Shown here: one piece after another, positions 1 to 64,000 of the stretch | Layout of the letters: each line of letters begins with the position of its first letter | How positions within the stretch are numbered: the first letter of the stretch is position 1 | Assembly: GCA_965261545.1 (NCBI GenBank) | Contig: CBDHDF010000010.1 | Location: forward strand, 160,001 to 224,000 | Direction: 5' to 3' | From: Bdellovibrionales bacterium | Lineage (GTDB): Bacteria; Bdellovibrionota; Bdellovibrionia; Bdellovibrionales; UBA1609 | Length of the DNA: 64,000 bases | Position numbers and translations under genes: made by a program | Notes under the pieces: model-generated | What the model saw: only the letters and a program-made list of their open reading frames with translations | The model's database searches: none | Told to the model about the DNA's origin: nothing

Positions 1-180
1 TCAACTACTTAGAATGAATGAGCTTTTGCTCTCCGAAGAAGTTCGGAGAGATATTGCAATGAGTCATTTGGCGGGGGTTCTCAGAAATGAGGAATTCCCA
101 TAATTTAGTTTACTTAAACAGGAAGAAAGAGAATTTTCATGAAATACCGAGAAATATTAATTGCTTATGGGGAAAAAGGC

Positions 181-1344
181 TTAGGGCTTTCCCTTAAAGT
201 TACTCATACTCAAAACTCTGCCACTTGTAATGCTATCCATCTGGGGCATGACATCAAGAACATCTGTTGCACCTTTGACTTCAACCCCTGCAAGCCTGAC
301 ATAAATCTGAAAGGTCTTGATATCTCTCCAGCCACCGATTTTCATAACGGTGGCCTGATTGACTCCAGAGGCCAGCATGTGAGTGGCAAAGCAAGCTCTT
401 AGTGAATGAAAGACGACATTGCTTTCAATGCCCAAGTCTTTCAAATACTGCCGCAGTATCTTACCAGCTTGACCATTCCTCCAAGCATAATGCCTTTCAA
501 GAACAAGGTCTTCTGGAGTGGCGTTGTCCTTCCTAAGTTCCAAGATGACCGCTTTTAGGTCATTTGAAATAGGAACAGATCGCCAGTACCCAGCCTTCGT
601 GCTTTTGATCGTGCGGCGAGCATCATTATAGGATTTTGATACGGTTATGATTCCTTTTTCGAGGTCAATGTCCTTCCACTGAAGGGCCATTAATTCTCCG
701 CTTCTCATACCCGTACAAATAGCAAAAGCCCATGTGGGATACCAAGGGTTGTTGCTTGTTTTAGCCTGCTTAAGAAGCACCCTAAGCTCATCTTTTGTGA
801 GAATCTTAGGGACCCTTTCTTCCTTAGTTCCTACAGTCAAACCTTCAGTGGGGCTTGAGTGAACACCTAAAGCGTATTTCTCCTCAATCGCCCATCTAAA
901 CACAACATTGACGGAAGATTTGATACTCCTTAAAAGACCAGTTCCAGCTCCCTGAGCCTTAGCTGAGTCTAAAGCCTGCCTTCCATCACCCTTGGTTAAA
1001 TCAGAAACCCTACATTTCCACCAGATTTGTGTGTAATTTCTTAATCTGTTGACATGGGCTTGCACGATGGAGCGATCTAAGTATTTATCCCCAAGGTGTC
1101 CCGTCCGGGTTTTAATTTCCCATCGGTCCACAATCTCACCCCAAGTGAGACCACGGCCTTCAAGTTTTGCCACTTCCTCAACAACGCTCTTAAAGAGCTT
1201 TTTTTCAAGCTTTAAGGCTTCTTTCAAAGTTGGAATGTTTTTCCTACTTCTCTGTAGCCTTAAAGTTGGACTTGCCTTCCCTCGTGCTTCAACATGAACA
1301 CGAAAGAACTTTACTTCATTTTTCTTATAACTACTTATGGCCAT
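181..1344 (-). CDS. Tyrosine recombinase/integrase, copy 1
   Basis: TGMRSGE, HSLR and FQIY catalytic motifs. Start moved to MAISSY (ATG 1344) by comparison with the paralog at 44837-45982. Confidence 0.93.
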   Translation of the reverse strand: MAISSYKKNEVKFFRVHVEARGKASPTLRLQRSRKNIPTLKEALKLEKKLFKSVVEEVAKLEGRGLTWGEIVDRWEIKTRTGHLGDKYLDRSIVQAHVNRLRNYTQIWWKCRVSDLTKGDGRQALDSAKAQGAGTGLLRSIKSSVNVVFRWAIEEKYALGVHSSPTEGLTVGTKEERVPKILTKDELRVLLKQAKTSNNPWYPTWAFAICTGMRSGELMALQWKDIDLEKGIITVSKSYNDARRTIKSTKAGYWRSVPISNDLKAVILELRKDNATPEDLVLERHYAWRNGQAGKILRQYLKDLGIESNVVFHSLRACFATHMLASGVNQATVMKIGGWRDIKTFQIYVRLAGVEVKGATDVLDVMPQMDSITSGRVLSMSNFKGKP

Positions 1345-1606
1345 TATAAACCTCCTTAAATGCTGAGGTTTCAATAAGGACGCAAAGCTTATCTTTTCTG
1401 AAGTAAAATTTCCCTCGAAACTGCCTTGCTCTTAGAAGTCCTCTATGAGCGAGAATCCTAATCGCATTGGCACTTTTCCGAAGGTATTAAGCAGCTTCTT
1501 CTGTTGTTAACCAAACTAAATTGTCAAAGAGCATATCAGAGTCGCACATTTTGTGATGAACACTCTGACCACTGCCATCTTCTATCTGACAGTTGTATGT
1601 AAACAT
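1344..1606 (-). pseudogene. Excisionase-like HTH gene, inactivated
   Basis: Homologous to 45982-46245 (LVWLTTEEAA..YLRKSANA). CAA>TAA stop at 1487-1489 and a 1-bp deletion near the 3' end. Confidence 0.8.
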
Positions 1607-1674
1607 ATCAAAACCTTCTGTGGTTAGACAAGTAAAATTTAAAGAAATTGATTCTAAGAAAATTTAGAAGAGTA

Positions 1675-2076
1675 TCACACTTTAATCTTCCAGTCTTTTC
1701 TTTCTGGAAAAATCATTTGCATACTTTTCACTTGCCAATCAGGCCAGCTAGAGACTTCAGAGACAGCCTCTTGATGACGCTCCTCAAAAGTGCGATTGGA
1801 GCAACTGTTCTCTACCTGAGGACTAGGCTGCCCCTTAATCTTCCAGTCTATTCTTTCTGGAAAAATCATTTGCATACTTTTTACTTGCCAATCAGGCCAG
1901 CTAGAGACTTCAAGGACAGCCTCTTGATGACGCTCCTCAAAAGTACGCTTTAAATCCGATTTTCTCCTTTCTTCTGATGAGAACGAAATATCATTTTCTT
2001 TCTCTTTGCTCTTTGGATTTGATAAATTTTTATCGTTATAAAATCTTTCTTTTTCTACTTCAGTCATAAAAAACAC
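1675..2076 (-). CDS. Small protein with two 51-aa-period repeats containing WPDW, directly downstream of dCTP deaminase
   Basis: Abuts the deaminase stop. 153-bp-period internal duplication. ORF is also intact in the copy at 28398-28799. Confidence 0.65.
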   Translation of the reverse strand: MFFMTEVEKERFYNDKNLSNPKSKEKENDISFSSEERRKSDLKRTFEERHQEAVLEVSSWPDWQVKSMQMIFPERIDWKIKGQPSPQVENSCSNRTFEERHQEAVSEVSSWPDWQVKSMQMIFPERKDWKIKV

Positions 2077-3690
2077 CTAAGCATCGAAGCCTTTCTTAAT
2101 TTCTGCATTTATAAATATTTCTTTCTCAAAATATTGTTGAGTATTCACCCTGACCCTCACTTCTTGATTCTTCCGCATAAAAGAAACAACTTTCCCATCT
2201 GCACCCTTTCTTTTGATGTCCTCCCCCCTACCCAGCTTCATCGAGAATAAATCAAGATACCTTTTTGCAGCAACACCAATAAAATGTTTAAAAGCCACCT
2301 TGCCTTCATTACCCTCAGTAGAACCACCAGAAACAAATATAGCATCCCCATGTAATTCTTCAGAAAAACTTTTCGGATATGGTTCAACAAATAAAACTTC
2401 TTTGATTCCAGACTCTACAATATGTTTTGCACAATTATGACAAGGAAAGGTTGTGCAATATAAAGTTTTTCCCACAGGACTCACACCATTTCTCGCACAA
2501 CTTAAGATAGCTGCCATCTCTGCATGTGTAGCTCTCGCAAACTCAGTGATGTCGAACAAGCCACTTTTACGGAAAATATCTTTCATTTTTTCACTTGATA
2601 TTTCTTTCACCTCATCTTTTATTGCTTTCTCGATAATTTGACCTATCTTCTCACGCTTTTCCTGATTAGGGTCTTTTTCACGTCTATAATCCCTCCAGTC
2701 ATGAACACCCCCTTTCTTTATTACAGAAGGCCAATAGGGGCCACCACCAAACCTTGGAACATCATTGGATCCAAGACCCAAGATGTTTCCCCTTTCACTT
2801 GCAACAACAGCCCCTACTTGTCGAGACAAATCTGCTGTTCTTGTCGAATAGGCGTAGGCAATATACATCATATGCTCATCAATTGTAGGGGTAATATATG
2901 GATGACCAAACATTAAATCAAATATTCTCTCAAGTTGTATTTTTGTGGAAAATTCATCTTCATAGCTATGAGAAACAAATATATCTGACAGCTCAAACGC
3001 ACCTCTCGTTTGCTGACCTTTAGGGTCTTCTTCAGAAATATCTCTTTCAGTCAATATATATGCGTCCTCCTTTTTTATTCCTTCTTTATTGATTAAAAAA
3101 GAAATTCTCTGACTTTTAGAGGAAAATACGCCTATTTGATAGTAGGCATCTCCATATGTTCTACTCAATAACTTAGATTCATCTGGGTGTTTTATGGAAT
3201 CAAATATATAAGCCACACCGGTGGATAGATGCTCTTTGCTTTCGCTTTTATTTCTATCACCTAGATGTTCTTTTATCTCTTCTCTTTTTTCCTGAATCTG
3301 AATCACTGCATATTCAGACAAAAGGGAGCCTCGTTTCCTCCTAGCTTGTGTTCCTAATGTCATCTGACTGCTAATTTCATCGAATCGATTCGACGATTTA
3401 TCAACCTTTAATTTATTAGATTCTTCAGGGCTAAGATTGAGGATCTGTATAAAATTCTCATCCTCTAAGAAGTCACTAAACTTAAGAGTTTCAACTTTAT
3501 AGTTAAACTGGGACAATATATTTTTAATCTGGCCTTGAACAGATTTTAAATTTGAGCCAGTAGCCCCTACCAAGCCAATAAATAGCTCTGTTCTTTTTCC
3601 GTCTCCAGACTGTTCCCACTTAGTACTCATTCTTCCTCTCAATGACTTGTAGTCGTAAAAAGATAATATAGAGAGATTCTTGAGATGCAA
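2077..3690 (-). CDS. Anti-phage dCTP deaminase (N-terminal P-loop kinase-like domain plus deaminase; AvcD/Dcd-like)
   Basis: IGLVGATGS P-loop-like motif, RTADLSRQVGA, HAE and PCHNC Zn motifs, EPYPKS. True start probably the ATG of MSTKWEQ. Confidence 0.9.
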   Translation of the reverse strand: MHLKNLSILSFYDYKSLRGRMSTKWEQSGDGKRTELFIGLVGATGSNLKSVQGQIKNILSQFNYKVETLKFSDFLEDENFIQILNLSPEESNKLKVDKSSNRFDEISSQMTLGTQARRKRGSLLSEYAVIQIQEKREEIKEHLGDRNKSESKEHLSTGVAYIFDSIKHPDESKLLSRTYGDAYYQIGVFSSKSQRISFLINKEGIKKEDAYILTERDISEEDPKGQQTRGAFELSDIFVSHSYEDEFSTKIQLERIFDLMFGHPYITPTIDEHMMYIAYAYSTRTADLSRQVGAVVASERGNILGLGSNDVPRFGGGPYWPSVIKKGGVHDWRDYRREKDPNQEKREKIGQIIEKAIKDEVKEISSEKMKDIFRKSGLFDITEFARATHAEMAAILSCARNGVSPVGKTLYCTTFPCHNCAKHIVESGIKEVLFVEPYPKSFSEELHGDAIFVSGGSTEGNEGKVAFKHFIGVAAKRYLDLFSMKLGRGEDIKRKGADGKVVSFMRKNQEVRVRVNTQQYFEKEIFINAEIKKGFDA

Positions 3691-3843
3691 GCTCTATTTT
3701 ATCATCAGAGGGGCACCAATTTGTGACCTTTGCAGGCCCCAGTTAGTTATAAGCTAAATTTTACTTCAATATAGCAGCAATTTGCTATTCTTTTTTAAGG
3801 GTCTCTGAGGGGGCACTTCTCTGTTTTATCGCTAGGAGTCGAT

Positions 3844-4288
3844 TCATACAACGATAGACTCCCAATGTTTTTCGAGAATTTTGCTCATCTTGAGATTGTC
3901 AGCCATCCGACCTAGTTGAGCTAGCGTCGTTAAGTTTTCTTCCAGAGCCAACCTTGTTGCTTGGATAGCTATTCTTGGCCCAATTTTAGAAGAAAATTTT
4001 AAAGATTCAATCAATGTGCGTTCAATATTTGTGATTCTAAAATATTTCTTTTCATGAGTACCATAACTAAGTGTTGTGGTTGTCCTCAGACATTTGAACT
4101 GTCCCATAGAAGTTTGATCTTTCCTGGACGGTGGGATAATAACCCATATCTGTTGGGGAGTTTGGCCGATGAGTCCATAGTAAAACAGAGCGGAAAGACC
4201 TCCGATAACTGCTTGGGCTCCAAAGTGTGTACAAGTTATGGCAAAGTCCAATTCTTCCGGTTTTATGGAAGATTTTGGGTGCATATAA
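3844..4288 (-). pseudogene. AbiEi-like type IV antitoxin/regulator, 5'-truncated by IS1634
   Basis: Matches the 3' part of 33093-33686. Identity stops at the IS1634 end. Confidence 0.85.
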
Positions 4289-6038
4289 CCTGAATTCTAC
4301 AAAAATGGTAACAAGGATTCTGGCCTAAGGTCCTGACATTGTGAAGCGACGGCTGGGATTAATATTTGTACTTACATTGAACGCCTTCAAAATATCTTTT
4401 TGCTTTTTTGACACTTCACCAAGTATGGGAGTGCCTGTGGCTAGCTCATACAACTTGAGACGGTCTAATATCTTATAAAGTTCGGCTTTTGTCATTTTTT
4501 TGTATAGCTCATTTTTCTTCATCACATGATCAACCCATGTAATCAAAATTAAAGAGATAAAATTAATGAAAATACTTCCTCTCATTGCGATCAACGAATG
4601 TGTCCTATTTCTTTTCTCATCTATGTCATGCTTAAAAGCACGAAAAACCTTTTCTACACAATCTTTTCTTCTATATAATCTTAAAATTTCATCCCGATCC
4701 ATTTGAATGTTATTAGTGATGAGAATCAAGCAGCCCATCTTTATCATCTCATCTCGAAAAACATTGAGGTTTCTCTCAATTACAAATTTATTCTCGGATT
4801 CTTCAATGAAAAAAAAATTTTTCTTAGTTTTTAATGTCTCTTTCAAATAAAGAGATGCATCATCCTTACTTGAAAAATTTTTTTCTAAAAAAAGATTTTC
4901 TAAATCTGATATCTTTCTTATAAAAATAGACTCCTGATCAGACCGCCTCTTACCTTCTAAAAAAACATGAGCCATACAACTTTCACTTCCAATTTCTATT
5001 TCTTTCTTAGAGTAGGAGTATACTTGCTCATAGAAAGCAAATAATGATCCAGGAGATAATAACTTGTCATGCAAGTCAAATAAAATTTCTTTAGATTTCT
5101 GAGTGCTGAAGCTCATAGGAACTATATAGCTCAAGCCTTGTTTGTTCATATTCTTTATGTTTTCTTGACTATAAAACCCTTTGTCCATCACTAAAATATC
5201 AAGATTTAACTTATATCTACCCACAAGATCTGTTACATTCCTCAGTGTCGTTACATCCGTAATACTGCCAGGGTATACCCTGTAAGCTAAAGGTAAGCCT
5301 ATTGAATTAGTGCTGGAAGCTCGTGCAATCAAACCCAAATTTACTTGTTCTAAATTTTCGCCATCTCTATTGTAACCTCGTTCCAAAAATTCATTTTTGG
5401 ACCCATAAGAAGAAATAGATGTAATATCAAATAGGATAGAGCCAGTAGATTTAAGCTCTTTTATCCAATTTGTAAAAAAAATATCTATTTTTTTCTCGTC
5501 TTGACCAATAGAGTGTAAAAGTCTACTAGTTTTGGTCGATCCCATAGAAATTTCTTTGGAAACGTAAGACTCTTCACACCAAGACTTATAAAAATAATAA
5601 GGCTCTTTCTTTATAATCTTAAAACATGACAAATGAAGAATCTTTTCATATTCCTCAGGAAAAACTTGTTTGACAACTTTAAGTAGTTTGGATTGTTTAC
5701 AAATTTCTTTCAGAAAATATAAAGATCCAACAGTATAGGAGCCTATAGGGACTTTTTTCTTTTTAGTTTTAATCTCACCGCTGACCTCATCTTTACGCCC
5801 TAAATAGGTTCTTTTTTGGCGAGATTGTTTTTTCTTTGAGTCCCAATAGCCGTGTATCTCATAAACGTAAATTTTACCGTTTCTCTTTTGCTCATGTAAA
5901 TAAGACATTGTTACCAATGGTAACAAGGATTTTGAATTCTTTCAATTCAAAAGAGGTCTGAAACCGCGTTATATTTGTTCTGAAGTCAGATTCTAGACTT
6001 TAGACCTAAACCTTGTTACCATTTTTGTAGAATTCAGG
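4289..6038 (-). mobile_element. IS1634-family insertion sequence
   Basis: 28-bp perfect TIRs CCTGAATTCTACAAAAATGGTAACAAGG at 4289-4316 and 6011-6038. Flanks belong to two different genes and there is no TSD. Confidence 0.88.
4325..5926 (-). CDS. IS1634-family DDE transposase
   Basis: FDITSISSY, GYNRD..QVNLGL, MDKGFYS and Y.RKD.VEK.F motifs. Confidence 0.88.
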   Translation of the reverse strand: MLPLVTMSYLHEQKRNGKIYVYEIHGYWDSKKKQSRQKRTYLGRKDEVSGEIKTKKKKVPIGSYTVGSLYFLKEICKQSKLLKVVKQVFPEEYEKILHLSCFKIIKKEPYYFYKSWCEESYVSKEISMGSTKTSRLLHSIGQDEKKIDIFFTNWIKELKSTGSILFDITSISSYGSKNEFLERGYNRDGENLEQVNLGLIARASSTNSIGLPLAYRVYPGSITDVTTLRNVTDLVGRYKLNLDILVMDKGFYSQENIKNMNKQGLSYIVPMSFSTQKSKEILFDLHDKLLSPGSLFAFYEQVYSYSKKEIEIGSESCMAHVFLEGKRRSDQESIFIRKISDLENLFLEKNFSSKDDASLYLKETLKTKKNFFFIEESENKFVIERNLNVFRDEMIKMGCLILITNNIQMDRDEILRLYRRKDCVEKVFRAFKHDIDEKRNRTHSLIAMRGSIFINFISLILITWVDHVMKKNELYKKMTKAELYKILDRLKLYELATGTPILGEVSKKQKDILKAFNVSTNINPSRRFTMSGP

Positions 6039-6640
6039 TTATACAGGATCAGGCCACAGCCAACATCTATGCTCAAGTGGGTCTTCAAGAGGATGATAGG
6101 GTTTTTTCAACATATACTAAAAAGCTTAAAAATCGACTGCCATGGATGTTACTCAATCTTTTTCTTGCTGTGATGGCGAGTCTTGTGGTCAGTGTCTTTG
6201 AGAGGACTATGAATGAGGTGATTATTTTAGCCACACTTAAGAATATTGTGGCGGGAATGAGCGGAAATACAGCTATTCAAACATTGACAGTGATGACTCG
6301 GGGGATGGCTTTGGGTGACTTTGGCTTTACTTCCTATTCAAAGGCCATTCTAAGAGAAGTGGCTGTGGGGCTCTCCATTGGCTTTATTATGGGGCTCACC
6401 GGCGGTCTATTGACATACTTTTGGAAGGGGCAATTGAAGGTGTCTATTATTCTTTGTATCTCCATGGTGCTAAGTTCTGTCATTGCTTCGGCGGCGGGCG
6501 CACTCACCCCTCTTTTTCTGAGAAAAATGGGAAAGGATCCCGCTCTGGGAAGTGGAGTTCTTATCACTATGGTGACAGATATCTGTAGTTATCTTTCTTT
6601 TCTAGGCATTGCGACAGTCGCTCTGTATCGCTGGGTTTAA
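6039..6640 (+). pseudogene. mgtE: C-terminal membrane part of magnesium transporter MgtE, 5' part lost at the IS1634 junction
   Basis: RLPW, AGMSGNTAIQT and DPALGSGVLITMVTD motifs. The frame is open back to the IS end. Confidence 0.88.
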
Positions 6641-6920
6641 TACTGCTGGGGATGATATCACTGGATCTGGTTATCCACAGTGTCTTTTTGTTTAATTTCG
6701 TGTTGTTTTGTCAAAAAGTAGACAGCCGAGAATCTGTGCGAAGTTTCTTATCCTAAATTACTGAATGATTTCAATAGAGCGAATACAGTGAAGGTGGTAT
6801 CTCTTTTGCTTCTTATTATTCCTATAAATATGTCAGCATATTCAGCCTATGTTTAGAAGAGTGTTGGATAGAGAGCGGGAGAAGTATTTATTGAAACCAT
6901 TGAACCATTGAAGCCATGGG

Positions 6921-8871
6921 GTTTTCAAAACAAAGCTCCATCCACAAAGGAGAAGAAAATGAATAGAGTGAAGGGAATTATAGCATTATCAACCTTAGGA
7001 AGTTTAATTGCATTGGTCATTGCTTGCAATGGACTAACACCTCTCATCCATACTAATAGAATAACACTAACACCTCTCATCCATACTAATAGAATAACAC
7101 TATCGTCATTGAAAGAACAAGATTTACAAAAAAAAATCCATAGGTGTTTCTGATTGATACACAATTTTTTTATGAATCTATGATTTATGAGTTGATTTAT
7201 GATTGCCTCGTGATTGCATTTGGTAAAAACGAGCAGCGTACTCTCCACTAAGGGCCATAAGCTCTTCGTGTTGCCCTTGTGTTCTCAAAGATGGCGCACA
7301 TCTTTGAGAACAAGAATAGGAGCGTCCTTATAAGTGGATTTGCCACTGCCGCTGGATCCAATAATGGCCAACATTTCCCCACGGCGAATGGAGAAATTGA
7401 GACCGCTGAGAACTTCCCTTCCAAATATTTTTCATAGCTCTTACAAACAGCGGTTTGTTCCATCACACAAGCCGACCTTGAAGACCAAGGAAAGCCAGTT
7501 TTGCAGTTGACCTCCCAAGGGTTTAATTGACGCCCTGGGACCCCGTGGACCTTGTGGGAGTGGTCGTTTGCTCATCTTGATCTTGGATGGGAACTGGTGT
7601 TGCCTTTGTGTCATCGTGAAGGTTGGCGCTGGATAGCCAAGGATGAGGTCGAGTGTTTGGCTTATTGCATACCTCTCTACCTGTTCATCTTGATCCCGTA
7701 GTTCTTTGGCGGCAATGGAGTTGATACGCCCACGCCACATGGAATCGAAAAGATAAGGTTCTAAGTAGCCCATAGTGGCTTGCAACTCATTGGAGGCTAT
7801 CTTTAACAACGCTCCCAAATACCAACGACACCGCCCTGAAAAGACTCTCCTTTACAAATTGGTGCAAGAAAATCTACTCACTTTCTACCGGCACATAGAA
7901 AATGAGCATGAAAATGGCCTTCCCCAGTTCGTTAAAAAAGAATTCGATGAGTTTCTCAAGTGTGGAATTCTTGCCCATGGTTTCTTGAGAACCCAGTGTG
8001 AATCTTGCCACCATGAAAGGCTTGTGGCCTTTAGCTGCAAGCGTCGAGGCTTCTGTCGTTTTCAAAACAAAGCTCCATCCACAAAGGAGAAGAAAATGAA
8101 TAGAGTGAAGGGAATTATAGCATTATCAACCTTAGGAAGTTTAATTGCATTGGTCATTGCTTGCAATGGACTAACACCTCTCATCCATACTAATAGAATA
8201 ACACTATCGTCATTGAAAGAACAAGATTTACAAAAAAAAATCCATAGGTGTTTCTGATTGATACACAATTTTTTTATGAATCTATGATTTATGAGTTGAT
8301 TTATGATTGCCTCGTGATTGCATTTGGTAAAAACGAGCAGCGTACTCTCCACTAGGGCCATAAGCTCTTCGTGTTGCCCTTGTGTTCTCAAAGATGGCGC
8401 ACATCTTTGAGAACAAGAATAGGAGCGTCCTTATAAGTGGATTTGCCACTGCCGCTGGATCCAATAATGGCCAACATTTCCCCACGGCGAATGGAGAAAT
8501 TGAGACCGCTGAGAACTTCCCTTCCAAATATTTTTCATAGCTCTTACAAACAGCGGTTTGTTCCATCACACAAGCCGACCTTGAAGACCAAGGAAAGCCA
8601 GTTTTGCAGTTGACCTCCCAAGGGTTTAATTGACGCCCTGGGACCCCGTGGACCTTGTGGGAGTGGTCGTTTGCTCATCTTGATCTTGGATGGGAACTGG
8701 TGTTGCCTTTGTGTCATCGTGAAGGTTGGCGCTGGATAGCCAAGGATGAGGTCGAGTGTTTGGCTTATTGCATACCTCTCTACCTGTTCATCTTGATCCC
8801 GTAGTTCTTTGGCGGCAATGGAGTTGATACGCCCACGCCACATGGAATCGAAAAGATAAGGTTCTAAGTAG
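6921..8871. repeat. Direct duplication: 6921-7768 repeated at 8058-8871, separated by the 5' 283 bp of the IS91/ISCR transposase
   Basis: Near-identical sequence. Copy 1 has an extra 30-bp tandem duplication (LTPLIHTNRI). Carries a degraded ORF beginning with a lipoprotein-like signal (LVIA-C). Confidence 0.9.
7775..8057 (+). pseudogene. Truncated IS91/ISCR transposase 5' fragment
   Basis: Identical to 13185-13467, then breaks into the duplicated segment. Confidence 0.9.
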
Positions 8872-11016
8872 TTCCTGTCCAGGGAAGAAAGTTAAGTAGT
8901 TTTAAGTATTTACATGCCTTCCCTTTAGATTTTATGCTTTAAAATGGAGTCCATCAAACATAATCCGTGTAAATTCAGTTACTTACATAAAACGGAAAAA
9001 TAAAATAAGTTCCCCCCCCCCTCTCTTGACGAACCTTTCACAGCCCCTCCCTTTCAGTGACTTATGTGGCTATCAACTGGTTACTTGATATGAGAGGAAG
9101 AGTTGGATCAACCTGTGTTTCCACCGTGGTGATTTCAAACCTCCTTCAGGGAAATAACATTACGTTGCGCATCAACTTCAAAAAATACTTGACGTGTTTT
9201 TTCAGAGAAATAATTTTTGATATTTTATTCTTCATTTATTTTTTATGTAGGTTTTAGGAGGCGTGGGAACCTCTCTATGAGGTAGAATTCTTATCCATGT
9301 TCTCCGAGAACCTCTCTGATTTTTTTCTTCTTAAAAGACATCCTTGCTCACTTTTTTCCCTCAAAAAAACGTATGTTAATATAAAAATTAAAGAGAAACT
9401 TTCACCAAAGGGGGGACTATGCGCCATTTGAAGAAGACACAGTTGGGACTCTTTTCCCAATATCCTAACCACCAACTCAGTACAGAATTGCAGCAAATTA
9501 ATAACATCATTGATCGCCATCCAGAGTTTGCCCATATGGTTCATGAAGACCTTGTTAAAGAAAAGAAAGATTCTGGTGATATTGGTATGACATCGGAGCA
9601 AGTTCTCAAGGTGGCTATTCTTAAATCCATAAGAGGTCTTTCCTATCGTGCGTTAGCCTTTAATCTTGTCGATTCAGTATCCACCAGAGCTTTTCTGGGC
9701 CTTGAATTGGAAGAAAATTACGCTCACTCCACCTTACAGGACTTGATTGTTCAAATAAGTGAAGAAACTTGGGGAATTATTAGCGCCTCTTTAGTTTCAG
9801 ATGCAAGAGATCAAAAGATTGAGCCGTGTAAGAAAATGAGATTGGACAGTACAGTGACGAAATCAAATATTCATCATCCAACGGATGCATCGCTTTTATA
9901 TGACTGCATAAGAGTTACAGAAAGAGAATTTAAAAAAGTTCGTAAAAATGTCATGAAAGATTTTTGGCGACTTATTTCAAGAGAAGATCTTAAGAGAGCA
10001 AAAACCTTTCTTTACAAAATTAATAATTCCAAAAATGATGCGGAAAGACTACCTTGCTATAAGGAGCTTTTAAAAATCGCTACCAAATTGAACAAAGGAT
10101 TACCTGATACCATCAGAAAGATAAAAAAAGAACAAAAATGTGTGAAGATGAATGCTTTGAAAAAGAGTCTAAAACAGTTAGAAAATGTTGCCTTCTACCT
10201 GGAAAAAATCATCTTTCAAACTCAAAAAAGAGTTATTGAGGGGAAAAAAGTATCTTCTGAAAAAAAGGTCCTATCCATCTTTGAACCGCATACAGACATT
10301 ATTGTAAAGGGGCAAAGAGAAGTCGAGTTTGGGCATAAAATCTTTCTGACCTCAGGGCAAAGCAACATGATTTTAGATTGTCAGATCCCTGATGGCAACC
10401 CCGCAGACTCTGATATGTTTTTAAAAGTTATGAATTCAGTGACACAAACCTATGGGGCTTGCCCTGTAAAAGTAAGTGCAGATGGTGGGTTTGCTTCAAA
10501 AGAAAATCTTGAAGAGGCCAAAGAGATGGGGGCTAAAGATGTTTGCTTCCCAGAAAAAAAAGGAATGAAAATATTAAAGATGGTTAAAAGTGCTTGGGTC
10601 TTTAAAAATCTTCTCAATTGGAGAGCCGGAATAGAGGCTGTTATTTCATTCCTTAAGAGATGTTTTGGTATGAGAGTTGCTTACTGGAAAGGGCATGATG
10701 GTTTTAAGAGGTATGTAAAGAATGCCGTTTGTGCCTATAATTTTGTTGTCTTGGCAAGACATGAATTATCAACTGTCACCTAAATTTATCCATTAGGAAT
10801 AACAGCAATGGACCAGGTCGAAGGTGCTAAAATCTTCCAAAGGTAGGGGTGCGTCTTCAAATCGAAAAAACTAGGGCGCAAGTCGCTTAAAGACCTTTTT
10901 CCCCTTAATCTGTAGAGTTTGTGTGGCAAATCTCCAACTCTCACTCCCCCATTGAGGCATTGGGAGGCTCAATGGGGAGTGTCAGAGAACAAAAAATGGG
11001 CCTTTCTGGACAGAAA
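8872..11016 (+). mobile_element. ISNCY/IS5-like DDE insertion sequence, copy 1
   Basis: Imperfect TIRs TTCCTGTCCAG..CTGGACAGAAA, flanked by CTAAGTAG. The empty site is visible at 7761-7768. Confidence 0.85.
9419..10783 (+). CDS. ISNCY-type DDE transposase
   Basis: RLDSTV..SNIHHPTD, SIFEPHT, EFGHK, ADGGF and RAGIEA.IS.LKR motifs. Confidence 0.85.
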   Translation: MRHLKKTQLGLFSQYPNHQLSTELQQINNIIDRHPEFAHMVHEDLVKEKKDSGDIGMTSEQVLKVAILKSIRGLSYRALAFNLVDSVSTRAFLGLELEENYAHSTLQDLIVQISEETWGIISASLVSDARDQKIEPCKKMRLDSTVTKSNIHHPTDASLLYDCIRVTEREFKKVRKNVMKDFWRLISREDLKRAKTFLYKINNSKNDAERLPCYKELLKIATKLNKGLPDTIRKIKKEQKCVKMNALKKSLKQLENVAFYLEKIIFQTQKRVIEGKKVSSEKKVLSIFEPHTDIIVKGQREVEFGHKIFLTSGQSNMILDCQIPDGNPADSDMFLKVMNSVTQTYGACPVKVSADGGFASKENLEEAKEMGAKDVCFPEKKGMKILKMVKSAWVFKNLLNWRAGIEAVISFLKRCFGMRVAYWKGHDGFKRYVKNAVCAYNFVVLARHELSTVT

Positions 11017-11024
11017 CTAAGTAG

Positions 11025-13170
11025 TTCCTGTCCAGGGAAGAAAGTTAAGTAGTTTTAAGTATTTACATGCCTTCCCTTTAGATTTTATGCTTTAAAATGG
11101 AGTCCATCAAACATAATCCGTGTAAATTCAGTTACTTACATAAAACGGAAAAATAAAATAAGTTCCCCCCCCCCCTCTCTTGACGAACCTTTCACAGCCC
11201 CTCCCTTTCAGTGACTTATGTGGCTATCAACTGGTTACTTGATATGAGAGGAAGAGTTGGATCAACCTGTGTTTCCACCGTGGTGATTTCAAACCTCCTT
11301 CAGGGAAATAACATTACGTTGCGCATCAACTTCAAAAAATACTTGACGTGTTTTTTCAGAGAAATAATTTTTGATATTTTATTCTTCATTTATTTTTTAT
11401 GTAGGTTTTAGGAGGCGTGGGAACCTCTCTATGAGGTAGAATTCTTATCCATGTTCTCCGAGAACCTCTCTGATTTTTTTCTTCTTAAAAGACATCCTTG
11501 CTCACTTTTTTCCCTCAAAAAAACGTATGTTAATATAAAAATTAAAGAGAAACTTTCACCAAAGGGGGGACTATGCGCCATTTGAAGAAGACACAGTTGG
11601 GACTCTTTTCCCAATATCCTAACCACCAACTCAGTACAGAATTGCAGCAAATTAATAACATCATTGATCGCCATCCAGAGTTTGCCCATATGGTTCATGA
11701 AGACCTTGTTAAAGAAAAGAAAGATTCTGGTGATATTGGTATGACATCGGAGCAAGTTCTCAAGGTGGCTATTCTTAAATCCATAAGAGGTCTTTCCTAT
11801 CGTGCGTTAGCCTTTAATCTTGTCGATTCAGTATCCACCAGAGCTTTTCTGGGCCTTGAATTGGAAGAAAATTACGCTCACTCCACCTTACAGGACTTGA
11901 TTGTTCAAATAAGTGAAGAAACTTGGGGAATTATTAGCGCCTCTTTAGTTTCAGATGCAAGAGATCAAAAGATTGAGCCGTGTAAGAAAATGAGATTGGA
12001 CAGTACAGTGACGAAATCAAATATTCATCATCCAACGGATGCATCGCTTTTATATGACTGCATAAGAGTTACAGAAAGAGAATTTAAAAAAGTTCGTAAA
12101 AATGTCATGAAAGATTTTTGGCGACTTATTTCAAGAGAAGATCTTAAGAGAGCAAAAACCTTGCTTTACAAAATTAATAATTCCAAAAATGATGCGGAAA
12201 GACTACCTTGCTATAAGGAGCTTTTAAAAATCGCTACCAAATTGAACAAAGGATTACCTGATACCATCAGAAAGATAAAAAAAGAACAAAAATGTGTGAA
12301 GATGAATGCTTTGAAAAAGAGTCTAAAACAGTTAGAAAATGTTGCCTTCTACCTGGAAAAAATCATCTTTCAAACTCAAAAAAGAGTTATTGAGGGGAAA
12401 AAAGTATCTTCTGAAAAAAAGGTCCTATCCATCTTTGAACCGCATACAGACATTATTGTAAAGGGGCAAAGAGAAGTCGAGTTTGGGCATAAAATCTTTC
12501 TGACCTCAGGGCAAAGCAACATGATTTTAGATTGTCAGATCCCTGATGGCAACCCCGCAGACTCTGATATGTTTTTAAAAGTTATGAATTCAGTGACACA
12601 AACCTATGGGGCTTGCCCTGTAAAAGTAAGTGCAGATGGTGGGTTTGCTTCAAAAGAAAATCTTGAAGAGGCCAAAGAGATGGGGGCTAAAGATGTTTGC
12701 TTCCCAGAAAAAAAAGGAATGAAAATATTAAAGATGGTTAAAAGTGCTTGGGTCTTTAAAAATCTTCTCAATTGGAGAGCCGGAATAGAGGCTGTTATTT
12801 CATTCCTTAAGAGATGTTTTGGTATGAGAGTTGCTTACTGGAAAGGGCATGATGGTTTTAAGAGGTATGTAAAGAATGCCGTTTGTGCCTATAATTTTGT
12901 TGTCTTGGCAAGACATGAATTATCAACTGTCACCTAAATTTATCCATTAGGAATAACAGCAATGGACCAGGTCGAAGGTGCTAAAATCTTCCAAAGGTAG
13001 GGGTGCGTCTTCAAATCGAAAAAACTAGGGCGCAAGTCGCTTAAAGACCTTTTTCCCCTTAATCTGTAGAGTTTGTGTGGCAAATCTCCAACTCTCACTC
13101 CCCCATTGAGGCATTGGGAGGCTCAATGGGGAGTGTCAGAGAACAAAAAATGGGCCTTTCTGGACAGAAA
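11025..13170 (+). mobile_element. ISNCY/IS5-like insertion sequence, copy 2 (tandem)
   Basis: Nearly identical to copy 1 (F>L change, poly-C length). CTAAGTAG at 11017-11024 and 13171-13178. Confidence 0.85.
11573..12937 (+). CDS. ISNCY-type DDE transposase
   Basis: Same as 9419-10783 except one residue. Confidence 0.85.
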   Translation: MRHLKKTQLGLFSQYPNHQLSTELQQINNIIDRHPEFAHMVHEDLVKEKKDSGDIGMTSEQVLKVAILKSIRGLSYRALAFNLVDSVSTRAFLGLELEENYAHSTLQDLIVQISEETWGIISASLVSDARDQKIEPCKKMRLDSTVTKSNIHHPTDASLLYDCIRVTEREFKKVRKNVMKDFWRLISREDLKRAKTLLYKINNSKNDAERLPCYKELLKIATKLNKGLPDTIRKIKKEQKCVKMNALKKSLKQLENVAFYLEKIIFQTQKRVIEGKKVSSEKKVLSIFEPHTDIIVKGQREVEFGHKIFLTSGQSNMILDCQIPDGNPADSDMFLKVMNSVTQTYGACPVKVSADGGFASKENLEEAKEMGAKDVCFPEKKGMKILKMVKSAWVFKNLLNWRAGIEAVISFLKRCFGMRVAYWKGHDGFKRYVKNAVCAYNFVVLARHELSTVT

Positions 13171-13184
13171 CTAAGTAGCCCATA

Positions 13185-14693
13185 GTGGCTTGCAACTCAT
13201 TGGAGGCTATCTTTAACAACGCTCCCAAATACCAACGACACCGCCCTGAAAAGACTCTCCTTTACAAATTGGTGCAAGAAAATCTACTCACTTTCTACCG
13301 GCACATAGAAAATGAGCATGAAAATGGCCTTCCCCAGTTCGTTAAAAAAGAATTCGATGAGTTTCTCAAGTGTGGAATTCTTGCCCATGGTTTCTTGAGA
13401 ACCCAGTGTGAATCTTGCCACCATGAAAGGCTTGTGGCCTTTAGCTGCAAGCGTCGAGGCTTCTGTCCAAGCTGCGGCGCAAGAAGAATGGCTGAAAGTG
13501 CAGCCCACTTAGTTGATGAAGTTTTTCCCCAAAAACCCCTACGACAATGGGTCCTTAGCTTTCCTTTTCAAATAAGATTCCTCTTTGCCAAAAATCCAAA
13601 GGTCATGGGAGAGGTCTTAGCCATCGTTCATCGAGCCATTTCCACCTACCTGATCAAAAAAGCTGGTCTCACCAAAAAATCAGGAGCCAAGGCGGGTTCT
13701 GTTACCTTCATTCAACGCTTTGGCGGAAGCATCAATCTCAATATTCATTTCCATATGATGTATTTGGATGGAGTGTACACATTCCCCGAAGGTAAACCTC
13801 ATTTTCACCCCATAACTCCACCCACCCAAAGTGAAATGGATCACATCTTGGTGAGCATAGCTCATAGAGTGGTCAAGCACCTAGAAAAAAAGGGACTCAT
13901 CCTAAGGGATGAAACAGGGCAAGAGTATCTGGCTATGGAAGCCTCTGACAGTATGGACCAAGTCCACGGATCATCAGTCACCTATAGAATAGCTCTCGGT
14001 CCTCACAAAGGGAAAAAAGCACTGACTCTTCACACTGTATCAGCAAGAGGTAAAGATTTTAACAGTGAATTTCTCGCCAAATATTCTGGCTTTAGCCTCC
14101 ATGGAGGAGTCGCATGTAGAGCCCATGAGAAAAAAAAGCGAGAGAGGGTATGCCGGTATATTTCAAGACCCAGCCTCAGTGAAGAAAGGCTCTCATTAAA
14201 TACCAGGGGCCAAGTTGTCTATAAACTCAAAACTGCCTATGACAATGGAACCACTCATATCGTTCTGGACCCCCTTGATTTCCTTAGCCGTCTTACCTCC
14301 CTCATCCCTCGACCACGAGTGAATCTCACAAGATTCCACGGAGTTTTCGCGCCCAATTTCAAATATCGATCCTCAATCGTCCCTCAATTCCAAATCGAAG
14401 CCTCCATCGATGAAGACTCAAGGGAAGATGCCTTAGATTTGGAAGATTCAGAGCCAAGGCCAAACAAGAAAAAATCTTCAGGAATGACCTGGGCTCAAAG
14501 GCTCAGGAGGGTTTTTGACATAGACATTGAAACTTGCCATGAGTGTGGTGGAAAAGTAAAAGTCATTTCTTCCATTGAAGACCCTCAGGTCATTGAAAAA
14601 ATTCTTACTCATCTCGGCATCACCTCACAACCTCCAAGCCTATGGCCTCCTAGAGGCCCACCACAAAGTGAGAGCTTCGATTCATTTTCTTAA
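13185..14693 (+). CDS. IS91-family/ISCR rolling-circle (HUH) transposase
   Basis: Zn domain (CESC..SCKRRGFCPSCG), NIHFH HUH motif, RVCRYISRP catalytic Tyr, C-terminal CxxCGG..RGPP. Confidence 0.93.
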   Translation: MACNSLEAIFNNAPKYQRHRPEKTLLYKLVQENLLTFYRHIENEHENGLPQFVKKEFDEFLKCGILAHGFLRTQCESCHHERLVAFSCKRRGFCPSCGARRMAESAAHLVDEVFPQKPLRQWVLSFPFQIRFLFAKNPKVMGEVLAIVHRAISTYLIKKAGLTKKSGAKAGSVTFIQRFGGSINLNIHFHMMYLDGVYTFPEGKPHFHPITPPTQSEMDHILVSIAHRVVKHLEKKGLILRDETGQEYLAMEASDSMDQVHGSSVTYRIALGPHKGKKALTLHTVSARGKDFNSEFLAKYSGFSLHGGVACRAHEKKKRERVCRYISRPSLSEERLSLNTRGQVVYKLKTAYDNGTTHIVLDPLDFLSRLTSLIPRPRVNLTRFHGVFAPNFKYRSSIVPQFQIEASIDEDSREDALDLEDSEPRPNKKKSSGMTWAQRLRRVFDIDIETCHECGGKVKVISSIEDPQVIEKILTHLGITSQPPSLWPPRGPPQSESFDSFS

Positions 14694-14914
14694 CTTCTGA
14701 CTGTCCTGAATGACGCATAGGGCTGTATCATCTGCTCCCTCTATGTTCATGGAGAGGTACGTCTCAACACCATAAAACAACATATTTTTCTGGCCTTATT
14801 TTCCTCAAACTTTGCCCAACACCATCCTAAACCACCAGTTAAGCCCAAAAATCCTATTGGAGCTTTCGCTGGCCTCTGCAGTTTTTACTGATATGCCTTG
14901 CGGATTTCTAAAAA

Positions 14915-14936
14915 AGACCTTTTATCCTTCCTATTC
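14915..14936 (+). other. Candidate oriIS end of the ISCR element
   Basis: CCTTCCTATTC about 240 bp after the transposase resembles the ISCR oriIS (..CTTCCTATAC) and coincides with the istA truncation. Confidence 0.55.
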
Positions 14937-16296
14937 ACTCCTTGCCCTCTTTCTGGATTTCTTTGTGACAGGAGCTTACAAAGCCCATAGCTCTTCTGAG
15001 ATTTTCAATGGTCCCACCCTGAAAAAGCTCCTCAATGAAGTTTTCAAGCTCTTTACAAATCATACTTGCTTGAATGAGAATGTTCTGGGGAGTGGCCTCC
15101 TTGTAGGCGCGACTGGGCTCCGGGAGGTGTTCGTTTTTGGTGATGTACTCTCCGAGTTTACCTTTGGTCCTCTTGTGGCGAGCGAGGAGCTGTTTTTGAA
15201 AGTAAATCTCCACACTCTCCACTCCAATTTTTACATCTACATACTCCCCTCGGTGCTGAAACGGAGCCGAGTAGAAGTTGGATTCAACGCTCACATGACA
15301 GTCTTGGTGGAGTTTTTTCTTCTCCCAACGTCCCCACCGGTAGGGAAAAGAAGGCAAGGGTTTTAAAGTTTTTACCTCTCGTTGAAATTTTTCATTGCGA
15401 GAGACCTTAAATCTTGTGTGAGGGCGAGCATTTATCTTCTCGCACACCTCCCTTAAAGCCTTATTAATTTGATCCAGACTGGTGAAGGTCTCTCGTCTGT
15501 ACATGAACCTGAGGGCCCTTGTAACGAGCTTCACGGCATTCTCAGTAAGGCTTTTATCCTGGGGACGACGAACTCGAGCGGGAACAGCCACCGTGTCATA
15601 GTGTTCCAAAAGCTCTTGGTAGGATTTATTCAACTCTGGATCATACAAATGGGGTGTGTTCACTCCAGTCTTTAAATTATCAGGAACAACCACTCTCGGA
15701 ACCCCACCGTAATATTCAAACATCAGAACGTGAGCGTGAAGAAAATCTTCACTAGATTCGCTCAAAGAGCCATAAGCAAAAATACGCTGAGAGAAACATA
15801 GATTTGAGCAAAATATATGGGCCTTATGAATATTAAGGTCTTCATCGATCCACTCTGGCTGAAACCCTGCGTAATCAACCTCAACTTGGTGGCCTGGCTG
15901 AAAATCACGCAAGGTAATAATCCTTTTGCCAGCTTTTGGAAATTGCTTATGAAACTCCCTCGTAAACTGGGGGTAGCTAATGACCTTCAGAAATTTTTCC
16001 TCCCAAACGTCACTTAAACAATGCCTATCCTCAATCTCCTTCTCAATAATCTTCCAATCTATACCGTAAGACCAAGGGGGAATTTCTCTTTGGGTCTTCC
16101 AATCCTTGGGGTCTGTTAAAAGACCACGTCTTATCTTTCTAAGAGTCTTGGTGCAGCATTTCATGCGGCGACTGATTTCTCGGTCGGGAATATTTGCCTT
16201 TATTAATGATTTTATTTTTGTGTAACGCTCATGATCCATCTTTGTTCTCATTTCGACCTCCTTGGTTAAAGATTGGAGGTCTTTATAGAACATCAA
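14935..16296 (-). pseudogene. istA: IS21-family transposase IstA, C-terminally truncated, istB absent
   Basis: PGHQVEVDY, GGVP..VVPDNLK, PQDKS.TE and H..FKVSR motifs. Ends abruptly at the ISCR end. Confidence 0.88.
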
Positions 16297-16855
16297 TGAC
16301 GCTATGCTAAGGGGAATCAGTCATGCCAATCAGTGCGGGCAATGCCATGGTTCGCCGGGCGAACTGAGATAAGATAGGGGGTTAGAGTCCCCCGAGAGGA
16401 AGGTCAACCGACCACTTCTCTCCCCAAGCCGTGCGCGGTCGGCCGTGAGGCCGAAGCGATGTATCGGTAGGGGTGTGTGTGGGCCAAATAATTGAGCGTC
16501 GAAAATGCCGAACTCTGGAGTGCGGAGGCTGTCATGGTAGCCGAACGCAACATACCCACCAGCGCTATGGTGAGTTGGTGGGTAACTCCACGGCGTCGTA
16601 GAAACTGGCACATACATGAATCTTATCTCGGGACCTCGGGAGGTCTTTATTTAACCCCGTCATGTGCGACGGGCGACATGGGAAAGGAGGTAACCGTAAC
16701 CCATGAACGAAATAAAGAAATCGGATCCACTCATAGTAGCGATGAAGAGGACGAACAAAGGGCCTACAAGCCCAGCGGAGTCCTTGGAGCGAAGGGGTGG
16801 AACTGAAGGGAACTCAATCCGTCAAAGCATCTGCCGAACACAGAGTTGGGAAAAG

Positions 16856-17067
16856 GTGTCACAGGCGACGGAGCGAGTCCGTATAGCAGCAAAGAGAAAG
16901 GATGGTAAGCTCACTTGCTTGCTTCACCATGTATCTGTGGAAGCCCTCCACTTGGCTTACCTCTATTTGAATAGGGGAGCCAGTGCGGGAGTGGACCATT
17001 TAACATGGAAGGAGTATGGCGAGAACCTCGTGCAAAACCTGTTCGATTTACATCGTCGGGTCCACAC
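16856..17067 (+). pseudogene. ltrA: Group II intron RT/maturase, N-terminal part
   Basis: SQATERVR..LLHH..A.GVD.LTW.EY..DLHRRVH. Interrupted at the AC core 17066-17067. Confidence 0.85.
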
Positions 17068-18682
17068 TACTCCCCGGACACAATGGCAAACTTTTGGAGG
17101 TTGGCACAACGTGTCGAACTACAATTTCACTTGCCTTAATGTTCACCTCAACCTCCTTCACCAGTAGCCTTACAATCTCCTTTTTTTGCTCAAAACTCAA
17201 TACCTTTAAATTGGCACTCACTTTTTTTTGGAATTCTTGGAGTTGATCTACAAGCTGTAGTTGTTGTCCTTCTTGCCTTTGCTCATACTCTAAAGATTGC
17301 TTTTCATTTTCAAGTTGCTTTATTTTTCCTCTTATTTTTTTTAATCGTGACTCTATTTCTGATAGATTTAGAGTTCCATTTTGATAAAGATCCAAGAGAC
17401 GTTCCTTTTCATGTGTTATTTGACGAATCTCCTGAGCCTTTTTTACAATTAATTTTTCCAATGATTGTTGTTCACCTTTTTGCTCATGAATTCTACTTGT
17501 ATACTCATCTATAACTGTCTGAGGATTTTCAAGTAATTTAACTGTTTGTTCCCAAACTAAGTCATCTAAAACTTCAACTCTTACGGGATGAGATGAGCAA
17601 ACTCTACCTTTAGCTGGCCACCTATAACCATCTTGTCCCATGCAGCGATAATAACAAAGCTTATACCTTGAGTGAGAAGCAGGTTTGCCATAGATCGAAT
17701 AACCACACTCTTTGCATCGTAAAAGACCACTTAACAAATACTCATATTTTTTATTATTCCGAGAGGAAAGTTTTTTGTTAGCTTCCAATTGGCTGGACGC
17801 ATCTTGAAAAGTTTTTGAAGAAATTATAGATGGAACGGGAATATATATCCAATCCTTTTTATTTCGATTGGAAGAACTTGATTTATGTTTTTTTGGATAA
17901 AAATTATTGTCTCTTGCGAACTTGGTTGGACGCAACCTTTCTACCTTGATAGTCTTTCTAAAAGCAGCTTGTCCATAATAAGCGGGATTTTTAAGCATAC
18001 ACAAGATAGTTGAACGCCCCCAAATACCTTGTTGTCTTCTAGTAGGCACCCCCCTTATATTTAATTCCTTTGCAATTGCTCTAATACTTAGTTTGTTTCG
18101 GCAATACATTTGAAAAATATTTTTAACAACTTTAGACTCTTCTGGATGGATTTCATATCGTGCGTCAGCGGAGTCTGTTTTCAGAATATATATATAACCA
18201 TAGGGGGCTCCACATAAAACGCTAACAAAGCCCTTAGAAGCCTTTTGAAGTTTACCCCTTCGACTTCTTTCCATAATTTTTTCTCTTTCATATTCTGAAA
18301 TGACTCCTTGTATTTGTAGCAAAAGCTGATCTTCGGGTGAATTTGTAATATCTCTATTAGAAAAAATAATTTCAACACCTAGCCTCTGAAATTCTTCAAT
18401 TAGAATCAATTGATGGGCATATTTACGAGCTAATCTGTCTGGACATAACACAAGTACCTTTGTAACCTCCCCAGAAAAAGCTTTGTCGCGAAGAGAGTCT
18501 AAAGCAGGACGAACAAGGGTGGCGCCACTCACACCATTATCCATAAATATAAGATCCTCCTCTACACAAAAATTGTGTTCCTTAGCGAAATCGTGAAGAC
18601 TAGAAATCTGTGAATCAATGGTTCCCTCTTGAGCTTGTTTATCTGAGGACACTCGACAATAAAGAGCTACTGATGTTTCCAT
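17048..18682 (-). CDS. Large serine recombinase (resolvase + recombinase + Zn ribbon + coiled coil)
   Basis: YCRVSS, DRLAR, E.ER..I.ER, PYGY and LRCKECG..YYRC motifs. GGAGG RBS. Confidence 0.93.
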   Translation of the reverse strand: METSVALYCRVSSDKQAQEGTIDSQISSLHDFAKEHNFCVEEDLIFMDNGVSGATLVRPALDSLRDKAFSGEVTKVLVLCPDRLARKYAHQLILIEEFQRLGVEIIFSNRDITNSPEDQLLLQIQGVISEYEREKIMERSRRGKLQKASKGFVSVLCGAPYGYIYILKTDSADARYEIHPEESKVVKNIFQMYCRNKLSIRAIAKELNIRGVPTRRQQGIWGRSTILCMLKNPAYYGQAAFRKTIKVERLRPTKFARDNNFYPKKHKSSSSNRNKKDWIYIPVPSIISSKTFQDASSQLEANKKLSSRNNKKYEYLLSGLLRCKECGYSIYGKPASHSRYKLCYYRCMGQDGYRWPAKGRVCSSHPVRVEVLDDLVWEQTVKLLENPQTVIDEYTSRIHEQKGEQQSLEKLIVKKAQEIRQITHEKERLLDLYQNGTLNLSEIESRLKKIRGKIKQLENEKQSLEYEQRQEGQQLQLVDQLQEFQKKVSANLKVLSFEQKKEIVRLLVKEVEVNIKASEIVVRHVVPTSKSLPLCPGSSVDPTM

Positions 18683-19007
18683 TTTTAACCTCCATTATTT
18701 TCTGTTGTTTTACTTTCTGCTTTAATTGTTTCTTTATTTTTGGAACAACAACTTCGTATGTCTGTTGAATCCGTGTGGTTTGGTCGCTTTGATAGACACT
18801 TTTTAGCTGAGCTGTCCATGGATTTTGATGTTTTGTTTGGTGGGCCATTATCATTCCTTTGACTATGGTTCGAAGCTAAATGGGAAGAATCCTCAGGTGG
18901 ATGCCAACGATAGTGAGCATATTTACGACCACTTGCATAAAGTGAATGATTATATATATTTATGGAAATTTCAATGGAAAAGTTGTCTATTGTGTCCGAG
19001 GAGTAAC
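17066..19007 (-). mobile_element. Minimal large-serine-recombinase element integrated in the RT gene
   Basis: 28-bp imperfect inverted repeats (17068-17095 and 18978-19005, 4 mismatches), each abutting a duplicated AC dinucleotide. Confidence 0.88.
18639..18854 (-). CDS. Small basic protein upstream of the recombinase, possible directionality factor
   Basis: AAGGA RBS, overlaps the recombinase start, only other gene in the element. Confidence 0.5.
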   Translation of the reverse strand: MIMAHQTKHQNPWTAQLKSVYQSDQTTRIQQTYEVVVPKIKKQLKQKVKQQKIMEVKNGNISSSLLSSVLR

Positions 19008-20127
19008 GGGTGCTTACAAAGGGCAACCTGTCTTGCGGGTAGAAATACCCAAGTCAGACGGGGGCACAAGACCCTTGGGTGTCCTGGCCTTGGAGGACAA
19101 GATTGTCCAGAAGGCCGTTGTAGACAGCATCCTCTCTCCCATCTACGAGGAACATTTCCTCGGTTATAGCTACGGATTCCGTCCAGGGCGTGGAGCGCAT
19201 AATGCGTTGGATGCTCTGGCTTACGGAATAGAGCGTAGAAAGATCAGCTACATATTGGATGCGGATATAAAATCCTACTTCGATAGCGTGGATAGAAAGA
19301 CTCTAATTCGCTTTCTAAAACACCTCATCGGAGATGAGAGACTCATTCGTCTCTTTGAAAAGTGGCTCAAGTGCGGAGTGCTATCTCAAGGCGTCTTAGA
19401 AGACACAGGGAGAGGGACCGTTCAAGGTTCAAATATTTCCCCTATCTTCGCCAACATATATTTACATTATGTGTTGGATTTATGGATGCAGAAATGGCGC
19501 AAGGACCATGCCACAGGGGACATGATATTTGTTCGCTACGCCGATGACTTTGTCGTAGGCTTTCAATACAAGGGGGAAGCTGAACGCTTCCTCAATGATC
19601 TGAAGCGCAGGCTTAAGGAGTTTTCTCTAGAAATACATCCGGGGAAAACTCGCCTCATAGAGTTCGGTCGATTTGCAAATGCAAATTGCCGCCGACGAGG
19701 TCTTGGTCACTCCGAGACTTTTGATTTCTTAGGATTCACTCACTTTTGTGTGCGCACGAGGAAAGGAGGCTTTAGGATAGGGCGTAAACCCATATCCAAG
19801 AGAGTCTGCCGGACCTTACAGCACCTGAAGCTGAGTCTGAGAAAACGAGTCTACACGAGGGACCTAGCGGAATGTGCAAAGTGGTTGGGTTTGGTCATCA
19901 AAGGCTGGCTCAATTATTTTGCGGTTCCAGGAAGTACGGTGTACCTACGAAAATTTATTTGCGCAATCAGGAGTGCTTGGATGAAAGCCATCCGACGACG
20001 CTCACAGCGTGGACGGAGATTCTCGTGGAAGAGGTTGGATAGAATGATTCGTCTATTCTGGCCTCGTATATCCATACGCCACCCGTGGCCAACAGATAGG
20101 TTCGCTATGCGGTACCACCTGAAGTAG
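19006..20127 (+). pseudogene. ltrA: Group II intron RT/maturase, C-terminal part (no endonuclease domain)
   Basis: IPK..G.TRPLG, SYGFRPGR, DADIK.YFD, QGS.ISP, RYADDF, FDFLGF, GW.NYF and terminal HPWP motifs. Confidence 0.92.
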
Positions 20128-20199
20128 GAGCCGGATGCTTTAACGAGCACGTCCGGATCTGTGCGGGGGGTGCGTGGCAACACGCATTCCTACCGTAAC

Positions 20200-20360
20200 C
20201 AACTGGTGCGGGCAATGCCATGCAACTGGTGAGGGTAATGCCATGCAACTGGTGCGGGCAATGCCATGCAACTGGTGAGGGTAATGCCATGCAACTGGTG
20301 CGGGTAATGCCATGCAATCGGTGCGGGTAATACCATGCAACTGGTGAGGGCAATGCCATG
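20200..20360. repeat. Seven tandem 23-bp repeats CAACTGGTG(C/A)GGG(C/T)AATGCCATG, eighth unit at 16327-16349
   Basis: Counted directly. No spacers. Lies adjacent to the IS21 TGT terminus. Confidence 0.93.
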
Positions 20361-20725
20361 CAATTTTACAATACTATCAGTTTAAGAAGAATCTACCCAC
20401 AAGATTGACTCTGCAAGTGCTTTGTATTGAACTTTTAAGGGATTGATGAAAATTTTAAGGCCTTAAACCGACAGTGTCGAGCTCAACCTATGACTAAATG
20501 CTGATTGAAGAGGGCACAAATTGACGCTGTGGGTATATAATCTACAGTATATCGTTAGCACACCCTTGATTGAAGTGAATCAGCATATGTCCAATATCTC
20601 GGGTTATAGACACCACCTCCTTTTCAAAAATTCTTAGGGTAGTATCAGTGGTGTCCTTCATGTATATCTGAGTGGCAACACACTGTACGAACTATGACAA
20701 TGGAGCCACCTAATCATTCTGGACT

Positions 20726-20926
20726 TTACTGGGATTTTCTACCCTGACTCCTTCTTGGCCCTTCCGAGTCACTAAGCAAGGCATCTGTAAACTTGGTGGT
20801 TGGAGTTAAGCCACGAAGGATTTGCTTTGTGGCTGCCTCTTGGAAGAATTGAAAAACCTCCACAGCAGAAAAATACATAAAGACCCAAAATAAAGTGCCT
20901 ACAATTAAATCAGTTAATGCTTTCAT
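20726..20926 (-). CDS. Small hypothetical membrane protein
   Basis: GGAGG RBS, ATG start, hydrophobic N-terminal helix. Confidence 0.55.
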   Translation of the reverse strand: MKALTDLIVGTLFWVFMYFSAVEVFQFFQEAATKQILRGLTPTTKFTDALLSDSEGPRRSQGRKSQ

Positions 20927-21550
20927 GATAATACCTCCATTTATGGTTTAAGTTGAATCCTCACTCTCTGGTAAGGGTGTTCATTTTATTTTCTCAGGTC
21001 CCAATCCTAGATGCTCAGCAAGCCCACAGGGCAGGCAATCACCAAATTTGATTGTCGCCTCACATCGTCTAACAAATGACCTAGACATGGACCAAACCTT
21101 CTTTTGAAGCTCCTCAATTATGGCCCGGCGCAGACCCCGATGGGCAGAAGGGCCATAAAAGTGGAGTAAGAAAAGGAACAACGCAAAGCGCAAAAACTTA
21201 TCTTGCCTGACAAGTCCAACTTCTTCCGTTGCCCCAGCCCCGGGGGGCCAGTTCATGGAAAATTCCAAAAATTTAGGTCAACAACAGGTCAACAAAAAGT
21301 CAACTGACTTTGAAATAACCCGAAAGATTCAGAAATATAGACTTAAAATCATAGTCTCAAGTTGTGTGTTTTCAACTACTTAGAATGAATGAGCTTTTGC
21401 TCTTCGAAGAAGTTCGGAGAGATATTGCAATGAGTCATTGGCGGGGGTTCTCAGAAATGAGGAATTCCCATAATTTAGTTTACTTAAACAGGAAGAAAGA
21501 GAATTTTCATGAAATACCGAGAAATATTAATTGCTTATGGGGAAAAAGGC

Positions 21551-22714
21551 TTAGGGCTTTCCCTTAAAGTTACTCATACTCAAAACTCTGCCACTTGTAA
21601 TGCTATCCATCTGGGGCATGACATCAAGAACATCTGTTGCACCTTTGACTTCAACCCCTGCAAGCCTGACATAAATCTGAAAGGTCTTGATATCTCTCCA
21701 GCCACCGATTTTCATAACGGTGGCCTGATTGACTCCAGAGGCCAGCATGTGAGTGGCAAAGCAAGCTCTTAGTGAATGAAAGACGACATTGCTTTCAATG
21801 CCCAAGTCTTTCAAATACTGCCGCAGTATCTTACCAGCTTGACCATTCCTCCAAGCATAATGCCTTTCAAGAACAAGGTCTTCTGGAGTGGCGTTGTCCT
21901 TCCTAAGTTCCAAGATGACCGCTTTTAGGTCATTTGAAATAGGAACAGATCGCCAGTACCCAGCCTTCGTGCTTTTGATCGTGCGGCGAGCATCATTATA
22001 GGATTTTGATACGGTTATGATTCCTTTTTCGAGGTCAATGTCCTTCCACTGAAGGGCCATTAATTCTCCGCTTCTCATACCCGTACAAATAGCAAAAGCC
22101 CATGTGGGATACCAAGGGTTGTTGCTTGTTTTAGCCTGCTTAAGAAGCACCCTAAGCTCATCTTTTGTGAGAATCTTAGGGACCCTTTCTTCCTTAGTTC
22201 CTACAGTCAAACCTTCAGTGGGGCTTGAGTGAACACCTAAAGCGTATTTCTCCTCAATCGCCCATCTAAACACAACATTGACGGAAGATTTGATACTCCT
22301 TAAAAGACCAGTTCCAGCTCCCTGAGCCTTAGCTGAGTCTAAAGCCTGCCTTCCATCACCCTTGGTTAAATCAGAAACCCTACATTTCCACCAGATTTGT
22401 GTGTAATTTCTTAATCTGTTGACATGGGCTTGCACGATGGAGCGATCTAAGTATTTATCCCCAAGGTGTCCCGTCCGGGTTTTAATTTCCCATCGGTCCA
22501 CAATCTCACCCCAAGTGAGACCACGGCCTTCAAGTTTTGCCACTTCCTCAACAACGCTCTTAAAGAGCTTTTTTTCAAGCTTTAAGGCTTCTTTCAAAGT
22601 TGGAATGTTTTTCCTACTTCTCTGTAGCCTTAAAGTTGGACTTGCCTTCCCTCGTGCTTCAACATGAACACGAAAGAACTTTACTTCATTTTTCTTATAA
22701 CTACTTATGGCCAT
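21551..22714 (-). CDS. Tyrosine integrase, copy 2
   Basis: Protein identical to copy 1. 21372-22947 duplicates 1-1577. Confidence 0.93.
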   Translation of the reverse strand: MAISSYKKNEVKFFRVHVEARGKASPTLRLQRSRKNIPTLKEALKLEKKLFKSVVEEVAKLEGRGLTWGEIVDRWEIKTRTGHLGDKYLDRSIVQAHVNRLRNYTQIWWKCRVSDLTKGDGRQALDSAKAQGAGTGLLRSIKSSVNVVFRWAIEEKYALGVHSSPTEGLTVGTKEERVPKILTKDELRVLLKQAKTSNNPWYPTWAFAICTGMRSGELMALQWKDIDLEKGIITVSKSYNDARRTIKSTKAGYWRSVPISNDLKAVILELRKDNATPEDLVLERHYAWRNGQAGKILRQYLKDLGIESNVVFHSLRACFATHMLASGVNQATVMKIGGWRDIKTFQIYVRLAGVEVKGATDVLDVMPQMDSITSGRVLSMSNFKGKP

Positions 22715-22978
22715 TATAAACCTCCTTAAATGCTGAGGTTTCAATAAGGACGCAAAGCTTATCTTTTCTGAAGTAAAATTTCCCTCGAAACTGCCTTGCT
22801 CTTAGAAGTCCTCTATGAGCGAGAATCCTAATCGCATTGGCACTTTTCCGAAGGTATTAAGCAGCTTCTTCTGTTGTTAACCAAACTAAATTGTCAAAGA
22901 GCATATCAGAGTCGCACATTTTGTGATGAACACTCTGACCACTGCCACACCTTTCGTCCTGACAGCTATCTATAGTCA
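22714..22978 (-). pseudogene. Excisionase pseudogene, copy 2
   Basis: Same TAA lesion as copy 1. 5' end diverged, boundary approximate. Confidence 0.7.
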
Positions 22979-23018
22979 TAGCAAATACTTCTATCTAAGA
23001 CAAGTTTGATTCCTAAGA

Positions 23019-24907
23019 GAGCCTGTAAACTATTTTGTGTAACTGCCGAATCATATTAGGATGAACTATCATCCTGAAAGGAGAAGGCAGAATGGATATC
23101 AAGACAATAGGCAAGGAACTAGCGAAGAACGTCAAGACCCAAAAGGATTTATCCGACATAACGGGTCAACTGATGAAGGTTGTTTTAGAGACGGCCCTTA
23201 ATGCGGAAATGGACGATCACCTAGGTTATGAGAGGCATGAGAAGTCTGAGACCCGCAAATCCAACACTCGCAATGGTTACAGTAGAAAGACCATAAAGGG
23301 AGAGAAAGGCGAGGTGGAGCTTCAGGTCCCCCGTGACCGAAGTGCCTCCTTTGAACCTCAAGTCATTCCCAAGGGTAAGACTCGTCTTGAGGGCTTTGAA
23401 GACAGTATCCTGACCCTCTATGCGAGGGGAATGACGACCAGGGATATTCAAGGAGCTATCAAAGACCTCTACCATGGTGCAGAGATATCCCACTCAGTGA
23501 TAGCCAACGTGACGGATGCTGTTATTGATGAAGTTACGGCTTGGCAGAACCGCCCCTTGGATAGCACTTACCCTATCGTATTTTTGGACTGTATCGTGGT
23601 GAAGGTCCATCAAGACAAGAGAGTTATTAATAAGGCGATTTACCTAGCTCTTGGTATTACAGAGGAGGGTCAGAAAGACTTGTTGGGCCTATGGATTTCT
23701 GAAAATGAGGGTTCAAAGTTTTGGTTGAGTGTTTTGACTGAGCTGCAAAATCGAGGGTTGAAAGATGTATTTATATTTTCTGTAGATGGTCTTACAGGTT
23801 TTCCTCAAGCCATTTCAGCGGCTTTTCCCAAGTCTAAAGTGCAACTGTGCATTGTCCATATGGTCCGCAATTCCCTTCGCTATGTTCCTTCCAAGGATAT
23901 GAAAGCTGTCGCCCAAGACCTCAAGTCCATTTATGGCTCTACGACTCTGACAGAAGCTGAAAAGGCCCTTGAGGAATTTTGTACCAAGTGGTCTTCAAAG
24001 TATCCTAATATTGAAAAGTCTTGGCGTAGGAATTGGGACAATCTCATCACTATTTTCGATTATCCGGATGAAATCAGAAAGATTTTTTATACCACAAACG
24101 CCATAGAGTCGTTAAATAGCGTGATCCGCAAGGCGATCAGAAATCGTAAGATATTTCCCAGTGATCGGTCGGCTTTAAAAGTTGTATATTTAGCGATAAA
24201 AATGGCCTCTAAGCGATGGACACGACCATTACACAACTGGAAGCCAGCCATGAACAGGTTTGCCATTGAATACGGTGACCGTTTTGACAACTAAGTTTTT
24301 TAATAAGGTCCACCACCTGCCTTATAAGGGGGCTTAAAAGCCCCTCTAAGGCGTTGACAGAAGTACTGGAATACCGAGACTATGGTTAGGGTAATATAGT
24401 ATGGGAACCTAAATACATGCCCTCTTGGTGCAGATTTGGGTTCCCATTTTTTTTCATATTTCATCCCAATTCTGGTATTTCTCGAATATCCTAAGTTAAA
24501 AAAAATAAAAAAAAGGGGGTAATATAGTATGGGAACCTAAACACATGAACCCTTTGATGAGATTGGAATTTCCATTTTTTTGAGAGAGCCATTGCTGATT
24601 TTTTTTCAACCAAGATGATAATTATTTATTTGAGTTCTTTCCAGTTCTGATATGATCCCATTACGGCTCCATAATACAATCAAAAGTCCAGAGTAACTAA
24701 AGAGGCCAATTATATAGACCAGCGAAGATGTCCACCTCCCCATTAACTTATAATGCATTGTGACTGACAAAATCGCTTGAAGGAAAAAATGTCAATTATA
24801 CATTGACGAATAATATGGGACTGTGCTTTTTACCAGGAGTGGAGCCACATAAGTGGCTTTAAGATTTAAGAAAAAAATTGCAGTTACACAATTATTTTTA
24901 CAGTCCC
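23019..24907 (+). mobile_element. IS256-family insertion sequence with a long 3' non-coding region
   Basis: TIRs GAGCCTGTAAA..TTTACAGTCCC. 8-bp TSD TCCTAAGA at 23011-23018 and 24908-24915. Confidence 0.92.
23092..24294 (+). CDS. IS256-family transposase
   Basis: RNGY, VPRDR..FEP, FLDC, DGL.GF, QLCIVH..RN and TTNAIES motifs. Confidence 0.95.
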   Translation: MDIKTIGKELAKNVKTQKDLSDITGQLMKVVLETALNAEMDDHLGYERHEKSETRKSNTRNGYSRKTIKGEKGEVELQVPRDRSASFEPQVIPKGKTRLEGFEDSILTLYARGMTTRDIQGAIKDLYHGAEISHSVIANVTDAVIDEVTAWQNRPLDSTYPIVFLDCIVVKVHQDKRVINKAIYLALGITEEGQKDLLGLWISENEGSKFWLSVLTELQNRGLKDVFIFSVDGLTGFPQAISAAFPKSKVQLCIVHMVRNSLRYVPSKDMKAVAQDLKSIYGSTTLTEAEKALEEFCTKWSSKYPNIEKSWRRNWDNLITIFDYPDEIRKIFYTTNAIESLNSVIRKAIRNRKIFPSDRSALKVVYLAIKMASKRWTRPLHNWKPAMNRFAIEYGDRFDN

Positions 24908-25025
24908 TCCTAAGAATCAACTAGAATTTTTTAAATTTTTTTGGTGCTTGGGACATGATCCCTAACTTGAAATTTATCACAAAATCAGCTCTGGTTTTAT
25001 GACAGGTATTGACCAAAGATTTTCA

Positions 25026-26030
25026 TCATTTGGAAGGAGTAACAAAAGAATTAGGAAAGGATTTGATATAAAGGTCTATAACAGAACTTGGGTTGACATC
25101 AGGGGTTCCAATTTTAGAAAAAAAAATTCCCATGATATTCAAAAGCCTATCAGAAAAATTCTCAGTTAACGATATAACTCTTTTTTCTTTCAAAAGATTG
25201 CTTAATGTTCCATCTTTTTGAACTTCTTCCTTAATTTTTAAAGTAATCATATCATCTAACTGAATAATATAAGATAAATCATGACCTTGACTCGAAAGAG
25301 GAGTGCTGGGTTCGTAGTAAAAGATTCCTGATGAATCCATTTGATTGAGAAATAACTTGGGCAACTTATTCTTTATCGCACTAGAGTTTAAATTAATTTT
25401 ACTCTCTTTCTTCTTTTTCTTAACCTCTTGATTAAATGATTTAACTGTTTTTAACCAAATTTCTGATTTACGAAAGCGAATCAAGTTTTCTGTCAATATT
25501 TGACTATCTTTGGAATACTCTCTGAGGCTGTCTAAAAGACTATCTAATGATTGGGTCTGTTCCGCTCCTTCTTTAAGAATTCCCTCAATTTTTTTAAGAA
25601 TACTTTTTATAGATTTTTCGGGCTCTTTATTTTTCTTAAGAAATATTTTGTATGACTCTATAAAAGACTGTTCAAGAGAAGGAACATTTCCTTGAACGAA
25701 AGGACTATTCCCTAAAACTCCCTCTTTTAAAACATCCATTAATCCCTGAAGAGGTGCGAGGAATAAATTGTTTTTGAAGTGTCGATTTTTCTCCTTATCT
25801 TGAACCATATCACACGCCTTATTGAGGATAGCCCAAAGACAGTGTTTATATTTTAGGTCATTATTGTACTGTTTAAAGAGGTCTAATATTGAATCATGCT
25901 TTACAATATTCTTAAAATCATCAATTTTGAGTAAAACAACATCTCCAGTCTTTAAACTAAAACTTTTTTCTGGATACATGACCGAGGGGTAATTCTTTAA
26001 ATGTGACATAGTACTGCTACTATTAGCCAT
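25026..26030 (-). CDS. Hypothetical protein (GD..ACD..KIGxPD), cargo
   Basis: 334-aa AT-rich ORF, no family confidently recognised. Confidence 0.75.
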   Translation of the reverse strand: MANSSSTMSHLKNYPSVMYPEKSFSLKTGDVVLLKIDDFKNIVKHDSILDLFKQYNNDLKYKHCLWAILNKACDMVQDKEKNRHFKNNLFLAPLQGLMDVLKEGVLGNSPFVQGNVPSLEQSFIESYKIFLKKNKEPEKSIKSILKKIEGILKEGAEQTQSLDSLLDSLREYSKDSQILTENLIRFRKSEIWLKTVKSFNQEVKKKKKESKINLNSSAIKNKLPKLFLNQMDSSGIFYYEPSTPLSSQGHDLSYIIQLDDMITLKIKEEVQKDGTLSNLLKEKRVISLTENFSDRLLNIMGIFFSKIGTPDVNPSSVIDLYIKSFPNSFVTPSK

Positions 26031-26057
26031 GATAAAAAATTGAAGAAAAATAGAAAA

Positions 26058-26249
26058 TTATGAATTTTTTTGCCTAATAGCTTCTGTAGATGCCACAACA
26101 AATGAATATGGAACCACAGGCTTGTAGTTCTTCCAAGCTTGGCCTAAAGATTTACAGTGACTTTGAGGTGAGAGGTCTTTAGACTTTCCATCATTACTTG
26201 TAATTGTATGCTCTGCATCTGTCTTTTTTGTGTCCGTCTTTTTTTTCAT
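26058..26249 (-). CDS. Small hypothetical protein, probably co-transcribed with 25026-26030
   Basis: AGGGAG RBS, ATG, 27-bp gap to the next ORF. Confidence 0.55.
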   Translation of the reverse strand: MKKKTDTKKTDAEHTITSNDGKSKDLSPQSHCKSLGQAWKNYKPVVPYSFVVASTEAIRQKNS

Positions 26250-26903
26250 AATTCTCCCTTATAAGCTTTTCGGCTTTTTAGCGCCCAAACTAAAGTCAGA
26301 ACTCCTCAAATTGCCCCCTTTAAGCTGCTCTACTAATACAATTAATGAATGGTAACTTTTACCTTACTTGTCCCTGTCAGCTCTTCAAAGTAATTTTCTT
26401 AGGGTCCTAGTTCTCTTGGTTGGACAACAATCTTCCTAGCAAAAACAAGGATTTAGCACATATGGAGCGAGAAAATGAACACGCTATAACCGAATTAGCT
26501 TGCCTGAAAATCTTATCCCAACTACTATAACTGACATAACTATGAGTATGTCAATATTATATTAATATTGACATAATATTTATATGATACAATAAGACAT
26601 GGTGCGGTCAACAGAATGTTCCCTTAAGACTTGTAGTTAGATTAGTAGAGGTACAGTGGAAAGGTGTGCATATAAGCAGTAACTTTTGAGCAACCTCCCA
26701 ATGTCTCCTGGATTTTAGGTAGTTTCTGTCCATGAATGACCCTTTTTACTTATTCATGGCTTCTCAAACCCCGTTACATTTGAGTAGAAAACGGGGTGGG
26801 GTTTTCAGAAATGAGGAATTCCCATAATTTAGTTTACTTAAACAGGAAGAAGAGGGATTCTCACGAAATACCGAGAAATATTAATTGCTTATGGGAAAAA
26901 GGC

Positions 26904-28067
26904 TTAGGGCTTTTCCTTAAAGTTACTCATACTCAAAACTCTGCCACTTGTAATGCTATCCATCTGGGGCATGACATCAAGAACATCTGTTGCACCTTTG
27001 ACTTCAACCCCTGCAAGCCTGACATAAATCTGAAAGGTCTTGATATCTCTCCAGCCACCGATTTTCATAACGGTGGCCTGATTGACTCCAGAGGCCAGCA
27101 TGTGAGTGGCAAAGCAAGCTCTTAGTGAATGAAAGACGACATTGCTTTCAATGCCCAAGTCTTTCAAATACTGCCGCAGTATCTTACCAGCTTGACCATT
27201 CCTCCAAGCATAATGCCTTTCAAGAACAAGGTCTTCTGGAGTGGCGTTGTCCTTCCTAAGTTCCAAGATGACCGCTTTTAGGTCATTTGAAATAGGAACA
27301 GATCGCCAGTACCCAGCCTTAGTGCTTTTGATCGTGCGGCGAGCATCATTATAGGATTTTGATACGGTTATGATTCCTTTTTCGAGGTCAATGTCCTTCC
27401 ACTGAAGGGCCATTAATTCTCCGCTTCTCATACCCGTACAAATAGCAAAAGCCCATGTGGGATACCAAGGGTTGTTGCTTGTTTTAGCCTGCTTAAGAAG
27501 CACCCTAAGCTCATCTTTTGTGAGAATCTTAGGGACCCTTTCTTCCTTAGTTCCTACAGTCAAACCTTCAGTGGGGCTTGAGTGAACACCTAAAGCGTAT
27601 TTCTCCTCAATCGCCCATCTAAACACAACATTGACGGAAGATTTGATACTCCTTAAAAGACCAGTTCCAGCTCCCTGAGCCTTAGCTGAGTCTAAAACCT
27701 GCCTTCCATCACCCTTGGTTAAATCAGAAACCCTACATTTCCACCAGATTTGTGTGTAATTTCTTAATCTGTTGACATGGGCTTGCACGATGGAGCGATC
27801 TAAGTATTTATCCCCAAGGTGTCCCGTCCGGGTTTTAATTTCCCATCGGTCCACAATCTCACCCCAAGTGAGACCACGGCCTTCAAGTTTTGCCACTTCC
27901 TCAACAACGCTCTTAAAGAGCTTTTTTTCAAGCTTTAAGGCTTCTTTCAAAGTTGGAATGTTTTTCCTACTTCTCTGTAGCCTTAAAGTTGGACTTGCCT
28001 TCCCTCGTGCTTCAACATGAACACGAAAGAACTTTACTTCATTTTTCTTATAACTACTTATGGCCAT
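26904..28067 (-). CDS. Tyrosine integrase, copy 3
   Basis: Two amino-acid differences from copies 1 and 2. Confidence 0.93.
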   Translation of the reverse strand: MAISSYKKNEVKFFRVHVEARGKASPTLRLQRSRKNIPTLKEALKLEKKLFKSVVEEVAKLEGRGLTWGEIVDRWEIKTRTGHLGDKYLDRSIVQAHVNRLRNYTQIWWKCRVSDLTKGDGRQVLDSAKAQGAGTGLLRSIKSSVNVVFRWAIEEKYALGVHSSPTEGLTVGTKEERVPKILTKDELRVLLKQAKTSNNPWYPTWAFAICTGMRSGELMALQWKDIDLEKGIITVSKSYNDARRTIKSTKAGYWRSVPISNDLKAVILELRKDNATPEDLVLERHYAWRNGQAGKILRQYLKDLGIESNVVFHSLRACFATHMLASGVNQATVMKIGGWRDIKTFQIYVRLAGVEVKGATDVLDVMPQMDSITSGRVLSMSNFKEKP

Positions 28068-28329
28068 TATAAACCTCCTTAAATGCTGAGGTTTCAATAA
28101 GGACGCAAAGCTTATCTTTTCTGAAGTAAAATTTCCCTCGAAACTGCCTTGCTCTTAGAAGTTCTCTATGAGCGAGAATCCTAATCGCATTGGCACTTTT
28201 CCGAAGGTATTAAGCAGCTTCTTCTGTTGTTAACCAAACTAAATTGTCAAAGAGCATATCAGAGTTGCAATATTTCATGACTACACCCTGACCCCTGCCG
28301 TCTTTCTGCTGACAGTTGTCTGTAACCAT
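28067..28329 (-). pseudogene. Excisionase pseudogene, copy 3
   Basis: Same in-frame TAA as copies 1 and 2. Confidence 0.75.
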
Positions 28330-28397
28330 ATCAAAAATTTCTGTGGTTAGACAAGTAAAATTTAAAGAAATTGATTCTAAGAAAATTTAGAAGAGTA

Positions 28398-28799
28398 TCA
28401 CACTTTAATCTTCCAGTCTTTTCTTTCTGGAAAAATCATTTGCATACTTTTCACTTGCCAATCAGGCCAACTAGAAACTTCAAAGACAGCCTCTTGATGA
28501 CTCTCCTCAAAAGTGCGATTGGAGCAACTGTTCTCTACCTGAGGACTAGGTTGCCCCTTAATCTTCCAGTCTTTTCTTTCTGGAAAAATCATTTGCATAC
28601 TTTTTACTTGCCAATCAGGCCAGCTAGAGACTTCAAGGACAGCCTCTTGATAGCGTTCCTCAAAAGTGCGCTTTAAATCCGATTTTCTTCTCTCTTCTGA
28701 TGAGAACGAAACATCATTTTCTTTCTCTTTGCTCTTTGGATTTGATAAATTTTTATCGTTATAAAATCTTTCTTTTTCTACTTCAGTCATAAAAAACAC
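28398..28799 (-). CDS. WPDW-repeat small protein, second copy
   Basis: Diverged but intact homolog of 1675-2076. Confidence 0.65.
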   Translation of the reverse strand: MFFMTEVEKERFYNDKNLSNPKSKEKENDVSFSSEERRKSDLKRTFEERYQEAVLEVSSWPDWQVKSMQMIFPERKDWKIKGQPSPQVENSCSNRTFEESHQEAVFEVSSWPDWQVKSMQMIFPERKDWKIKV

Positions 28800-29520
28800 C
28801 TAAGCATCGAAGCCTTTCTTAATTTCTGCATTTATAAATATTTCTTTACCAAGATATTGTTGAGCCTCCACCTTGACCCTCACTTCTTGATTCTTCCGCC
28901 TTTTTTATTCCTTCTTTATTGATTAAAAAAGAAATTCTCTGATTTTCAGAGGAAAATACGCCTATTTGATAGTAGGCATCTCCATATGTTCTACTCAATA
29001 ACTTAGATTCATCTGGGTGTTTTATGGAATTAAATATATAAGCCACACCGGTGGATAGATGCTCTTTGCTTTCACCTTTATTTCTATCACCTAGATGTTC
29101 TTTTATCTCTTCTCTTTTTTCCTGAATCTGAATCACTGCATATTCAGACAGAAGGGAGCCTCGTTTCCTCCTAGCTTGTGTTCCTAATGTCATCTGACTG
29201 CTAATTTCATCGAATCGATTCGACGACTTATCGACCTTAAATTTATTAGATTCTTCAGGGCTAAGATTGAGGATCTGTATAAAATTCTCATCCTCTAAGA
29301 AGTCACTAAACTTAAGAGTTTCAACTTTATAGTTAAACTGGGACAATATATTTTTAATCTGGCCTTGAACAGATTTTAAATTTAAGCCAGTAGCCCCTAT
29401 CAAGCCAATAAATAGCTCTGTTCTTTCTCCGTCTCTAGACTGTTCCCACTTAGTACTCATTCTTCCTCTCAATGACTTGTAGTCGTAAAAAGATAATATA
29501 GAGAGATTCTTGAGATGCAA
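28800..29520 (-). pseudogene. dCTP deaminase copy with about 0.89-kb internal deletion of the catalytic domain
   Basis: The junction near 28899 joins the equivalents of about 3070 and 2178 in the intact gene. Confidence 0.88.
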
Positions 29521-29587
29521 GCTCTATTTTATCATCAGAGGGCACCAATTTGTGACCTTTGCAGGCCCTTAGTTATCTAAATTTTAC

Positions 29588-31302
29588 GTAACTATTCAGG
29601 GGGTGCTGCATTAATTCGAACAATTTTTTTAAAAAAAGTATAAAAATTCTTGACAAGTTTTTGAAGCAAACGACCTCTTTCATTTGTTCTTTATCGAATA
29701 TGTTCCTGCATATGCCTTAAACTCTCTGAGAGCCATAGTATTGAAAGATTGTGAAACATAGGTCGCAGGGGGCACTTCTCATTCCTTTTGCTTCTTAGAA
29801 CGAATCCTAGTGCATTTTTTTTAATGAAAAAAAGGCATGTTAATATTTTCATAAGGTAAGTATGAAAATAGAAAATATTGACGTGTCTTCAGCCATAAAT
29901 AAAATCAGGAAGCTTCTTAAGAAAGAGAAGTCCCTTTCTCCCGCTTTTATTGTGGCCATTGAGTTGTTGATCAAAATCATCACTATTCTAGTAAATCAAA
30001 AAAAATTAAATAGTCAAAACAGTAGTATTGCCCCTTCTCAAGATCCGAATGGCCCTAAAAAGAAACCTAAGGAAGAAACTGGTAAGAAGCCAGGAGGACA
30101 ACCCGGACACGAAGGAGCTACTTTAAAACCCGTGGATACTCCAGACAAGGTGGAGTTCATTTCTATTAATAAAGAGGAACTTCCTCCAGGTGATTACATT
30201 TCTTCTGGAGTTGAAAAGCGTCAAGTATTTGAGGTAGACCTTTCTGTGCATGTCACGGAGTATCAAGGAGAAATCCTCGAAGACCAAGATGGGAATCAGT
30301 GGGTTGCAGGTTTTCCAGAAGGAATCAATAACCCAACTCAATATGGCCCTTCTGTGAAAGCTCACTCAGTTTATATGTCCCAGTTTCAGTTAATCCCTCA
30401 TCTTCGAGTCGCAAGTTACTTTAATCAATGGGGTCTATCGCTTGCTGGATCTACGGTACACAATTTTAACAAATCTGCCTTTGAGGCTCTGGAAGCTTTT
30501 GAGGAGTGGGCAAAGGAAACTCTTCTGAACTCACCTTTGATTCATGCTGACGAAACTGGAGTGAATGTTAATGGGAAGAGGCTGTGGTTTCACCTCTTGT
30601 CCAATGATACTGTGGTTCTCTATCAGGTGGACGAAAAAAGAGGCGCAGAGGCTATGGATCGCATGGGAATTCTTCCAAAATACACAGGGATTGTTTGTCA
30701 TGACCATTGGAAACCTTATTATACATATACTTCCTGCATTCATGCCCTTTGCAATGCGCACCATTTAAGGGAGCTTCAAAGAGCTTGGGAGCAAGATGAT
30801 CAAAAATGGGCAAAAGAAATGAAGTCTCTTTTAGAGACAATAAACAAAGAGGTGCACGATACGCAGAACCAATGCCTTTCACAAGACCGAATTGAATATT
30901 ACAAAGAGAAATATCGAAATATTCTCTTCGAAGGGGAAAAGGAATCTCCATTAATGGAGAGGACAGAGAAAAAAAAGAAGGGAAAGGTTAAACAATCCAA
31001 ATCTAGAAATTTACTAGATCGACTGAGAAACTTTGAAGATGATACCTTGCTCTTTATGAAGGACCCCATAGTTCCATTTACGAATAATATAGCAGAAAAT
31101 GATCTGAGAATGACCAAAGTTCAGCAGAAAATATCTGGGTGCTTTCGTTCGTTGATGGGAGCCAAGACATTTTGTAGAAACCGAAGCTTTCTCCTGACTT
31201 GCCAGAAAAATGGCATAGAACCTAAAGATGCTCTAAATATGCTATTTCAAGGAAAACTTCCCTCATTTATGACTCGAATTCGCCCACCCCCTGAATAGTT
31301 AC
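29588..31302 (+). mobile_element. IS66-family (single-ORF, ISBst12-like) insertion sequence
   Basis: 18-bp perfect TIR GTAACTATTCAGGGGGTG. Confidence 0.9.
29862..31298 (+). CDS. IS66-family transposase
   Basis: NS.NSS.APSQD, GGQPGH.G, HADET, CNAHHLREL and PFTNN.AE.DLR motifs. Confidence 0.92.
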   Translation: MKIENIDVSSAINKIRKLLKKEKSLSPAFIVAIELLIKIITILVNQKKLNSQNSSIAPSQDPNGPKKKPKEETGKKPGGQPGHEGATLKPVDTPDKVEFISINKEELPPGDYISSGVEKRQVFEVDLSVHVTEYQGEILEDQDGNQWVAGFPEGINNPTQYGPSVKAHSVYMSQFQLIPHLRVASYFNQWGLSLAGSTVHNFNKSAFEALEAFEEWAKETLLNSPLIHADETGVNVNGKRLWFHLLSNDTVVLYQVDEKRGAEAMDRMGILPKYTGIVCHDHWKPYYTYTSCIHALCNAHHLRELQRAWEQDDQKWAKEMKSLLETINKEVHDTQNQCLSQDRIEYYKEKYRNILFEGEKESPLMERTEKKKKGKVKQSKSRNLLDRLRNFEDDTLLFMKDPIVPFTNNIAENDLRMTKVQQKISGCFRSLMGAKTFCRNRSFLLTCQKNGIEPKDALNMLFQGKLPSFMTRIRPPPE

Positions 31303-31390
31303 TATGAATCTCCGGGGTAGTTTGGACGCACGAATCCACTATCCGTTCTTCGAATTTTTTCAAATGTCCGAGTTTTTAAATCATCCTACA

Positions 31391-32591
31391 TTACATGAAA
31401 TCATACTTTTTTAACGCTCTAATCCACCTTGGTGCATTTTTTTTCACCATGAGCTTTTCATAGTCAATTCCAGGGTCTTTGTAGGGGGTGTCATTACTTA
31501 TGACTGAATAAACAACTCCCATCATTTTGTGACCAACGGCAATCACTGATCTCTTGTGCCCACGCCTTATAACAAGTGATTGGTATTTGCCTTTGAATTG
31601 TGAATTCGTCTTAATAGCACTATTGGCCATCTCACATACCAACGATTTCACATATGTGTTCGCTTTCCTCGTTCGTGAAGACTTTTTTTCCTGCGCTCTC
31701 ATTATTGGATGGGCAAATCCCCATCCAGGAGCAAAAATTTCCTTTATTTTTAAAAGACTTCACATTGCCTCCTATTTCTGCAATCAAAAGCGCTGCACTT
31801 AATTCGTCAATTCCAGGTATAGTCTGGAGTAGATGCCACTGCCTTTCATAGGGTTTCATACGAATGAAAAGTTCTTCTTCAATTTGAGAGCATTCTTTTT
31901 TCAAAAAATCTATTCGATCAAGAATGCGTTGAAGAACAAAACGATTTTCTTCCGTCATCTTTCCCGACAGGGCGTAAGAAAATTCTTCGGTCTTTTGACG
32001 TAAAGACCCTCTGGCAAGAGACATCAATTTAGAAACTGATCTCTCTCCATTAGCTATGGCACGAATCATGGCCATACCAGATACGCAGTCAGCTTTAGAC
32101 ATTGCATAGGTTAAACGAATGCCTGAATATTCAAGAACCTTATACATACGATTTTGTTCCGAAGATATTTGGCGGATCGTTTTTGTACGATAACGAGCCA
32201 AAAGTCTAATAGAACGAATCTCACGTGGAGGAATGAAGCTAGCTCTTAGAAGACCACAAGCACCAAGCTCTGCAATCCACTGGCTATCCAACACGTCAGT
32301 TTTTTTACCAGTAATATTTTTGACATGAAAGGCATTGATAACATCTACTTCATAACCTTTTTCTGTCAAATCATCGTATAAAGAATTCCAATAAATCCCT
32401 GTGCTCTCAAAAAGAACTCTCTCAACCTTATGTGGCTTCATCCAAGAGCGCATTCTAGGAAAATTTTTTGGAAAATTCTTGAACTCTTTTGTGAAAAACT
32501 TCTTCTTACCGTCTTCCACTTTGACAATCGTACACATCAACATATGTTGATGAACATCTATTCCACAAACAGAACTATAAATAATATCCAC
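31391..32591 (-). pseudogene. IS110-family DEDD recombinase, frameshifted in an A-run near 31685
   Basis: GIDVH, ESTG.YW, KTD..D, L.TIPGI and ESAGK motifs. C-terminus continues in 31391-31702. Confidence 0.9.
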
Positions 32592-32619
32592 ATGACTCCT
32601 CCTTTCTGTTAGAAAAAAA

Positions 32620-32806
32620 GAAGGTGATAAAACTAGAGCCTTGGGATTTTGCCATAAATTCTAAAGCGAAAATAGGTCAACTTACTATACGTCCATACAC
32701 TCAGAGTGCAGGTACATGCGTGGGTTCGATCCAAAGCTCAAGACCATGTTACTTCACGGAATTAAAATTACCAATCTATTCAACGGCCACTCATCTTATC
32801 ACCTTC
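32620..32806 (-). ncRNA. Candidate IS110 bridge RNA
   Basis: Non-coding left end closed by an 11-bp stem (GAAGGTGATAA/TTATCACCTTC) with an inner stem (GAGCCTTGGGAT/ATCCAAAGCTC). Confidence 0.6.
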
Positions 32807-33092
32807 CAATAATGTTATTGCTTTATCCTTTATTGTATCGGAATCATACATGACAAAAATACCATCAAAAGTCCAGAGTAACTAAAAGAGGCCAATTATA
32901 TAGACCAGCGAAGCTGTCCACCGAGTTGCTTCGTGCAAAGAAGTGGGGGCCTAGATAAGATTCATGGGCGTGGGTGGGGAAGCAAGGCGCCCCCATGAAT
33001 GTTACAATTTTACTTCAATATAGCAGCAATTTGCTATTCTTTTTTAAGGGTCTCTGAGGGGGCACTTCTCTGTTTTATTGCTAGGAGTCGAT

Positions 33093-33686
33093 TCATACAA
33101 CGATAGACTCCCAATATTTTTCGAGAATTTTGCTCATCTTGAGATTGTCAGCCATCCGACCTAGTTGAGCTAGCGTCGTTAAGTTTTCTTCCAGAGCCAA
33201 CCTTGTTGCTTGGATAGCTATTCTTGGCCCAATTTTAGAAGAAAATTTTAAAGATTCAATCAATGTGCGTTCAATATTTGTGATTCTAAAATATTTCTTT
33301 TCATGAATGCCATAACTAAGTGTTGTGGTTGTCCTCAGACATTTGAACTGTCCCATAGAAGTTTGATCTTTCCTGGACGGTGGGATAATAACCCATATCT
33401 GTTGGGGAGCTTGGTCGATGAGCCCATAGTAAAACAGAGCGGAAAGACCTCCGATAACTGCTTGAGCTCCAAAGTGTGTACAAGTTATGGCAAAGTCCAA
33501 TTCTTCCGGTTTTATGGAAGATTTTGGGTGCATATAAAGTCCCCTGGATACTCGCTTGATAGAGCCATTGGAGACCCAACGGGACAAGGTAGCCCATGAA
33601 ATATTAGCCACCTTCTGAGCTTCTTTTGAGCAGAAGATTCCCAGTGGTTTTAGTTTGTTATATCGTTGAGAATCGACCTTCTTCAC
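33093..33686 (-). CDS. AbiEi-like type IV TA antitoxin / wHTH regulator, no AbiEii partner
   Basis: G.IKRVSRGLY wHTH, LSAL.YYGL..Q.P and TNIERTLIE motifs. Confidence 0.85.
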   Translation of the reverse strand: MKKVDSQRYNKLKPLGIFCSKEAQKVANISWATLSRWVSNGSIKRVSRGLYMHPKSSIKPEELDFAITCTHFGAQAVIGGLSALFYYGLIDQAPQQIWVIIPPSRKDQTSMGQFKCLRTTTTLSYGIHEKKYFRITNIERTLIESLKFSSKIGPRIAIQATRLALEENLTTLAQLGRMADNLKMSKILEKYWESIVV

Positions 33687-34013
33687 ACTGTCATCTTTGG
33701 ATAAAGAAAGACAAAAGTCAATGAAAATGTCTTATTTTGTTCATGGCTAGAGAGCCCGGGACAGAAGATTTCAGATAGTATCCAATTACTAGGGAGCCGG
33801 ATGTGCACTGTTCACCCAAAAGGCAAAAAATGAGGGATGACTATGGCACATAAAATCTGTAGGAAAGGGCGTGGTAAGGAGTGTCATATCAATACAATTC
33901 TAAATTACCGCAGGTGTAAAAGTGGTTTGATTCCCTTGCATGACGCAGATTTCCAAAATAACTCAACGACTATCTCAACTCTAATATATGACACAAGCAA
34001 AGTAGTTCTTAAG

Positions 34014-34241
34014 CTATTTTTCTAAAAGTTTATTACTGAAAGAGGACTTGGCCCAATCTGGAAGATCTAATTTGATAGAGTCAAAATGTCGATCTTGATT
34101 TTCCATAACTGTAAAGAAGTTTGCCTCTGCCTGGCTCTCACCTTTTCTTGCTTTGTTTTTTTGAATTTTTCTACACATTTCTTTGAACAATTTAAAGCTC
34201 TTTTCTTCTTTTTCTTTTATTTCATTTACACTTAGACTCAC
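34014..34241 (-). CDS. Small protein with LPDWAK motif downstream of the second deaminase
   Basis: GGAGG RBS, GTG start, 27 bp after the deaminase stop. Confidence 0.6.
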   Translation of the reverse strand: MSLSVNEIKEKEEKSFKLFKEMCRKIQKNKARKGESQAEANFFTVMENQDRHFDSIKLDLPDWAKSSFSNKLLEK

Positions 34242-34268
34242 ATTACACCTCCCAGTAAGCCTTTACGA

Positions 34269-35158
34269 TCATTTAGTATTCTCAAAAATTTCCTGCCGAG
34301 ATTCAACAAATTTAATCGACTTTATTCTGAGTTTTTCCCTTGGTTCAGCCTGTGCCTTCTTGGCTTCAAAGTCGATCTTAAAACCTTTGTGGTGCCTCGT
34401 TATCTCGCGCCCGGAACTCAATGTCAATGAGAATAAATCAAAGAACCTCCTAGGACCAACACCAATAAATGGCTCAAAAAATAATCTATTTTTTTCATTT
34501 TTATTTTTTGTGATGGAATCATCATGTAACTCATCTGCTAGGCTCTTAGGGTAAGGCTCAATATAGACAACTCTTGAGATACCTGCTGCAACTATGTGTT
34601 TAGCACAATTGTGACAAGGATAGGTTGTACTAAATAATGAAGCACCTCTTAATCTAATTCCTAAGCGACTGGCTGACAAGAGGGCTGCCATTTCAGCATG
34701 AACAGCTCTTCCATATTCTGTTATATCTTTAAGTTCGCTATTTTTAATCTCATTCATTATAATATCTATTAAATTATTCTCTGTACTTTCGGATTTCTCA
34801 TATTTATCTGAAAAGGTTTGAAACGTATCGTTAGAGGTAATCTTTTTAGAAATATTATTCAAGATTTTTTCCATTTGATGCTTGTTTGATTCATACATTT
34901 ATAATGTAATCTCTTTGGTCTCCATTCTGACCTGAGTCATCGGACCAATATTGTCCTCCCCCAAATTTGGGCACATCGTTTGCCCCCTGGCTAATAATAT
35001 CACCTTCTGATGTCGTAATAACAGAGCCTACTTGACGAGATAAATCTGCAGATCTTAAAGACGCTGCATAAGCTTGAAACATAGCATATTCATCTCTACT
35101 AGGTGTGTGGTAAGGGTGTCCAAATATCAGATCTATAAATCGTGACAATTCTTTTTTG
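34269..35158 (-). pseudogene. Second, divergent anti-phage dCTP deaminase (frameshift near 34895, 5' end removed at IS66)
   Basis: RSADLSRQVG, EYGRAVHAE, PCHNCAKHIV and EPYPKS motifs. Confidence 0.88.
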
Positions 35159-36698
35159 GTAACTGCTCGCACCCCTTCTACACCAGACTTTTAGCCTAAA
35201 GACCATTTTTATACTAAAGTATTGATTCTCAAGCCTCCCCATTTAATAATTCTTTCGTGAATACAAGAAAACAATCCTTACGAAGCGAAATTGAAAACCT
35301 CCAGAAGGAATCTAAGAAGATTCTTTCTGACAAGAGTATCCCACGAGAGACTAAACTATTTATTCAGTCCATGCTGACCATTCTCACAGTTGTAGTGACT
35401 TTATTTTTGGAAAAAAAGACTCGTAAAAACTCCAGCAATAGTGGGCTGCCCCCTTCTCAGAACTCTGGTAGCAATGGGAACCGTAATAAGGAAGGGGCTG
35501 AGGAAGACAGCAAGAAAGGATCAAGGCTCGATAACAGTAAGGACACAGAGAGCAAGGAAACAGTGTCTCCATCAAATTGCTCTAAATGTGGGGCCGATTT
35601 GAAGGAAACTGAGATGAAAGGCTCCGAAGAGCGTAAAAAAATTGATATTCTCTATGAGATAAACACCCACACTGTCACCTCTGAAATCAAAGAGTGCCAT
35701 GAATGTGGTACAGAAAACAAAGGCCCATTCCCAGAGGGCATAGATGGACCGATCCAATATGGTATTGGAATTAGGGCCTCAATTATTAATTTTATTGTCA
35801 TTCAAATGATGTCTCTCCAGCGTGTTGGTGAACACTACAAGGGTCTCGTTGGCCGCTTTATCTCACCCTCAACCATGTGAAGTATATTTCTCAACTGAGC
35901 GAATCTCTTCAAGAGTGGGAACAATGGGCAAAACAACAAATCCTTGAGTCTGTGGTCATTCATGTTGACGAAACCTCCATGAGAGTCAATAAGAAGAACT
36001 ACTGGATTCATACTTATAGCTGTGGTGATCTTACATTGCAGTTCATCCATCCTTCCCGTGGAAAAGATGCCATCAAAGATATTGGCATATTGGACAGGTA
36101 TGGAGGTATCTTGGTACATGACTGTTGGAGTCCCTATTTTTCTTATACAGATATGATTCATGCTCTGTGCGTTGCCCATCTTCTTAGGGAATTGAAATTT
36201 GTGGAGGATAGCTCTGGTTCGAAATGGGCCACCAATCTGAAAAAACTTCTTCAGGAAGCTGTTGAATTGGTCCAAAAAAGAAAATCTAAGATATTGACTC
36301 GAAAGGAGTATCAAACTCTTCAGAGGAGGTATAGGAATATTCTCACAAGGGCTTTAAAGGAGCTTCCTCCCTTTCCAGAGAAGAATGGTAAAAAAGGACG
36401 AGTGAAACATACAGATGCTCAAAATCTTTGGCTCCGCTTTAAAAAATATGAAGCAGAAATCCTTCTCTTTGCCAAAGTGAAAGAGGTGGACCCAACCAAC
36501 AACAGAGCCGAGCGAGACTTGAGAATGAATAAGGTGAAAAAGAAAGTATCAGGTTGCTTCAGGACAGCAAAAATGGCAAAGCACTTTTGTCGGATTACCA
36601 GTTATGTCAAGACTATGAGAAACAAGGGGTTCTCTTCCTTAGAGGCCATCAATATGGCTCTCAAGGGAGAAATTCCTATGTAAGGTGCGAGCAGTTAC
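35159..36698 (+). mobile_element. IS66-family IS, transposase 35257-36683 frameshifted near 35877
   Basis: 15-bp TIR GTAACTGCTCGCACC. HVDET, CVAHLLREL and PTNNRAERDLR motifs. No TSD. Confidence 0.9.
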
Positions 36699-36828
36699 CA
36701 AATTTTAAGCCAAGTGTGAATTTATCCACTTGCCTTTTAATAGCATACACAGACCTATATCTAGGTGTTTTACACTTTGCCCAAGACTTTAGGCCCGAAA
36801 CCTAGCGATAACTGAAGGGGATTTCAGG

Positions 36829-37228
36829 TTATAATCCATCTCGCCATGTAGAAAATATTTTAGCTGATGCGGGTCAGATTGGCCCTCAAACAAAAGCTTT
36901 TTGTCAGTCATTACTCAGGGTGGATGAGAGAGTTGAAAACAGGCAGATGCGTGGGGTGGTGTCCTTGGCTAAAAAGTATCACTCTGATCTTATTGAAAAA
37001 GCAGCCATTCAGGCTGTGAGCAGAGGGATCTTATCTCTTAGGGTCTTTAAAAGGCTTGTTGAGGAACTACAACCCCCTGTGGATGAGAAAAAAATCGAAT
37101 CCCACCTCACCCAAGACCACGACATTATTCGAGCACCATCAGAGTATGCCATCTACTGGAATTTACATGCCAACAACGAAATCCACCACTCACCCTTACA
37201 CCCTCAGCCTAGCACCAACCTTACTTAA
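36829..37228 (+). pseudogene. 3' remnant of an IS21 istA
   Basis: IGP..R...GVVSLAKKY...IEKA..H.IIR...Y C-terminal pattern, directly upstream of istB. Confidence 0.65.
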
Positions 37229-37270
37229 TCCACCCCCCAACCCCTCTTCTAGAGGAAAGGAGCAATCACA

Positions 37271-38040
37271 ATGCCAATGTCACCTACAGAAATACAAGAG
37301 ACTCTCAAAAGCCTTAAGCTTATAGGCATGTTTGAAACATTTGAGGCTCGAAGTTACCAACACACACAGAACCAACAAAACTTCCAAGAGACCTTCTCAT
37401 TGCTCTTACAGGATGAAAAGGATTTCAAGAAAAGCAAAAAATGTGAGAGACTCCTCAAAGCATCCAAGCTCACGGAAGAGTCCACCCTCACCGGTTTTGA
37501 TTGGAATTTTAACCCAAAAATACCCAAGCCAATGATCTTGGAATTAATGAACTTGAAGTTCATCAAGCAGGGGGAGGGAGCCTTGCTTATTGGCTCCCCT
37601 GGAACTGGAAAAAGCCACATTGCAAAAGCTATAGCCACCAAGGTCTGTTCCATATCAAATTACAAGGTTTTGTATCAAGAAGCTCACAAGCTCTTTGAAA
37701 ATCTCTTTGAGGCCAGGCAGCTGGGGCGCAGAAAGAGGTTCTACACCCAACTCATCCATGTGGACCTGTTGATCATTGATGATCTTTTTCTTAGAAAGCG
37801 CATTCCGCCAGAGGCTTGCGATGACTTCCAGGAAATCATTCTAGATCGATACTCAGCGAGAAAAAGCACTCTTATACCTCCAATCGCATTATTGAGGACT
37901 GGGGAAAGTGTTTGGGCGATAATACCGTGGCCTCTGCCATCCTGGATCGCCTTCTCCACTGCAGCCAACTATTAAAATTTGAGGGAAAAAGCTACCGATT
38001 GAAGGAAGCTTCAAACCGACTTGTCAAGATAAAAAATTAA
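37271..38040 (+). pseudogene. istB: IS21 helper ATPase IstB, frameshift near 37878; IS end ..CA at about 38100
   Basis: FDWNFNP, GSPGTGKSH and LLIIDD motifs. AILDRLLH..GKSYR continues in another frame. Confidence 0.9.
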
Positions 38041-38188
38041 AGGTAGGGTGAGCCCATCTTGTCAGATTACCCTAAATGGCCTGGTTTAACCCGCCCATCA
38101 GGGATAGATTGAACTCGATTCGCTTTGAGTGGTTCACCTTTTGAAACCTCCAGCTTTGCTGGAGGGGCATTCACTAATGGAGGCTTAT

Positions 38189-39169
38189 ATGGTAAATGTC
38201 TATGATTCTTTTTTAAATTATAAAGGAAATATTGCTAACCTTTGTCAATTTGAATGCATGAGAAAAGGCAAGGAAGTATTCTTAGTAAATACTAATACTA
38301 ATATGGACGTTAAATCAAAACAAATACAGGCGAAAATGGATGCATATGATCTAAAAAATAAATTAAATTCTTTTCCTTATCGACAAAATGATAAACTTGA
38401 GAAAATTGATATAATTAAGGCCAATCTTATACAGAACTTTCAAACAAATTCAAAGCACTGGAATATATTTATGCCAAAAAGTTTGGATCATATAAAATAT
38501 TTGACTGAGCTTTTTAAAGAAAAAAACTTCTTAAAAGGTCGGCCATGGGGCCCTGAAATGTCTATGGTTTTTAAAGATATGAATTCTAATGATACTACAG
38601 ATACGTCTAAATTAGTTTTTACGAATAAGGTTTATCTTTATGTTGATTTAATATTGAATACAAATACAAAAAATGCTCTTAAAGTTATAGGAGAAGAAAA
38701 AAAATTAACTTTACAAGTGAGAGACAAGAAATATTTTGATAATCTTAAAATAGATGTATTTATTTGTCATGATAGTCGGGATAAGCCTCCATTTGCTAAA
38801 AATTTAGCAAAGGAATTACAAAAAGTAGATCTTAAAGTATGGTATGATGATTTTTCTTTAGAAATCGGTGATGGCCTCATAGAGTCTATTCAAAAAGCTT
38901 TAAGCGACTCAAAAAAATGTATCTTAATAATTTCTCAAAATTTTCTTAATAATAACGGGTGGGTAAAAAAAGAGTTCACTGCTATATCGACTCGTGAAAC
39001 AAAGAAAAAAGAAGAGGTTATTCTTCCAATATGGCATGGGGTTAATGCTAATGAGGTTTATGAATACAGCCCTTTCCTAGCCGACAAATATGCTATTGAT
39101 TCATCAAAAATGAATATTAAAGAGATTGCTAATGAAATTTCAAACCAGATAAAAAAATGTGAGCTCTAA
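38189..39169 (+). CDS. TIR-domain protein (C-terminal TIR, unknown N-terminal domain), probable defence gene
   Basis: DVFICH...DK, VWYD, W...E catalytic Glu, ILPIWH. GGAGG RBS before ATG 38189. Confidence 0.88.
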   Translation: MVNVYDSFLNYKGNIANLCQFECMRKGKEVFLVNTNTNMDVKSKQIQAKMDAYDLKNKLNSFPYRQNDKLEKIDIIKANLIQNFQTNSKHWNIFMPKSLDHIKYLTELFKEKNFLKGRPWGPEMSMVFKDMNSNDTTDTSKLVFTNKVYLYVDLILNTNTKNALKVIGEEKKLTLQVRDKKYFDNLKIDVFICHDSRDKPPFAKNLAKELQKVDLKVWYDDFSLEIGDGLIESIQKALSDSKKCILIISQNFLNNNGWVKKEFTAISTRETKKKEEVILPIWHGVNANEVYEYSPFLADKYAIDSSKMNIKEIANEISNQIKKCEL

Positions 39170-39414
39170 ACCGATATAAAGAGATACTTTTTCAAAATAT
39201 CTGTAAATTGGCTATAAACTTGCCACAAGAGATGTTTCCAAGAAAATAATGCATAGCATTAATAGTGCTCCCTGGAAAAACCTCCCATAGCGGATTACAA
39301 ACCTTTTTACATCCAGTCAGAACTCACAGCGGTTCTACCGGGTCATCAAAGGAGGAATGCTAGAAGACTCCCACAGTGGTGTGCCTATCTCAAGCAGTGA
39401 ACCTATAATCAGAG

Positions 39415-39486
39415 GAGCCTAATGCGTGATTTGCGCGCGTTGGTTTCTGGGAGGGAGAAGGGGGGAAACCTCCTTCCCTACTCGAC
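39415..39486 (+). other. Degenerate group II intron domain V-VI remnant
   Basis: GAGCCTAATGCG..CGCGTTGGTTTC followed by a GAAA-loop hairpin ending CTACTCGAC. Confidence 0.65.
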
Positions 39487-39508
39487 TATATCTCGGACAA
39501 AAGAGGGA

Positions 39509-40789
39509 TTATTTTAATAATTCTTTAGAAATTTTAAAAACAAGTTCAGCATTAACAGCATTACCAAGTGCTTTATAAGATGCGGTTGGTGTTCCAGGTA
39601 GATATTTTAAATTCTCCATACTTTGTAAGCGACTGCATTCACGTGGTGTCATATATCTTTCTTCCCAAGAAATAATAGGAACCTGAGTAGTTGTCATGGC
39701 AACTAAAGAAGGGGCTGTAATAGGCCTTTTTATACGAACCCCAGACGCTCGAAATTGAATAATATAATTTTTGACATCTCTTTCTTCGCCTTTGCAGTTC
39801 CATTCAAACTTTTGAAGGCTTTGGGGATATTTTTTTATTTTTGAGATCCATGGATGAATCCACTTCTTATTTCTTGAATAATATTCTCTGTTCTTATAAA
39901 TAAATTTCTGCTTCCATGGTGGAAATATGTTGTTCACTCCTCGAGCATAAGATGGTATATGTTTTAGTATGTCATGACGGTAGTAATAGCTATTGAGCTT
40001 ATGTCCAAAGGCTCCTTTACAACTCTTGAGTTCCTTCAAAGGAGCTTCATAGAGGGAATCATACCCTTCATATGGATAAGTAGCACCAAACTCCATTGTC
40101 CATATCGGAAATGAGGGGAGTTCCTCATCTTTTGGAGATAAGCTTAGAAATTCCTGCCAGACACTTAAGCACTCTTTGGTTTGGTGATTTAATGGTTGGG
40201 CATTTGGAGGGTTCTTATCTAAAATTGAAATAATATTCGGCTTCTGGATTTTAGATTCATTTGGCCAGAAAAAATGCTTTAAACCATATTGACTTCCCAC
40301 AATAAAAAGCCTTTCTCTTATTTGTGGTATATTAAATTTATGGGGAGACAAAATTTTGGTATCAACACTATACCCCTCCTTCTCAAGTTGTTTTTTCATG
40401 AGTAACCATGTTTTTCCGCCGTTATGCTTTTCTAGATTTGCAACATTTTCCATAATAAAAAAATTTGGTCTATGATACTTAATTATGCGTAAAACATGTT
40501 TTGAGAATAGGTCCCCCCATAACCTGCATTTAGTTCCAAGCTGTTCTCCTGCCTTTGAAAAGGGCTGACACGGAAATCCCGCACACAAAATATCATGAGG
40601 TGGAATATTGTTAGCATGAATCGAACGAATATCTCCACCTGGTCTTAAACCAAAATTCCTCTCATAAATTTCGACAAGCTCCTCATTTACTTCGCTTGAA
40701 AAAACACATTTATGGCCTAACTTTTTTAAGGCTAAGTGGAACCCCCCTAAACCAGAAAATAAATCAATAAATCTCAAAGATTTTGACAT
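39509..40789 (-). CDS. dcm: DNA (cytosine-5) methyltransferase
   Basis: DLFSGLGG, GFPCQ, ENV, PQ.RER and GNAV motifs. Confidence 0.95.
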   Translation of the reverse strand: MSKSLRFIDLFSGLGGFHLALKKLGHKCVFSSEVNEELVEIYERNFGLRPGGDIRSIHANNIPPHDILCAGFPCQPFSKAGEQLGTKCRLWGDLFSKHVLRIIKYHRPNFFIMENVANLEKHNGGKTWLLMKKQLEKEGYSVDTKILSPHKFNIPQIRERLFIVGSQYGLKHFFWPNESKIQKPNIISILDKNPPNAQPLNHQTKECLSVWQEFLSLSPKDEELPSFPIWTMEFGATYPYEGYDSLYEAPLKELKSCKGAFGHKLNSYYYRHDILKHIPSYARGVNNIFPPWKQKFIYKNREYYSRNKKWIHPWISKIKKYPQSLQKFEWNCKGEERDVKNYIIQFRASGVRIKRPITAPSLVAMTTTQVPIISWEERYMTPRECSRLQSMENLKYLPGTPTASYKALGNAVNAELVFKISKELLK

Positions 40790-42963
40790 TTAATGTTCTC
40801 CTTGTCTGGTTGGTACATCCAAGGTTTTTCATCATACTGACTTGGGACCCAAATAGCTAAAGTAGGAACTTCTTTATGAATCAATTCTCCTTCAAATCTA
40901 ATATCTAATGTATGAACTTGTATTGTTAGCTGTTCATTATTTTTTATATCTCTATCACCGGGGTATGTAGCTCCTCTCAAACGCTTCGGTGCAACTGGTG
41001 CTTCACCTTGAAATAATTGACTTATTTCACCGCTTTCACTTACACTTCTGAGCCTAGGCTTTCTAGAGTTAATTAAATAAATTTCACATTCTTCACTATC
41101 GTGGTCCTGAAGAAAAGATGCAATTTGCAGCAGAACTCTAGTATAGCGATCAGAATCATTTTTGGACATTATGTATTCTGTCAAGTAATCTTTATATAGT
41201 TGTATTAAGGGGATTTTTTTTGAAACACAGTGTCTTTGTGCGTCTGTGCGATTTTCATGTCCAACATCTTCTACAAAACGAAAGGTCTCAGATAAATTGT
41301 TTACTATTTTTTTATTATTCTCAATATTTGCTGATAAATGAGGTGCTTTTTGTTCAAACCAGCTATCACTATACAATCCTCTCCGACAGTCCATTTTTAA
41401 TATATTTCTACGAGTAGGTCTTAAATTTGAATCAAGAAAAAAAACTCTCTTCCAATCTTTCAAGGGTTTGTTTGCACTTATATGTTCAGATAAAGAGTTT
41501 CTAAGATCAGATTCATGATCAACATAACTTTGAAATGCACTCAATGAATTATTTTCTAGAAAAATTCTACAATGCCCTAAGTAGTCTTTCTTATACCCAT
41601 AGAACCTAGCTCTTTGCTGAATAGTATCTGCATTTCCAACTCCAGGTCCTCGAGGCATATAAGTCACTGTTAAGCCTTCTACAGTGTAGCCTCGATCCAT
41701 TGATTGGCCACCAATTAAAATATGAGAGTAATTAGAGCACCAAAGTACTGTTGGCGTAGAGCCTCTTGAAGTATTCAATTCAGTAATACTAGTTTGTCGG
41801 ATACTTCTTTTTAAATTTTTTCTAATTGCATCAAACTGCGGGAAATTATTAACTGTCTCTTTTAAATCCTTATATCCTTCATCCTCAAAGCTATTTATAA
41901 GATCATACTGATCTGAATCACCAGGCGTTTGATCGAGTAAGTTTAGCCATTGGTGTTTAATAGAATTTATCCATTCTGAATACTGAGCATGATCCATAAT
42001 GAGTCTAGACGGATGAACCATCATTGAACGGTTTCCTTGTGTATCTCCGTTGCAATAATTTGCTGCAACGGAAGTATAAAAAATTTTTAAAGCCCTTAAT
42101 AAGGATGATGGAGGAGATGAAATAGGATTATCTCTTCCTGGTATTTCGTTATCAGGAATAACATTTATTATCCTCGGAACAGAAAAAAGATCTGTCCCCC
42201 CTATATACTCCTCTCCAGGAGTTAAAAGTTGAGCAAATTCAGGAGACAAAACATCAATAAATTCAATAAGCAATGGGGCCTGAGGAGTTGCTGTATATTG
42301 TAAATATGTGTGATATGGGAGAGCATCCCGCAACTCTAATAGCTTGCTATGAGTTGTACTTAACTCTTTTGTGTCTTGACTAGCATTTGTATTAAGCCCT
42401 GCTTGATCTGCCTCATCATCAATGATTAAAGTCGGTTTTTTTTTTAAATCAGAATTTATTCTGTTTAAAATGGAAGAAAGATTTTGTATGTGACTATAAT
42501 GTTTCATTATAACAATTAAAGTCGATTGCTTTTCATCATCTGGAATAGATTCATCTGCCCATGTCTGTAAGGAAATTTCAATGGACTCCTCCTCTGTTAT
42601 TGATTTTGGGTTCTCAAATATAGACCACTTTCTGTCTTTTCTAGTATCAATTATCAAATCCCTCTTCAAGCGGCTTACTGTTTGCTCGAAAAGGCTTGTT
42701 GATGTACCTGCTATTATAATAATCAGTGGGAAATTATTATCTCTAGCCAGGCAAGAAACAGAAGTAAATGAGAGGGTTTTTCCACTTTGTATATAGCCAA
42801 TTACTAGCCCTGTCTTTTTATCTTTTCGTTTTTTTATATCTAAGAGGGATTGAGATATAATAGATTTAGACTCTTGAGTAATTTTTTTTGAAGAACTCTC
42901 ATCCAAATTTAATGAACTAAGTAATTTTTTAAATTCAGTTCCAACCGTAACTTTTTCAATCAT
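40774..42963 (-). CDS. Z1-domain SF2 helicase-like protein
   Basis: G.IQSGKT, IDDEADQA, YTATP, RG.TVEGL, DT..QR.RF.GY motifs. Confidence 0.9.
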   Translation of the reverse strand: MIEKVTVGTEFKKLLSSLNLDESSSKKITQESKSIISQSLLDIKKRKDKKTGLVIGYIQSGKTLSFTSVSCLARDNNFPLIIIIAGTSTSLFEQTVSRLKRDLIIDTRKDRKWSIFENPKSITEEESIEISLQTWADESIPDDEKQSTLIVIMKHYSHIQNLSSILNRINSDLKKKPTLIIDDEADQAGLNTNASQDTKELSTTHSKLLELRDALPYHTYLQYTATPQAPLLIEFIDVLSPEFAQLLTPGEEYIGGTDLFSVPRIINVIPDNEIPGRDNPISSPPSSLLRALKIFYTSVAANYCNGDTQGNRSMMVHPSRLIMDHAQYSEWINSIKHQWLNLLDQTPGDSDQYDLINSFEDEGYKDLKETVNNFPQFDAIRKNLKRSIRQTSITELNTSRGSTPTVLWCSNYSHILIGGQSMDRGYTVEGLTVTYMPRGPGVGNADTIQQRARFYGYKKDYLGHCRIFLENNSLSAFQSYVDHESDLRNSLSEHISANKPLKDWKRVFFLDSNLRPTRRNILKMDCRRGLYSDSWFEQKAPHLSANIENNKKIVNNLSETFRFVEDVGHENRTDAQRHCVSKKIPLIQLYKDYLTEYIMSKNDSDRYTRVLLQIASFLQDHDSEECEIYLINSRKPRLRSVSESGEISQLFQGEAPVAPKRLRGATYPGDRDIKNNEQLTIQVHTLDIRFEGELIHKEVPTLAIWVPSQYDEKPWMYQPDKENIKCQNL

Positions 42964-42979
42964 ATTATATACCTCTTAC

Positions 42980-44542
42980 TTAATTGGATATTGCTTTTAT
43001 GATTTCATTAAAGTTCTTTCTAATCGTTCCGGCGTACTTTACACCACTACTACGAGCTATAACTTCAGCCAAACCAAGGGCTGCTGCTACTCTTAATAGA
43101 GACTCAATTCCTGTGCCGTCAGTCCCAGAAAATCTTTCAGTAAATGGGTGAATCAACGATAAGCGTAAGCTTGTTTTTTTGGCATCCTTCTTTTTTTCAA
43201 TATTTATAGGAAAAGGAATATCACTGACCTCCACCCAGTTACCTACTGATGGATCTGTAGATAACTGAATTAAAATTTGCCACTGTTGCTCCCTATATTC
43301 TAGTTCTATTGATTTATATGAAACAAGACTCTTTTTAGAGAGGTTTTCTGGCAAGGGGCGAGCATCCGTCTTTTTATCAATTCGCAACAGAACCGGAGGG
43401 ACCCCCTCTTCTATAGATTTAGCAGTATTCTCAGTAGCTTTTTCTATTTCTTTTTTTATTTTTTCTGGATTAAGTTTCGATCTATAGCCTTTTGCTTGTT
43501 GTATTAAAGGTAGAGTCTCTTCCATTAACTCTTCTTTTAGTAAGTCTAAAAATATCTCGCTATTTTCATCCCACTCAAATCCATCTTTTGTATGGCTAAC
43601 ATTAAAGCCATCCAAAAAAATTTCACCAAAAATTCTCTGATACTCAAAACTATTTGGTTTTCCAAATAGTTTTTCTGGGCGAAATCCCTCGTCTCCACTT
43701 CCCTGAATAAGTCTATTTCTTCTGAATAATGCCAGACCAGATTTTGAAGTATTCGCTCTTTCTCTTATTGCGATGAATCCAGATGCTCTTAAGTTTTCTC
43801 CGAAGTCAAAGTCAATATTTTTTTTCCATAATTTGTCTTCACCACTAGTATCTTTATAGTATGGAGCAAACAAAATATTTGGTTCAGTATAATCTATGAA
43901 TTCATTATTGAAAATTAAATCAAGTTCGCCTTCGCGTATAAAGAAGCGATAAATATCAGAAAGATGCTCCTTGATTTTTCCTAAGGTTCGTCCTTTCGGA
44001 GTTTTGTATAAATTGGATAGTGTAACTTCAGTAAAGTGATATTTCTTTTCTGTTTGGTTTGATTTTATTTCCAACTCTTCCTGACGATCCTGAACAATTC
44101 TATCAATATCAAAAAATACTTCCCTTTCTAATTCCTCCCCCAATGCAGTTGTCCTTACTTTCCAGTTAGGGGAAAACCAACAAGCAGCACTTTTCATTCC
44201 CATGCCAAATTCAGAAAGCCCAGTCCTATCTGGTGGAACTTCAGCCGCTCGGAAGGCTCTGTGGTAATCTTCTTCATGGATTCCTGCTGCATTATCTCTT
44301 ATAAGAATAATTCCTTCGTCGTTAGGGTCGATTTCAATTTGAACTCTCAATTTGTATTTTTTGTTTTCAGATGCTAATTCGCTTTTATATTTCTTATAGC
44401 TTTCTATGGCATTATCAATAAATTCTGCCAATGCAAACCAAGGCTTATAATTTATATGACGTAATACCGAAAGAATATTTACCCCTGGTCGTATATTAAC
44501 CCGACGAGAGTCATTCATGCTGATTCCCCAATCCCTTATCAT
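42980..44542 (-). CDS. MORC/MutL-type GHKL ATPase
   Basis: AEFIDNA, DNAAGI, GLSEFGMGMKSA and FTEV motifs. Confidence 0.9.
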   Translation of the reverse strand: MIRDWGISMNDSRRVNIRPGVNILSVLRHINYKPWFALAEFIDNAIESYKKYKSELASENKKYKLRVQIEIDPNDEGIILIRDNAAGIHEEDYHRAFRAAEVPPDRTGLSEFGMGMKSAACWFSPNWKVRTTALGEELEREVFFDIDRIVQDRQEELEIKSNQTEKKYHFTEVTLSNLYKTPKGRTLGKIKEHLSDIYRFFIREGELDLIFNNEFIDYTEPNILFAPYYKDTSGEDKLWKKNIDFDFGENLRASGFIAIRERANTSKSGLALFRRNRLIQGSGDEGFRPEKLFGKPNSFEYQRIFGEIFLDGFNVSHTKDGFEWDENSEIFLDLLKEELMEETLPLIQQAKGYRSKLNPEKIKKEIEKATENTAKSIEEGVPPVLLRIDKKTDARPLPENLSKKSLVSYKSIELEYREQQWQILIQLSTDPSVGNWVEVSDIPFPINIEKKKDAKKTSLRLSLIHPFTERFSGTDGTGIESLLRVAAALGLAEVIARSSGVKYAGTIRKNFNEIIKAISN

Positions 44543-44836
44543 TACCTTTTATACTAAATTGAATTTTTACAACCCCTCTATCCCGCATTTCTCACAAATT
44601 AAAAAATGTTCTTCTTTTGTAACCTTCATGGGGGCATCTTGCTTCTCCACCCAGAAGGTTACCTTCTTTTTTAATGAGAAATGGGAAAGTCACTTCCTTT
44701 TCCTATTATTTGTAAGAAATGCGAACTACGGCCCCATTGGTATGACGTGCGTCGTCATGCATTCTTTAAATTATAGGCTTACAAAGGGTCCTTAAATTTG
44801 TATTACTAAAAAAGATTCAAAAACTCTTCATAAACC

Positions 44837-45982
44837 TTAGTTTATAATCAAAACTCTTCCACTTGCAATGCTATCCATTTGGGGCATCACGTCAAGAATA
44901 TCTGTTGCACCTTTGACTTCAACCCCTGCAAGCCTGACATAAATCTGAAAGGTCTTGATGTCTCTCCAGCCACCGATTTTCATAACGGTGGCCTGATTGA
45001 CTCCAGAGGCCAGCATGTGAGTGGCAAAACAAGCTCTTAGTGAGTGAAAGACGACATTGCTTTCAATGCCCAAGCCTTTCAAATACTGCCGCAGTATCTC
45101 ACCAGCCTGACCATTCTTCCAAGCATAATGCCTTTCAAGAACAAAATCTTCTGGGCTTAGGTCGTCTTTTCTCAACTTCAGAATAACTGCTTTTAGATCA
45201 TTTGAAATAGGAACAGTTCTCCAGTACCCAGTCTTGGTGCTTTTGATCGTGCGGCGAGCGTTATTGTAGGACTTCGATACGGTTATGATCCCTTTTTCGA
45301 GGTCAATGTCCTTCCACTGAAGGGCCATTAATTCTCCGCTTCTCATGCCCGTGCAAATAGCAAAAGCCCATGTGGGATACCAAGGGTTGTTGCTTGTCTT
45401 GGCCTGCTTAAGAAGCACCCTCAGCTCATCTTTTGTGAGAATCTTAGGGACCCTTTCTTCCTTAGTTCCCACCGTCAAGCCTTCAGTGGGACTTGAGTGA
45501 ACACCTAAAGCGTATTTCTCTTCAACTGCCCACCTAAACACAACATTGACGGAAGATTTGATACTCCTTAAAAGACCAGTGCCAGCACCCTTGGCTTTTG
45601 CTGAATCTAGAACCTGTCTTCCATCACCCTTGGTTAAATCAGAGACCCTACAACTCCACCAAATTTGTGTGTAGTTTCTTAATCTGTTGACATGGGCCTG
45701 TACGATGGAGCGATCTGAGTACCTATCCCCAAGATGCCCAAAACGAGCTTTAATTTCCCATCGGTCTACAATCTCACCCCAAGTGAGACCACGACCTTCA
45801 AGTTTTGCAACCTCCTGAGTGACGCTCTGTAAGAGCTTTTTTTCAACTCTTAAGGCCTCCTTCAAAGTGGGGATGTTTTTCCTACTTCTCTGTAACCTTA
45901 GAGTTGGGCTGGCCTTCCCTCGTGCTTCAACAGAAACCCTAAAAAACTCCACTTCGTTCTTATTATAGATATTAATTGCCAT
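44837..45982 (-). CDS. ICE tyrosine integrase
   Basis: Catalytic R, HxxR and Y. Close paralog of copies 1-3. Confidence 0.93.
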   Translation of the reverse strand: MAINIYNKNEVEFFRVSVEARGKASPTLRLQRSRKNIPTLKEALRVEKKLLQSVTQEVAKLEGRGLTWGEIVDRWEIKARFGHLGDRYSDRSIVQAHVNRLRNYTQIWWSCRVSDLTKGDGRQVLDSAKAKGAGTGLLRSIKSSVNVVFRWAVEEKYALGVHSSPTEGLTVGTKEERVPKILTKDELRVLLKQAKTSNNPWYPTWAFAICTGMRSGELMALQWKDIDLEKGIITVSKSYNNARRTIKSTKTGYWRTVPISNDLKAVILKLRKDDLSPEDFVLERHYAWKNGQAGEILRQYLKGLGIESNVVFHSLRACFATHMLASGVNQATVMKIGGWRDIKTFQIYVRLAGVEVKGATDILDVMPQMDSIASGRVLIIN

Positions 45983-46245
45983 TATAAGCCCTCCTTAAAT
46001 GCTGAGGTTTCAATAAGGACACAAAGCTCATCTTTTCTGAAGTAAAGTCTTCTCCGAAACTTCCTTGCTCTTAGAAGCCCTCTATGAACGAGAATCCTAA
46101 CCGCATTGGCACTTTTCCGAAGATATTGAGCCGCTTCTTCTGTTGTTAACCAAACTAAATTGTCAAAGAGCAAATCAGGGTCGTGCGTTTCGTGACTGGC
46201 ACCCTGACCTCTGTCACCTTTTGTTTGACAGTTATCTAAAATCAT
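45982..46245 (-). CDS. Excisionase-like HTH protein (intact)
   Basis: WLTTEEAAQYLR..RRLYF. Translationally coupled to the integrase. Confidence 0.85.
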   Translation of the reverse strand: MILDNCQTKGDRGQGASHETHDPDLLFDNLVWLTTEEAAQYLRKSANAVRILVHRGLLRARKFRRRLYFRKDELCVLIETSAFKEGL

Positions 46246-46316
46246 ATCAAAACCTCCTTAGTTGAACAATCATAAAATCCTTTAAAATCTCCATAACACA
46301 GCATACTTATCTAAAA

Positions 46317-46676
46317 CTATGTTTGATTTTGTGACAAATACTGATCGAAAACTTCCATCATTTTAAGTTCCAGTTGTTCTTTGGAGCCATTGAATTTGGT
46401 AAGTTTTTCTTTCAAAAAGGCTTCTTTCTTATCATTTAATGATAGAGAGTTCTCTTGGGACTTTTTGATAACCTTTTCCAATAGCCTCTCATCAGCAAGG
46501 TGAAAAAGAGCTTCCAGAATGTCTGCAGACCTTACTTTCCTTCCAAAACTCTTTTTGTTGGCTTTCTCAACAAGTCTTGAGACTTGCCTCATAAAGTCCT
46601 TGTTAAATCGAGCTAAAGAATAGTTCTTTTTTTTGGCGACCTTTTTTACGGGCTCTTGTATATTGTTTTGTTCCAT
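46317..46676 (-). CDS. Hypothetical basic protein
   Basis: GGAGG RBS, 119 aa. Confidence 0.7.
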   Translation of the reverse strand: MEQNNIQEPVKKVAKKKNYSLARFNKDFMRQVSRLVEKANKKSFGRKVRSADILEALFHLADERLLEKVIKKSQENSLSLNDKKEAFLKEKLTKFNGSKEQLELKMMEVFDQYLSQNQT

Positions 46677-46698
46677 ATAGATACCTCCTGTTCGTTGT

Positions 46699-48598
46699 TT
46701 AAAATCCTAAACTTAAACCACGCTCTCTTTTTATGACCTTTTCTAATGAAAAAGATGAAACAGAGATGTAAAAGTTTTTGAGTTTGTTTCTTTGCTGTTC
46801 AATAAAACCATTTTGATGAGCTTGTTGCTCCTTATTTTCAGGCTCAACAAACTCAATGCTCTTGATATTCGGTCTTGTTGCTAGAAAAATGTGTAAAGAC
46901 TTCTCATTCAACCCTTTCAATACAAGAGAGGACTTGAAGTTGCCATTAATTATTTTTTTACCATTGACCTTCAAAAAAACTGATAAAATCAGTGTAAACA
47001 GTGATACGCTTCTCATTCATATAAGAGTGAATAGATGGAGTTTCTTTGCTTCCATAGTGTTGAGCTTTGTAACCTTTATCTGGATCCAGTGTGTACTGGA
47101 TAGCTTCTTTTTGCTCTTCATCTAAATAGAACCAAATGGCACCCTTCTTATCAACTTGGACTCTTTTTTGTTGAAAAAGATCGTCAGCGAATCTTTCATT
47201 GATCTTATGATGCTTGAAAAATTTTTGAATCTTTGCTTGAGCAACTCCTATATTTTCCTTTTGTATAGTGGGGGCGTAGAAAGATTTATAAGGTCTTTTT
47301 ACTTCCCCAAAATGTTTCTCCAAAAGCAAAAGATTTTTATTACCTGTGATCTTTGAAATGGCACTTAAAAAACTAACATCGCTGTGAAGACTGACAAGCT
47401 CAATAAGCGAACCCGTGGTTTTGTTTTGTGTGTTCACCCATCTATTGCCATTGATGACAACGTATTCTCGTTTCTTTAAAACAGTTTCACCCTTTTTGTT
47501 CTCAAGATATGGTATGTCGTGCTTCTTGCAATAATCTAGAATGTCACTGTTTGAGGCTCTTCTTATTTCACCAATAGGTACAATAGAGTTCCCAAGAGCA
47601 TCATTTGAAGGAAGAGGAGTCCTATCAGCACGGCGGTCACTTTTTGTATAAGAATTGTAATCTTTTTCGCTGATTTTTTGTGCATTTCCTCCAAACATTG
47701 ATAATGGGCTTGAAGTTCCCAAAGAATCTCTTCTTCCATCTTTAAAATCACTGATTCCATCTCTTATTTTCCTCCTTACTTGAGGTTGTTTTAGAAACAA
47801 CTCATCATTGGATTTGAACTTTTTAATGAGACCTGGTTTATCATAATAAGCACCCAACTTCTTACCTCTGATTCCCTTTTCATGTCCCGTATAGTAGTAA
47901 GTGATCGTCTTTTCGGTAATTGCTACTTGGATAGATAACTCATTCAATAGACTCACGTACTCATCAAAACTTGTTGCATAACTCCTCGCAAAATCAGCTT
48001 TTTGGAAAAGATCAAGTCGGTAAGAGTTGCCACCTCGACGTTGAATCTCTTTAACTTCCTGGGGCATATCTCTGTTCTTCTCTTTTGCAGTACTTCTGAT
48101 CGTGGAAAGTCCGTTTTCTTTTGAAATATCGTTAGAGATAGCTCTGAGATTGTAGAGATGTTTCTTTTTGTTTGCGACATCTCTTTTTCCTGTTTTTTCG
48201 TTCACTGGATTGACTAAAATGTGATTATGAGTCTTATCTGTATCCGTATGTGTGACCACCATAAATTCATGGTCTGGGAAATAGCGTTTGGCCAGTTCTG
48301 TTCCCATCACATTGATCTTTTCTGCTGACAGATGTTTGCTTTCTTCAGGACTGAAACTGTGAATCACCTCAAAGGCCACATTAAGGCCCTCACTGCGATA
48401 AGACTTATCTTTTCCAAAAAATGATTGAGTACGTTCAAATTGTTTAATTGCACCTCCAACGCAATTGTGGCAATCTACCACAATTTCAGTTTCTCTTTTT
48501 TTGAGCAAATACTTCTCATAGTCTTTTGCAGACATTTCCCTATTTTTAGAAATGTCTTTTCTCCATTTAATTTTTATGTATGCCATAGCCATAACCAT
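46699..48598 (-). CDS. MOBP-like relaxase with C-terminal extension, frameshift near 46975
   Basis: HSFSPEE and H.DT...HNHILVN motifs. C-terminus continues in 46699-47016. Confidence 0.88.
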
Positions 48599-48977
48599 AG
48601 TGAATTTGATTCGTTAAAGTTTTGAATTGTTCCAAAGCTAAATCCAAAGTGTCACTCCATCCATGCATGAGACCGGAATTTAGTCGTCTGGCGACTTGAT
48701 TAAGATTATTTCCAATTCTATTCAAATCTTTTCTCAAAACAGCTAAATCATCTTTGTTCATCAGCACCTTCGTTGAAGGTTTGTCGAAGTAAGATTCCCG
48801 TAAAAGCTCAGGGATAGACTTGCCAGATGTCTTGCTGTCTTTTTGAATCCGACTATATTCAGAGGGAGACAGTCGCACACAGCTGGCACCACCTTTGATT
48901 ACTTTTGTTATGTTATTTTGACTCATTTGATCTCCTTTGTTTGTTAGTTTGAGAATTGTGTTTTCGCTTTTTTTCAT
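48567..48977 (-). CDS. mobC: Relaxosome accessory protein MobC
   Basis: RHH N-terminus and LNRIGNNLNQVARRLN signature. Confidence 0.92.
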   Translation of the reverse strand: MKKSENTILKLTNKGDQMSQNNITKVIKGGASCVRLSPSEYSRIQKDSKTSGKSIPELLRESYFDKPSTKVLMNKDDLAVLRKDLNRIGNNLNQVARRLNSGLMHGWSDTLDLALEQFKTLTNQIHYGYGYGIHKN

Positions 48978-49084
48978 ATTTTTTTGTCACATCTTTTTTT
49001 TTGGTTTTGTTACTTTTATTTTCTTTGTTTGTTACTTATTTTTTTCTGTTTGAGTTAGTTGTATTTTTTAGTCATTTAGGGTCG

Positions 49085-49240
49085 TTTTTTTACATGCAAG
49101 TATGGTTTCAGATATCTGAACCCCAAAAAAGCTCCTGCGGAGCAGGGGGACTGCGCCCCTTTTTTGCTTGTTGAGGGCAAGCCCCCAAACCCCCTTGATG
49201 ACTGCTTCGCAGTCCCAAGGTGCTCGCTTCGCTCGCCTTT
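49085..49240 (-). promoter_or_regulatory. Candidate oriT
   Basis: ATACTTGC nic-like motif (minus strand, about 49096-49103) upstream of mobC, beside a cluster of GC-rich hairpins. Confidence 0.5.
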
Positions 49241-49268
49241 TCCCGATGTATTTTCGTCCCTCTCTGGC

Positions 49269-50762
49269 TCATAACACAGCTCCCGCAGCCTTCACAGCAA
49301 GGCTTGTTTTGTTCGCAGTATTGCTAGCTCCGCCAATAAATTCTGGAGCGGATTCTTGTTTGTTTTCCATCAGCATCGGCCTTAAAAAGAAGAAGACACT
49401 TCCCGTTGTGAGACTGGCCACTAATAATTGAATCCAAGAATAGATGGAGTAAAAATAGTACATCCTTGAACTCACAAGCTTGGCTCCATAGAGTGAGATT
49501 CCATCAGAAAAACGGCCCAATTCCTCCATTACTTCCACGGACTGGGCCATGCTGGTCATGATGTGGTAGAACAAAACCCACAGAGGAGTCCAAAGCAGAA
49601 CGGAAAAGTAAAGGACAAACCAATAAACAAGAACCTTCCACTTTCCAGCCACAACAAAGAAAATCAGGAAGGGGAAGATTGCCACCAGGGCCAGCTTTAT
49701 CAGCCCTGCAACATGGGGGGCACGGGCTAGGTGTTCACTGAATTTCTGGCTTCTTGTTGCAGCCTCAGAAGCTCCATGGGTGTCCGAAAATCCAAGAAAA
49801 GACATGACGGCATCGAAGGAAAACAGGCGGTTGAGATACTGAAAAACCCGTGCCGTTGTGCCTGGAAGTTGGGAACCTTTCATAATGCCCATCACGGATT
49901 CTTTATCTTCCAAATAGTGGTTTACGAGCATATTGGCCATGTGCATATTTTGGGCGGCCTCATCCCTGATGGGGTAGACATGTTTTCCACTGTTGCGGAT
50001 AAAAGTGATGTGGTGATCTATGGCGTACTGCTTTAAACCGTTTCGGACTTCTTTTTTCACATCAAGGCAAGAATAAAGGCTATCTTCTGTTTTGATTTCA
50101 ATTTCAGAGAGCTTCTGGTCTATGCCATTATCTTGGTTAAAGAAGGCGTTGAGCTTATCTTGGGCACGGGCTTCTCCAATAAGAGGCAAGGTCTTTTCAA
50201 AGCAATTTTCTGTGTAGAAGTGGACAAGCTCTTTGAGGTCTTGATCCTGAATGGTGGCCGTTCCCGAATACATAATGGCTTTGTAAAAGAAGTTGGGGGC
50301 ACCAAGCTGGGAGTGGGTTCTTGCCATCACATGGTCAATGATTCGACCAAGAAAGGCACTGGACTCCTCAGCCGTCCGGCTCAGAAGGTCAAAGATAAAG
50401 CTCACCTTTGCTTGATCTTTCACATCGCCATAGCGGGTTTTGATGTAGGGGTTGTCTTTCCAAGACTCTCCGTAATAATTCTTCACCCCCGTGGTCGAAC
50501 CCACTCGAAGTAGGGAAAGGCCCAGAAATAGACAAAAAATGACTTTGACAAAGGCTGCTAAGGGAATTTGCTTTCGTGTGACAATGGTTCCTGGCATATA
50601 GCGTGAGAAGAATCTGATCGTGGTGATAAAGAAGGCTGTGCCGAAAATAACAAGAACCATGGCTTTGAAAAAGACTTCTGATGTGATAGCCGCAATAAAC
50701 TGTGAGTGGAGTTCCAGGCCAAGATATTGGTATAAGGCTTCGTAGGCTGTGTTGCTGAACAT
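49269..50762 (-). CDS. TraG-N-like mating-pair stabilisation membrane protein
   Basis: Multi-TM protein with a Cys-containing periplasmic loop, last in the tra operon. Start MFSNT. Confidence 0.65.
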   Translation of the reverse strand: MFSNTAYEALYQYLGLELHSQFIAAITSEVFFKAMVLVIFGTAFFITTIRFFSRYMPGTIVTRKQIPLAAFVKVIFCLFLGLSLLRVGSTTGVKNYYGESWKDNPYIKTRYGDVKDQAKVSFIFDLLSRTAEESSAFLGRIIDHVMARTHSQLGAPNFFYKAIMYSGTATIQDQDLKELVHFYTENCFEKTLPLIGEARAQDKLNAFFNQDNGIDQKLSEIEIKTEDSLYSCLDVKKEVRNGLKQYAIDHHITFIRNSGKHVYPIRDEAAQNMHMANMLVNHYLEDKESVMGIMKGSQLPGTTARVFQYLNRLFSFDAVMSFLGFSDTHGASEAATRSQKFSEHLARAPHVAGLIKLALVAIFPFLIFFVVAGKWKVLVYWFVLYFSVLLWTPLWVLFYHIMTSMAQSVEVMEELGRFSDGISLYGAKLVSSRMYYFYSIYSWIQLLVASLTTGSVFFFLRPMLMENKQESAPEFIGGASNTANKTSLAVKAAGAVL

Positions 50763-50763
50763 A

Positions 50764-52251
50764 TTAGAATCCTCCCTGGTCAGAGTTCGGATCAGAAGAA
50801 CAGAGAATGCCGTCAGAGCAGTCAAATAGCTGCCTCTGAGAACGCTTAGAATTGATCCTATTGGCTTCATTGCCCAAAGTCCTCTCTGTGCTCTGGCCTT
50901 GATAAAGACGCCCCTCCTTGGTGATCTGAGAGATGACAGCGTTGAGTGGGGTGTTTTGGACCTCTTGAAGTTGCAAGGTGGCATCCACGGAGTCTTTGAG
51001 TTTTTTTCTCTTCTCGTTGATTTCCTTTTTTCTTGGGGCGGGAAGATTGGGGTTTTGCTCCAAAATATTGAGCATATCCAGTGAACGGTTCATTTCATGG
51101 GAGAACTTGGTCAAAGCAATGGAGGAGGCAAGTTTGCGACAATAGGAACCTCTTTTGATAAATGGGAGGTAGGACAGGTACCTGAGTGTTTGCTTATCAA
51201 TGTAGGTTTCGCCCTTGTGGCCACCGATGTCTTTAAGGGCTTTTGTATCAATCAGGCGGTCAAGGCTTATGCGGTGGCGCCGTGAGCTATGGTTATTCTT
51301 ATCAATCTTTTTCAAAAGTCCACGGCACAGTTTCTCATAGGTATCCTTTTCAAGTTCATAAAGCCTTGTCCTAGGAGTGATAGCCCTACGCCTTGGCCCA
51401 TATTCCACGGAAATGCGACCTTGACCGACAACAGTGTCCCCCACAAGGGCTTTGATAAGCTCGACAGTGCGTCTTGCTTCTTTTGAATTGAAACCAGCCC
51501 ACTTGGCTGAAGACTCAATGAGTTTGTTCTCGTTGGCTTTGAGTCCAAAGCGGCTTCCAGCCCAGTTCGCTAAGTCCACAGAGTAGTCTGAACCTGAACG
51601 GCACTCCTTCATGGCCTGTTCCATATTTCCTCCATTTTTTTGAATGGCCCTGTGGACACATCCTTGCCGCTCTTGCTTAAAATCTTCGGTTCGTTGATCG
51701 ACATATTTGTCAATCAAGGCACATTGATCGAGCCTCATTTGTGAAAGAAAGTTGGCGTTGACTCTTGTGTGCTTGAGGATGGAACACCATGTGGGGCTGA
51801 AGTAGCAAGTAAGTAACATGGGGCTTGCTGCCATGATGTTGTTTCCCAGAGACTCAAAGTATTTGGAGTCCAAAAAGTTTTTTAAAGCTCCCTGGAGAGT
51901 GTTTTTAAAGTCAATTCTCCCACAGTCGGCGTCTATACCGAGCTTAAATCCAAGGTCCACCGTTTGGTAATTATCAAAGATATAATCACTTTCTGGGCTG
52001 CGTTCTTTAAACAGGTAGTCCGTTGAGGACATTTCAGAGTTATGCCTGTAGTTAAAGTTCTTAGCCCTTTGAGCCGCGACAGCCATTGCAGACAAAGCTG
52101 ATAAAAATAATAAGGCTGGTAGGACTGATGAAAATAAGAATAATGAGACTGATAGGGTGGGTGGGGATAAAAACACCAAGAGGATAGATCTCATTGTTTT
52201 CCATATTCTCATTGTTCTCAACTTCATTGCTTTTAACTTTATTGTTCTCAA
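50764..52251 (-). CDS. TraH-like periplasmic Cys-rich protein
   Basis: Signal peptide, CG.ID motif, position before traG. Confidence 0.55.
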   Translation of the reverse strand: MRTIKLKAMKLRTMRIWKTMRSILLVFLSPPTLSVSLFLFSSVLPALLFLSALSAMAVAAQRAKNFNYRHNSEMSSTDYLFKERSPESDYIFDNYQTVDLGFKLGIDADCGRIDFKNTLQGALKNFLDSKYFESLGNNIMAASPMLLTCYFSPTWCSILKHTRVNANFLSQMRLDQCALIDKYVDQRTEDFKQERQGCVHRAIQKNGGNMEQAMKECRSGSDYSVDLANWAGSRFGLKANENKLIESSAKWAGFNSKEARRTVELIKALVGDTVVGQGRISVEYGPRRRAITPRTRLYELEKDTYEKLCRGLLKKIDKNNHSSRRHRISLDRLIDTKALKDIGGHKGETYIDKQTLRYLSYLPFIKRGSYCRKLASSIALTKFSHEMNRSLDMLNILEQNPNLPAPRKKEINEKRKKLKDSVDATLQLQEVQNTPLNAVISQITKEGRLYQGQSTERTLGNEANRINSKRSQRQLFDCSDGILCSSDPNSDQGGF

Positions 52252-52263
52252 TTTTCTCTCCTT

Positions 52264-52707
52264 TTATGATTGTTTTCCTTTATGATTTATGAACTCCCTA
52301 GAATAAAAACTTTCCTTTATGGGAATCGGTATAGGCACCAATGGAAGCCGTATTTTCTGACTCCATTCCTTCTTTCCGGCAATCTCCAGAACTAAAACAA
52401 GTAAGACATAAATGGAGACCATTTGCCCTAGGAGCAGGATAAAATCTAAGAATTCTATGGGAGCCAAGGGAACCAAGAAGATGCTCATATATGTCAACAT
52501 TTCTCTTAAAGAAAACAGAGGAAGAAATGTGGTGGCAATGTCATAATCACTCTTCTTGAGACCTGCAAAGTGGATATGAAAAAGAAGCAAGACGCAGTAA
52601 ATGGGAGAACCAATGAGCAAATACCCAATGAGTAAGATATACCTTTCCGCATTTTCTCCCATGGAATGATGGATTGATTTTATAAAATTTCTGTACTCTT
52701 GAGTCAT
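52264..52707 (-). CDS. Hypothetical membrane protein
   Basis: GGAGG RBS, hydrophobic segments. Confidence 0.65.
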   Translation of the reverse strand: MTQEYRNFIKSIHHSMGENAERYILLIGYLLIGSPIYCVLLLFHIHFAGLKKSDYDIATTFLPLFSLREMLTYMSIFLVPLAPIEFLDFILLLGQMVSIYVLLVLVLEIAGKKEWSQKIRLPLVPIPIPIKESFYSREFINHKGKQS

Positions 52708-52753
52708 ATTGACCTCCTATCTATTTAGGTTGTGTTATCGTTTGTTGGTTTTC

Positions 52754-55420
52754 CTATTTCTCTTGGGTTTTATTGTTTTTCTTGGAATGATGAGTGGTTA
52801 AGTACAAAAGGGCTTCCCAAGGCTTGCCGTCAAATTTTTTGATGGCATCCTCAAAGGTTTTCAAATCGGCTCGATTGGTGGGGGCAAGCCACCGGTCGTA
52901 GGGGGTTTGGTAATATCGAAAGACCCCTTGTTTGGACTTGTCCTTGTTCATGTAGAAGATTTCGGTAAACTGCCCTTTTTTGACCTTGAGAGATTTGACA
53001 ATTTCAGAATTGGCTTCATCAAAGAGATTTGACTTTTGAAGCAGGTAGTCCACGTTGTCGGGACTCATTTTGAGCATAATAAAATTATCAGCCACCGACC
53101 ACATAGCTTGACCAGCTTCAAGCTCGAAATAGTTTTGGGGTCTAGGTGTCAGTCCAATAAGCCAGAATCCAAGCTTTCTGAAGGTTTCAGCCGCATCAAT
53201 AATAAAGTTTTTGGCCACGGGATTGTTGCGACCGAGCATCCCCAATTCTTCGATAACAATAAAGCCACCACGCTCTCGATGCTCTGGCCTTTGTATCGTT
53301 TGACGTATTTCTTCAATCACACTCATTGTCATCAGAGTTTGAAGAGTTTCGTCCTTAAGGGCATCCAAGTCATAGACAAAAAGAAGTTCTGAAGACTTGT
53401 CTTTTTGAGCCACCCCCTGGAAATACTTGGAATAAGTCCCATCTCCATAAAAAGGGTTGAGTTTGACAAGAACTCTTTCAATCTCCTCTTTCATCTTTTC
53501 AAACTCTAGTTCAGATGTGAGGCTTGCCATGGCTGTTACAAAGTCATCCATTGTGACTTCCACTTCTTCTTGGCTTTCTTCGCTAACAAGTTTTCCATCC
53601 ATATAAGAAAGGCCAGACTCCTTGGATTTTTTAAGATAAGCCAGCTTCAATGCCCTAGAGATGCTGGTAATATGCTCACTTTCAATCTCAAACTTCGGGG
53701 AGGTCAGCTTAATGGCTGTGGTGAGGAGATGAGTGAGGAAATTCACTTTGGCATCATCAAAAGCTCCACGAAAGGGGGAGAAGGGCATTTCTTCCTGGGG
53801 GTCAAAGACTGTCAGTTCCCCATGAAAGGGGCCTATGACTCCCTTGTAACTGGATTTCTTATCAATGACGAAAACAAGAGGTTCTGGGTCAAGTCGCTTT
53901 GCAGACTGGATGCAATCAATGACAAAGGCTGACTTTCCGCTCCCACTATCAGCTAAAACCACGGTATGGTTTGAAGTTTCATTTTCAAGGAGATTGAAGT
54001 TTATAAGGTTCTTCTCTCTTGAAAGATAGGTTTGCAGTGAGTGGGATAAGCCCTTGAAAGAATCAAAAAGTGGCAAAAACATGACCGCATCATTTTGCAA
54101 AATGCGAATGTATCTCTGAGTTGAGTAATCCGCTTCTGGAGAGTAGTTTAAGGGAAGGGAGTTCAGGGCTAGGCCCAAGCCAATTTCTTCCTCCACAATC
54201 ACCTCGCACTCAAGGTCATTGTGAAAGATGTTGATGAGTTCTCGTGTGCGTTGGTCTAGAATTTCTTCCGTTTCTCCCTCAAGAATGATGCAAAAAGTGA
54301 GATAAAGGCATTTTTCACCCACAGCCAAGCGGTCTTGGGCTTCTTTAATTTCTGCTCTTTGAACCTTGGCACTTCGTGAAACATTGTTTTCAAGAAAAAA
54401 TTCTTTAATATCAAAGAATTTTTTGACTTTTCCCTTGGATGGAAAGCTAAAATTTAGGGACATTTTAAAAGGAAAGTCCAACTTGGTGAAATAGGCCATG
54501 CCTCCAGCGTAGGCAAACTGTGGACTTGTTTTTAGTGTTATGGTTCTTGTTTTGACTCCCTCTCTTTCGATTCCTCTATAGTCAAGAGTGGGACTGTTGT
54601 AAATCAACTGGTCAGAAAGGGAAAGGTGTTTATTGAATCTTGCAAACTCTCTTTTGTAAAACTCCTTGGGATTAAAGAATTGGCGAGCATGGGTTAAGAA
54701 CTCTTGAGCATCAAGGGTTTTGAGTTTTATTTTTGAGTTTTCAATATATTGCTTCATCATTTGGGAAAACAGTTTGATCTGTTTAACAAATTCACTCATT
54801 TCATCGAAAAGTATTCTCTCCCCTCGGTCCAGTGATCTTTTCCATTCTGCTGTGGCTGATTTTGGAGGGAAAAACCGAATGGACAAGAGGACTTTTCTCT
54901 TCAAAGGAGCCAGCTCATTGGTTGAATTGCATTGGTTTTGAATCATCTTGACCTTTTCTTTGTAAAGGATTTTTGAGACAGGGTGTGGGTACTTGTACTC
55001 ACTGAGAAGCGTCTTCCAAACCTTGTCCTTTTGAGAAATATAAGACTGGTCAAAGAGAACTTGGAGGACACAGTTTTCAGGCAAAGCAAATAGTGATTTG
55101 AAGGACTCAACAGATGAAATGATATTTTTGATGGTCATGGGCTCATGTTCTAAAAGCTCGGCTTCGAGGATGGCGCCAAGGCTTCCATCCTTATTGACGA
55201 AGGTTCTAAACTCATCAATGTACTCGCTATATGGAAGCCATTGACTGAGAGAATCCGAGCGTTTGAACAGGGCTTCTGTCAACTGGAAGCGGTTGCTCAA
55301 TGGTGCACTCAATGTTTGATGAATGGGTTTTAAAGTATCATTTAATTTCAATACAGACCTCCTCGATCTTCTCAATGATTTTCTGGTAAAGGCCATTTGG
55401 CTTTTTCTTGGCTTCCTCAA
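52754..55420 (-). CDS. traC: VirB4/TraC conjugative ATPase
   Basis: WLPY, ADSGSGKS Walker A, VID...SY, IEE, RK.G motifs. Confidence 0.9.
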   Translation of the reverse strand: MRKPRKSQMAFTRKSLRRSRRSVLKLNDTLKPIHQTLSAPLSNRFQLTEALFKRSDSLSQWLPYSEYIDEFRTFVNKDGSLGAILEAELLEHEPMTIKNIISSVESFKSLFALPENCVLQVLFDQSYISQKDKVWKTLLSEYKYPHPVSKILYKEKVKMIQNQCNSTNELAPLKRKVLLSIRFFPPKSATAEWKRSLDRGERILFDEMSEFVKQIKLFSQMMKQYIENSKIKLKTLDAQEFLTHARQFFNPKEFYKREFARFNKHLSLSDQLIYNSPTLDYRGIEREGVKTRTITLKTSPQFAYAGGMAYFTKLDFPFKMSLNFSFPSKGKVKKFFDIKEFFLENNVSRSAKVQRAEIKEAQDRLAVGEKCLYLTFCIILEGETEEILDQRTRELINIFHNDLECEVIVEEEIGLGLALNSLPLNYSPEADYSTQRYIRILQNDAVMFLPLFDSFKGLSHSLQTYLSREKNLINFNLLENETSNHTVVLADSGSGKSAFVIDCIQSAKRLDPEPLVFVIDKKSSYKGVIGPFHGELTVFDPQEEMPFSPFRGAFDDAKVNFLTHLLTTAIKLTSPKFEIESEHITSISRALKLAYLKKSKESGLSYMDGKLVSEESQEEVEVTMDDFVTAMASLTSELEFEKMKEEIERVLVKLNPFYGDGTYSKYFQGVAQKDKSSELLFVYDLDALKDETLQTLMTMSVIEEIRQTIQRPEHRERGGFIVIEELGMLGRNNPVAKNFIIDAAETFRKLGFWLIGLTPRPQNYFELEAGQAMWSVADNFIMLKMSPDNVDYLLQKSNLFDEANSEIVKSLKVKKGQFTEIFYMNKDKSKQGVFRYYQTPYDRWLAPTNRADLKTFEDAIKKFDGKPWEALLYLTTHHSKKNNKTQEK

Positions 55421-55462
55421 TGATTTTCTGCAAGGCCATTTGGCCTTCTCAGTTTGGTCTTC

Positions 55463-55753
55463 TCAATTAAAGTGATGTTCAGGCAAAGACCATTTGGTCT
55501 CTTCAATTAAAAGGTAAATCCATGCTCCACCAAAATAATCACCCGTGGGCATCTCATGGGCGTGAAGCCAAGCCTTTTTGATCTTTCCCCTGGTTCTTGA
55601 GACCCTTTTTTCCCTTTTGGGCTGGGCATTAAGGGAATAACCAGCCCTTTTTTCAAGAATCCCAGAAGTTTTTGTGTGGGCACAGCCTCCAAGGCTAATC
55701 AATAATGCGAGTAAGATATGAAAATACTTTTTCATGGCGATTTCTCCTTTCAT
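55463..55753 (-). CDS. TraV-like lipoprotein
   Basis: Lipobox LGGC, W..AH...GD...G...Y.....W, located between traB and traC. Confidence 0.7.
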   Translation of the reverse strand: MKGEIAMKKYFHILLALLISLGGCAHTKTSGILEKRAGYSLNAQPKREKRVSRTRGKIKKAWLHAHEMPTGDYFGGAWIYLLIEETKWSLPEHHFN

Positions 55754-57058
55754 TTTTCATAAAGAAATTGTTGGGCAATAAGACTTTTTCCTGCATAACG
55801 ATCCACACATCCTGGCCTGAATGCACAGCTAAGGTGGGGATAAGAGAGGTGGCTTGTTTCAAGTACCAATCACTCACCTTGGCGGCGGCTCCTTGGGCAC
55901 CATTTTGCACAATGGTATTGGCGGAGTCTGGATTTGAACCCCCGATGTTTTGAGATCTGCGACTGATAATGTCCCCAACTCCATCCACTACAGATTTGAG
56001 GAAGGCCATTTGGGCCACACGACTTTGTTTGGAGTTCAGTTTGGCTTTAACGGCAAAGGTATTGTCTGAATCATCCGCAATAAAGCCATTCACCTTTCTT
56101 TCAAAGAATTTTCCTTTTTTGGAAACACATGAAAGGCGAGTGGCCTGAAAGTTAATTCGTTCGGTGGCCATGGATGGGGAACTCTTGGCAATCATGAAGC
56201 AGCCAGATAGGTCCACTTTGTGCTTGTTGGGTCCAATATAGGAATAATCGAGAGCCAGAAGCACAGGGTAGGTTTTCCCCTCTGGGGCATCGACACCGGT
56301 CATCAGCTTGGCTTTGACATAGCTTCCTGTGGGCAAAGTGACTCCTTCTTCCACTCGCTGATATTTTACAGGAAAGGAGATAACTCTGGGGCCTTTAGAG
56401 CTTTTGAAGTTTCCATGGTGGCGACGAGGCTTTCCTCTTGTTTGGAATATATGACTCCTGGGTGTGGGAGGACCGCCAAGGGAGAGTCGATTGTTCCCAA
56501 GGGGCAACTGATGGCTTCCTAGCAAGCCACTTCCACTTCCAACATGAATCCTCACAGGCTCGTCTTTGTGTGGCCCCATTTTCAGAACTCTTGTTTTTTC
56601 TGGCTCTGTCATTTTTTCTGAAGCTTGGGCATTTGAAGCCTGGGCATCAATTTTTTTCTTTTCAAGTAGAAGCTTTGGGTCTTCGTTTGTAGCACTCGTT
56701 TGTGGTCGTGGTGCTATAACTTTGCTTCCATCTGTTTTTCAAGTTCCCGGATCCTCGCTTCAAGAGCCTGACTTTCAGCCATGATCTTCTTGGCGGTTTT
56801 ACTCAATTGCACCTCCTTGTTCTTGAGGTAAGATGAGGTTTGGGAACCGAAAATTCGACCCTCTTTAAAAACTGGTCTCTGGTGATCTCGGTAAATCACT
56901 TTCTTTGTCTCTGACATTTTGCTTGTGATATAGATAAGGCTCAGGCCAAGAAAAAGAAATAATCCCACTTTTGTCTTTGGATAAGCCAACAAAGACTTCT
57001 TTGCCGAACTGTATTGCCTTAAGGAGTGTTTAAAGAAATTCTTCACTAGTAGATTCAT
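55695..57058 (-). CDS. traB: TraB/VirB10, split by a 1-bp frameshift at about 56736
   Basis: LPTGSYVKAKLMTGVDAP and DLSGCF..ER..LSC motifs. One extra A in the run joins the two ORFs. Confidence 0.85.
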
Positions 57059-57939
57059 ATTTGCCTTCCTTTCTTTGCATGTTTATTTTCTTCATATTGA
57101 TTTTTTTCATGCTTAACAAAAGTTGGGATCATGAGGTCATTCACTGAAGCCGTTGGTTTGGCAACAATCTTTAAAAAAGTGCTACAAGTACTCCTTTTTG
57201 TTGGACATAACACCTCATGGTCAACAAGTGACATAATGGCCAAAGACGATCCTTTGAACTTCAGTTGATCTACCTCCACTTTAAACTTCGCTGTCTTACA
57301 AACATTGCTGAGCCTAACAACAAAGCCCTTGTATTCCTTCCCTGTATAAGTGCGGGTGAGTCTTGTTTTGATGCATCGAGGTCCCATGACCCGGAGGGGC
57401 GTGGTGAACAAGAGTCTGTTTTCTACCCTGCGCTTGTATCCCACAATATTGTCATCCCTATCCATGGACCTCATAAAGTCCATGACAGTGATCGCTGGTA
57501 GGTTTTTCTCTGACTTCTTAAGTAACATGCTCTTCGGGCGCAAATCATAAAAAGGTTCCGAAGAGTGTTTGGAATCGCTAGAGTTGTTTGTGCTTTTCAC
57601 AATTTTGATTTTTAGAGTCACCACGCTCCCATCACTGAGAACAAAGGCCACCTTTGAGGTGCCCTTCGTAAAACGGGGACGAATGGAAAGCATGGAGTAG
57701 TCGGGGTCATTGGAATCGGCAGGCTTAATCTCAAATCTTTGGGCTTGAGAAATAGTTCGTACCTGTTTATGAAACCTGAAAATGGTCTCTTTGGAGATAC
57801 GGACAAGCTCTGGTCTTGAGCCATAGTAAATTTCTCTCGCCTGAGATGTGAGGGAAAAGAGAAGCAAGGCAAGAAAAACAAATACGACCAATAAAATATA
57901 TAAGGTGATAAATAAGACATTGCATAAATATTTATTCAT
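57055..57939 (-). CDS. TraK-like secreted T4SS protein
   Basis: Signal peptide, position in the L-E-K-B order. Confidence 0.6.
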   Translation of the reverse strand: MNKYLCNVLFITLYILLVVFVFLALLLFSLTSQAREIYYGSRPELVRISKETIFRFHKQVRTISQAQRFEIKPADSNDPDYSMLSIRPRFTKGTSKVAFVLSDGSVVTLKIKIVKSTNNSSDSKHSSEPFYDLRPKSMLLKKSEKNLPAITVMDFMRSMDRDDNIVGYKRRVENRLLFTTPLRVMGPRCIKTRLTRTYTGKEYKGFVVRLSNVCKTAKFKVEVDQLKFKGSSLAIMSLVDHEVLCPTKRSTCSTFLKIVAKPTASVNDLMIPTFVKHEKNQYEENKHAKKGRQI

Positions 57940-57941
57940 GG

Positions 57942-58661
57942 TTACCTCTTTCCTTGGGGGTTATTGGTGATTTCTTTTCCTCTAAAGGAGTTGGCTTCTG
58001 TACGAGTGAGGGAGGTGATTTGCAAGAACCACTTTTTACCCTGCTTGGGGGGAATCAGCTTTAAGACCATTTCAATAACCTCATCAGTTCTTCCCATGTA
58101 CTCATTGTTGGCGTAACGCTCCCTTGTCGTGATGGCAACCACCTTGTAATGACCTCGCTCATTGGATACTATCTCCTTGTCTGTCACCTTTAAGACTTCA
58201 GAAATATTCTCCATTTTCACCATCTCAGCCCACTCTGATATTTCCATATCAAAGCGAACCTTAAGGTCGTGGGACATATAACCGGAGAGTTCCGTGTATT
58301 GCCCATCAATGTTGACGGGGTTGATATTCCCAAGGATTCTTAAAAAGGACATGACAGCGTTTTCCACATAACCATCGGTGACAGTTTGAGGAGAGGCTGG
58401 TGTGAAGTCCACAACTCCTGGGGCCAAGATATACTCCTTTTCTCTAAGCTTTGAATGAAGGTTTCCGATTTCATATCTGGTCACAACAAAGTAAACACCC
58501 AAGACCCCAATGAGCAGAAGAATGATATTTTGCAATAAAATCTTCTCCTTTAATAAAGCGGCCTTAAAGCATAAATACTTGGGCAAGACCTTAAGGTTCA
58601 CCCCATCATAGGAGCCCGCAGGTGGCGAACTCACTTGAGAGGCTTGGATGCCTTTTTCCAT
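57942..58661 (-). CDS. TraE-like protein
   Basis: Single TM, Y...A..F...L.N..P.N motif. AGGAG RBS before ATG 58661. Confidence 0.7.
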   Translation of the reverse strand: MEKGIQASQVSSPPAGSYDGVNLKVLPKYLCFKAALLKEKILLQNIILLLIGVLGVYFVVTRYEIGNLHSKLREKEYILAPGVVDFTPASPQTVTDGYVENAVMSFLRILGNINPVNIDGQYTELSGYMSHDLKVRFDMEISEWAEMVKMENISEVLKVTDKEIVSNERGHYKVVAITTRERYANNEYMGRTDEVIEMVLKLIPPKQGKKWFLQITSLTRTEANSFRGKEITNNPQGKR

Positions 58662-58674
58662 AGCTCCTACCATA

Positions 58675-58971
58675 CTACTTACCACTTCCTGACACTTCTT
58701 TTTTGCTGCCTTGAGCTTTGTAAGGACTTTCGTTTTCAATGATGGTACGAATGTAATTGGTCGGGAAAATGCATGTCTTAATGACTTGAACAACAAATGA
58801 TTTTCCATCCTTAGACTTAAAAGCCTTGACTTCTTCAATGGGTCTTCTTGCATAAAATCCTCCATCTTTCTTTTTGGAAATTATTTGTTTGTTGGTATTG
58901 GCTTGCTTGCTGGCAGTTGTCTGGTTATTGGTAATCATTTTATTCTTATTTTCTTTATTTTTATGAGTCAT
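58675..58971 (-). CDS. Small hypothetical protein
   Basis: AGGAG RBS, lies within the operon. Confidence 0.55.
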   Translation of the reverse strand: MTHKNKENKNKMITNNQTTASKQANTNKQIISKKKDGGFYARRPIEEVKAFKSKDGKSFVVQVIKTCIFPTNYIRTIIENESPYKAQGSKKEVSGSGK

Positions 58972-58982
58972 TGTGATCTCCT

Positions 58983-59030
58983 GGTTACGGTTACGGTTAC
59001 GGTTACGGTTACGGTTACGGTTATGGTTAG
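58983..59030. repeat. Hexanucleotide SSR (GGTTAC)6 GGTTAT GGTTAG
   Basis: Read directly. Confidence 0.95.
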
Positions 59031-59047
59031 ATGTTTATATTAAATGC

Positions 59048-59359
59048 TTAATCAGAGTATTTTTTCTTTCCTTTCGGGTTCATAAGAGCTGGTAGGCTCA
59101 TGTTCCATCGACTGTAAGGCCAATGAAGGAAGATGCCTTTGTGATTCCTTCGTTTTATTACCGGTCCTATTCCCAAAAACAGTAATAATAGGATGAACAT
59201 AGTCCACCATGAATAAAAGATGACCCCAAATATCAAGATGATAAAGAGGGCTATAAAGACATCACTTAACTCCCAAAAGTCGAACACAGTGATGGGTGAG
59301 TCGATGGATTGAGCCACCTTTCTCCCATGTCTTGCTTTAATCAATGCATAATCGTACAT
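59048..59359 (-). CDS. TraL-like membrane protein
   Basis: ID.P.....WE..D, TM hairpin, G...H..Y. Confidence 0.7.
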   Translation of the reverse strand: MYDYALIKARHGRKVAQSIDSPITVFDFWELSDVFIALFIILIFGVIFYSWWTMFILLLLFLGIGPVIKRRNHKGIFLHWPYSRWNMSLPALMNPKGKKKYSD

Positions 59360-59379
59360 AATGAAACCTCCTTTCTGGT

Positions 59380-59772
59380 TTAGTTAAAAATCCCATTTCC
59401 TCCACCAATGGAGAAAATATTTTCTACCCAAACGGGGGCAGTTCCGAGAATAATGGCAGCAATGATGCAAACAATGGCAACTCCAAACCTTTGCTCCTTG
59501 AGGTTATACCCTGCTGATAGGATACTAATTCCTGAAAACAGCCTTGCCCCCCACTTAAAAAGGGCTGTATCGACAATTCTTAGGACTGTGCCAGCGGCTT
59601 CCAGTTGGTCCGAGGCGTCTGTTCCCGGAATCCGAGGGCCTGCATAGGCCATAGAAACCATTGTCAATAAAAGCAGTAGTAGTAGTAGTAAAAGATTTCG
59701 ATGTGTTGGGTCTTTGCCAAAGAAATTGGCTGGAGTTGTTTGACACATATATTTTGCAAACATGACATCCAT
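59380..59772 (-). CDS. Conjugative pilin (TraA/VirB2-like)
   Basis: Leader ending AYA, two hydrophobic helices, upstream of traL. Confidence 0.65.
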   Translation of the reverse strand: MDVMFAKYMCQTTPANFFGKDPTHRNLLLLLLLLLLTMVSMAYAGPRIPGTDASDQLEAAGTVLRIVDTALFKWGARLFSGISILSAGYNLKEQRFGVAIVCIIAAIILGTAPVWVENIFSIGGGNGIFN

Positions 59773-59981
59773 AGTTTTTTCTCCTTGTTCTTGGTTGGAT
59801 TTCTCACCATCATTATTATGAATGAGATGAGGGGTGGGGTTAGGGGTGAAATTAGAAATGAGTTCCAAATTATGAGTAGAATTGGAATTATAAGGAGAAC
59901 TCATATTATAGGAATTTTTAAAGCCTTTTGAGTTATGACCCTTGTGTTTTGTTTTAAACATTGTCTGGCAAACAGGATAAA

Positions 59982-60841
59982 TCATAGTTTTTCTCCTTTT
60001 TCTAGTAGGGCAATCATTGAATGGACACCTTGGAAACCAATAATGGCTGGGTAAAGGACTTTCTTTTTTAAATCCGCAACAAGTGTAAAGGGTACAGATT
60101 CAATCTTGTGCTTTTTTATCTCATCTCTTGTGGCTTTTTGTATGGGAAGTGGAAAAGAGTTTTTCTTAAAATCTCTGTCATCCACCTGTCGAGCCTCAAC
60201 ATAGATTCCACGATTTTGTAATTTTAGGAGAGTCTTAAACATTCGTTTGCATGAGGGACATTTAGAATCAAAATACATTCTGACCCTGTATCTTGAGGGA
60301 TCAAATGATATTTTTGGACTTTGGATTTTTTTCTGAAGAACTTGGCGAGCTTCAGGGGTGTATTTTGAGTTTTTACTCAAATACTCTTTGATCCTCTGTT
60401 GAAGTCGCTTATTGAGGGAGCTTTTCACCTTGTTGTAGGCCATCCAATTTCTGATATTCTCATCCGTTGGGTTGCGGGCAAGCTCTATAAAAGGCTCTGG
60501 AGGTTTGTAGCTACCCTCTTTGAAGAACTCATCATTTTGAGGGTTGAGGTACTTTTCCCAGTCAAATGGCTTTGATGTTTTCTTCGTTTCTTTGTTTTTC
60601 TGAGTCTCTTTGTATTCTTTGACTTCTGTCTCTTCTTTGTCTTTTTTATTTTGGAACTCGTTGGTGGTCGTAGTTCCTAGTTCTTTTTTCTCGTTTTACC
60701 CCAGTAATCAATACCATCAGGGAAATATTTTATTTCTTGGTTATTGGTTTGAGGTGAAATATTGCGACTTGCCTGGATTGAGGTAAGGCAAGAAAGAAAC
60801 AATAGATTGAAAATAAGCAATCGTTTGATAGGGTTATTCAC
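59982..60841 (-). CDS. TraF/TrbB-like thioredoxin-fold protein, frameshift near 60685
   Basis: FDSKCPSC and ESVP motifs. Upstream signal-peptide frame starts at GTG 60841. Confidence 0.6.
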
Positions 60842-61976
60842 AGTTTAATACCTCCTGATAATCAATAAGACTGTTTTGGGCCTTTGAGACGTACTCGTCA
60901 AGAAGGCTCTTTTTGGGTTTCAATGATTTGGCCAATTCAAATTTTGTAAGATATTCCATAATGGGGATTCTCCCCACAACTCCCTTTTTGCACCTTTGGC
61001 ATCCCTTGGAGTTTATTTGTCGGAAGTCTCCTTGTAAGTTGAGGTGAGCAAGGGCATGGATTTTTCTCATATCTTGGGAGGTCACCTTATTTGAACAAAA
61101 GGGACAGATTTTTTTCACAAGTCGTTGAACCGCACAGAACCTCAAGTTGGATTCAATCATGTAGGGTTCCACTCCCATATTTCGTAGGCGTTCAATGACT
61201 TTCACCGCACTGTTGGCATGAAGGGTGGAAATCACCAGGTGCCCGGTGGCTGAAGCTTTAAAGCAAAGGTCTGCGGTTTCCCAATCTCGTATTTCGCCAA
61301 CAAAAATAATATCAGGGTCTTGACGGAGCACGGCTCTCAATCCATCGGCAAAAGACAGGGAGTCTTTAATTTCAATCTGATTGATTCCTTGAAAGCTATA
61401 TTCCACAGGGTCTTCCAGTGAGACGATGTTCTTTCGTTCTTTGTCAAGGGAGTTGAGGAGGCTGAAAAGTGTTCTTGTTTTTCCGCTTCCTGTGGGTCCA
61501 GAAACAAGAATCACTCCATTGGGCTCATTGGCTGAGTTTCTAAGGTCAAAGACAGCATCATCACTGAGGTTGGATGACTCCAGATTAAAATCCGTTGTCA
61601 TATCAAGAAGGCGAAGAACAATCTTCTCCCCATACAGTGTGGGGGTGGAGTTGACTCTCAAGGCTAATTTCCATGAAGGAAGTGACAAACGGCTGTCTTG
61701 TGGTCTATTGCTAATAGCAATAGACAGGTTACAAAGCCTTTTGGTCTCCTGAATGAAGCTTTGCCGATAATCTCTGGTGAGGGTCTTGTGAGTAAAGAGG
61801 TCACCATTGACTCTTATTCTTATGGCAAGCCCATTGGCATGGGGCTCAATATGAATATCACTTGCAGATTGCTTTTGGGCATATTGCAAGGTCTCTCGGA
61901 AAAATGAAGTGTAAGGCCCACAGTTGGCCATTTTTTCTTCACTGGTTTGTTTGTGTTCTATTGTGATTTGACTCAT
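60834..61976 (-). CDS. GspE/PilB-family secretion ATPase
   Basis: ASDIHIEP, GPTGSGKT, EDPVE, LRQDPD..GEIRD, TGHLV.STLH and tetracysteine motifs. Confidence 0.92.
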   Translation of the reverse strand: MSQITIEHKQTSEEKMANCGPYTSFFRETLQYAQKQSASDIHIEPHANGLAIRIRVNGDLFTHKTLTRDYRQSFIQETKRLCNLSIAISNRPQDSRLSLPSWKLALRVNSTPTLYGEKIVLRLLDMTTDFNLESSNLSDDAVFDLRNSANEPNGVILVSGPTGSGKTRTLFSLLNSLDKERKNIVSLEDPVEYSFQGINQIEIKDSLSFADGLRAVLRQDPDIIFVGEIRDWETADLCFKASATGHLVISTLHANSAVKVIERLRNMGVEPYMIESNLRFCAVQRLVKKICPFCSNKVTSQDMRKIHALAHLNLQGDFRQINSKGCQRCKKGVVGRIPIMEYLTKFELAKSLKPKKSLLDEYVSKAQNSLIDYQEVLNCE

Positions 61977-61977
61977 C

Positions 61978-62998
61978 TTATTTTCCTAGTCCTTGGCAGG
62001 TGGGTTTCATGGCGGCAATAACTGCTTTTGAAATTGCAATATGGGCGATATCACGAACGCAACTGACAGGCTTGTAAATGACAAATAAATATCCTGTTAA
62101 ACGGCCTCCCATAAGACGTCCTATTTCTCTCACATTTTTAATGGTGTCGAGGAGGGCAATGTTTTGTCCCTCACGAAAGCAAGAACTTGACCCCGGACTC
62201 ACCATCTGCCAGGTTTCCCCAAAGCTTGAGGGTGTGGCCATAAAGACTTCTGATGAAATCGACTTCATCCGTGAAGCGATCATCAAGGCCCCGGTGAGAG
62301 TGGCAGGCCCGTTGTAGCTGCCCATTCTTGGGTAAAAAATTCCCCAACCATTGCAGGCAGAATGGCTGGAGGGCGGAAAGATGGGAAGCTGGGGAAGCTT
62401 CACACTGCACATGGGAGAATCGGGGGCATAAGAAGCATCCGTCCCTCCTGTTGCCGAAGTCATGGCCCCTTTGATAAGGCAAGCTTTGGGAGAGAGCGAC
62501 CAAGCAAGAAAATTTGGTTGGAAGCTGTCGCTGATCCCAGTGGACCAGTGCTTATGAATATGCTCGCTCATTCCATCAAAAGCACAGCTTGGGAATCCGA
62601 ATTCCACCACAGGGAAGTATGCCAAATGGAATCTGAGCGAGGGGCACGGAGAGAGTTCTGGCATGATAGGATTGGGTGTCTTCATCGTTGGCCACTCCAA
62701 AGGGAGCAAGAGTTTTCACAGTGGACAACTGGAGGGCTGCGCCTGGGAGCTTGTGGAAATGTGAGTGACCTGCACGGGGTGAGACTTCAATAAAAGTTTG
62801 AGGGACATTGTAGCTGAAGCGAACACAGGGGCGTGGTGGAAAACCACACATTGTCATTGAGTATCTGAAGTTTAGGCAAGAGTTAAATTCCACAGTATTG
62901 ACGATCGAGCAGATATTGGGGAAAGCTTGGGCCTTGTGAGTCAATGCCAGAGGAGTTATGAGAGTCACAAGAGTCAGGCATATGGTGAAAAGATGCAT
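61978..62998 (-). CDS. TraU-like Cys-rich periplasmic protein, frameshift at about 62580
   Basis: WG.FYPR.G and WQMVSP....CF motifs. N-terminal part is in frame with the upstream coupling protein. Confidence 0.6.
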
Positions 62999-64000
62999 GG
63001 TATGTAGGGCTGGTGGGGCCAAATATGTGGCCAAAGCCAACCATGTGGTAGCGTTGGCCCGCCCGTTCAGCTTGGTGTTGGCATTGGACTTTTTAAAGCC
63101 CTCAAAGAACTTTTTGAAAGAAGGCCGGAGAGGCTTTTTTTGAAGCCACTTAAGGACTTTTGTGTGCTTGGTGTTTTTCTTTTTGAGAAAATAGGGTTTT
63201 AAGAAAAGTTTATAGAAGTTGGTTTCTATGCCATCATACACTTGCACAAAGGCTTCAAAGGACTTGAGCCTTGAAAAGTCCTTTCCTGTGATGAGGAATT
63301 CCTTTTGTTGGCTGGTACTGATGGATTCGTTAATATTGGCATCCTTTGAGTCAAAGCCACCGAGAATGAAGTTCCGAGTGGTCCTTTGAGATTGCTCAGA
63401 AAGGCTGCGACTGGTTTTCTCCTGATCCTCTTGGCCCATCAATTCTTTAAAGTTACGAATGGTGTCAATGTCGGAAGAATGACAGGCAATCCTTGTACGA
63501 AAGTTTTGGATCAGTTCCTTGGCTGCTGTCTCACTGCCAATGGCATTGTAAATGGAGCTTAGGCTCTGGGAGGCTGCGAGAAAGAAGAAATTGGCTTCAC
63601 GACCCTTGGCACATATTTTATCATCACCCATGGAGCCTCCATAACCCACGGAGACGATATCTTGGTACTCATCAGCGATCAGGGCTGCCAGAATATTTCT
63701 GGGGCGGCTGGTGTCTTTTAGGCGGTTTAATACAGACCTCTCATAGTGGAGCTTAATAAAAGTGCCCATGGAGCGGCAAAGGGCCTCATGGTTTACATTG
63801 AAAAGAAGAACTTTTCCATTATCAACAATCTCATCCATGGATGGGATCGTGAGGTCTTCTTTTTTGGGACAGAAGATTTGAGCCGCCTTGTAGTTCTGGA
63901 ATTGATTGAGAAATGTGGTGGAACTCACCAAAACGCCAGACCTGAACTTGTCTTCAAAGAGTGAGTATTCCTTGAAATATTGGAGGGCGCACTGGATGTT
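62576..64000 (-). CDS. Type IV coupling protein (TraD/VirD4) C-terminal part, runs off the window and reads into the TraU-like region
   Basis: ADEYQ Walker B, KGRE, ASQSLS, N.RTRI. Frame is open to 64000. Confidence 0.82.
   Translation of the reverse strand, partial: NIQCALQYFKEYSLFEDKFRSGVLVSSTTFLNQFQNYKAAQIFCPKKEDLTIPSMDEIVDNGKVLLFNVNHEALCRSMGTFIKLHYERSVLNRLKDTSRPRNILAALIADEYQDIVSVGYGGSMGDDKICAKGREANFFFLAASQSLSSIYNAIGSETAAKELIQNFRTRIACHSSDIDTIRNFKELMGQEDQEKTSRSLSEQSQRTTRNFILGGFDSKDANINESISTSQQKEFLITGKDFSRLKSFEAFVQVYDGIETNFYKLFLKPYFLKKKNTKHTKVLKWLQKKPLRPSFKKFFEGFKKSNANTKLNGRANATTWLALATYLAPPALHTMHLFTICLTLVTLITPLALTHKAQAFPNICSIVNTVEFNSCLNFRYSMTMCGFPPRPCVRFSYNVPQTFIEVSPRAGHSHFHKLPGAALQLSTVKTLAPFGVANDEDTQSYHARTLSVPLAQIPFGILPCGGIRIPKLCF

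Follow-up and report, generated by a model that had tools for sequence, protein, structure and literature searches.

A group II intron, probably of class E, lies in the tandem end repeats of an IS21-family element that very probably serve as its homing sites

The window (the whole 64,000-nucleotide stretch of DNA analysed) contains a group II intron, probably of class E, inserted between two units of the 23-bp repeat array at the left end of an IS21-family element. Taken as a whole, the sequence evidence is best explained if the array units are retrohoming sites for this intron, whose exon-binding sites (EBS) match them, and we consider this very probable. Homing into the end repeats of an insertion sequence is already published for RmInt2, which enters ISRm17; the window's case is a supported variant.

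The initial annotation placed the intron exactly between two repeat units, and it does lie there. The innermost unit (unit 1, 16327-16349, + strand, ending GCCATG) is the 5' exon, the intron occupies 16350-20199 (+), and units 2-8 (20200-20360, +; seven 23-bp units, all empty candidate homing sites) and a 10-bp tip (20361-20370, +) follow. All eight units end RCCATG, as claimed. When the intron is deleted in silico, the array is as in the seven empty IS21 copies of the genome; these have 5-10 units, so the length is not fixed at eight. The suggestion that eight contiguous units are long for an IS21 end holds in that arrays in this genome exceed those of most relatives in length and uniformity (30 of 32 other IS21 loci have about four or fewer estimated units, and four of the 30 lack a detectable array), but the eight are contiguous (1 + 7) only with the intron removed.

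The host element has the features of the IS21 family: istA (DDE) followed by istB (ATPase) in intact copies (L001; IstA 522 aa, IstB 250 aa), homologues named IS21 transposase, TG...CA termini, reiterated end repeats of ~23 bp and a target duplication. The tip, CAATTTTACA (its terminus reads TGT on the - strand), is common to all left ends, and in whole copies is followed by target duplications of 6-8 bp. IS5376 (repeats L1/L2 and R1/R2), as treated in parts of PMC10122671, likewise has istA-istB, a terminal CA, direct repeats spaced 23 bp and a short target duplication, and its IstA requires two complete repeats spaced 23 bp. By analogy, IstA probably binds the array repeats here. The same parts of that source describe ends that usually have at least two repeats, whereas here the left end has 5-10 near-identical units and the right end about two degenerate ones; the duplication of 6-8 bp compares with 5 in the IS21-family comparison given there. 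In the window, istA (14939-16296, -; Pfam Mu-transpos_C_2 and rve) is truncated. Its last ~69 codons and istB are missing, and other IS21 copies align with the window from 14939 onward only, with the cut at 14938/14939. The truncating element is multicopy and of the IS91 family (transposase at 13185-14693, +; Pfam Y2_Tnp and Zn_Tnp_IS91).

The intron is 3.85 kb long, or 1910 nt without an inserted recombinase element. It matches Rfam group-II-D1D4-6 (RF02005, 154 bits), and the hairpin at 16527-16542, which folds as previously described, is a loop of that match. Besides domain I, it has domains V and VI (20126-20199, +; fold z -4.3), including a bulged A close to the 3' end. The intron ends in AAC (CCGTAAC) and begins with GUUCG (GTTCGCC), a variant of the GUGYG-like form. 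It runs antisense to istA, toward the IS tip. The reverse transcriptase (RT) is 51% identical to that of S.me.I4 versus 33-36% to those of RmInt1, RmInt2 and class C, and the RT tree joins the intron and S.me.I4 in a clade (support 98/94) apart from classes C and D, a placement made with one class E reference that is labelled by replicon from portions of PMC5894124. The RT grouping, the lack of an endonuclease (En) domain and the EBS1/2/3 layout and pairings, which resemble those of bacterial class E introns, point to membership of bacterial class E (IIE); the GUUCG end, in place of GUGYG (GTGCG in most relatives), and the IS21 repeats as target set it apart. Class E introns have alpha' at the tip of the DId3 stem-loop and a 5-nt zeta' loop (PMC3753933). 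Close relatives at the DNA level were not found in 60 related genomes, a contig search of genomes for related RTs returned two distant RTs only, and the best protein matches (60-70% identical) come without DNA context. There are no matches to the sigma-70 consensus for an outward intron promoter in 15700-16800. Copies of the intron within the genome differ at only seven columns, recombinase scar aside, which argues for recent spread.

The RT/maturase ORF of the window's copy is split. Its 5' piece (codons 1-122; 16703-17067, +) matches the 494-aa ORF that is intact in four other copies, and its 3' piece (19006-20127, +), with YADD, has only RVT_1 and weak GIIM matches in Pfam, with no DNA endonuclease domain. 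The element between them (17068-19005, -; 1938 bp plus an AC duplication) has 28-bp imperfect terminal inverted repeats, and its ORF (18682-17048, - strand, 544 aa), which extends beyond the element end, encodes Resolvase, Recombinase and Zn_ribbon_recom domains (Pfam). These domains and the precise insertion with a 2-bp core indicate a large serine recombinase element, probably of the integrative type. An empty allele exists, and a joint skipping 1940 nt is present in contigs from three runs of one sample; an excision circle was not seen. The proposed nest of IS21, intron and recombinase element is supported. In the window, this copy is a dead composite: the serine-recombinase element splits its RT, and IS91 cuts its IS21. 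One intron SNP may go with the recombinase element (4/5 versus 1/4, p=0.17), which is a lead only. In literature that included few subscription papers, we found nothing on recombinases targeting intron RTs.

Covariation assigns the exon-binding sites. EBS1 (CAUGGU, 16533-16538, +) lies in the 16527-16542 hairpin, and EBS1 and IBS1 form a mean of 5.54 of 6 pairs in 42 introns, versus 3.28 +/- 0.13 with exons shuffled. The loop is therefore EBS1 and complements GCCATG, a claim that the initial annotation had made a test of its own proposal. EBS2 (UGCC, 16506-16509, +) is just 3' of the GAAA anchor, at a position that covaries in relatives (3.11 pairs in 37 relatives versus 1.90 +/- 0.17 shuffled); in this intron it is predicted to form four pairs with GGCA units, with one wobble for GGTA units. 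EBS3 is the G at 16598 (+), which pairs with the C at +1 of every unit; the column is Watson-Crick in 43 of 46 relatives (expected 0.34), and a candidate EBS3 at a GAAGG motif was rejected in favour of this position. Unit 1 carries IBS2 GGCA (-12 to -9) and IBS1 GCCATG (-6 to -1). The three sites would together fit the junction between IS21 repeats (GGCA-N2-GCCATG, then C), and from this fit each left-end unit is a predicted retrohoming site. For class E introns, PMC3753933 tested in vitro splicing alone and left the role of EBS2 in homing open.

Other array units are occupied in some other copies, a point that the initial annotation had suggested checking. Of nine intron 5' ends in this genome, eight are in the array: five follow unit 1, while unit 2, unit 5 (of a 7-unit array) and the last unit are each followed by one. 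All of these occupied sites are secure except that after unit 2, which a copy with introns after unit 1 and after the last unit could have produced by losing the units in between. Two IS21 copies hold two introns each. Insertions after unit 1 occur on two IS haplotypes (in the window, a B body and a B array flank the intron), and these copies may have common ancestry via IS transposition or gene conversion. At three left ends nothing but the 10-bp tip follows the intron, and every one of the three is bounded by a matching target duplication of its own. At the right end only 3' relics were observed, with CAATTGTACA after them. GC skew, scrambled in this genome, is uninformative on a lagging-strand bias. 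The idea of up to eight homing sites on a mobile carrier stands insofar as several units are occupied, but their use is uneven, and in the window istA is cut and the RT split.

It could be argued that one or two unit-1 insertions became numerous through IS21 transposition, gene conversion and array slippage, the other positions being rearrangements. Five of the eight array 5' ends are at unit 1, array lengths of 5-10 units imply that slippage happens, deletion can explain the unit-2 copy, and the genome is heavily rearranged, with a scrambled GC skew. We nevertheless regard this as highly improbable, because the tip insertions, despite having just 10 bp of IS on their 3' side, are flanked by three different sequences with matching duplications, the unit-5 copy gives back an array of normal form with 7 units, and two off-array insertions indicate that the intron moves by itself.

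These off-array insertions, one in a host ORF (C10:1024449) and the other in a multicopy element (C2:419568), are imperfectly paired (4-5 of 6 EBS1 positions). With at least two such copies, targeting appears relaxed. The initial view that insertions unrelated to the repeat would speak against homing is answered with a qualification: eight of nine 5' ends are in the array, but two sites are unrelated to it. Among 90 well-matched empty sites, by a threshold set within this analysis, 66 are array units (65 plus one 22-bp variant). The eight of nine is about what this supply predicts, and there is thus no sign of IS recognition beyond sequence. It is possible, though we hold it only tentatively, that intron specificity is loose (a YRTG-like core, then C) and that the array is simply the richest source of sites, about three quarters of the good ones, with no evolved link to IS21. 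Relatives of class E target a wide range of further elements, istB itself and other introns among them. Against this, RCCATG occurs 5723 times (both strands), yet eight of nine 5' ends fall in ~80 array units, which implies that EBS2, EBS3 or protein contacts matter; moreover, three separate class E lineages are found in IS21 ends. This reading is compatible with retrohoming into array units and differs on adaptation only.

Two class E relatives besides the window's intron, at L081 and L091, are inserted next to istB, in the repeats of an IS21 right end. Both have an EBS1 that differs from that of the window's intron and matches their own repeats, and they belong to separate subclades; the use of IS21 end repeats by distant introns with other EBS1 sequences points to convergent targeting. 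Such insertions are rare (2 of 80 metagenome loci). Not counted were L092, which lies downstream of istB and apparently beyond the end repeats, and L230, within the beginning of istB. Searches for further L081-like junctions gave a weak repeat match only in plasmids and none in viral contigs.

Under retrohoming, the intron RNP would reverse-splice into the strand running to the IS tip, antisense to istA, probably at replication forks; the arrays hold the majority of good sites genome-wide. A copy landing after the innermost unit would spare all outer repeats and istAB, so the IS would still be able to carry the intron as a passenger. With insertion after the last unit, the 10-bp tip alone would remain beyond the intron, which should render the IS immobile. 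Internal insertions may be purged by slippage, through deletion between flanking units, and such loss may explain the dominance of first and last units. Insertions do favour these units, and internal units are under-occupied (p ~0.009 if unit 1 is counted twice, in a small sample that is not independent). In run X5 of a second study, of which a small share was covered, as contigs only, the IS21 body is covered and most of the intron is uncovered.

The under-occupancy, and arrays longer and more uniform than the roughly four or fewer units of most relatives, could also suggest that the long array is a decoy strip of the IS against the intron, keeping two outer repeats free and purging by deletion. 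We think this unlikely, as extra units are extra targets and three copies are hit at the tip. Array expansion as an anti-intron adaptation is further weakened by G260, a genome with a uniform IS21 array of ~7 units in which no related RT was found.

The closest precedent for retrohoming into array units is RmInt2 of Sinorhizobium meliloti GR4, a class D (IIB3) intron that homes into the ISRm17 inverted repeats (portions of PMC4615759 and PMC5894124). As these portions describe it, RmInt2 also lacks an endonuclease, uses an IS end repeat with several sites per IS, has relaxed EBS2 pairing and recent multicopy spread, and can occur as two introns in one place. RmInt2 has a single site per inverted repeat, of which there are two, whereas here 5-10 tandem units lie on one IS21 strand; the intron here has an RT 32-35% identical to those of RmInt1/2 and has in turn been entered by a recombinase element. 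RmInt1 in ISRm2011-2 and E.c.I4 in IS3-family transposases likewise draw homing sites from multicopy IS (parts of PMC5894124 and PMC3522654), but at single transposase-gene positions, whereas the present intron enters the end repeats and leaves the coding region untouched. In the literature covered, with few subscription papers, we found no report joining a group II intron with IS21 terminal repeats or IS21 retrohoming.

One end of this IS offers 5-10 sites, an escape from target saturation for a site-specific retroelement, and each IS jump or array expansion would add further sites. A broader reading, which we consider possible but doubtful, is that IS21 repeats are a recurring class E niche reached by retuning EBS1, with a dynamic between array and intron. 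Inner insertions would then ride the IS, tip insertions would kill it and internal ones would be purged by slippage, and the 3.85-kb intron, lacking its own RT, would home in trans with RT from intact copies, taking its recombinase parasite to new sites. The position hit would predict the fate of the host IS (passenger, dead or purged), and this relation would make it possible to test cleanly whether IS spread is controlled by group II introns or whether these introns hitch-hike on it. The system may thus be a natural substrate for studies of class E intron mobility.

The group II intron (16350-20199) lies exactly between two units of an eight-unit array, as the initial annotation had it. Unit 1 of the 23-bp repeat (16327-16349) directly precedes the intron start GTTCGCC, and the intron 3' end (...CCGTAAC), 3850 bases beyond unit 1, is followed by seven further units and the 10-bp tip CAATTTTACA (20200-20370). 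Domain I corresponds to an Rfam group-II-D1D4-6 match (154 bits); the 3' end folds into domains V and VI. The gene flanking the array is istA (minus strand), broken at 14938/14939 by an IS91-family element. Intact IS21 copies elsewhere in the genome encode IstA (522 aa) and IstB (250 aa), and have TGT...ACA ends and target duplications of 6-8 bp. A large-serine-recombinase element (1938 bp, with a duplicated AC) interrupts the intron's reverse transcriptase (RT) gene at codon 122. The intron form without this element occurs in four copies in the genome, and the element-free joint is also present in contigs from three runs of a single sample, possibly that from which the genome came. All three layers of the proposed nest (IS21, intron, recombinase element) are present. 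With its own genes alone, the window's intron copy is unable to move.

The exon-binding site (EBS) was studied with 80 related metagenome loci and one viral locus. Upstream DNA was long enough to align at 60 loci, and the 41 with a recognizable 5' end were retained along with the query. Pairing between the loop-position hexamer and exon positions -1 to -6 averages 5.54 out of 6, compared with 3.28 +/- 0.13 after exon shuffling; 37 of 42 rows reach at least 5, and the same six EBS1-exon pairs rank first in a blind position-pair scan. Thus, the hairpin loop CAUGGU (16533-16538) is EBS1, as initially proposed. The segment 3' of a GAAA anchor (present in 37 of the 40 rows compared) covaries with exon -8 to -12 (3.11 versus 1.90 +/- 0.17 shuffled); in the window's intron it is UGCC, facing GGCA or GGTA. 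The partner of exon +1 is column 16598, with pairing in 43 of 46 rows; the window's intron has G at this column, and C begins every array unit. The RT is 51% identical to that of the pRmeGR4b class E intron and 33-36% identical to those of RmInt1, RmInt2 and a class C intron, and the RT tree places it with the class E reference (support 98/94; reference classes follow PMC5894124).

Nine 5' ends and twelve 3' ends of the intron were identified in the genome. Eight of the nine 5' ends follow an array unit (unit 1 in five cases; unit 2, unit 5 of 7 and the last unit in one each), and two IS21 copies hold two introns. This pattern supports the suggestion that the array may provide multiple homing sites on one IS. 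The intron immediately precedes the 10-bp tip at three left ends; the surrounding DNA differs among the three, and each has a duplication of its own. Seven left ends lack an intron and have 5-10 units; seven have an intron or intron relic. Two sequence types of IS21, haplotypes A and B, are distinguished. The window's IS21 is haplotype B in body and array, and of the four remaining unit-1 insertions, three are on haplotype A and one on a mixed body, which argues for separate events. Unit 2 is not secure as a site of its own, because loss of units between unit-1 and last-unit introns would look identical.

Two sites are unrelated to IS21, and EBS1 pairs at only 4-5 positions at both. One (G000:C10:1022540-1024449) is an intact intron antisense in a host ORF; an IS21 with two introns is ~5 kb away, and no empty allele of this insertion was found in the assembly. 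The other is within an element with 17 other copies, which we take to be ISL3-like. The right-end tip CAATTGTACA directly follows two identical relics of the intron 3' end and, with less certainty, an older one, which suggests that the intron may occasionally use the IS21 right end. The older 3'-end relic (G000:C10:843330-843399), 86% identical to the intron and followed by a right-end-like tip, hints at a possible earlier wave of the same intron. Of 90 empty sites in the genome that are well matched by a threshold of our own, 66 are array units. Thus, the array is the main site supply, and the 8/9 share requires no extra IS-specific cue.

The IS load of the genome is very high, with dozens of full copies of one 1.4-kb element, and GC skew is scrambled. 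The window encodes a 454-aa DDE_Tnp_1 transposase twice, in near-identical tandem copies (9419-10783 and 11573-12937), and a near-identical pair of phage-integrase genes 5353 bp apart (21551-22744 and 26904-28097; multicopy in the genome), with an IS256-family element between them (23092-24294). Two 65-nt copies, 128 bp apart (24389-24453 and 24517-24581), each end in a hairpin-like stretch and a T run.

No close relative of the intron was found in 60 related genomes. istB is present at 3 of the 80 metagenome loci, and at two of these the intron is within right-end repeats. At locus L081 the intron is in IS21 right-end repeats, pointing outward (EBS1 CGGAGC versus GCTCCG), and at L091 it points inward, between two AAAACCGGCCA repeats spaced 23 bp. 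These two and the window's intron fall in three separate subclades of the RT tree, so IS21-end targeting probably arose more than once within class E. Other class E relatives target other introns and IS genes. Relatives were seen in a short palindromic element (L026, L027), inside other group II introns (L031, L032) and at an istB start (L230).

Eight units is long for an IS21 end, as had been claimed, though not unique. Among 32 IS21 loci from other genomes, some cut by contig ends and with degenerate units undercounted, one has ~7 uniform units, one ~5, and the rest ~4 or fewer or none detected. The ~7-unit left end (L202, G260:C1:1777948-1778086) has 24-bp units, and no related RT was found in that genome.

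Six introns, at three kinds of site, are loaded with the recombinase element. Either the element integrated repeatedly at one identical spot, or the loaded intron moves with intact copies supplying the RT; SNP linkage tends towards the latter, short of support (p=0.17). Members of the recombinase family are at 17068-19005 in the window and at comparison loci L008-L011, L215-L217 and L222. In the genome, other group II RTs carry element copies with a 95% identical protein at their GTPQG motif, the site also occupied by 4 of 8 plasmid relatives examined (of 781 records matched). In the window's variant the end bases are changed, the core is AC and the site is another one (RT codon 122), possibly a recent target switch. 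At G000:C2:409424-409443, the left end of an AC-core element is preceded by 18 bases from the tip of another multicopy element, the last two being AC, which suggests a second attB and later deletion between two element copies. We found no literature on this recombinase family targeting group II RTs.

Related En-less introns are known to reverse splice into DNA and prime from replication forks (PMC4424553, PMC4615759), and for integration IS5376 IstA requires a pair of complete repeats at 23-bp spacing (PMC10122671). We predict that every unit junction is a homing site, with the intron outside istA and antisense to it. With the intron after unit 1 or unit 5, two or more outer repeats would remain, and the IS could therefore carry it; an intron after the last unit should leave the IS stranded. 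The array appears over-used at its first and last units (5/6 if unit 1 is counted twice, p ~0.009, for a small, non-independent sample). Internal insertions may be lost through deletion between flanking units, which would account for this bias and fits the varied array length; preferential recognition of the first and last units, or IstA shielding, would explain the bias too.

Group II introns are common in IS elements. In the main texts of open-licence literature, no paper on IS21 end repeats as intron targets was found. IS end repeats are already known as homing targets from RmInt2, which homes into ISRm17 inverted repeats; the authors of that work note that target sites are thereby multiplied (PMC4615759). 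Homing into IS end repeats is shared, whereas the tandem strip of sites belongs to the window's intron. New in this case, which is well supported as a whole, are this strip, its multiple occupancy, the first/last bias and the apparent convergence within class E.

Follow-up and report, generated by a model that had tools for sequence, protein, structure and literature searches.

An interrupted group II intron in a Bdellovibrionales bacterium carries a 1,940-bp insertion that is probably a minimal selfish element moved by a large serine recombinase (LSR), one of a large family whose lineages insert at conserved coding motifs within other mobile elements, and that it probably cycles through a circle with a completed recombinase. 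The element lies in a window of 64,000 nt, by which we mean the whole stretch of DNA analyzed, and it most probably parasitizes other mobile elements instead of acting as an on/off switch.

Anatomy of the element and its host intron

The features of the region are as follows, in window coordinates.

16326..16349, plus strand: first 23-bp IS21-end repeat unit, upstream of the intron
16350..20199, plus strand: group II intron, 1,910 nt when empty and 3,850 nt with the element
16703..17067, plus strand: 5' part of the reverse transcriptase (RT)/maturase ORF, codons 1–122
17048..18682, minus strand: LSR, 544 aa as integrated
17066..17067, no strand: 2-bp crossover core AC, left copy
17068..19007, no strand: mobile element, variant A, 1,940 bp
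17068..17095: left inverted arm (attP half-site), also coding for LSR codons ~530–539
18639..18854, minus strand: conserved 71-aa ORF overlapping the LSR start, candidate recombination directionality factor (RDF)
18685..19005, minus strand: start-less open frame of 106 codons, the first ~35 (18898–19005) conserved
18978..19005: right inverted arm (attP half-site)
19006..19007, no strand: 2-bp crossover core AC, right copy
19008..20127, plus strand: 3' part of the RT ORF, with RVT_1, YADD and the maturase domain
20200..20372, plus strand: remaining seven 23-bp repeat units and IS21-like terminus

The host is a group II intron, in which ribozyme domains D1–D6 surround an RT ORF and for which precise empty target sites exist. 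An Rfam D1D4-6 match lies at 16384–16605, the D5/D6 hairpins have z=-4.0, and the intron separates 23-bp repeat units where an IS21-like element ends. The GC content of the element interior is mostly 32–42%, compared with 44–59% in the surrounding intron. Because the element sits in the ORF loop and leaves the ribozyme domains intact, hitch-hiking inside the intron is possible, as the first-pass annotation had proposed. A functional short RT started from the in-element ATG at 18946 was considered and rejected, as it would not include the first 121 residues and shows no sign of use.

The AC core at both junctions, together with a precise empty site, is as expected of an LSR integrative element. 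Its 28-bp inverted arms are complementary at 24 of 28 positions, a value reached by none of 917 random internal 60-nt pairs (maximum 19). Removal of the 1,940 bp in silico yields a 494-aa RT ORF with one stop, and the identical ORF is present in four natural empty intron copies of the same genome; the boundary is therefore independent of the in-silico join. The joint of 17065 to 19006 also occurs in source-sample contigs, which come from one sample that is probably the genome's own and thus give no independent support. Several identical copies, the natural empty alleles and the contigs rule out an assembly artefact. These results bear out the earlier observation of an insertion with inverted ends and a duplicated AC in an RT gene, and the empty site proposed there as a check exists.

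The LSR comprises 539 codons up to the core and five more read from the opposite strand of the RT, with no stop within the element; the att site thus falls within the recombinase ORF. The enzyme is of the serine type, with an N-terminal catalytic domain, a recombinase domain and a zinc ribbon with coiled coil. Its Pfam domains (Resolvase, Recombinase and Zn-ribbon, with DUF4368 absent from the hits) all lie on the integrated part of the gene, and the catalytic S12 is invariant. The earlier description therefore stands in these respects: the element is a two-gene LSR parasite that resides in RT genes of group II introns, it has a 2-bp core, and its precise excision would restore the RT. Its author had, however, overlooked a third conserved coding piece at 18898–19005 on the minus strand.

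Target choice across the family and within the genome

Sixteen of 33 close homologue loci adjoin an RT at a PQG-x-x-x-SP motif, in both orientations, whereas none occupies amino acid 122, the site in the window. The motif lies ~145 codons downstream of that site and is unoccupied in the host RT (near 19420–19445). The other 17 loci comprise two motif-like sites, five at another shared site, six other or unclear sites and four without flank; part of the close-locus assignments come from upstream HMM hits and flank text only. Thus, targeting of a conserved RT segment holds for the family and not for the copy in the window, and the expectation that homologues would split RT genes at the same codon as here was contradicted. 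Of the 18 close elements with two ends, 14 have the same core at either junction, and the core varies according to the codon targeted; in distant clades the core was our choice, namely the outermost matching candidate with which the frame of the target is restored. Sister clades lie at IS110 and IS5 transposase motifs, with the IS110- and IS5-targeting loci in separate clades (SH-aLRT 100 in a quick tree, no bootstrap). Among 60 related genomes there was no match at E<=1e-40, and a GTDB scan with a single protein query gave eight loci.

Diverged RTs are broken at one codon position across clades whose LSRs share 40–95% identity, and at +2/+3/+5/+6/+8 the attP arm agrees with the bases that the codons of G-G-V and S-P fix. 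Target type also clusters on the tree, which needs 24 changes compared with 37 on average after shuffling, a difference inflated by near-copies. These observations, the first of which largely refutes it, make it very unlikely that the element is a promiscuous LSR transposon whose RT hits reflect only intron abundance, despite the off-target sites in this genome, the protein hits that are fused to transposase or Rep genes by read-through into the flank, and the close loci (11 of 33) whose site is another one or unclear.

Within the genome, five intron copies contain the element, a sixth has only the right junction, and four are empty. The latter weigh directly on the idea that the element gates RT production. 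In a regulated, skin-like switch, programmed excision would turn the intron RT on; precise excision would indeed restore the 494-aa protein, and a candidate directionality factor, supported by modelling, is at hand. However, the gene is already supplied by the four intact copies, the insertion site is not conserved among the close loci, transposases are disrupted by sister clades, and the same lineage has inserted not only into four RT genes but also into a hydantoinase-like gene and at an IS end. The target is therefore neither a single-copy host gene nor a conserved site, and we regard such a switch as most improbable. The circle junction that the first-pass annotation had proposed as a check was absent from the assembly (0 occurrences) and from the joints listed for four contig sets of one sample, in which contigs drop rare forms. 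A degenerate junction pattern recovered 46 viral-contig stretches, none with LSR similarity.

A second variant, B, shares 97% nucleotide identity with variant A and adjoins the PQG motif in three further RT genes, for each of which empty alleles exist; its junctions are not clean 2-bp duplications. Variants A and B together occupy six target sites in one genome, rather than the single attB per host of phage-type integrases. Variant A has a junction at an unrelated AC-core site as well, and never at the canonical site, though empty GT-core sites exist in RT2 and RT3. The A and B recombinases are 95% identical and differ mainly in their DNA-binding domains. In particular, 21 of 28 amino-acid differences fall within residues 160–360 (p=1e-4), whereas synonymous differences are not so clustered (8/18, Fisher p=0.06). 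This clustering fits retargeting.

Alternatively, variant A may have entered the intron once, off target, and then spread passively, the 3.85-kb composite intron retrohoming with a sister RT while the recombinase decays; we hold this to be a real possibility, at somewhat below an even chance. Filled introns have separately entered at least three locations, namely unit 1 in two types of IS21 array and unit 5, as passive spread would predict, and the intact ribozyme domains and the empty canonical sites point the same way. Moreover, the branch of A is longer than that of B (0.036 vs 0.006) and A is without the consensus residues W227, R342, G201 and E222, so that variant A may be decaying. Against a single entry, the intron SNP at 16628 occurs in all four combinations with the filled and empty states, which requires a second gain, loss or gene conversion. 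Among the five full A copies there is 1 SNP in ~9.7 kb, compared with 4 SNPs and 2 indels in ~8.5 kb of the intron parts, a weak contrast that also disfavors joint spread. In addition, the junction of A at the unrelated site, its intact ORF, a pN/pS of 0.39 between A and B, and the concentration of amino-acid changes in residues 160–360 count against passive spread with decay.

A conserved tail frame and a candidate directionality factor

The start-less frame at the far end of the element joins the LSR in frame only across the circle junction, giving a predicted circle form of 645 aa. In all 18 close elements the frame is in phase with the LSR and open for 38–107 codons. It contains no stops, compared with 11–39 in each of the other five frames, and its pN/pS is 0.35, against 0.66–1.68 in the other frames (nine independent pairs). 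The 35-codon tail frame is under purifying selection. The signal is weaker in distant clades (0.61 vs 0.70 for the best other frame), and between variants A and B all four differences in the first 36 tail codons are non-synonymous. Based on these observations, the recombinase gene appears to be completed only in the free circle. The tail is probably translated; that it has a role in directionality is a more tentative proposal, a little short of an even chance.

The frame might instead be a leader kept for a DNA or RNA function, such as a promoter or binding site, or an independent peptide. A 9/12 sigma-70-like match at 18974–18946 on the minus strand is compatible with this, weakly, since the promoter scan ran near background (10 found vs 5.6 expected). 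Likewise, no natural LSR-plus-tail protein was on record among the hits examined (120 top homologues, 37 profile hits, of which 29 were read, and 30 longer-protein hits). However, variation beyond the arm is concentrated at third codon positions (entropy 0.96/0.68/1.38), and a common start codon is absent: ATG, GTG or TTG occurs in only 4 of 18 close elements and at differing codons. Furthermore, database hits have unrelated N-termini read from flanks, and distant clades keep the same phase with a different peptide. We therefore consider a leader function or separate peptide unlikely and favor the recombinase tail.

The 71-aa ORF is conserved across the element family, and a Pfam search of that family gave nothing meaningful. 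A model of the LSR with the 71-aa protein scored 0.75 against 0.47 for the best control, with contact agreement of at least 67% and partner pLDDT of at least 62; of 157 solved pairs, 116 reached the mark applied to such models, as did 2 of the 215 mismatched pairs. Likeness to solved integrase–RDF complexes may help a model of this kind to pass. The modelled interface consists of the coiled-coil base and strand 518–528 of the LSR, with the small partner at the DBD2–coiled-coil junction, where it adds a beta strand. In PMC12286644, the same coiled-coil base and strand surface is described as the site of verified RDFs. The 71-aa protein is thus modelled to bind the LSR surface used by directionality factors, and it is moderately likely to function as one.

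Lineages of the family insert at PQG-x-x-x-SP of group II RT genes (several clades) or at IS110 and IS5 motifs (sister clades). In the cycle that we propose, the integrated, tail-less recombinase and the 71-aa factor would excise the 1,940-bp circle, whose junction would join the recombinase gene to the conserved C-terminal tail from the other end, and the tailed form would then integrate elsewhere, wherever the 2-bp core matches. Variant A, the copy in the window, sits at a secondary RT site, with RT inactivation as a side effect while intact sister introns remain. A bolder version, which we consider rather doubtful, is that these are radiating two-gene hyperparasites, each clade reading a conserved coding motif of another mobile element (group II RT, IS110 or IS5), and that the structure of the gene lets the element sense whether it is integrated or circular. 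The conserved beta-strand tail of the 645-aa circle-only form would occupy the 71-aa docking site and lock the integration mode, and the window variant would be in the course of retargeting, with ~20 changes in its DNA-binding domains directing it to a new RT site.

Relation to known systems and significance

The LSR resembles phage-type serine integrases (SPbeta SprA/SprB, phiC31, Bxb1, LI/A118) in domain order and fold, with best Foldseek hits at E 1e-20 to serine integrase complexes. Integrases of this type that have RDFs share the 2-bp core, the inverted attP arms and the small partner at the DBD2–coiled-coil junction, here modelled. In contrast, this LSR is 14–19% identical to them, and the element has no phage and no cargo, is multi-copy with variable cores and several targets, and carries attP inside the 3' end of the integrase gene. 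The extreme C-terminus of the SPbeta integrase is described as part of a directionality toggle (bioRxiv 2025.01.03.631226).

For Tn6104 and TnpX, PMC3158075 describes movement by an LSR via a circle with a 2-bp core. The clostridial LSR transposons Tn4451/Tn4453 (TnpX), Tn5397 (TndX) and Tn6104 share the LSR and the 2-bp core with the present element, and Tn6104–6106 likewise insert into another mobile element; they carry mobilization and accessory genes, whereas the element here has two genes in 1.94 kb. To our knowledge, neither an RDF requirement nor targeting of RT or transposase motifs is known for them. DsiB of the Dehalococcoides ssrA islands is an LSR of ~540 aa whose 3' end overlaps att and whose tail is variable, and its authors proposed that full function is perhaps attained only on the circle (PMC3146451). 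Those islands are large and lie at the single-copy ssrA, and the available text of PMC3146451 offers the idea without a selection test; the far-end tail here, in contrast, shows codon-level selection. In suicidal tyrosine integrases of the SSV type (SSV1, pTN3, pT26-2), too, the recombination site falls within the integrase ORF, and the gene is split on integration (PMC7253208). They are archaeal enzymes left as two inactive pieces, whereas the bacterial serine enzyme here keeps three Pfam domains and loses only its tail. In skin/SPbeta/nifD-type systems, an LSR element interrupts a coding gene that excision restores (PMC5025042); here the interrupted gene is itself selfish and multi-copy, with intact sisters, rather than a developmental gene present once, and there is no sign of programmed excision. 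Finally, most members of the multi-targeting LSR clade of Durrant et al. have DUF4368 (PMC10083194), which is not among the Pfam hits of this LSR; variants A and B are together spread over six sites in one genome. In the openly accessible full-text literature, no description of LSR elements that target intron RT genes was found. The terms 'reverse transcriptase' and 'maturase' do not occur in the main text or eight supplement files of Durrant 2022, nor in the main text of PMC12884075.

The A and B recombinases, 95% identical but differing in their target sets, occur in one genome that also has the corresponding empty sites; they form a natural pair for mapping LSR specificity, which is relevant to genome-engineering tools. 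Given a defined tail of 35 residues and a candidate RDF, all within 1.94 kb, the DsiB-era idea of an LSR complete only on the circle is now testable. Such elements would explain some of the RT and transposase genes annotated as two halves. Collectively, group II introns and IS elements gain a specific enemy that could limit their spread.

Structure and surroundings of the element

The reverse transcriptase (RT) gene of a group II intron is broken at codon 122 by a mobile element, for which the following features were mapped in the window.

17068–19007, mobile element (variant A), 1,940 bp
17066–17067 and 19006–19007, AC repeat at both element edges
16350–20199, host group II intron

The element is real. 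Its boundary in the first-pass annotation is exact, because four natural empty copies of the same intron in the source genome each encode an uninterrupted 494-aa RT ORF; the same joint is also visible in contigs of the likely source sample. The 28-bp inverted ends and duplicated AC described there are confirmed as well, with arms complementary at 24 of 28 positions, which none of 917 random internal pairs reached (best, 19). Its two genes are a minus-strand large serine recombinase (LSR) of 544 aa, with Pfam Resolvase, Recombinase and Zn ribbon matches, and a 71-aa ORF.

The host intron lies among the 23-bp repeats that end an IS21-like element, entering between units (16326–16349 and 20200–20372), and is found in different repeat units, at times in tandem. 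Three mobile elements are nested in this arrangement. An ATG within the element opens a 393-aa ORF (18946–20127, plus strand) that shares its frame with the 3′ portion of the RT and lacks the first 121 RT residues; this ORF and its 9/12 promoter-like match (18825–18854) are probably due to chance.

Elsewhere, the window holds an IS-riddled conjugative region (2077–3690, 28846–34898, 38129–44542, and 46958–63931) with relaxase-, TraC-, and TraB-like genes. Among its defence-like genes, the anti-phage dCTP deaminase occurs once intact and once interrupted by IS66/IS110, and there are also a TIR-domain protein and a Dcm accompanied by a Z1-domain protein. The window further holds tyrosine recombinase genes of 381–397 aa that stand alone, in four near-identical copies (181–1374, 21551–22744, 26904–28097, and 44837–45982), which suggests a multi-copy tyrosine-recombinase element. 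Independently, a second LSR element, unrelated to that of the window (G000:C10:13210–15660; 2.45 kb; 681-aa LSR, 23% identical), parasitises a mobile element in the source genome. Besides this copy there are about six near-identical ones (contigs C11, C10, C7, C3, and C6), and the element enters an ISNCY transposase just past its DST motif, a site with 46 empty copies.

Targets of the family and of variants A and B

The LSR family comprises more than 4,000 matching proteins, and we examined 91 loci outside the source genome, 33 close ones (LSR identity of 50% or more) and 58 more distant. Among the close loci, 16 adjoin RT sequence at a PQG-x-x-x-SP (PQG) motif, in both orientations, 2 spell the motif without an RT match, 5 form a subclade at another common site, 6 have a different or unclear location, and 4 have no flanks. 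The family does target a conserved RT segment, as the first-pass annotation proposed, though a different one from that split in the window: none of the 33 close loci lies at codon 122. At the PQG target, the core comprises positions 1 and 2 of the codon preceding S-P and changes with the target (AT, CT, or GT); it is identical at both ends in 14 of the 18 close elements with two ends, variants A and B included. For the distant loci, 11 share this RT motif, 2 others split an RT at a position that fits less well, 7 lie at one motif of IS110 transposases (5 backed by Pfam), 6 at one motif of IS5 transposases (2 backed by Pfam), and 1 in IS66; the remaining distant loci have no assigned target. 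In a quick tree, the IS110 and IS5 loci form separate clades (SH-aLRT 100), and RT targeting is spread over several clades. Full-text literature searches and published LSR or integrase surveys gave no description of RT- or transposase-motif targeting by LSR elements.

Loci L029–L033 form a subclade at 50–57% identity with a common non-RT target and an AT core, and a DUF772 transposase adjoins in L031. Rhizobial plasmid copies are annotated in the order RT5′-RHH-LSR-RT3′. A further clade (L055, L056, L071, L102, and L103) carries another small gene, which the two plasmid records label as CopG-family RHH, and a longer leader (~575 bp in L055, L056, and L071).

In the source genome, variant A occupies the same site in five intron copies; in a sixth copy, broken by an IS, the right junction lies in the intron and the left one falls at an unrelated AC-core site within an IS end. 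Variant B (97% nucleotide and 95% amino-acid identity to A) has junctions in three other RT genes, every one at the PQG motif and each gene with empty alleles; the left junctions show GT, and the right side is not always a clean duplication. The PQG motif of the window's own RT (~19420) is empty. In two variant B copies, the flanks from one of these RT genes and from a gene that we take from its motifs to be hydantoinase-like have been swapped; therefore, both a non-RT target and recombination between copies occur for variant B. The exchange is reciprocal (G000:C10:794990–793051 and C7:146915–151831) and marks a chromosome rearrangement via the element.

Between the A and B LSRs, 21 of 28 amino-acid differences before the core fall within residues 160–360, the DNA-binding domains (binomial p = 1e-4), whereas only 8 of the 18 synonymous differences do (Fisher p = 0.06), and LSR pN/pS is 0.39. 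The changes lie mostly on the A branch (0.036 vs. 0.006 for B), where the family residues W227 and R342 are among those lost, and fit either retargeting or early decay. As for how A reached several introns, both alleles of one intron SNP are seen with the filled as well as with the empty state and the A copies are slightly more alike than the introns holding them, which leans towards repeated integration; the absence of A from canonical sites leans towards hitch-hiking. The two routes are nearly evenly balanced.

The recombinase gene at the element ends and its candidate small partner

We read the LSR gene as divided by its own att site and probably completed in the circle. It has no stop codon within the element, and its homologues are conserved as far as the core, followed by unrelated tails read from the target. 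At the opposite end of the element from the LSR 3′ end, the core opens onto a frame that lacks a start codon. This frame would continue that of the LSR across the predicted circle junction in all 18 close elements and stays open for 38–107 codons. In the window this frame has 106 codons, so the predicted circle ORF would be 645 aa, spanning 1,938 of the 1,940 bp. The first 35 codons of the frame show conservation at the protein level. Past the inverted arm, it contains no stops and 66% of codon differences by a single base are synonymous, vs. 11–39 stops and 8–37% in the other five frames, and pN/pS is 0.35 vs. 0.66–1.68 (9 independent pairs). The close elements share no common start codon in this frame, and database matches to the tail peptide have unrelated N-termini. 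Distant clades keep the same phase with a different peptide and a weaker signal (0.61 vs. 0.70 in the best other frame).

Several observations count against this reading. No fused LSR-plus-tail protein was found among the natural homologues and database matches examined, and the four A/B differences in the tail stretch are all non-synonymous. Likewise, no circle junction appears in the assembly or among the source-sample contig joints listed.

The 71-aa ORF has no Pfam match and is kept in close and distant clades. A complex model of its product with LSR residues 150–540 scored 0.75 vs. 0.47 for the best control, with contacts agreeing to 67% or more and a partner pLDDT no lower than 62. In calibration, 116 of 157 pairs with solved structures passed this mark, as did 2 of 215 mismatched ones. 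The modelled protein pairs with LSR strand 518–528 and the coiled-coil base. Verified recombination directionality factors (RDFs) are predicted in PMC12286644 at the same coiled-coil junction, mostly adding a beta strand, and bioRxiv 2025.01.03.631226 describes the SPbeta C-terminus as belonging to a directionality toggle. Because the pass may reflect resemblance to solved complexes, the 71-aa protein is a candidate RDF with predicted binding to the LSR.

Proposed cycle and consequence for the RT

Most likely, the integrated, tail-less LSR and the 71-aa factor would excise a circle encoding a tailed LSR, which would then integrate at an attP-like motif with a compatible core. The attP arm agrees with the codon-fixed bases of the target motif. 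The window's atypical site has a 6/7 match to an attP-arm motif 4 bp closer to the core, which may reflect the 4–5-bp shift expected of attB (bioRxiv 2025.01.03.631226). Such working resembles that of phage serine integrases with RDFs and of clostridial LSR transposons, from which the element differs by its many targets and lack of cargo. In DsiB, as described in PMC3146451, the LSR similarly overlaps att with a variable tail, and the circle idea is raised there as a possibility; gene splitting on integration is given in PMC7253208 as defining archaeal SSV-type tyrosine integrases.

The first-pass annotation had cast the element as an on/off switch of the RT. This reading fails, because the RT gene has intact sister copies, the insertion site is not a conserved one, and the lineage enters other genes too. 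Loss of the RT is a side effect of insertion.

Follow-up and report, generated by a model that had tools for sequence, protein, structure and literature searches.

A minimal large serine recombinase element whose gene would gain a conserved C-terminal tail on the excised circle

Introduction

Integration is known to alter the end of a recombinase or repressor gene in several systems, for which we refer to excerpts of the articles cited. In the ssrA islands of Dehalococcoides, the 3' end of the gene encoding the integrase DsiB (CcrB-like, ~540 aa) always overlaps the attachment (att) site, with the stop codon lying outside the island, and the authors suggested that DsiB may be fully functional on the circle only (PMC3146451). 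In the archaeal suicidal tyrosine integrases of SSV1, pTN3 and pT26-2, the recombination site also lies inside the integrase gene, which is whole on the circle only; the excerpt of the same 2021 review describes self-disrupting recombinases as exclusively archaeal (PMC8371274). In the mycobacteriophages BPs, Brujita and Charlie, integration swaps the C-terminus of a protein in a switch of ~2 kb (PMC3694055). That protein is a repressor, its tail is a degradation tag, and no directionality factor (RDF) is involved. Among large serine recombinases (LSRs), TnpX of Tn4451 and TndX of Tn5397 transpose their elements through a circular form; the core measures 2 bp, target choice is relaxed, and the elements carry cargo or transfer genes. 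TnpX and TndX are not known to need an RDF. Tn4451 has a junction promoter, for which no counterpart was found in the element described below.

An RDF activates recombination between attL and attR and inhibits that between attP and attB. Known RDFs mostly add a strand to the zinc-ribbon domain of the LSR and bind the coiled-coil junction, according to excerpts of PMC12286644 and PMC11722253. Models of the SCCmec Ccr recombinases exhibit extra C-terminal strands, which were suggested to block the RDF site, and whether C-terminal extensions do so was raised as a question (PMC12286644). These points matter for the control of direction in serine integrases of non-phage elements.

We analyzed a stretch of 64,000 nucleotides from a Bdellovibrionales bacterium (the window), which contains an LSR element of 1.9 kb. 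As for DsiB, the 3' end of its integrase gene overlaps the att site, and the stop codon lies outside the element. The DsiB islands, as excerpted, are multi-gene islands located at tmRNA, with direct repeats, a DsiA partner and a six-gene module (PMC3146451), whereas the present element targets reverse transcriptase (RT) and transposase genes, has only two genes and inverted ends, and combines a tail under measured selection with an overlapping RDF-like gene. Phage LSR-RDF pairs (SPbeta SprA/SprB, phiC31 and Bxb1; excerpts of PMC11722253 and PMC12286644) share with it the domain order, the 2-bp core and a strand-adding small partner, here predicted, at the zinc-ribbon/coiled-coil junction; unlike them, the element has no phage genes, carries its att site within the integrase gene, inserts into several different target genes, and encodes a protein that would change with the integration state. 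With XisF and the SCCmec recombinases CcrB/CcrC, it shares an LSR belonging to a non-phage element, but the Ccr extension is permanent, whereas a comparable extension here would exist on the circle only. The archaeal integrases are tyrosine enzymes whose catalytic part is cut off by the split, whereas the present enzyme is a bacterial serine recombinase that loses only the tail and retains all of its catalytic and DNA-binding domains. The window element thus involves a large serine enzyme of a bacterium, and its sequence and those of its relatives indicate that the piece lost on integration matters.

As far as the excerpts reach, the overlap of an LSR 3' end with att (DsiB), self-splitting archaeal integrases and repressor tags are already known; the selected circle-only tail and the overlapping RDF-like gene in a minimal element appear to be new. 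Full-text searches, which left ISfinder and most subscription journals outside, returned no description of the element family, the RDF-like gene or a selected circle-only tail. The passages of PMC4853749 and PMC10083194 contained nothing on the element, although the supplementary LSR tables of the latter may list members.

Element structure and host site

The element is inserted in the RT gene of a group II intron, and the following features were located in the window:

16350..20199, plus strand: host group II intron, its RT gene split into 16703-17067 and 19006-20127
20200..20363, plus strand: 23-nt tandem repeats, the intron insertion site; one unit remains at 16326-16349
17068..19005, minus strand: minimal LSR mobile element, 1938 bp (1940-bp circle with one core)
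17068..17095, no strand: right inverted end, att half-site, also coding for the last element-encoded LSR residues
18978..19005, no strand: left inverted end, att half-site, also coding for tail codons 1-9
17066..17067, no strand: 2-bp crossover core, right-end copy, from filled versus empty sites
19006..19007, no strand: 2-bp crossover core, left-end copy, from filled versus empty sites

The element ends are 28-nt inverted repeats, 86% complementary to each other. Removing the element together with one 2-bp core in silico restored the RT frame, and the core was confirmed by four further copies of the host intron in the genome, which lack the element and contain the core once. Moreover, the empty-site joint (17065 joined to 19006, skipping 1940 nt with two ambiguous letters) was found in contigs of all four sequencing runs of one sample, possibly the source of the genome. 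The back-joint of an excised circle was not seen in these contigs, an assembly form that loses rare molecules; we infer that the element would excise as a circle.

The host intron and its RT were assigned by an Rfam intron domain and an NCBIfam RT match. The tandem repeats and the intron are located upstream of an rve/Mu-type transposase gene (14935-16296), which we take to be IS21-like, so that three nested layers (transposon, intron and LSR element) are present at the locus. Other copies of the host intron occupy other units of similar 23-nt arrays, sometimes two per array. The window is crowded with transposases. It also contains three ORFs of 397 aa (181-1374, 21551-22744 and 26904-28097), the latter two encoding near-identical tyrosine integrases and the first being alike in length.

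The recombinase and the rebuilt circle

17048..18682, minus strand: LSR, integrated form of 544 aa, with Resolvase, Recombinase, Zn-ribbon and coiled coil; 17048-17067 lies outside the element
18689..18693, minus strand: ribosome-binding site of the LSR gene

Three domains of the LSR scored above the Pfam cut-off (PF00239, PF07508 and PF13408), and its structure model and Foldseek search matched the integrases of SPbeta, phiC31 and Bxb1. It is characterized as an LSR by a Resolvase catalytic domain followed by the Recombinase and zinc-ribbon domains with a coiled coil, and by the 2-bp core. The short, 544-aa form thus has all three LSR domains and, in the model, a complete fold. The best NCBIfam matches were SCCmec CcrB and CcrC, with 139 and 102 bits, far below the cut-off of 900, along with XisF, also far below its cut-off. 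IS607 serine transposases are small serine recombinases with an N-terminal DNA-binding domain; their model gave 41 bits against a cut-off of 110 and covered the catalytic domain only, which, given the length of 544 aa and the LSR domain order, places the protein outside that family.

An earlier note, made from the sequence alone, proposed that the integrated recombinase takes its last residues and stop (VDPTM*) from the RT antisense strand, and that its ORF would run around 1938 of the 1940 bp of an excised circle. Both statements were borne out. The integrated LSR has 544 aa, of which the last five, and the stop codon, come from the antisense strand of the RT gene; on the rebuilt 1940-bp circle, the LSR ORF encodes 645 aa and spans exactly 1938 bp including its stop, ending 2 nt before its own ATG. 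This outcome was specific to the 2-bp core, since circles joined with 0, 1, 3 or 4 core bases gave only 544-550 aa. The probability that the window element's frame would be open by chance from codon 35 to the ATG was 0.0005, or 0.024 under a stricter null.

To compare relatives, both ends were placed in 26 of 33 close, 19 of 30 distant and 7 of 10 plasmid loci from genomes, metagenomes and plasmids; seven close loci had no placeable end, 11 distant loci were skipped, and three plasmid loci were unplaced or ambiguous. The right end was located one base into a codon in 26/26 close, 17/19 distant and 7/7 plasmid elements. The two discordant distant elements had misplaced ends, and one of them was re-placed to the same phase. 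With the end at this position, the 2-bp core completes the split LSR codon, and the first base of the left end opens the next one. The LSR frame was open to the element end in 24 of the 26 close elements.

The LSR protein family is large, with at least 3918 matches at E <= 1e-40 among 8000 scored, a figure that includes proteins for which the layout was not established. Listed homologues are alike as far as the element end, beyond which they differ; in the 98 of 120 in which the end motif was recognized, a borrowed C-terminal tail of 1 to 212 aa follows. Annotated members of the family carry wrong, host-derived C-termini, and integrase mining would clone the excision-state form. No natural LSR-plus-tail protein was found among 28 and 41 matches (the first set drawn from 8000 scored candidates), nor was tail sequence found downstream of an LSR in 137 loci.

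Conservation of the circle-only tail

18904..19005, minus strand: conserved tail core of 34 codons, under selection; an alternating hydrophobic stretch, then a predicted short helix (low-confidence model, pLDDT 66)
18685..18903, minus strand: distal tail, unconserved in sequence but kept stop-free; its stop at 18685-18687 lies 2 nt before the LSR ATG
18984..18989, minus strand: possible -35 hexamer in the left end; the -10 is clear in AT-rich relatives and weak here

The earlier note conceded that the open tail frame could be chance. When homologous circles were rebuilt, no stop was found right after the junction, and the tail frame was at least 28 codons long in all 41 intact elements (28 to 124 codons). 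The first 102 nt of the tail aligned without gaps across 17 dereplicated, divergent close elements. Within nt 31-102, stops occurred in 0/17 elements in the tail frame versus 9-15/17 in the other five frames, third positions were the most variable (p = 0.0016), and pN/pS was 0.36 for 8 close pairs and 0.56 for 136 pairs, compared with 0.79-1.31 overall for the other five frames. The coding signal was also detected in a distant clade that targets transposases (p = 0.014), and an entropy test on four short-tail elements gave p = 0.047. By these alignment measures, purifying selection acts on the first ~34 codons of the tail, and chance was rejected. The tail is not simply disordered, as the note had described it: these ~34 codons are conserved, and a second gene, read in another frame, shares the sequence of the last ~55 codons. 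Amino-acid selection is absent from the distal tail itself. Two exceptional loci were observed: L135, with 12-16 tail codons only under the end placements tried (its ends are ambiguous), and L074, for which two cores are possible, one of them creating a stop codon at the junction.

The conserved start of the tail also resembles a promoter. A sigma-70-like sequence was observed with its -35 at nt 17-22 and its -10 at nt 39-44, with 11/12 matches in five AT-rich relatives, and tail codons 6-15 likely double as this promoter. The left end might then be conserved merely as att site and promoter, with the open frame as a by-product, as could be argued from the inverted repeat in codons 1-9, from these promoter matches and from the non-independence of related elements. 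This reading is largely refuted, and we give it hardly any weight: past the promoter, at nt 49-102, the coding signal persists (p = 0.004), with three-base periodicity and a pN/pS of 0.34-0.51; the first 102 nt of the tail are free of indels across 17 divergent elements; and stop avoidance is specific to the tail frame.

The earlier note also suggested that the tail might control stability. Accordingly, the tail, or its loss, could set the half-life of the recombinase, like the attP within mycobacteriophage repressors, for which the excerpted PMC3694055 offers a precedent and the low complexity of the distal tail an argument. The tail C-termini are unconserved, vary from 28 to 124 codons and are mostly encoded by the ribosome-binding site, the C-termini in the integrated state are arbitrary host sequence, and conservation lies at the start of the tail, not at its end. 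Stability control is thus unsupported, and we consider it very improbable. The broader claim, that a C-terminal tail present in the circle state only is of functional consequence, withstood the check on homologous circles that the note itself proposed, and the note's interpretation as a whole is partly supported.

Pfam, NCBIfam and PDB sequence searches with the tail gave nothing useful, and a structure model of the tail alone was devoid of strands. Homology of the tail to the small protein described below (hhalign probability of 2%) or to a segment of the LSR was rejected by comparison. A junction promoter was also rejected, with at best 5-9 of 12 matches in 26 elements. Another rejected candidate was an in-frame fusion, at the left end, between the tail and the host RT, since in same-sense insertions in the RT motif the RT frame runs into a frame that stops within 3-6 codons. 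Host frames do fuse to the tail in some other insertions, probably incidentally. Moreover, in-frame fusions to the tail were seen in three database proteins (P0128, P0135 and P0138), the fused partner being a transposase, a plasmid RepA or an rve integrase, and these represent more target genes.

A small gene encoding a candidate directionality factor

18639..18848, minus strand: small gene, predicted RDF of 69 aa (71 from an ATG at 18854), in the +1 frame to the tail, from conservation and predicted binding
18855-18860, minus strand: ribosome-binding site of the small gene

The second gene is unannotated, overlaps the distal tail and extends 44 nt into the LSR gene. A small ORF with its own ribosome-binding site was kept in all 26 close elements, with a pN/pS of 0.42 (26 close pairs) and stops in 0/21; by eye, similar small ORFs were observed in the distant and plasmid groups. 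No family was found for the small protein in Pfam, NCBIfam and PDB sequence searches, and the Atlas search returned only hypothetical clusters, at 0.79-0.80.

The predicted complex of LSR residues 150-540 with the small protein scored 0.75, compared with 0.01 for the best of three controls; the mark used was reached by 116/157 solved complexes and 2/215 mismatched pairs. At least 87% of contacts were shared between runs, and the partner pLDDT was at least 68. The predicted interface on the LSR comprised residues 518-528 and helices 371-397 and 484-510: residues 13-16 of the small protein touched the last LSR strand (520-524), and residues 26-34 packed against LSR 488-507, near the base of the coiled coil. 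The score may be partly owed to likeness with solved integrase-RDF structures, several of which were among the Foldseek matches. Overall, the small protein is predicted to bind the LSR at the site and in the mode of known RDFs. The ~34 conserved tail residues begin ~15 residues past the LSR strand to which the small protein is predicted to bind. A role of the tail in directionality, as raised in the earlier note, is indirectly favored by this modeled site on the strand just before the junction.

Alternatively, the tail may be needed by the integrating enzyme for target capture or synapsis, and not via the RDF site; the integrated short form would then be unable to integrate, or idle until complemented. 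The same selection data would fit this case, as would the rule for archaeal split integrases (PMC8371274, as excerpted), and the basic and aromatic character of the tail could allow contact with DNA. We hold such a partial suicide to be unlikely: the short form keeps all three LSR domains and a complete modeled fold, excision must come first while the chromosome encodes the short form only, and the RDF-like gene is kept in every group examined.

Variants of the arrangement were also observed. In a 2.25-kb variant from rhizobia and actinobacteria (L129, L130, L132 and L137), an extra ribbon-helix-helix-type gene is located between a tail of 30-34 codons and the RDF-like gene. In four short-tailed elements (L003, L071, L081 and L107), the small gene lies in the tail frame, 3' of the tail stop, and terminates where the LSR gene begins; read-through of the tail stop could conceivably fuse tail and RDF there.

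An open frame around the whole circle

The tail frame came within 24 nt of the ATG in 12 of the 17 dereplicated close elements, compared with an expected 1.08, or 2.04 under a stricter null, and reached the ATG in 7 of 12 distant elements (2.44 expected). Eleven GC-rich elements stop at -2, as the window element does. Synonymous choices that create a stop in the tail frame were depleted in the small gene (5/100 versus 60/292 elsewhere, p = 1.4e-4), all five belonging to the clade that lost the long tail; the LSR gene exhibited no such avoidance (340/1166 versus 1050/3298).

The full-circle run was present in 28 of the 41 intact elements and absent in 13. Four plasmid elements with a longer leader, three of which have an annotated ribbon-helix-helix gene, likewise stop early. 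On a quick version of the tree, from which L056, L063, L005 and L094 were left out, the state of the run was clustered, with 6 changes versus 11.4 when shuffled, and the pooled P values are therefore overstated; it also persists across long branches and under two frame relations. These comparisons indicate that the run around the whole circle is under selection, yet is dispensable and not universal.

Selection might act on translation only, with an inert peptide: read-through to the LSR start would couple re-initiation and cover the RDF start on transcripts that circle more than once. Such an expression switch agrees with the avoidance of stops through the small gene, with the clustering of tail-frame stops between -18 and +4 of the ATG under both frame relations, and with the lack of terminator-like sites in the element (0 found versus 1.9 expected). 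As the sole explanation it seems quite improbable to us, considering that the first 34 tail codons are selected at the amino-acid level, that short-tailed clades keep 28-35 conserved codons without coupling, and that the RDF start is uncovered in the first round of the transcript.

Proposed mechanism

We lean, without strong confidence, towards a state-dependent integrase, in which the short LSR and the RDF would excise, a circle-only tail would cover the RDF site and commit the enzyme to integration, and the long frame would couple translation. The starting points of this model are observed: the geometry, the coding selection on the tail and the small gene, and the stop avoidance. RDF binding is predicted, whereas the formation of the circle, the competition between tail and RDF and the coupling are what we infer.

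The LSR gene contains the crossover site within its 3' end. In the integrated state, the short LSR with its host-derived filler end would be made together with the RDF encoded in the leader. The short LSR and the small protein are all that can be encoded in the chromosome, and they form the expected excising pair. The RDF would pair with the exposed last zinc-ribbon strand and pack on the coiled-coil junction, favoring excision to the circle. There, the LSR would gain the tail, whose first ~30-34 residues (a strand-like stretch and a helix) would most likely fold back on the same edge strand; the folded-back tail would exclude the RDF, leaving the enzyme committed to integration. Two large clades also keep the tail frame free of stops across the RDF gene as far as the LSR start codon, probably to couple translation; such coupling would act on transcripts circling more than once and raise the LSR relative to the RDF.

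A further-reaching proposal, to which we stop just short of subscribing, is that recombination itself builds an intramolecular anti-RDF in a widespread family of minimal elements: the tail would occupy the RDF site, and excision would flip the enzyme to integration without a regulator. A single stretch of ~320 bp would then combine the roles of att site, promoter, tail and RDF gene, using two frames, and almost the entire circle would be translated. Since the same enzyme with and without an extension, together with a candidate RDF, is available within 1.9 kb, the question raised for C-terminal extensions is directly testable. A natural RDF-resistant tail could also serve one-way integrases.

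Copies, relatives and targets

In its own genome, the element was found in five full copies (99.9-100% identical) and one interrupted copy, each occupying the same position in the intron. The intron is polymorphic, and both alleles were found in filled as well as in empty introns, suggesting that insertion, excision or conversion has occurred repeatedly. Members of a 97% subfamily in the same genome occupied the PQG..SP motif in three other RT genes, as well as one further gene, presumably an oxoprolinase. Two of the four left ends of this subfamily rebuilt to the same 645-aa frame; the other two, both in copies interrupted by other insertions, had one extra base that would shift the frame.

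Ligation by LSRs requires matching central dinucleotides. Cores were equal at both ends in 19 of 25 relatives and unlike in six, some of them with the target gene otherwise restored, which suggests relaxed dinucleotide matching or chimeric contigs. Moreover, one copy in the own genome has a core unlike its empty site; judged from these sites, unlike cores would fit a circular donor bringing its own core. The RT PQG..SP motif was restored in 12 of the 26 close elements, and the GC-rich clade restores a transposase motif (IS5-family, we assume). The targets are conserved motifs of other mobile genes, namely intron RTs and transposases.

Among 300 other genomes of the same class, no close element was found; 171 contained distant LSRs, with at most ~40% identity over short stretches and 23-30% near full length. 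Viral contigs contained nine distant loci only.

Other arrangements were observed in the own genome (G000). The copies at C10:793054-794989 and C7:146916-151828 have swapped flanks (the RT site and an oxoprolinase-like gene), as after recombination between element copies or an assembly mis-join. An interrupted copy at C2:409442-418375 has the intron flank at one end and unrelated sequence after the same core at the other, which suggests an adjacent deletion by the recombinase. Finally, a second LSR (~670 aa, 23% identical to the first) was present in eight near-identical copies (C11:177120 and seven more). Its left boundary lies inside the coding sequence of a 454-aa transposase that is also seen in the window at 9419-10783 and 11573-12937, and its stop codon falls inside the shared region; it appears to be another transposase-targeting LSR element.
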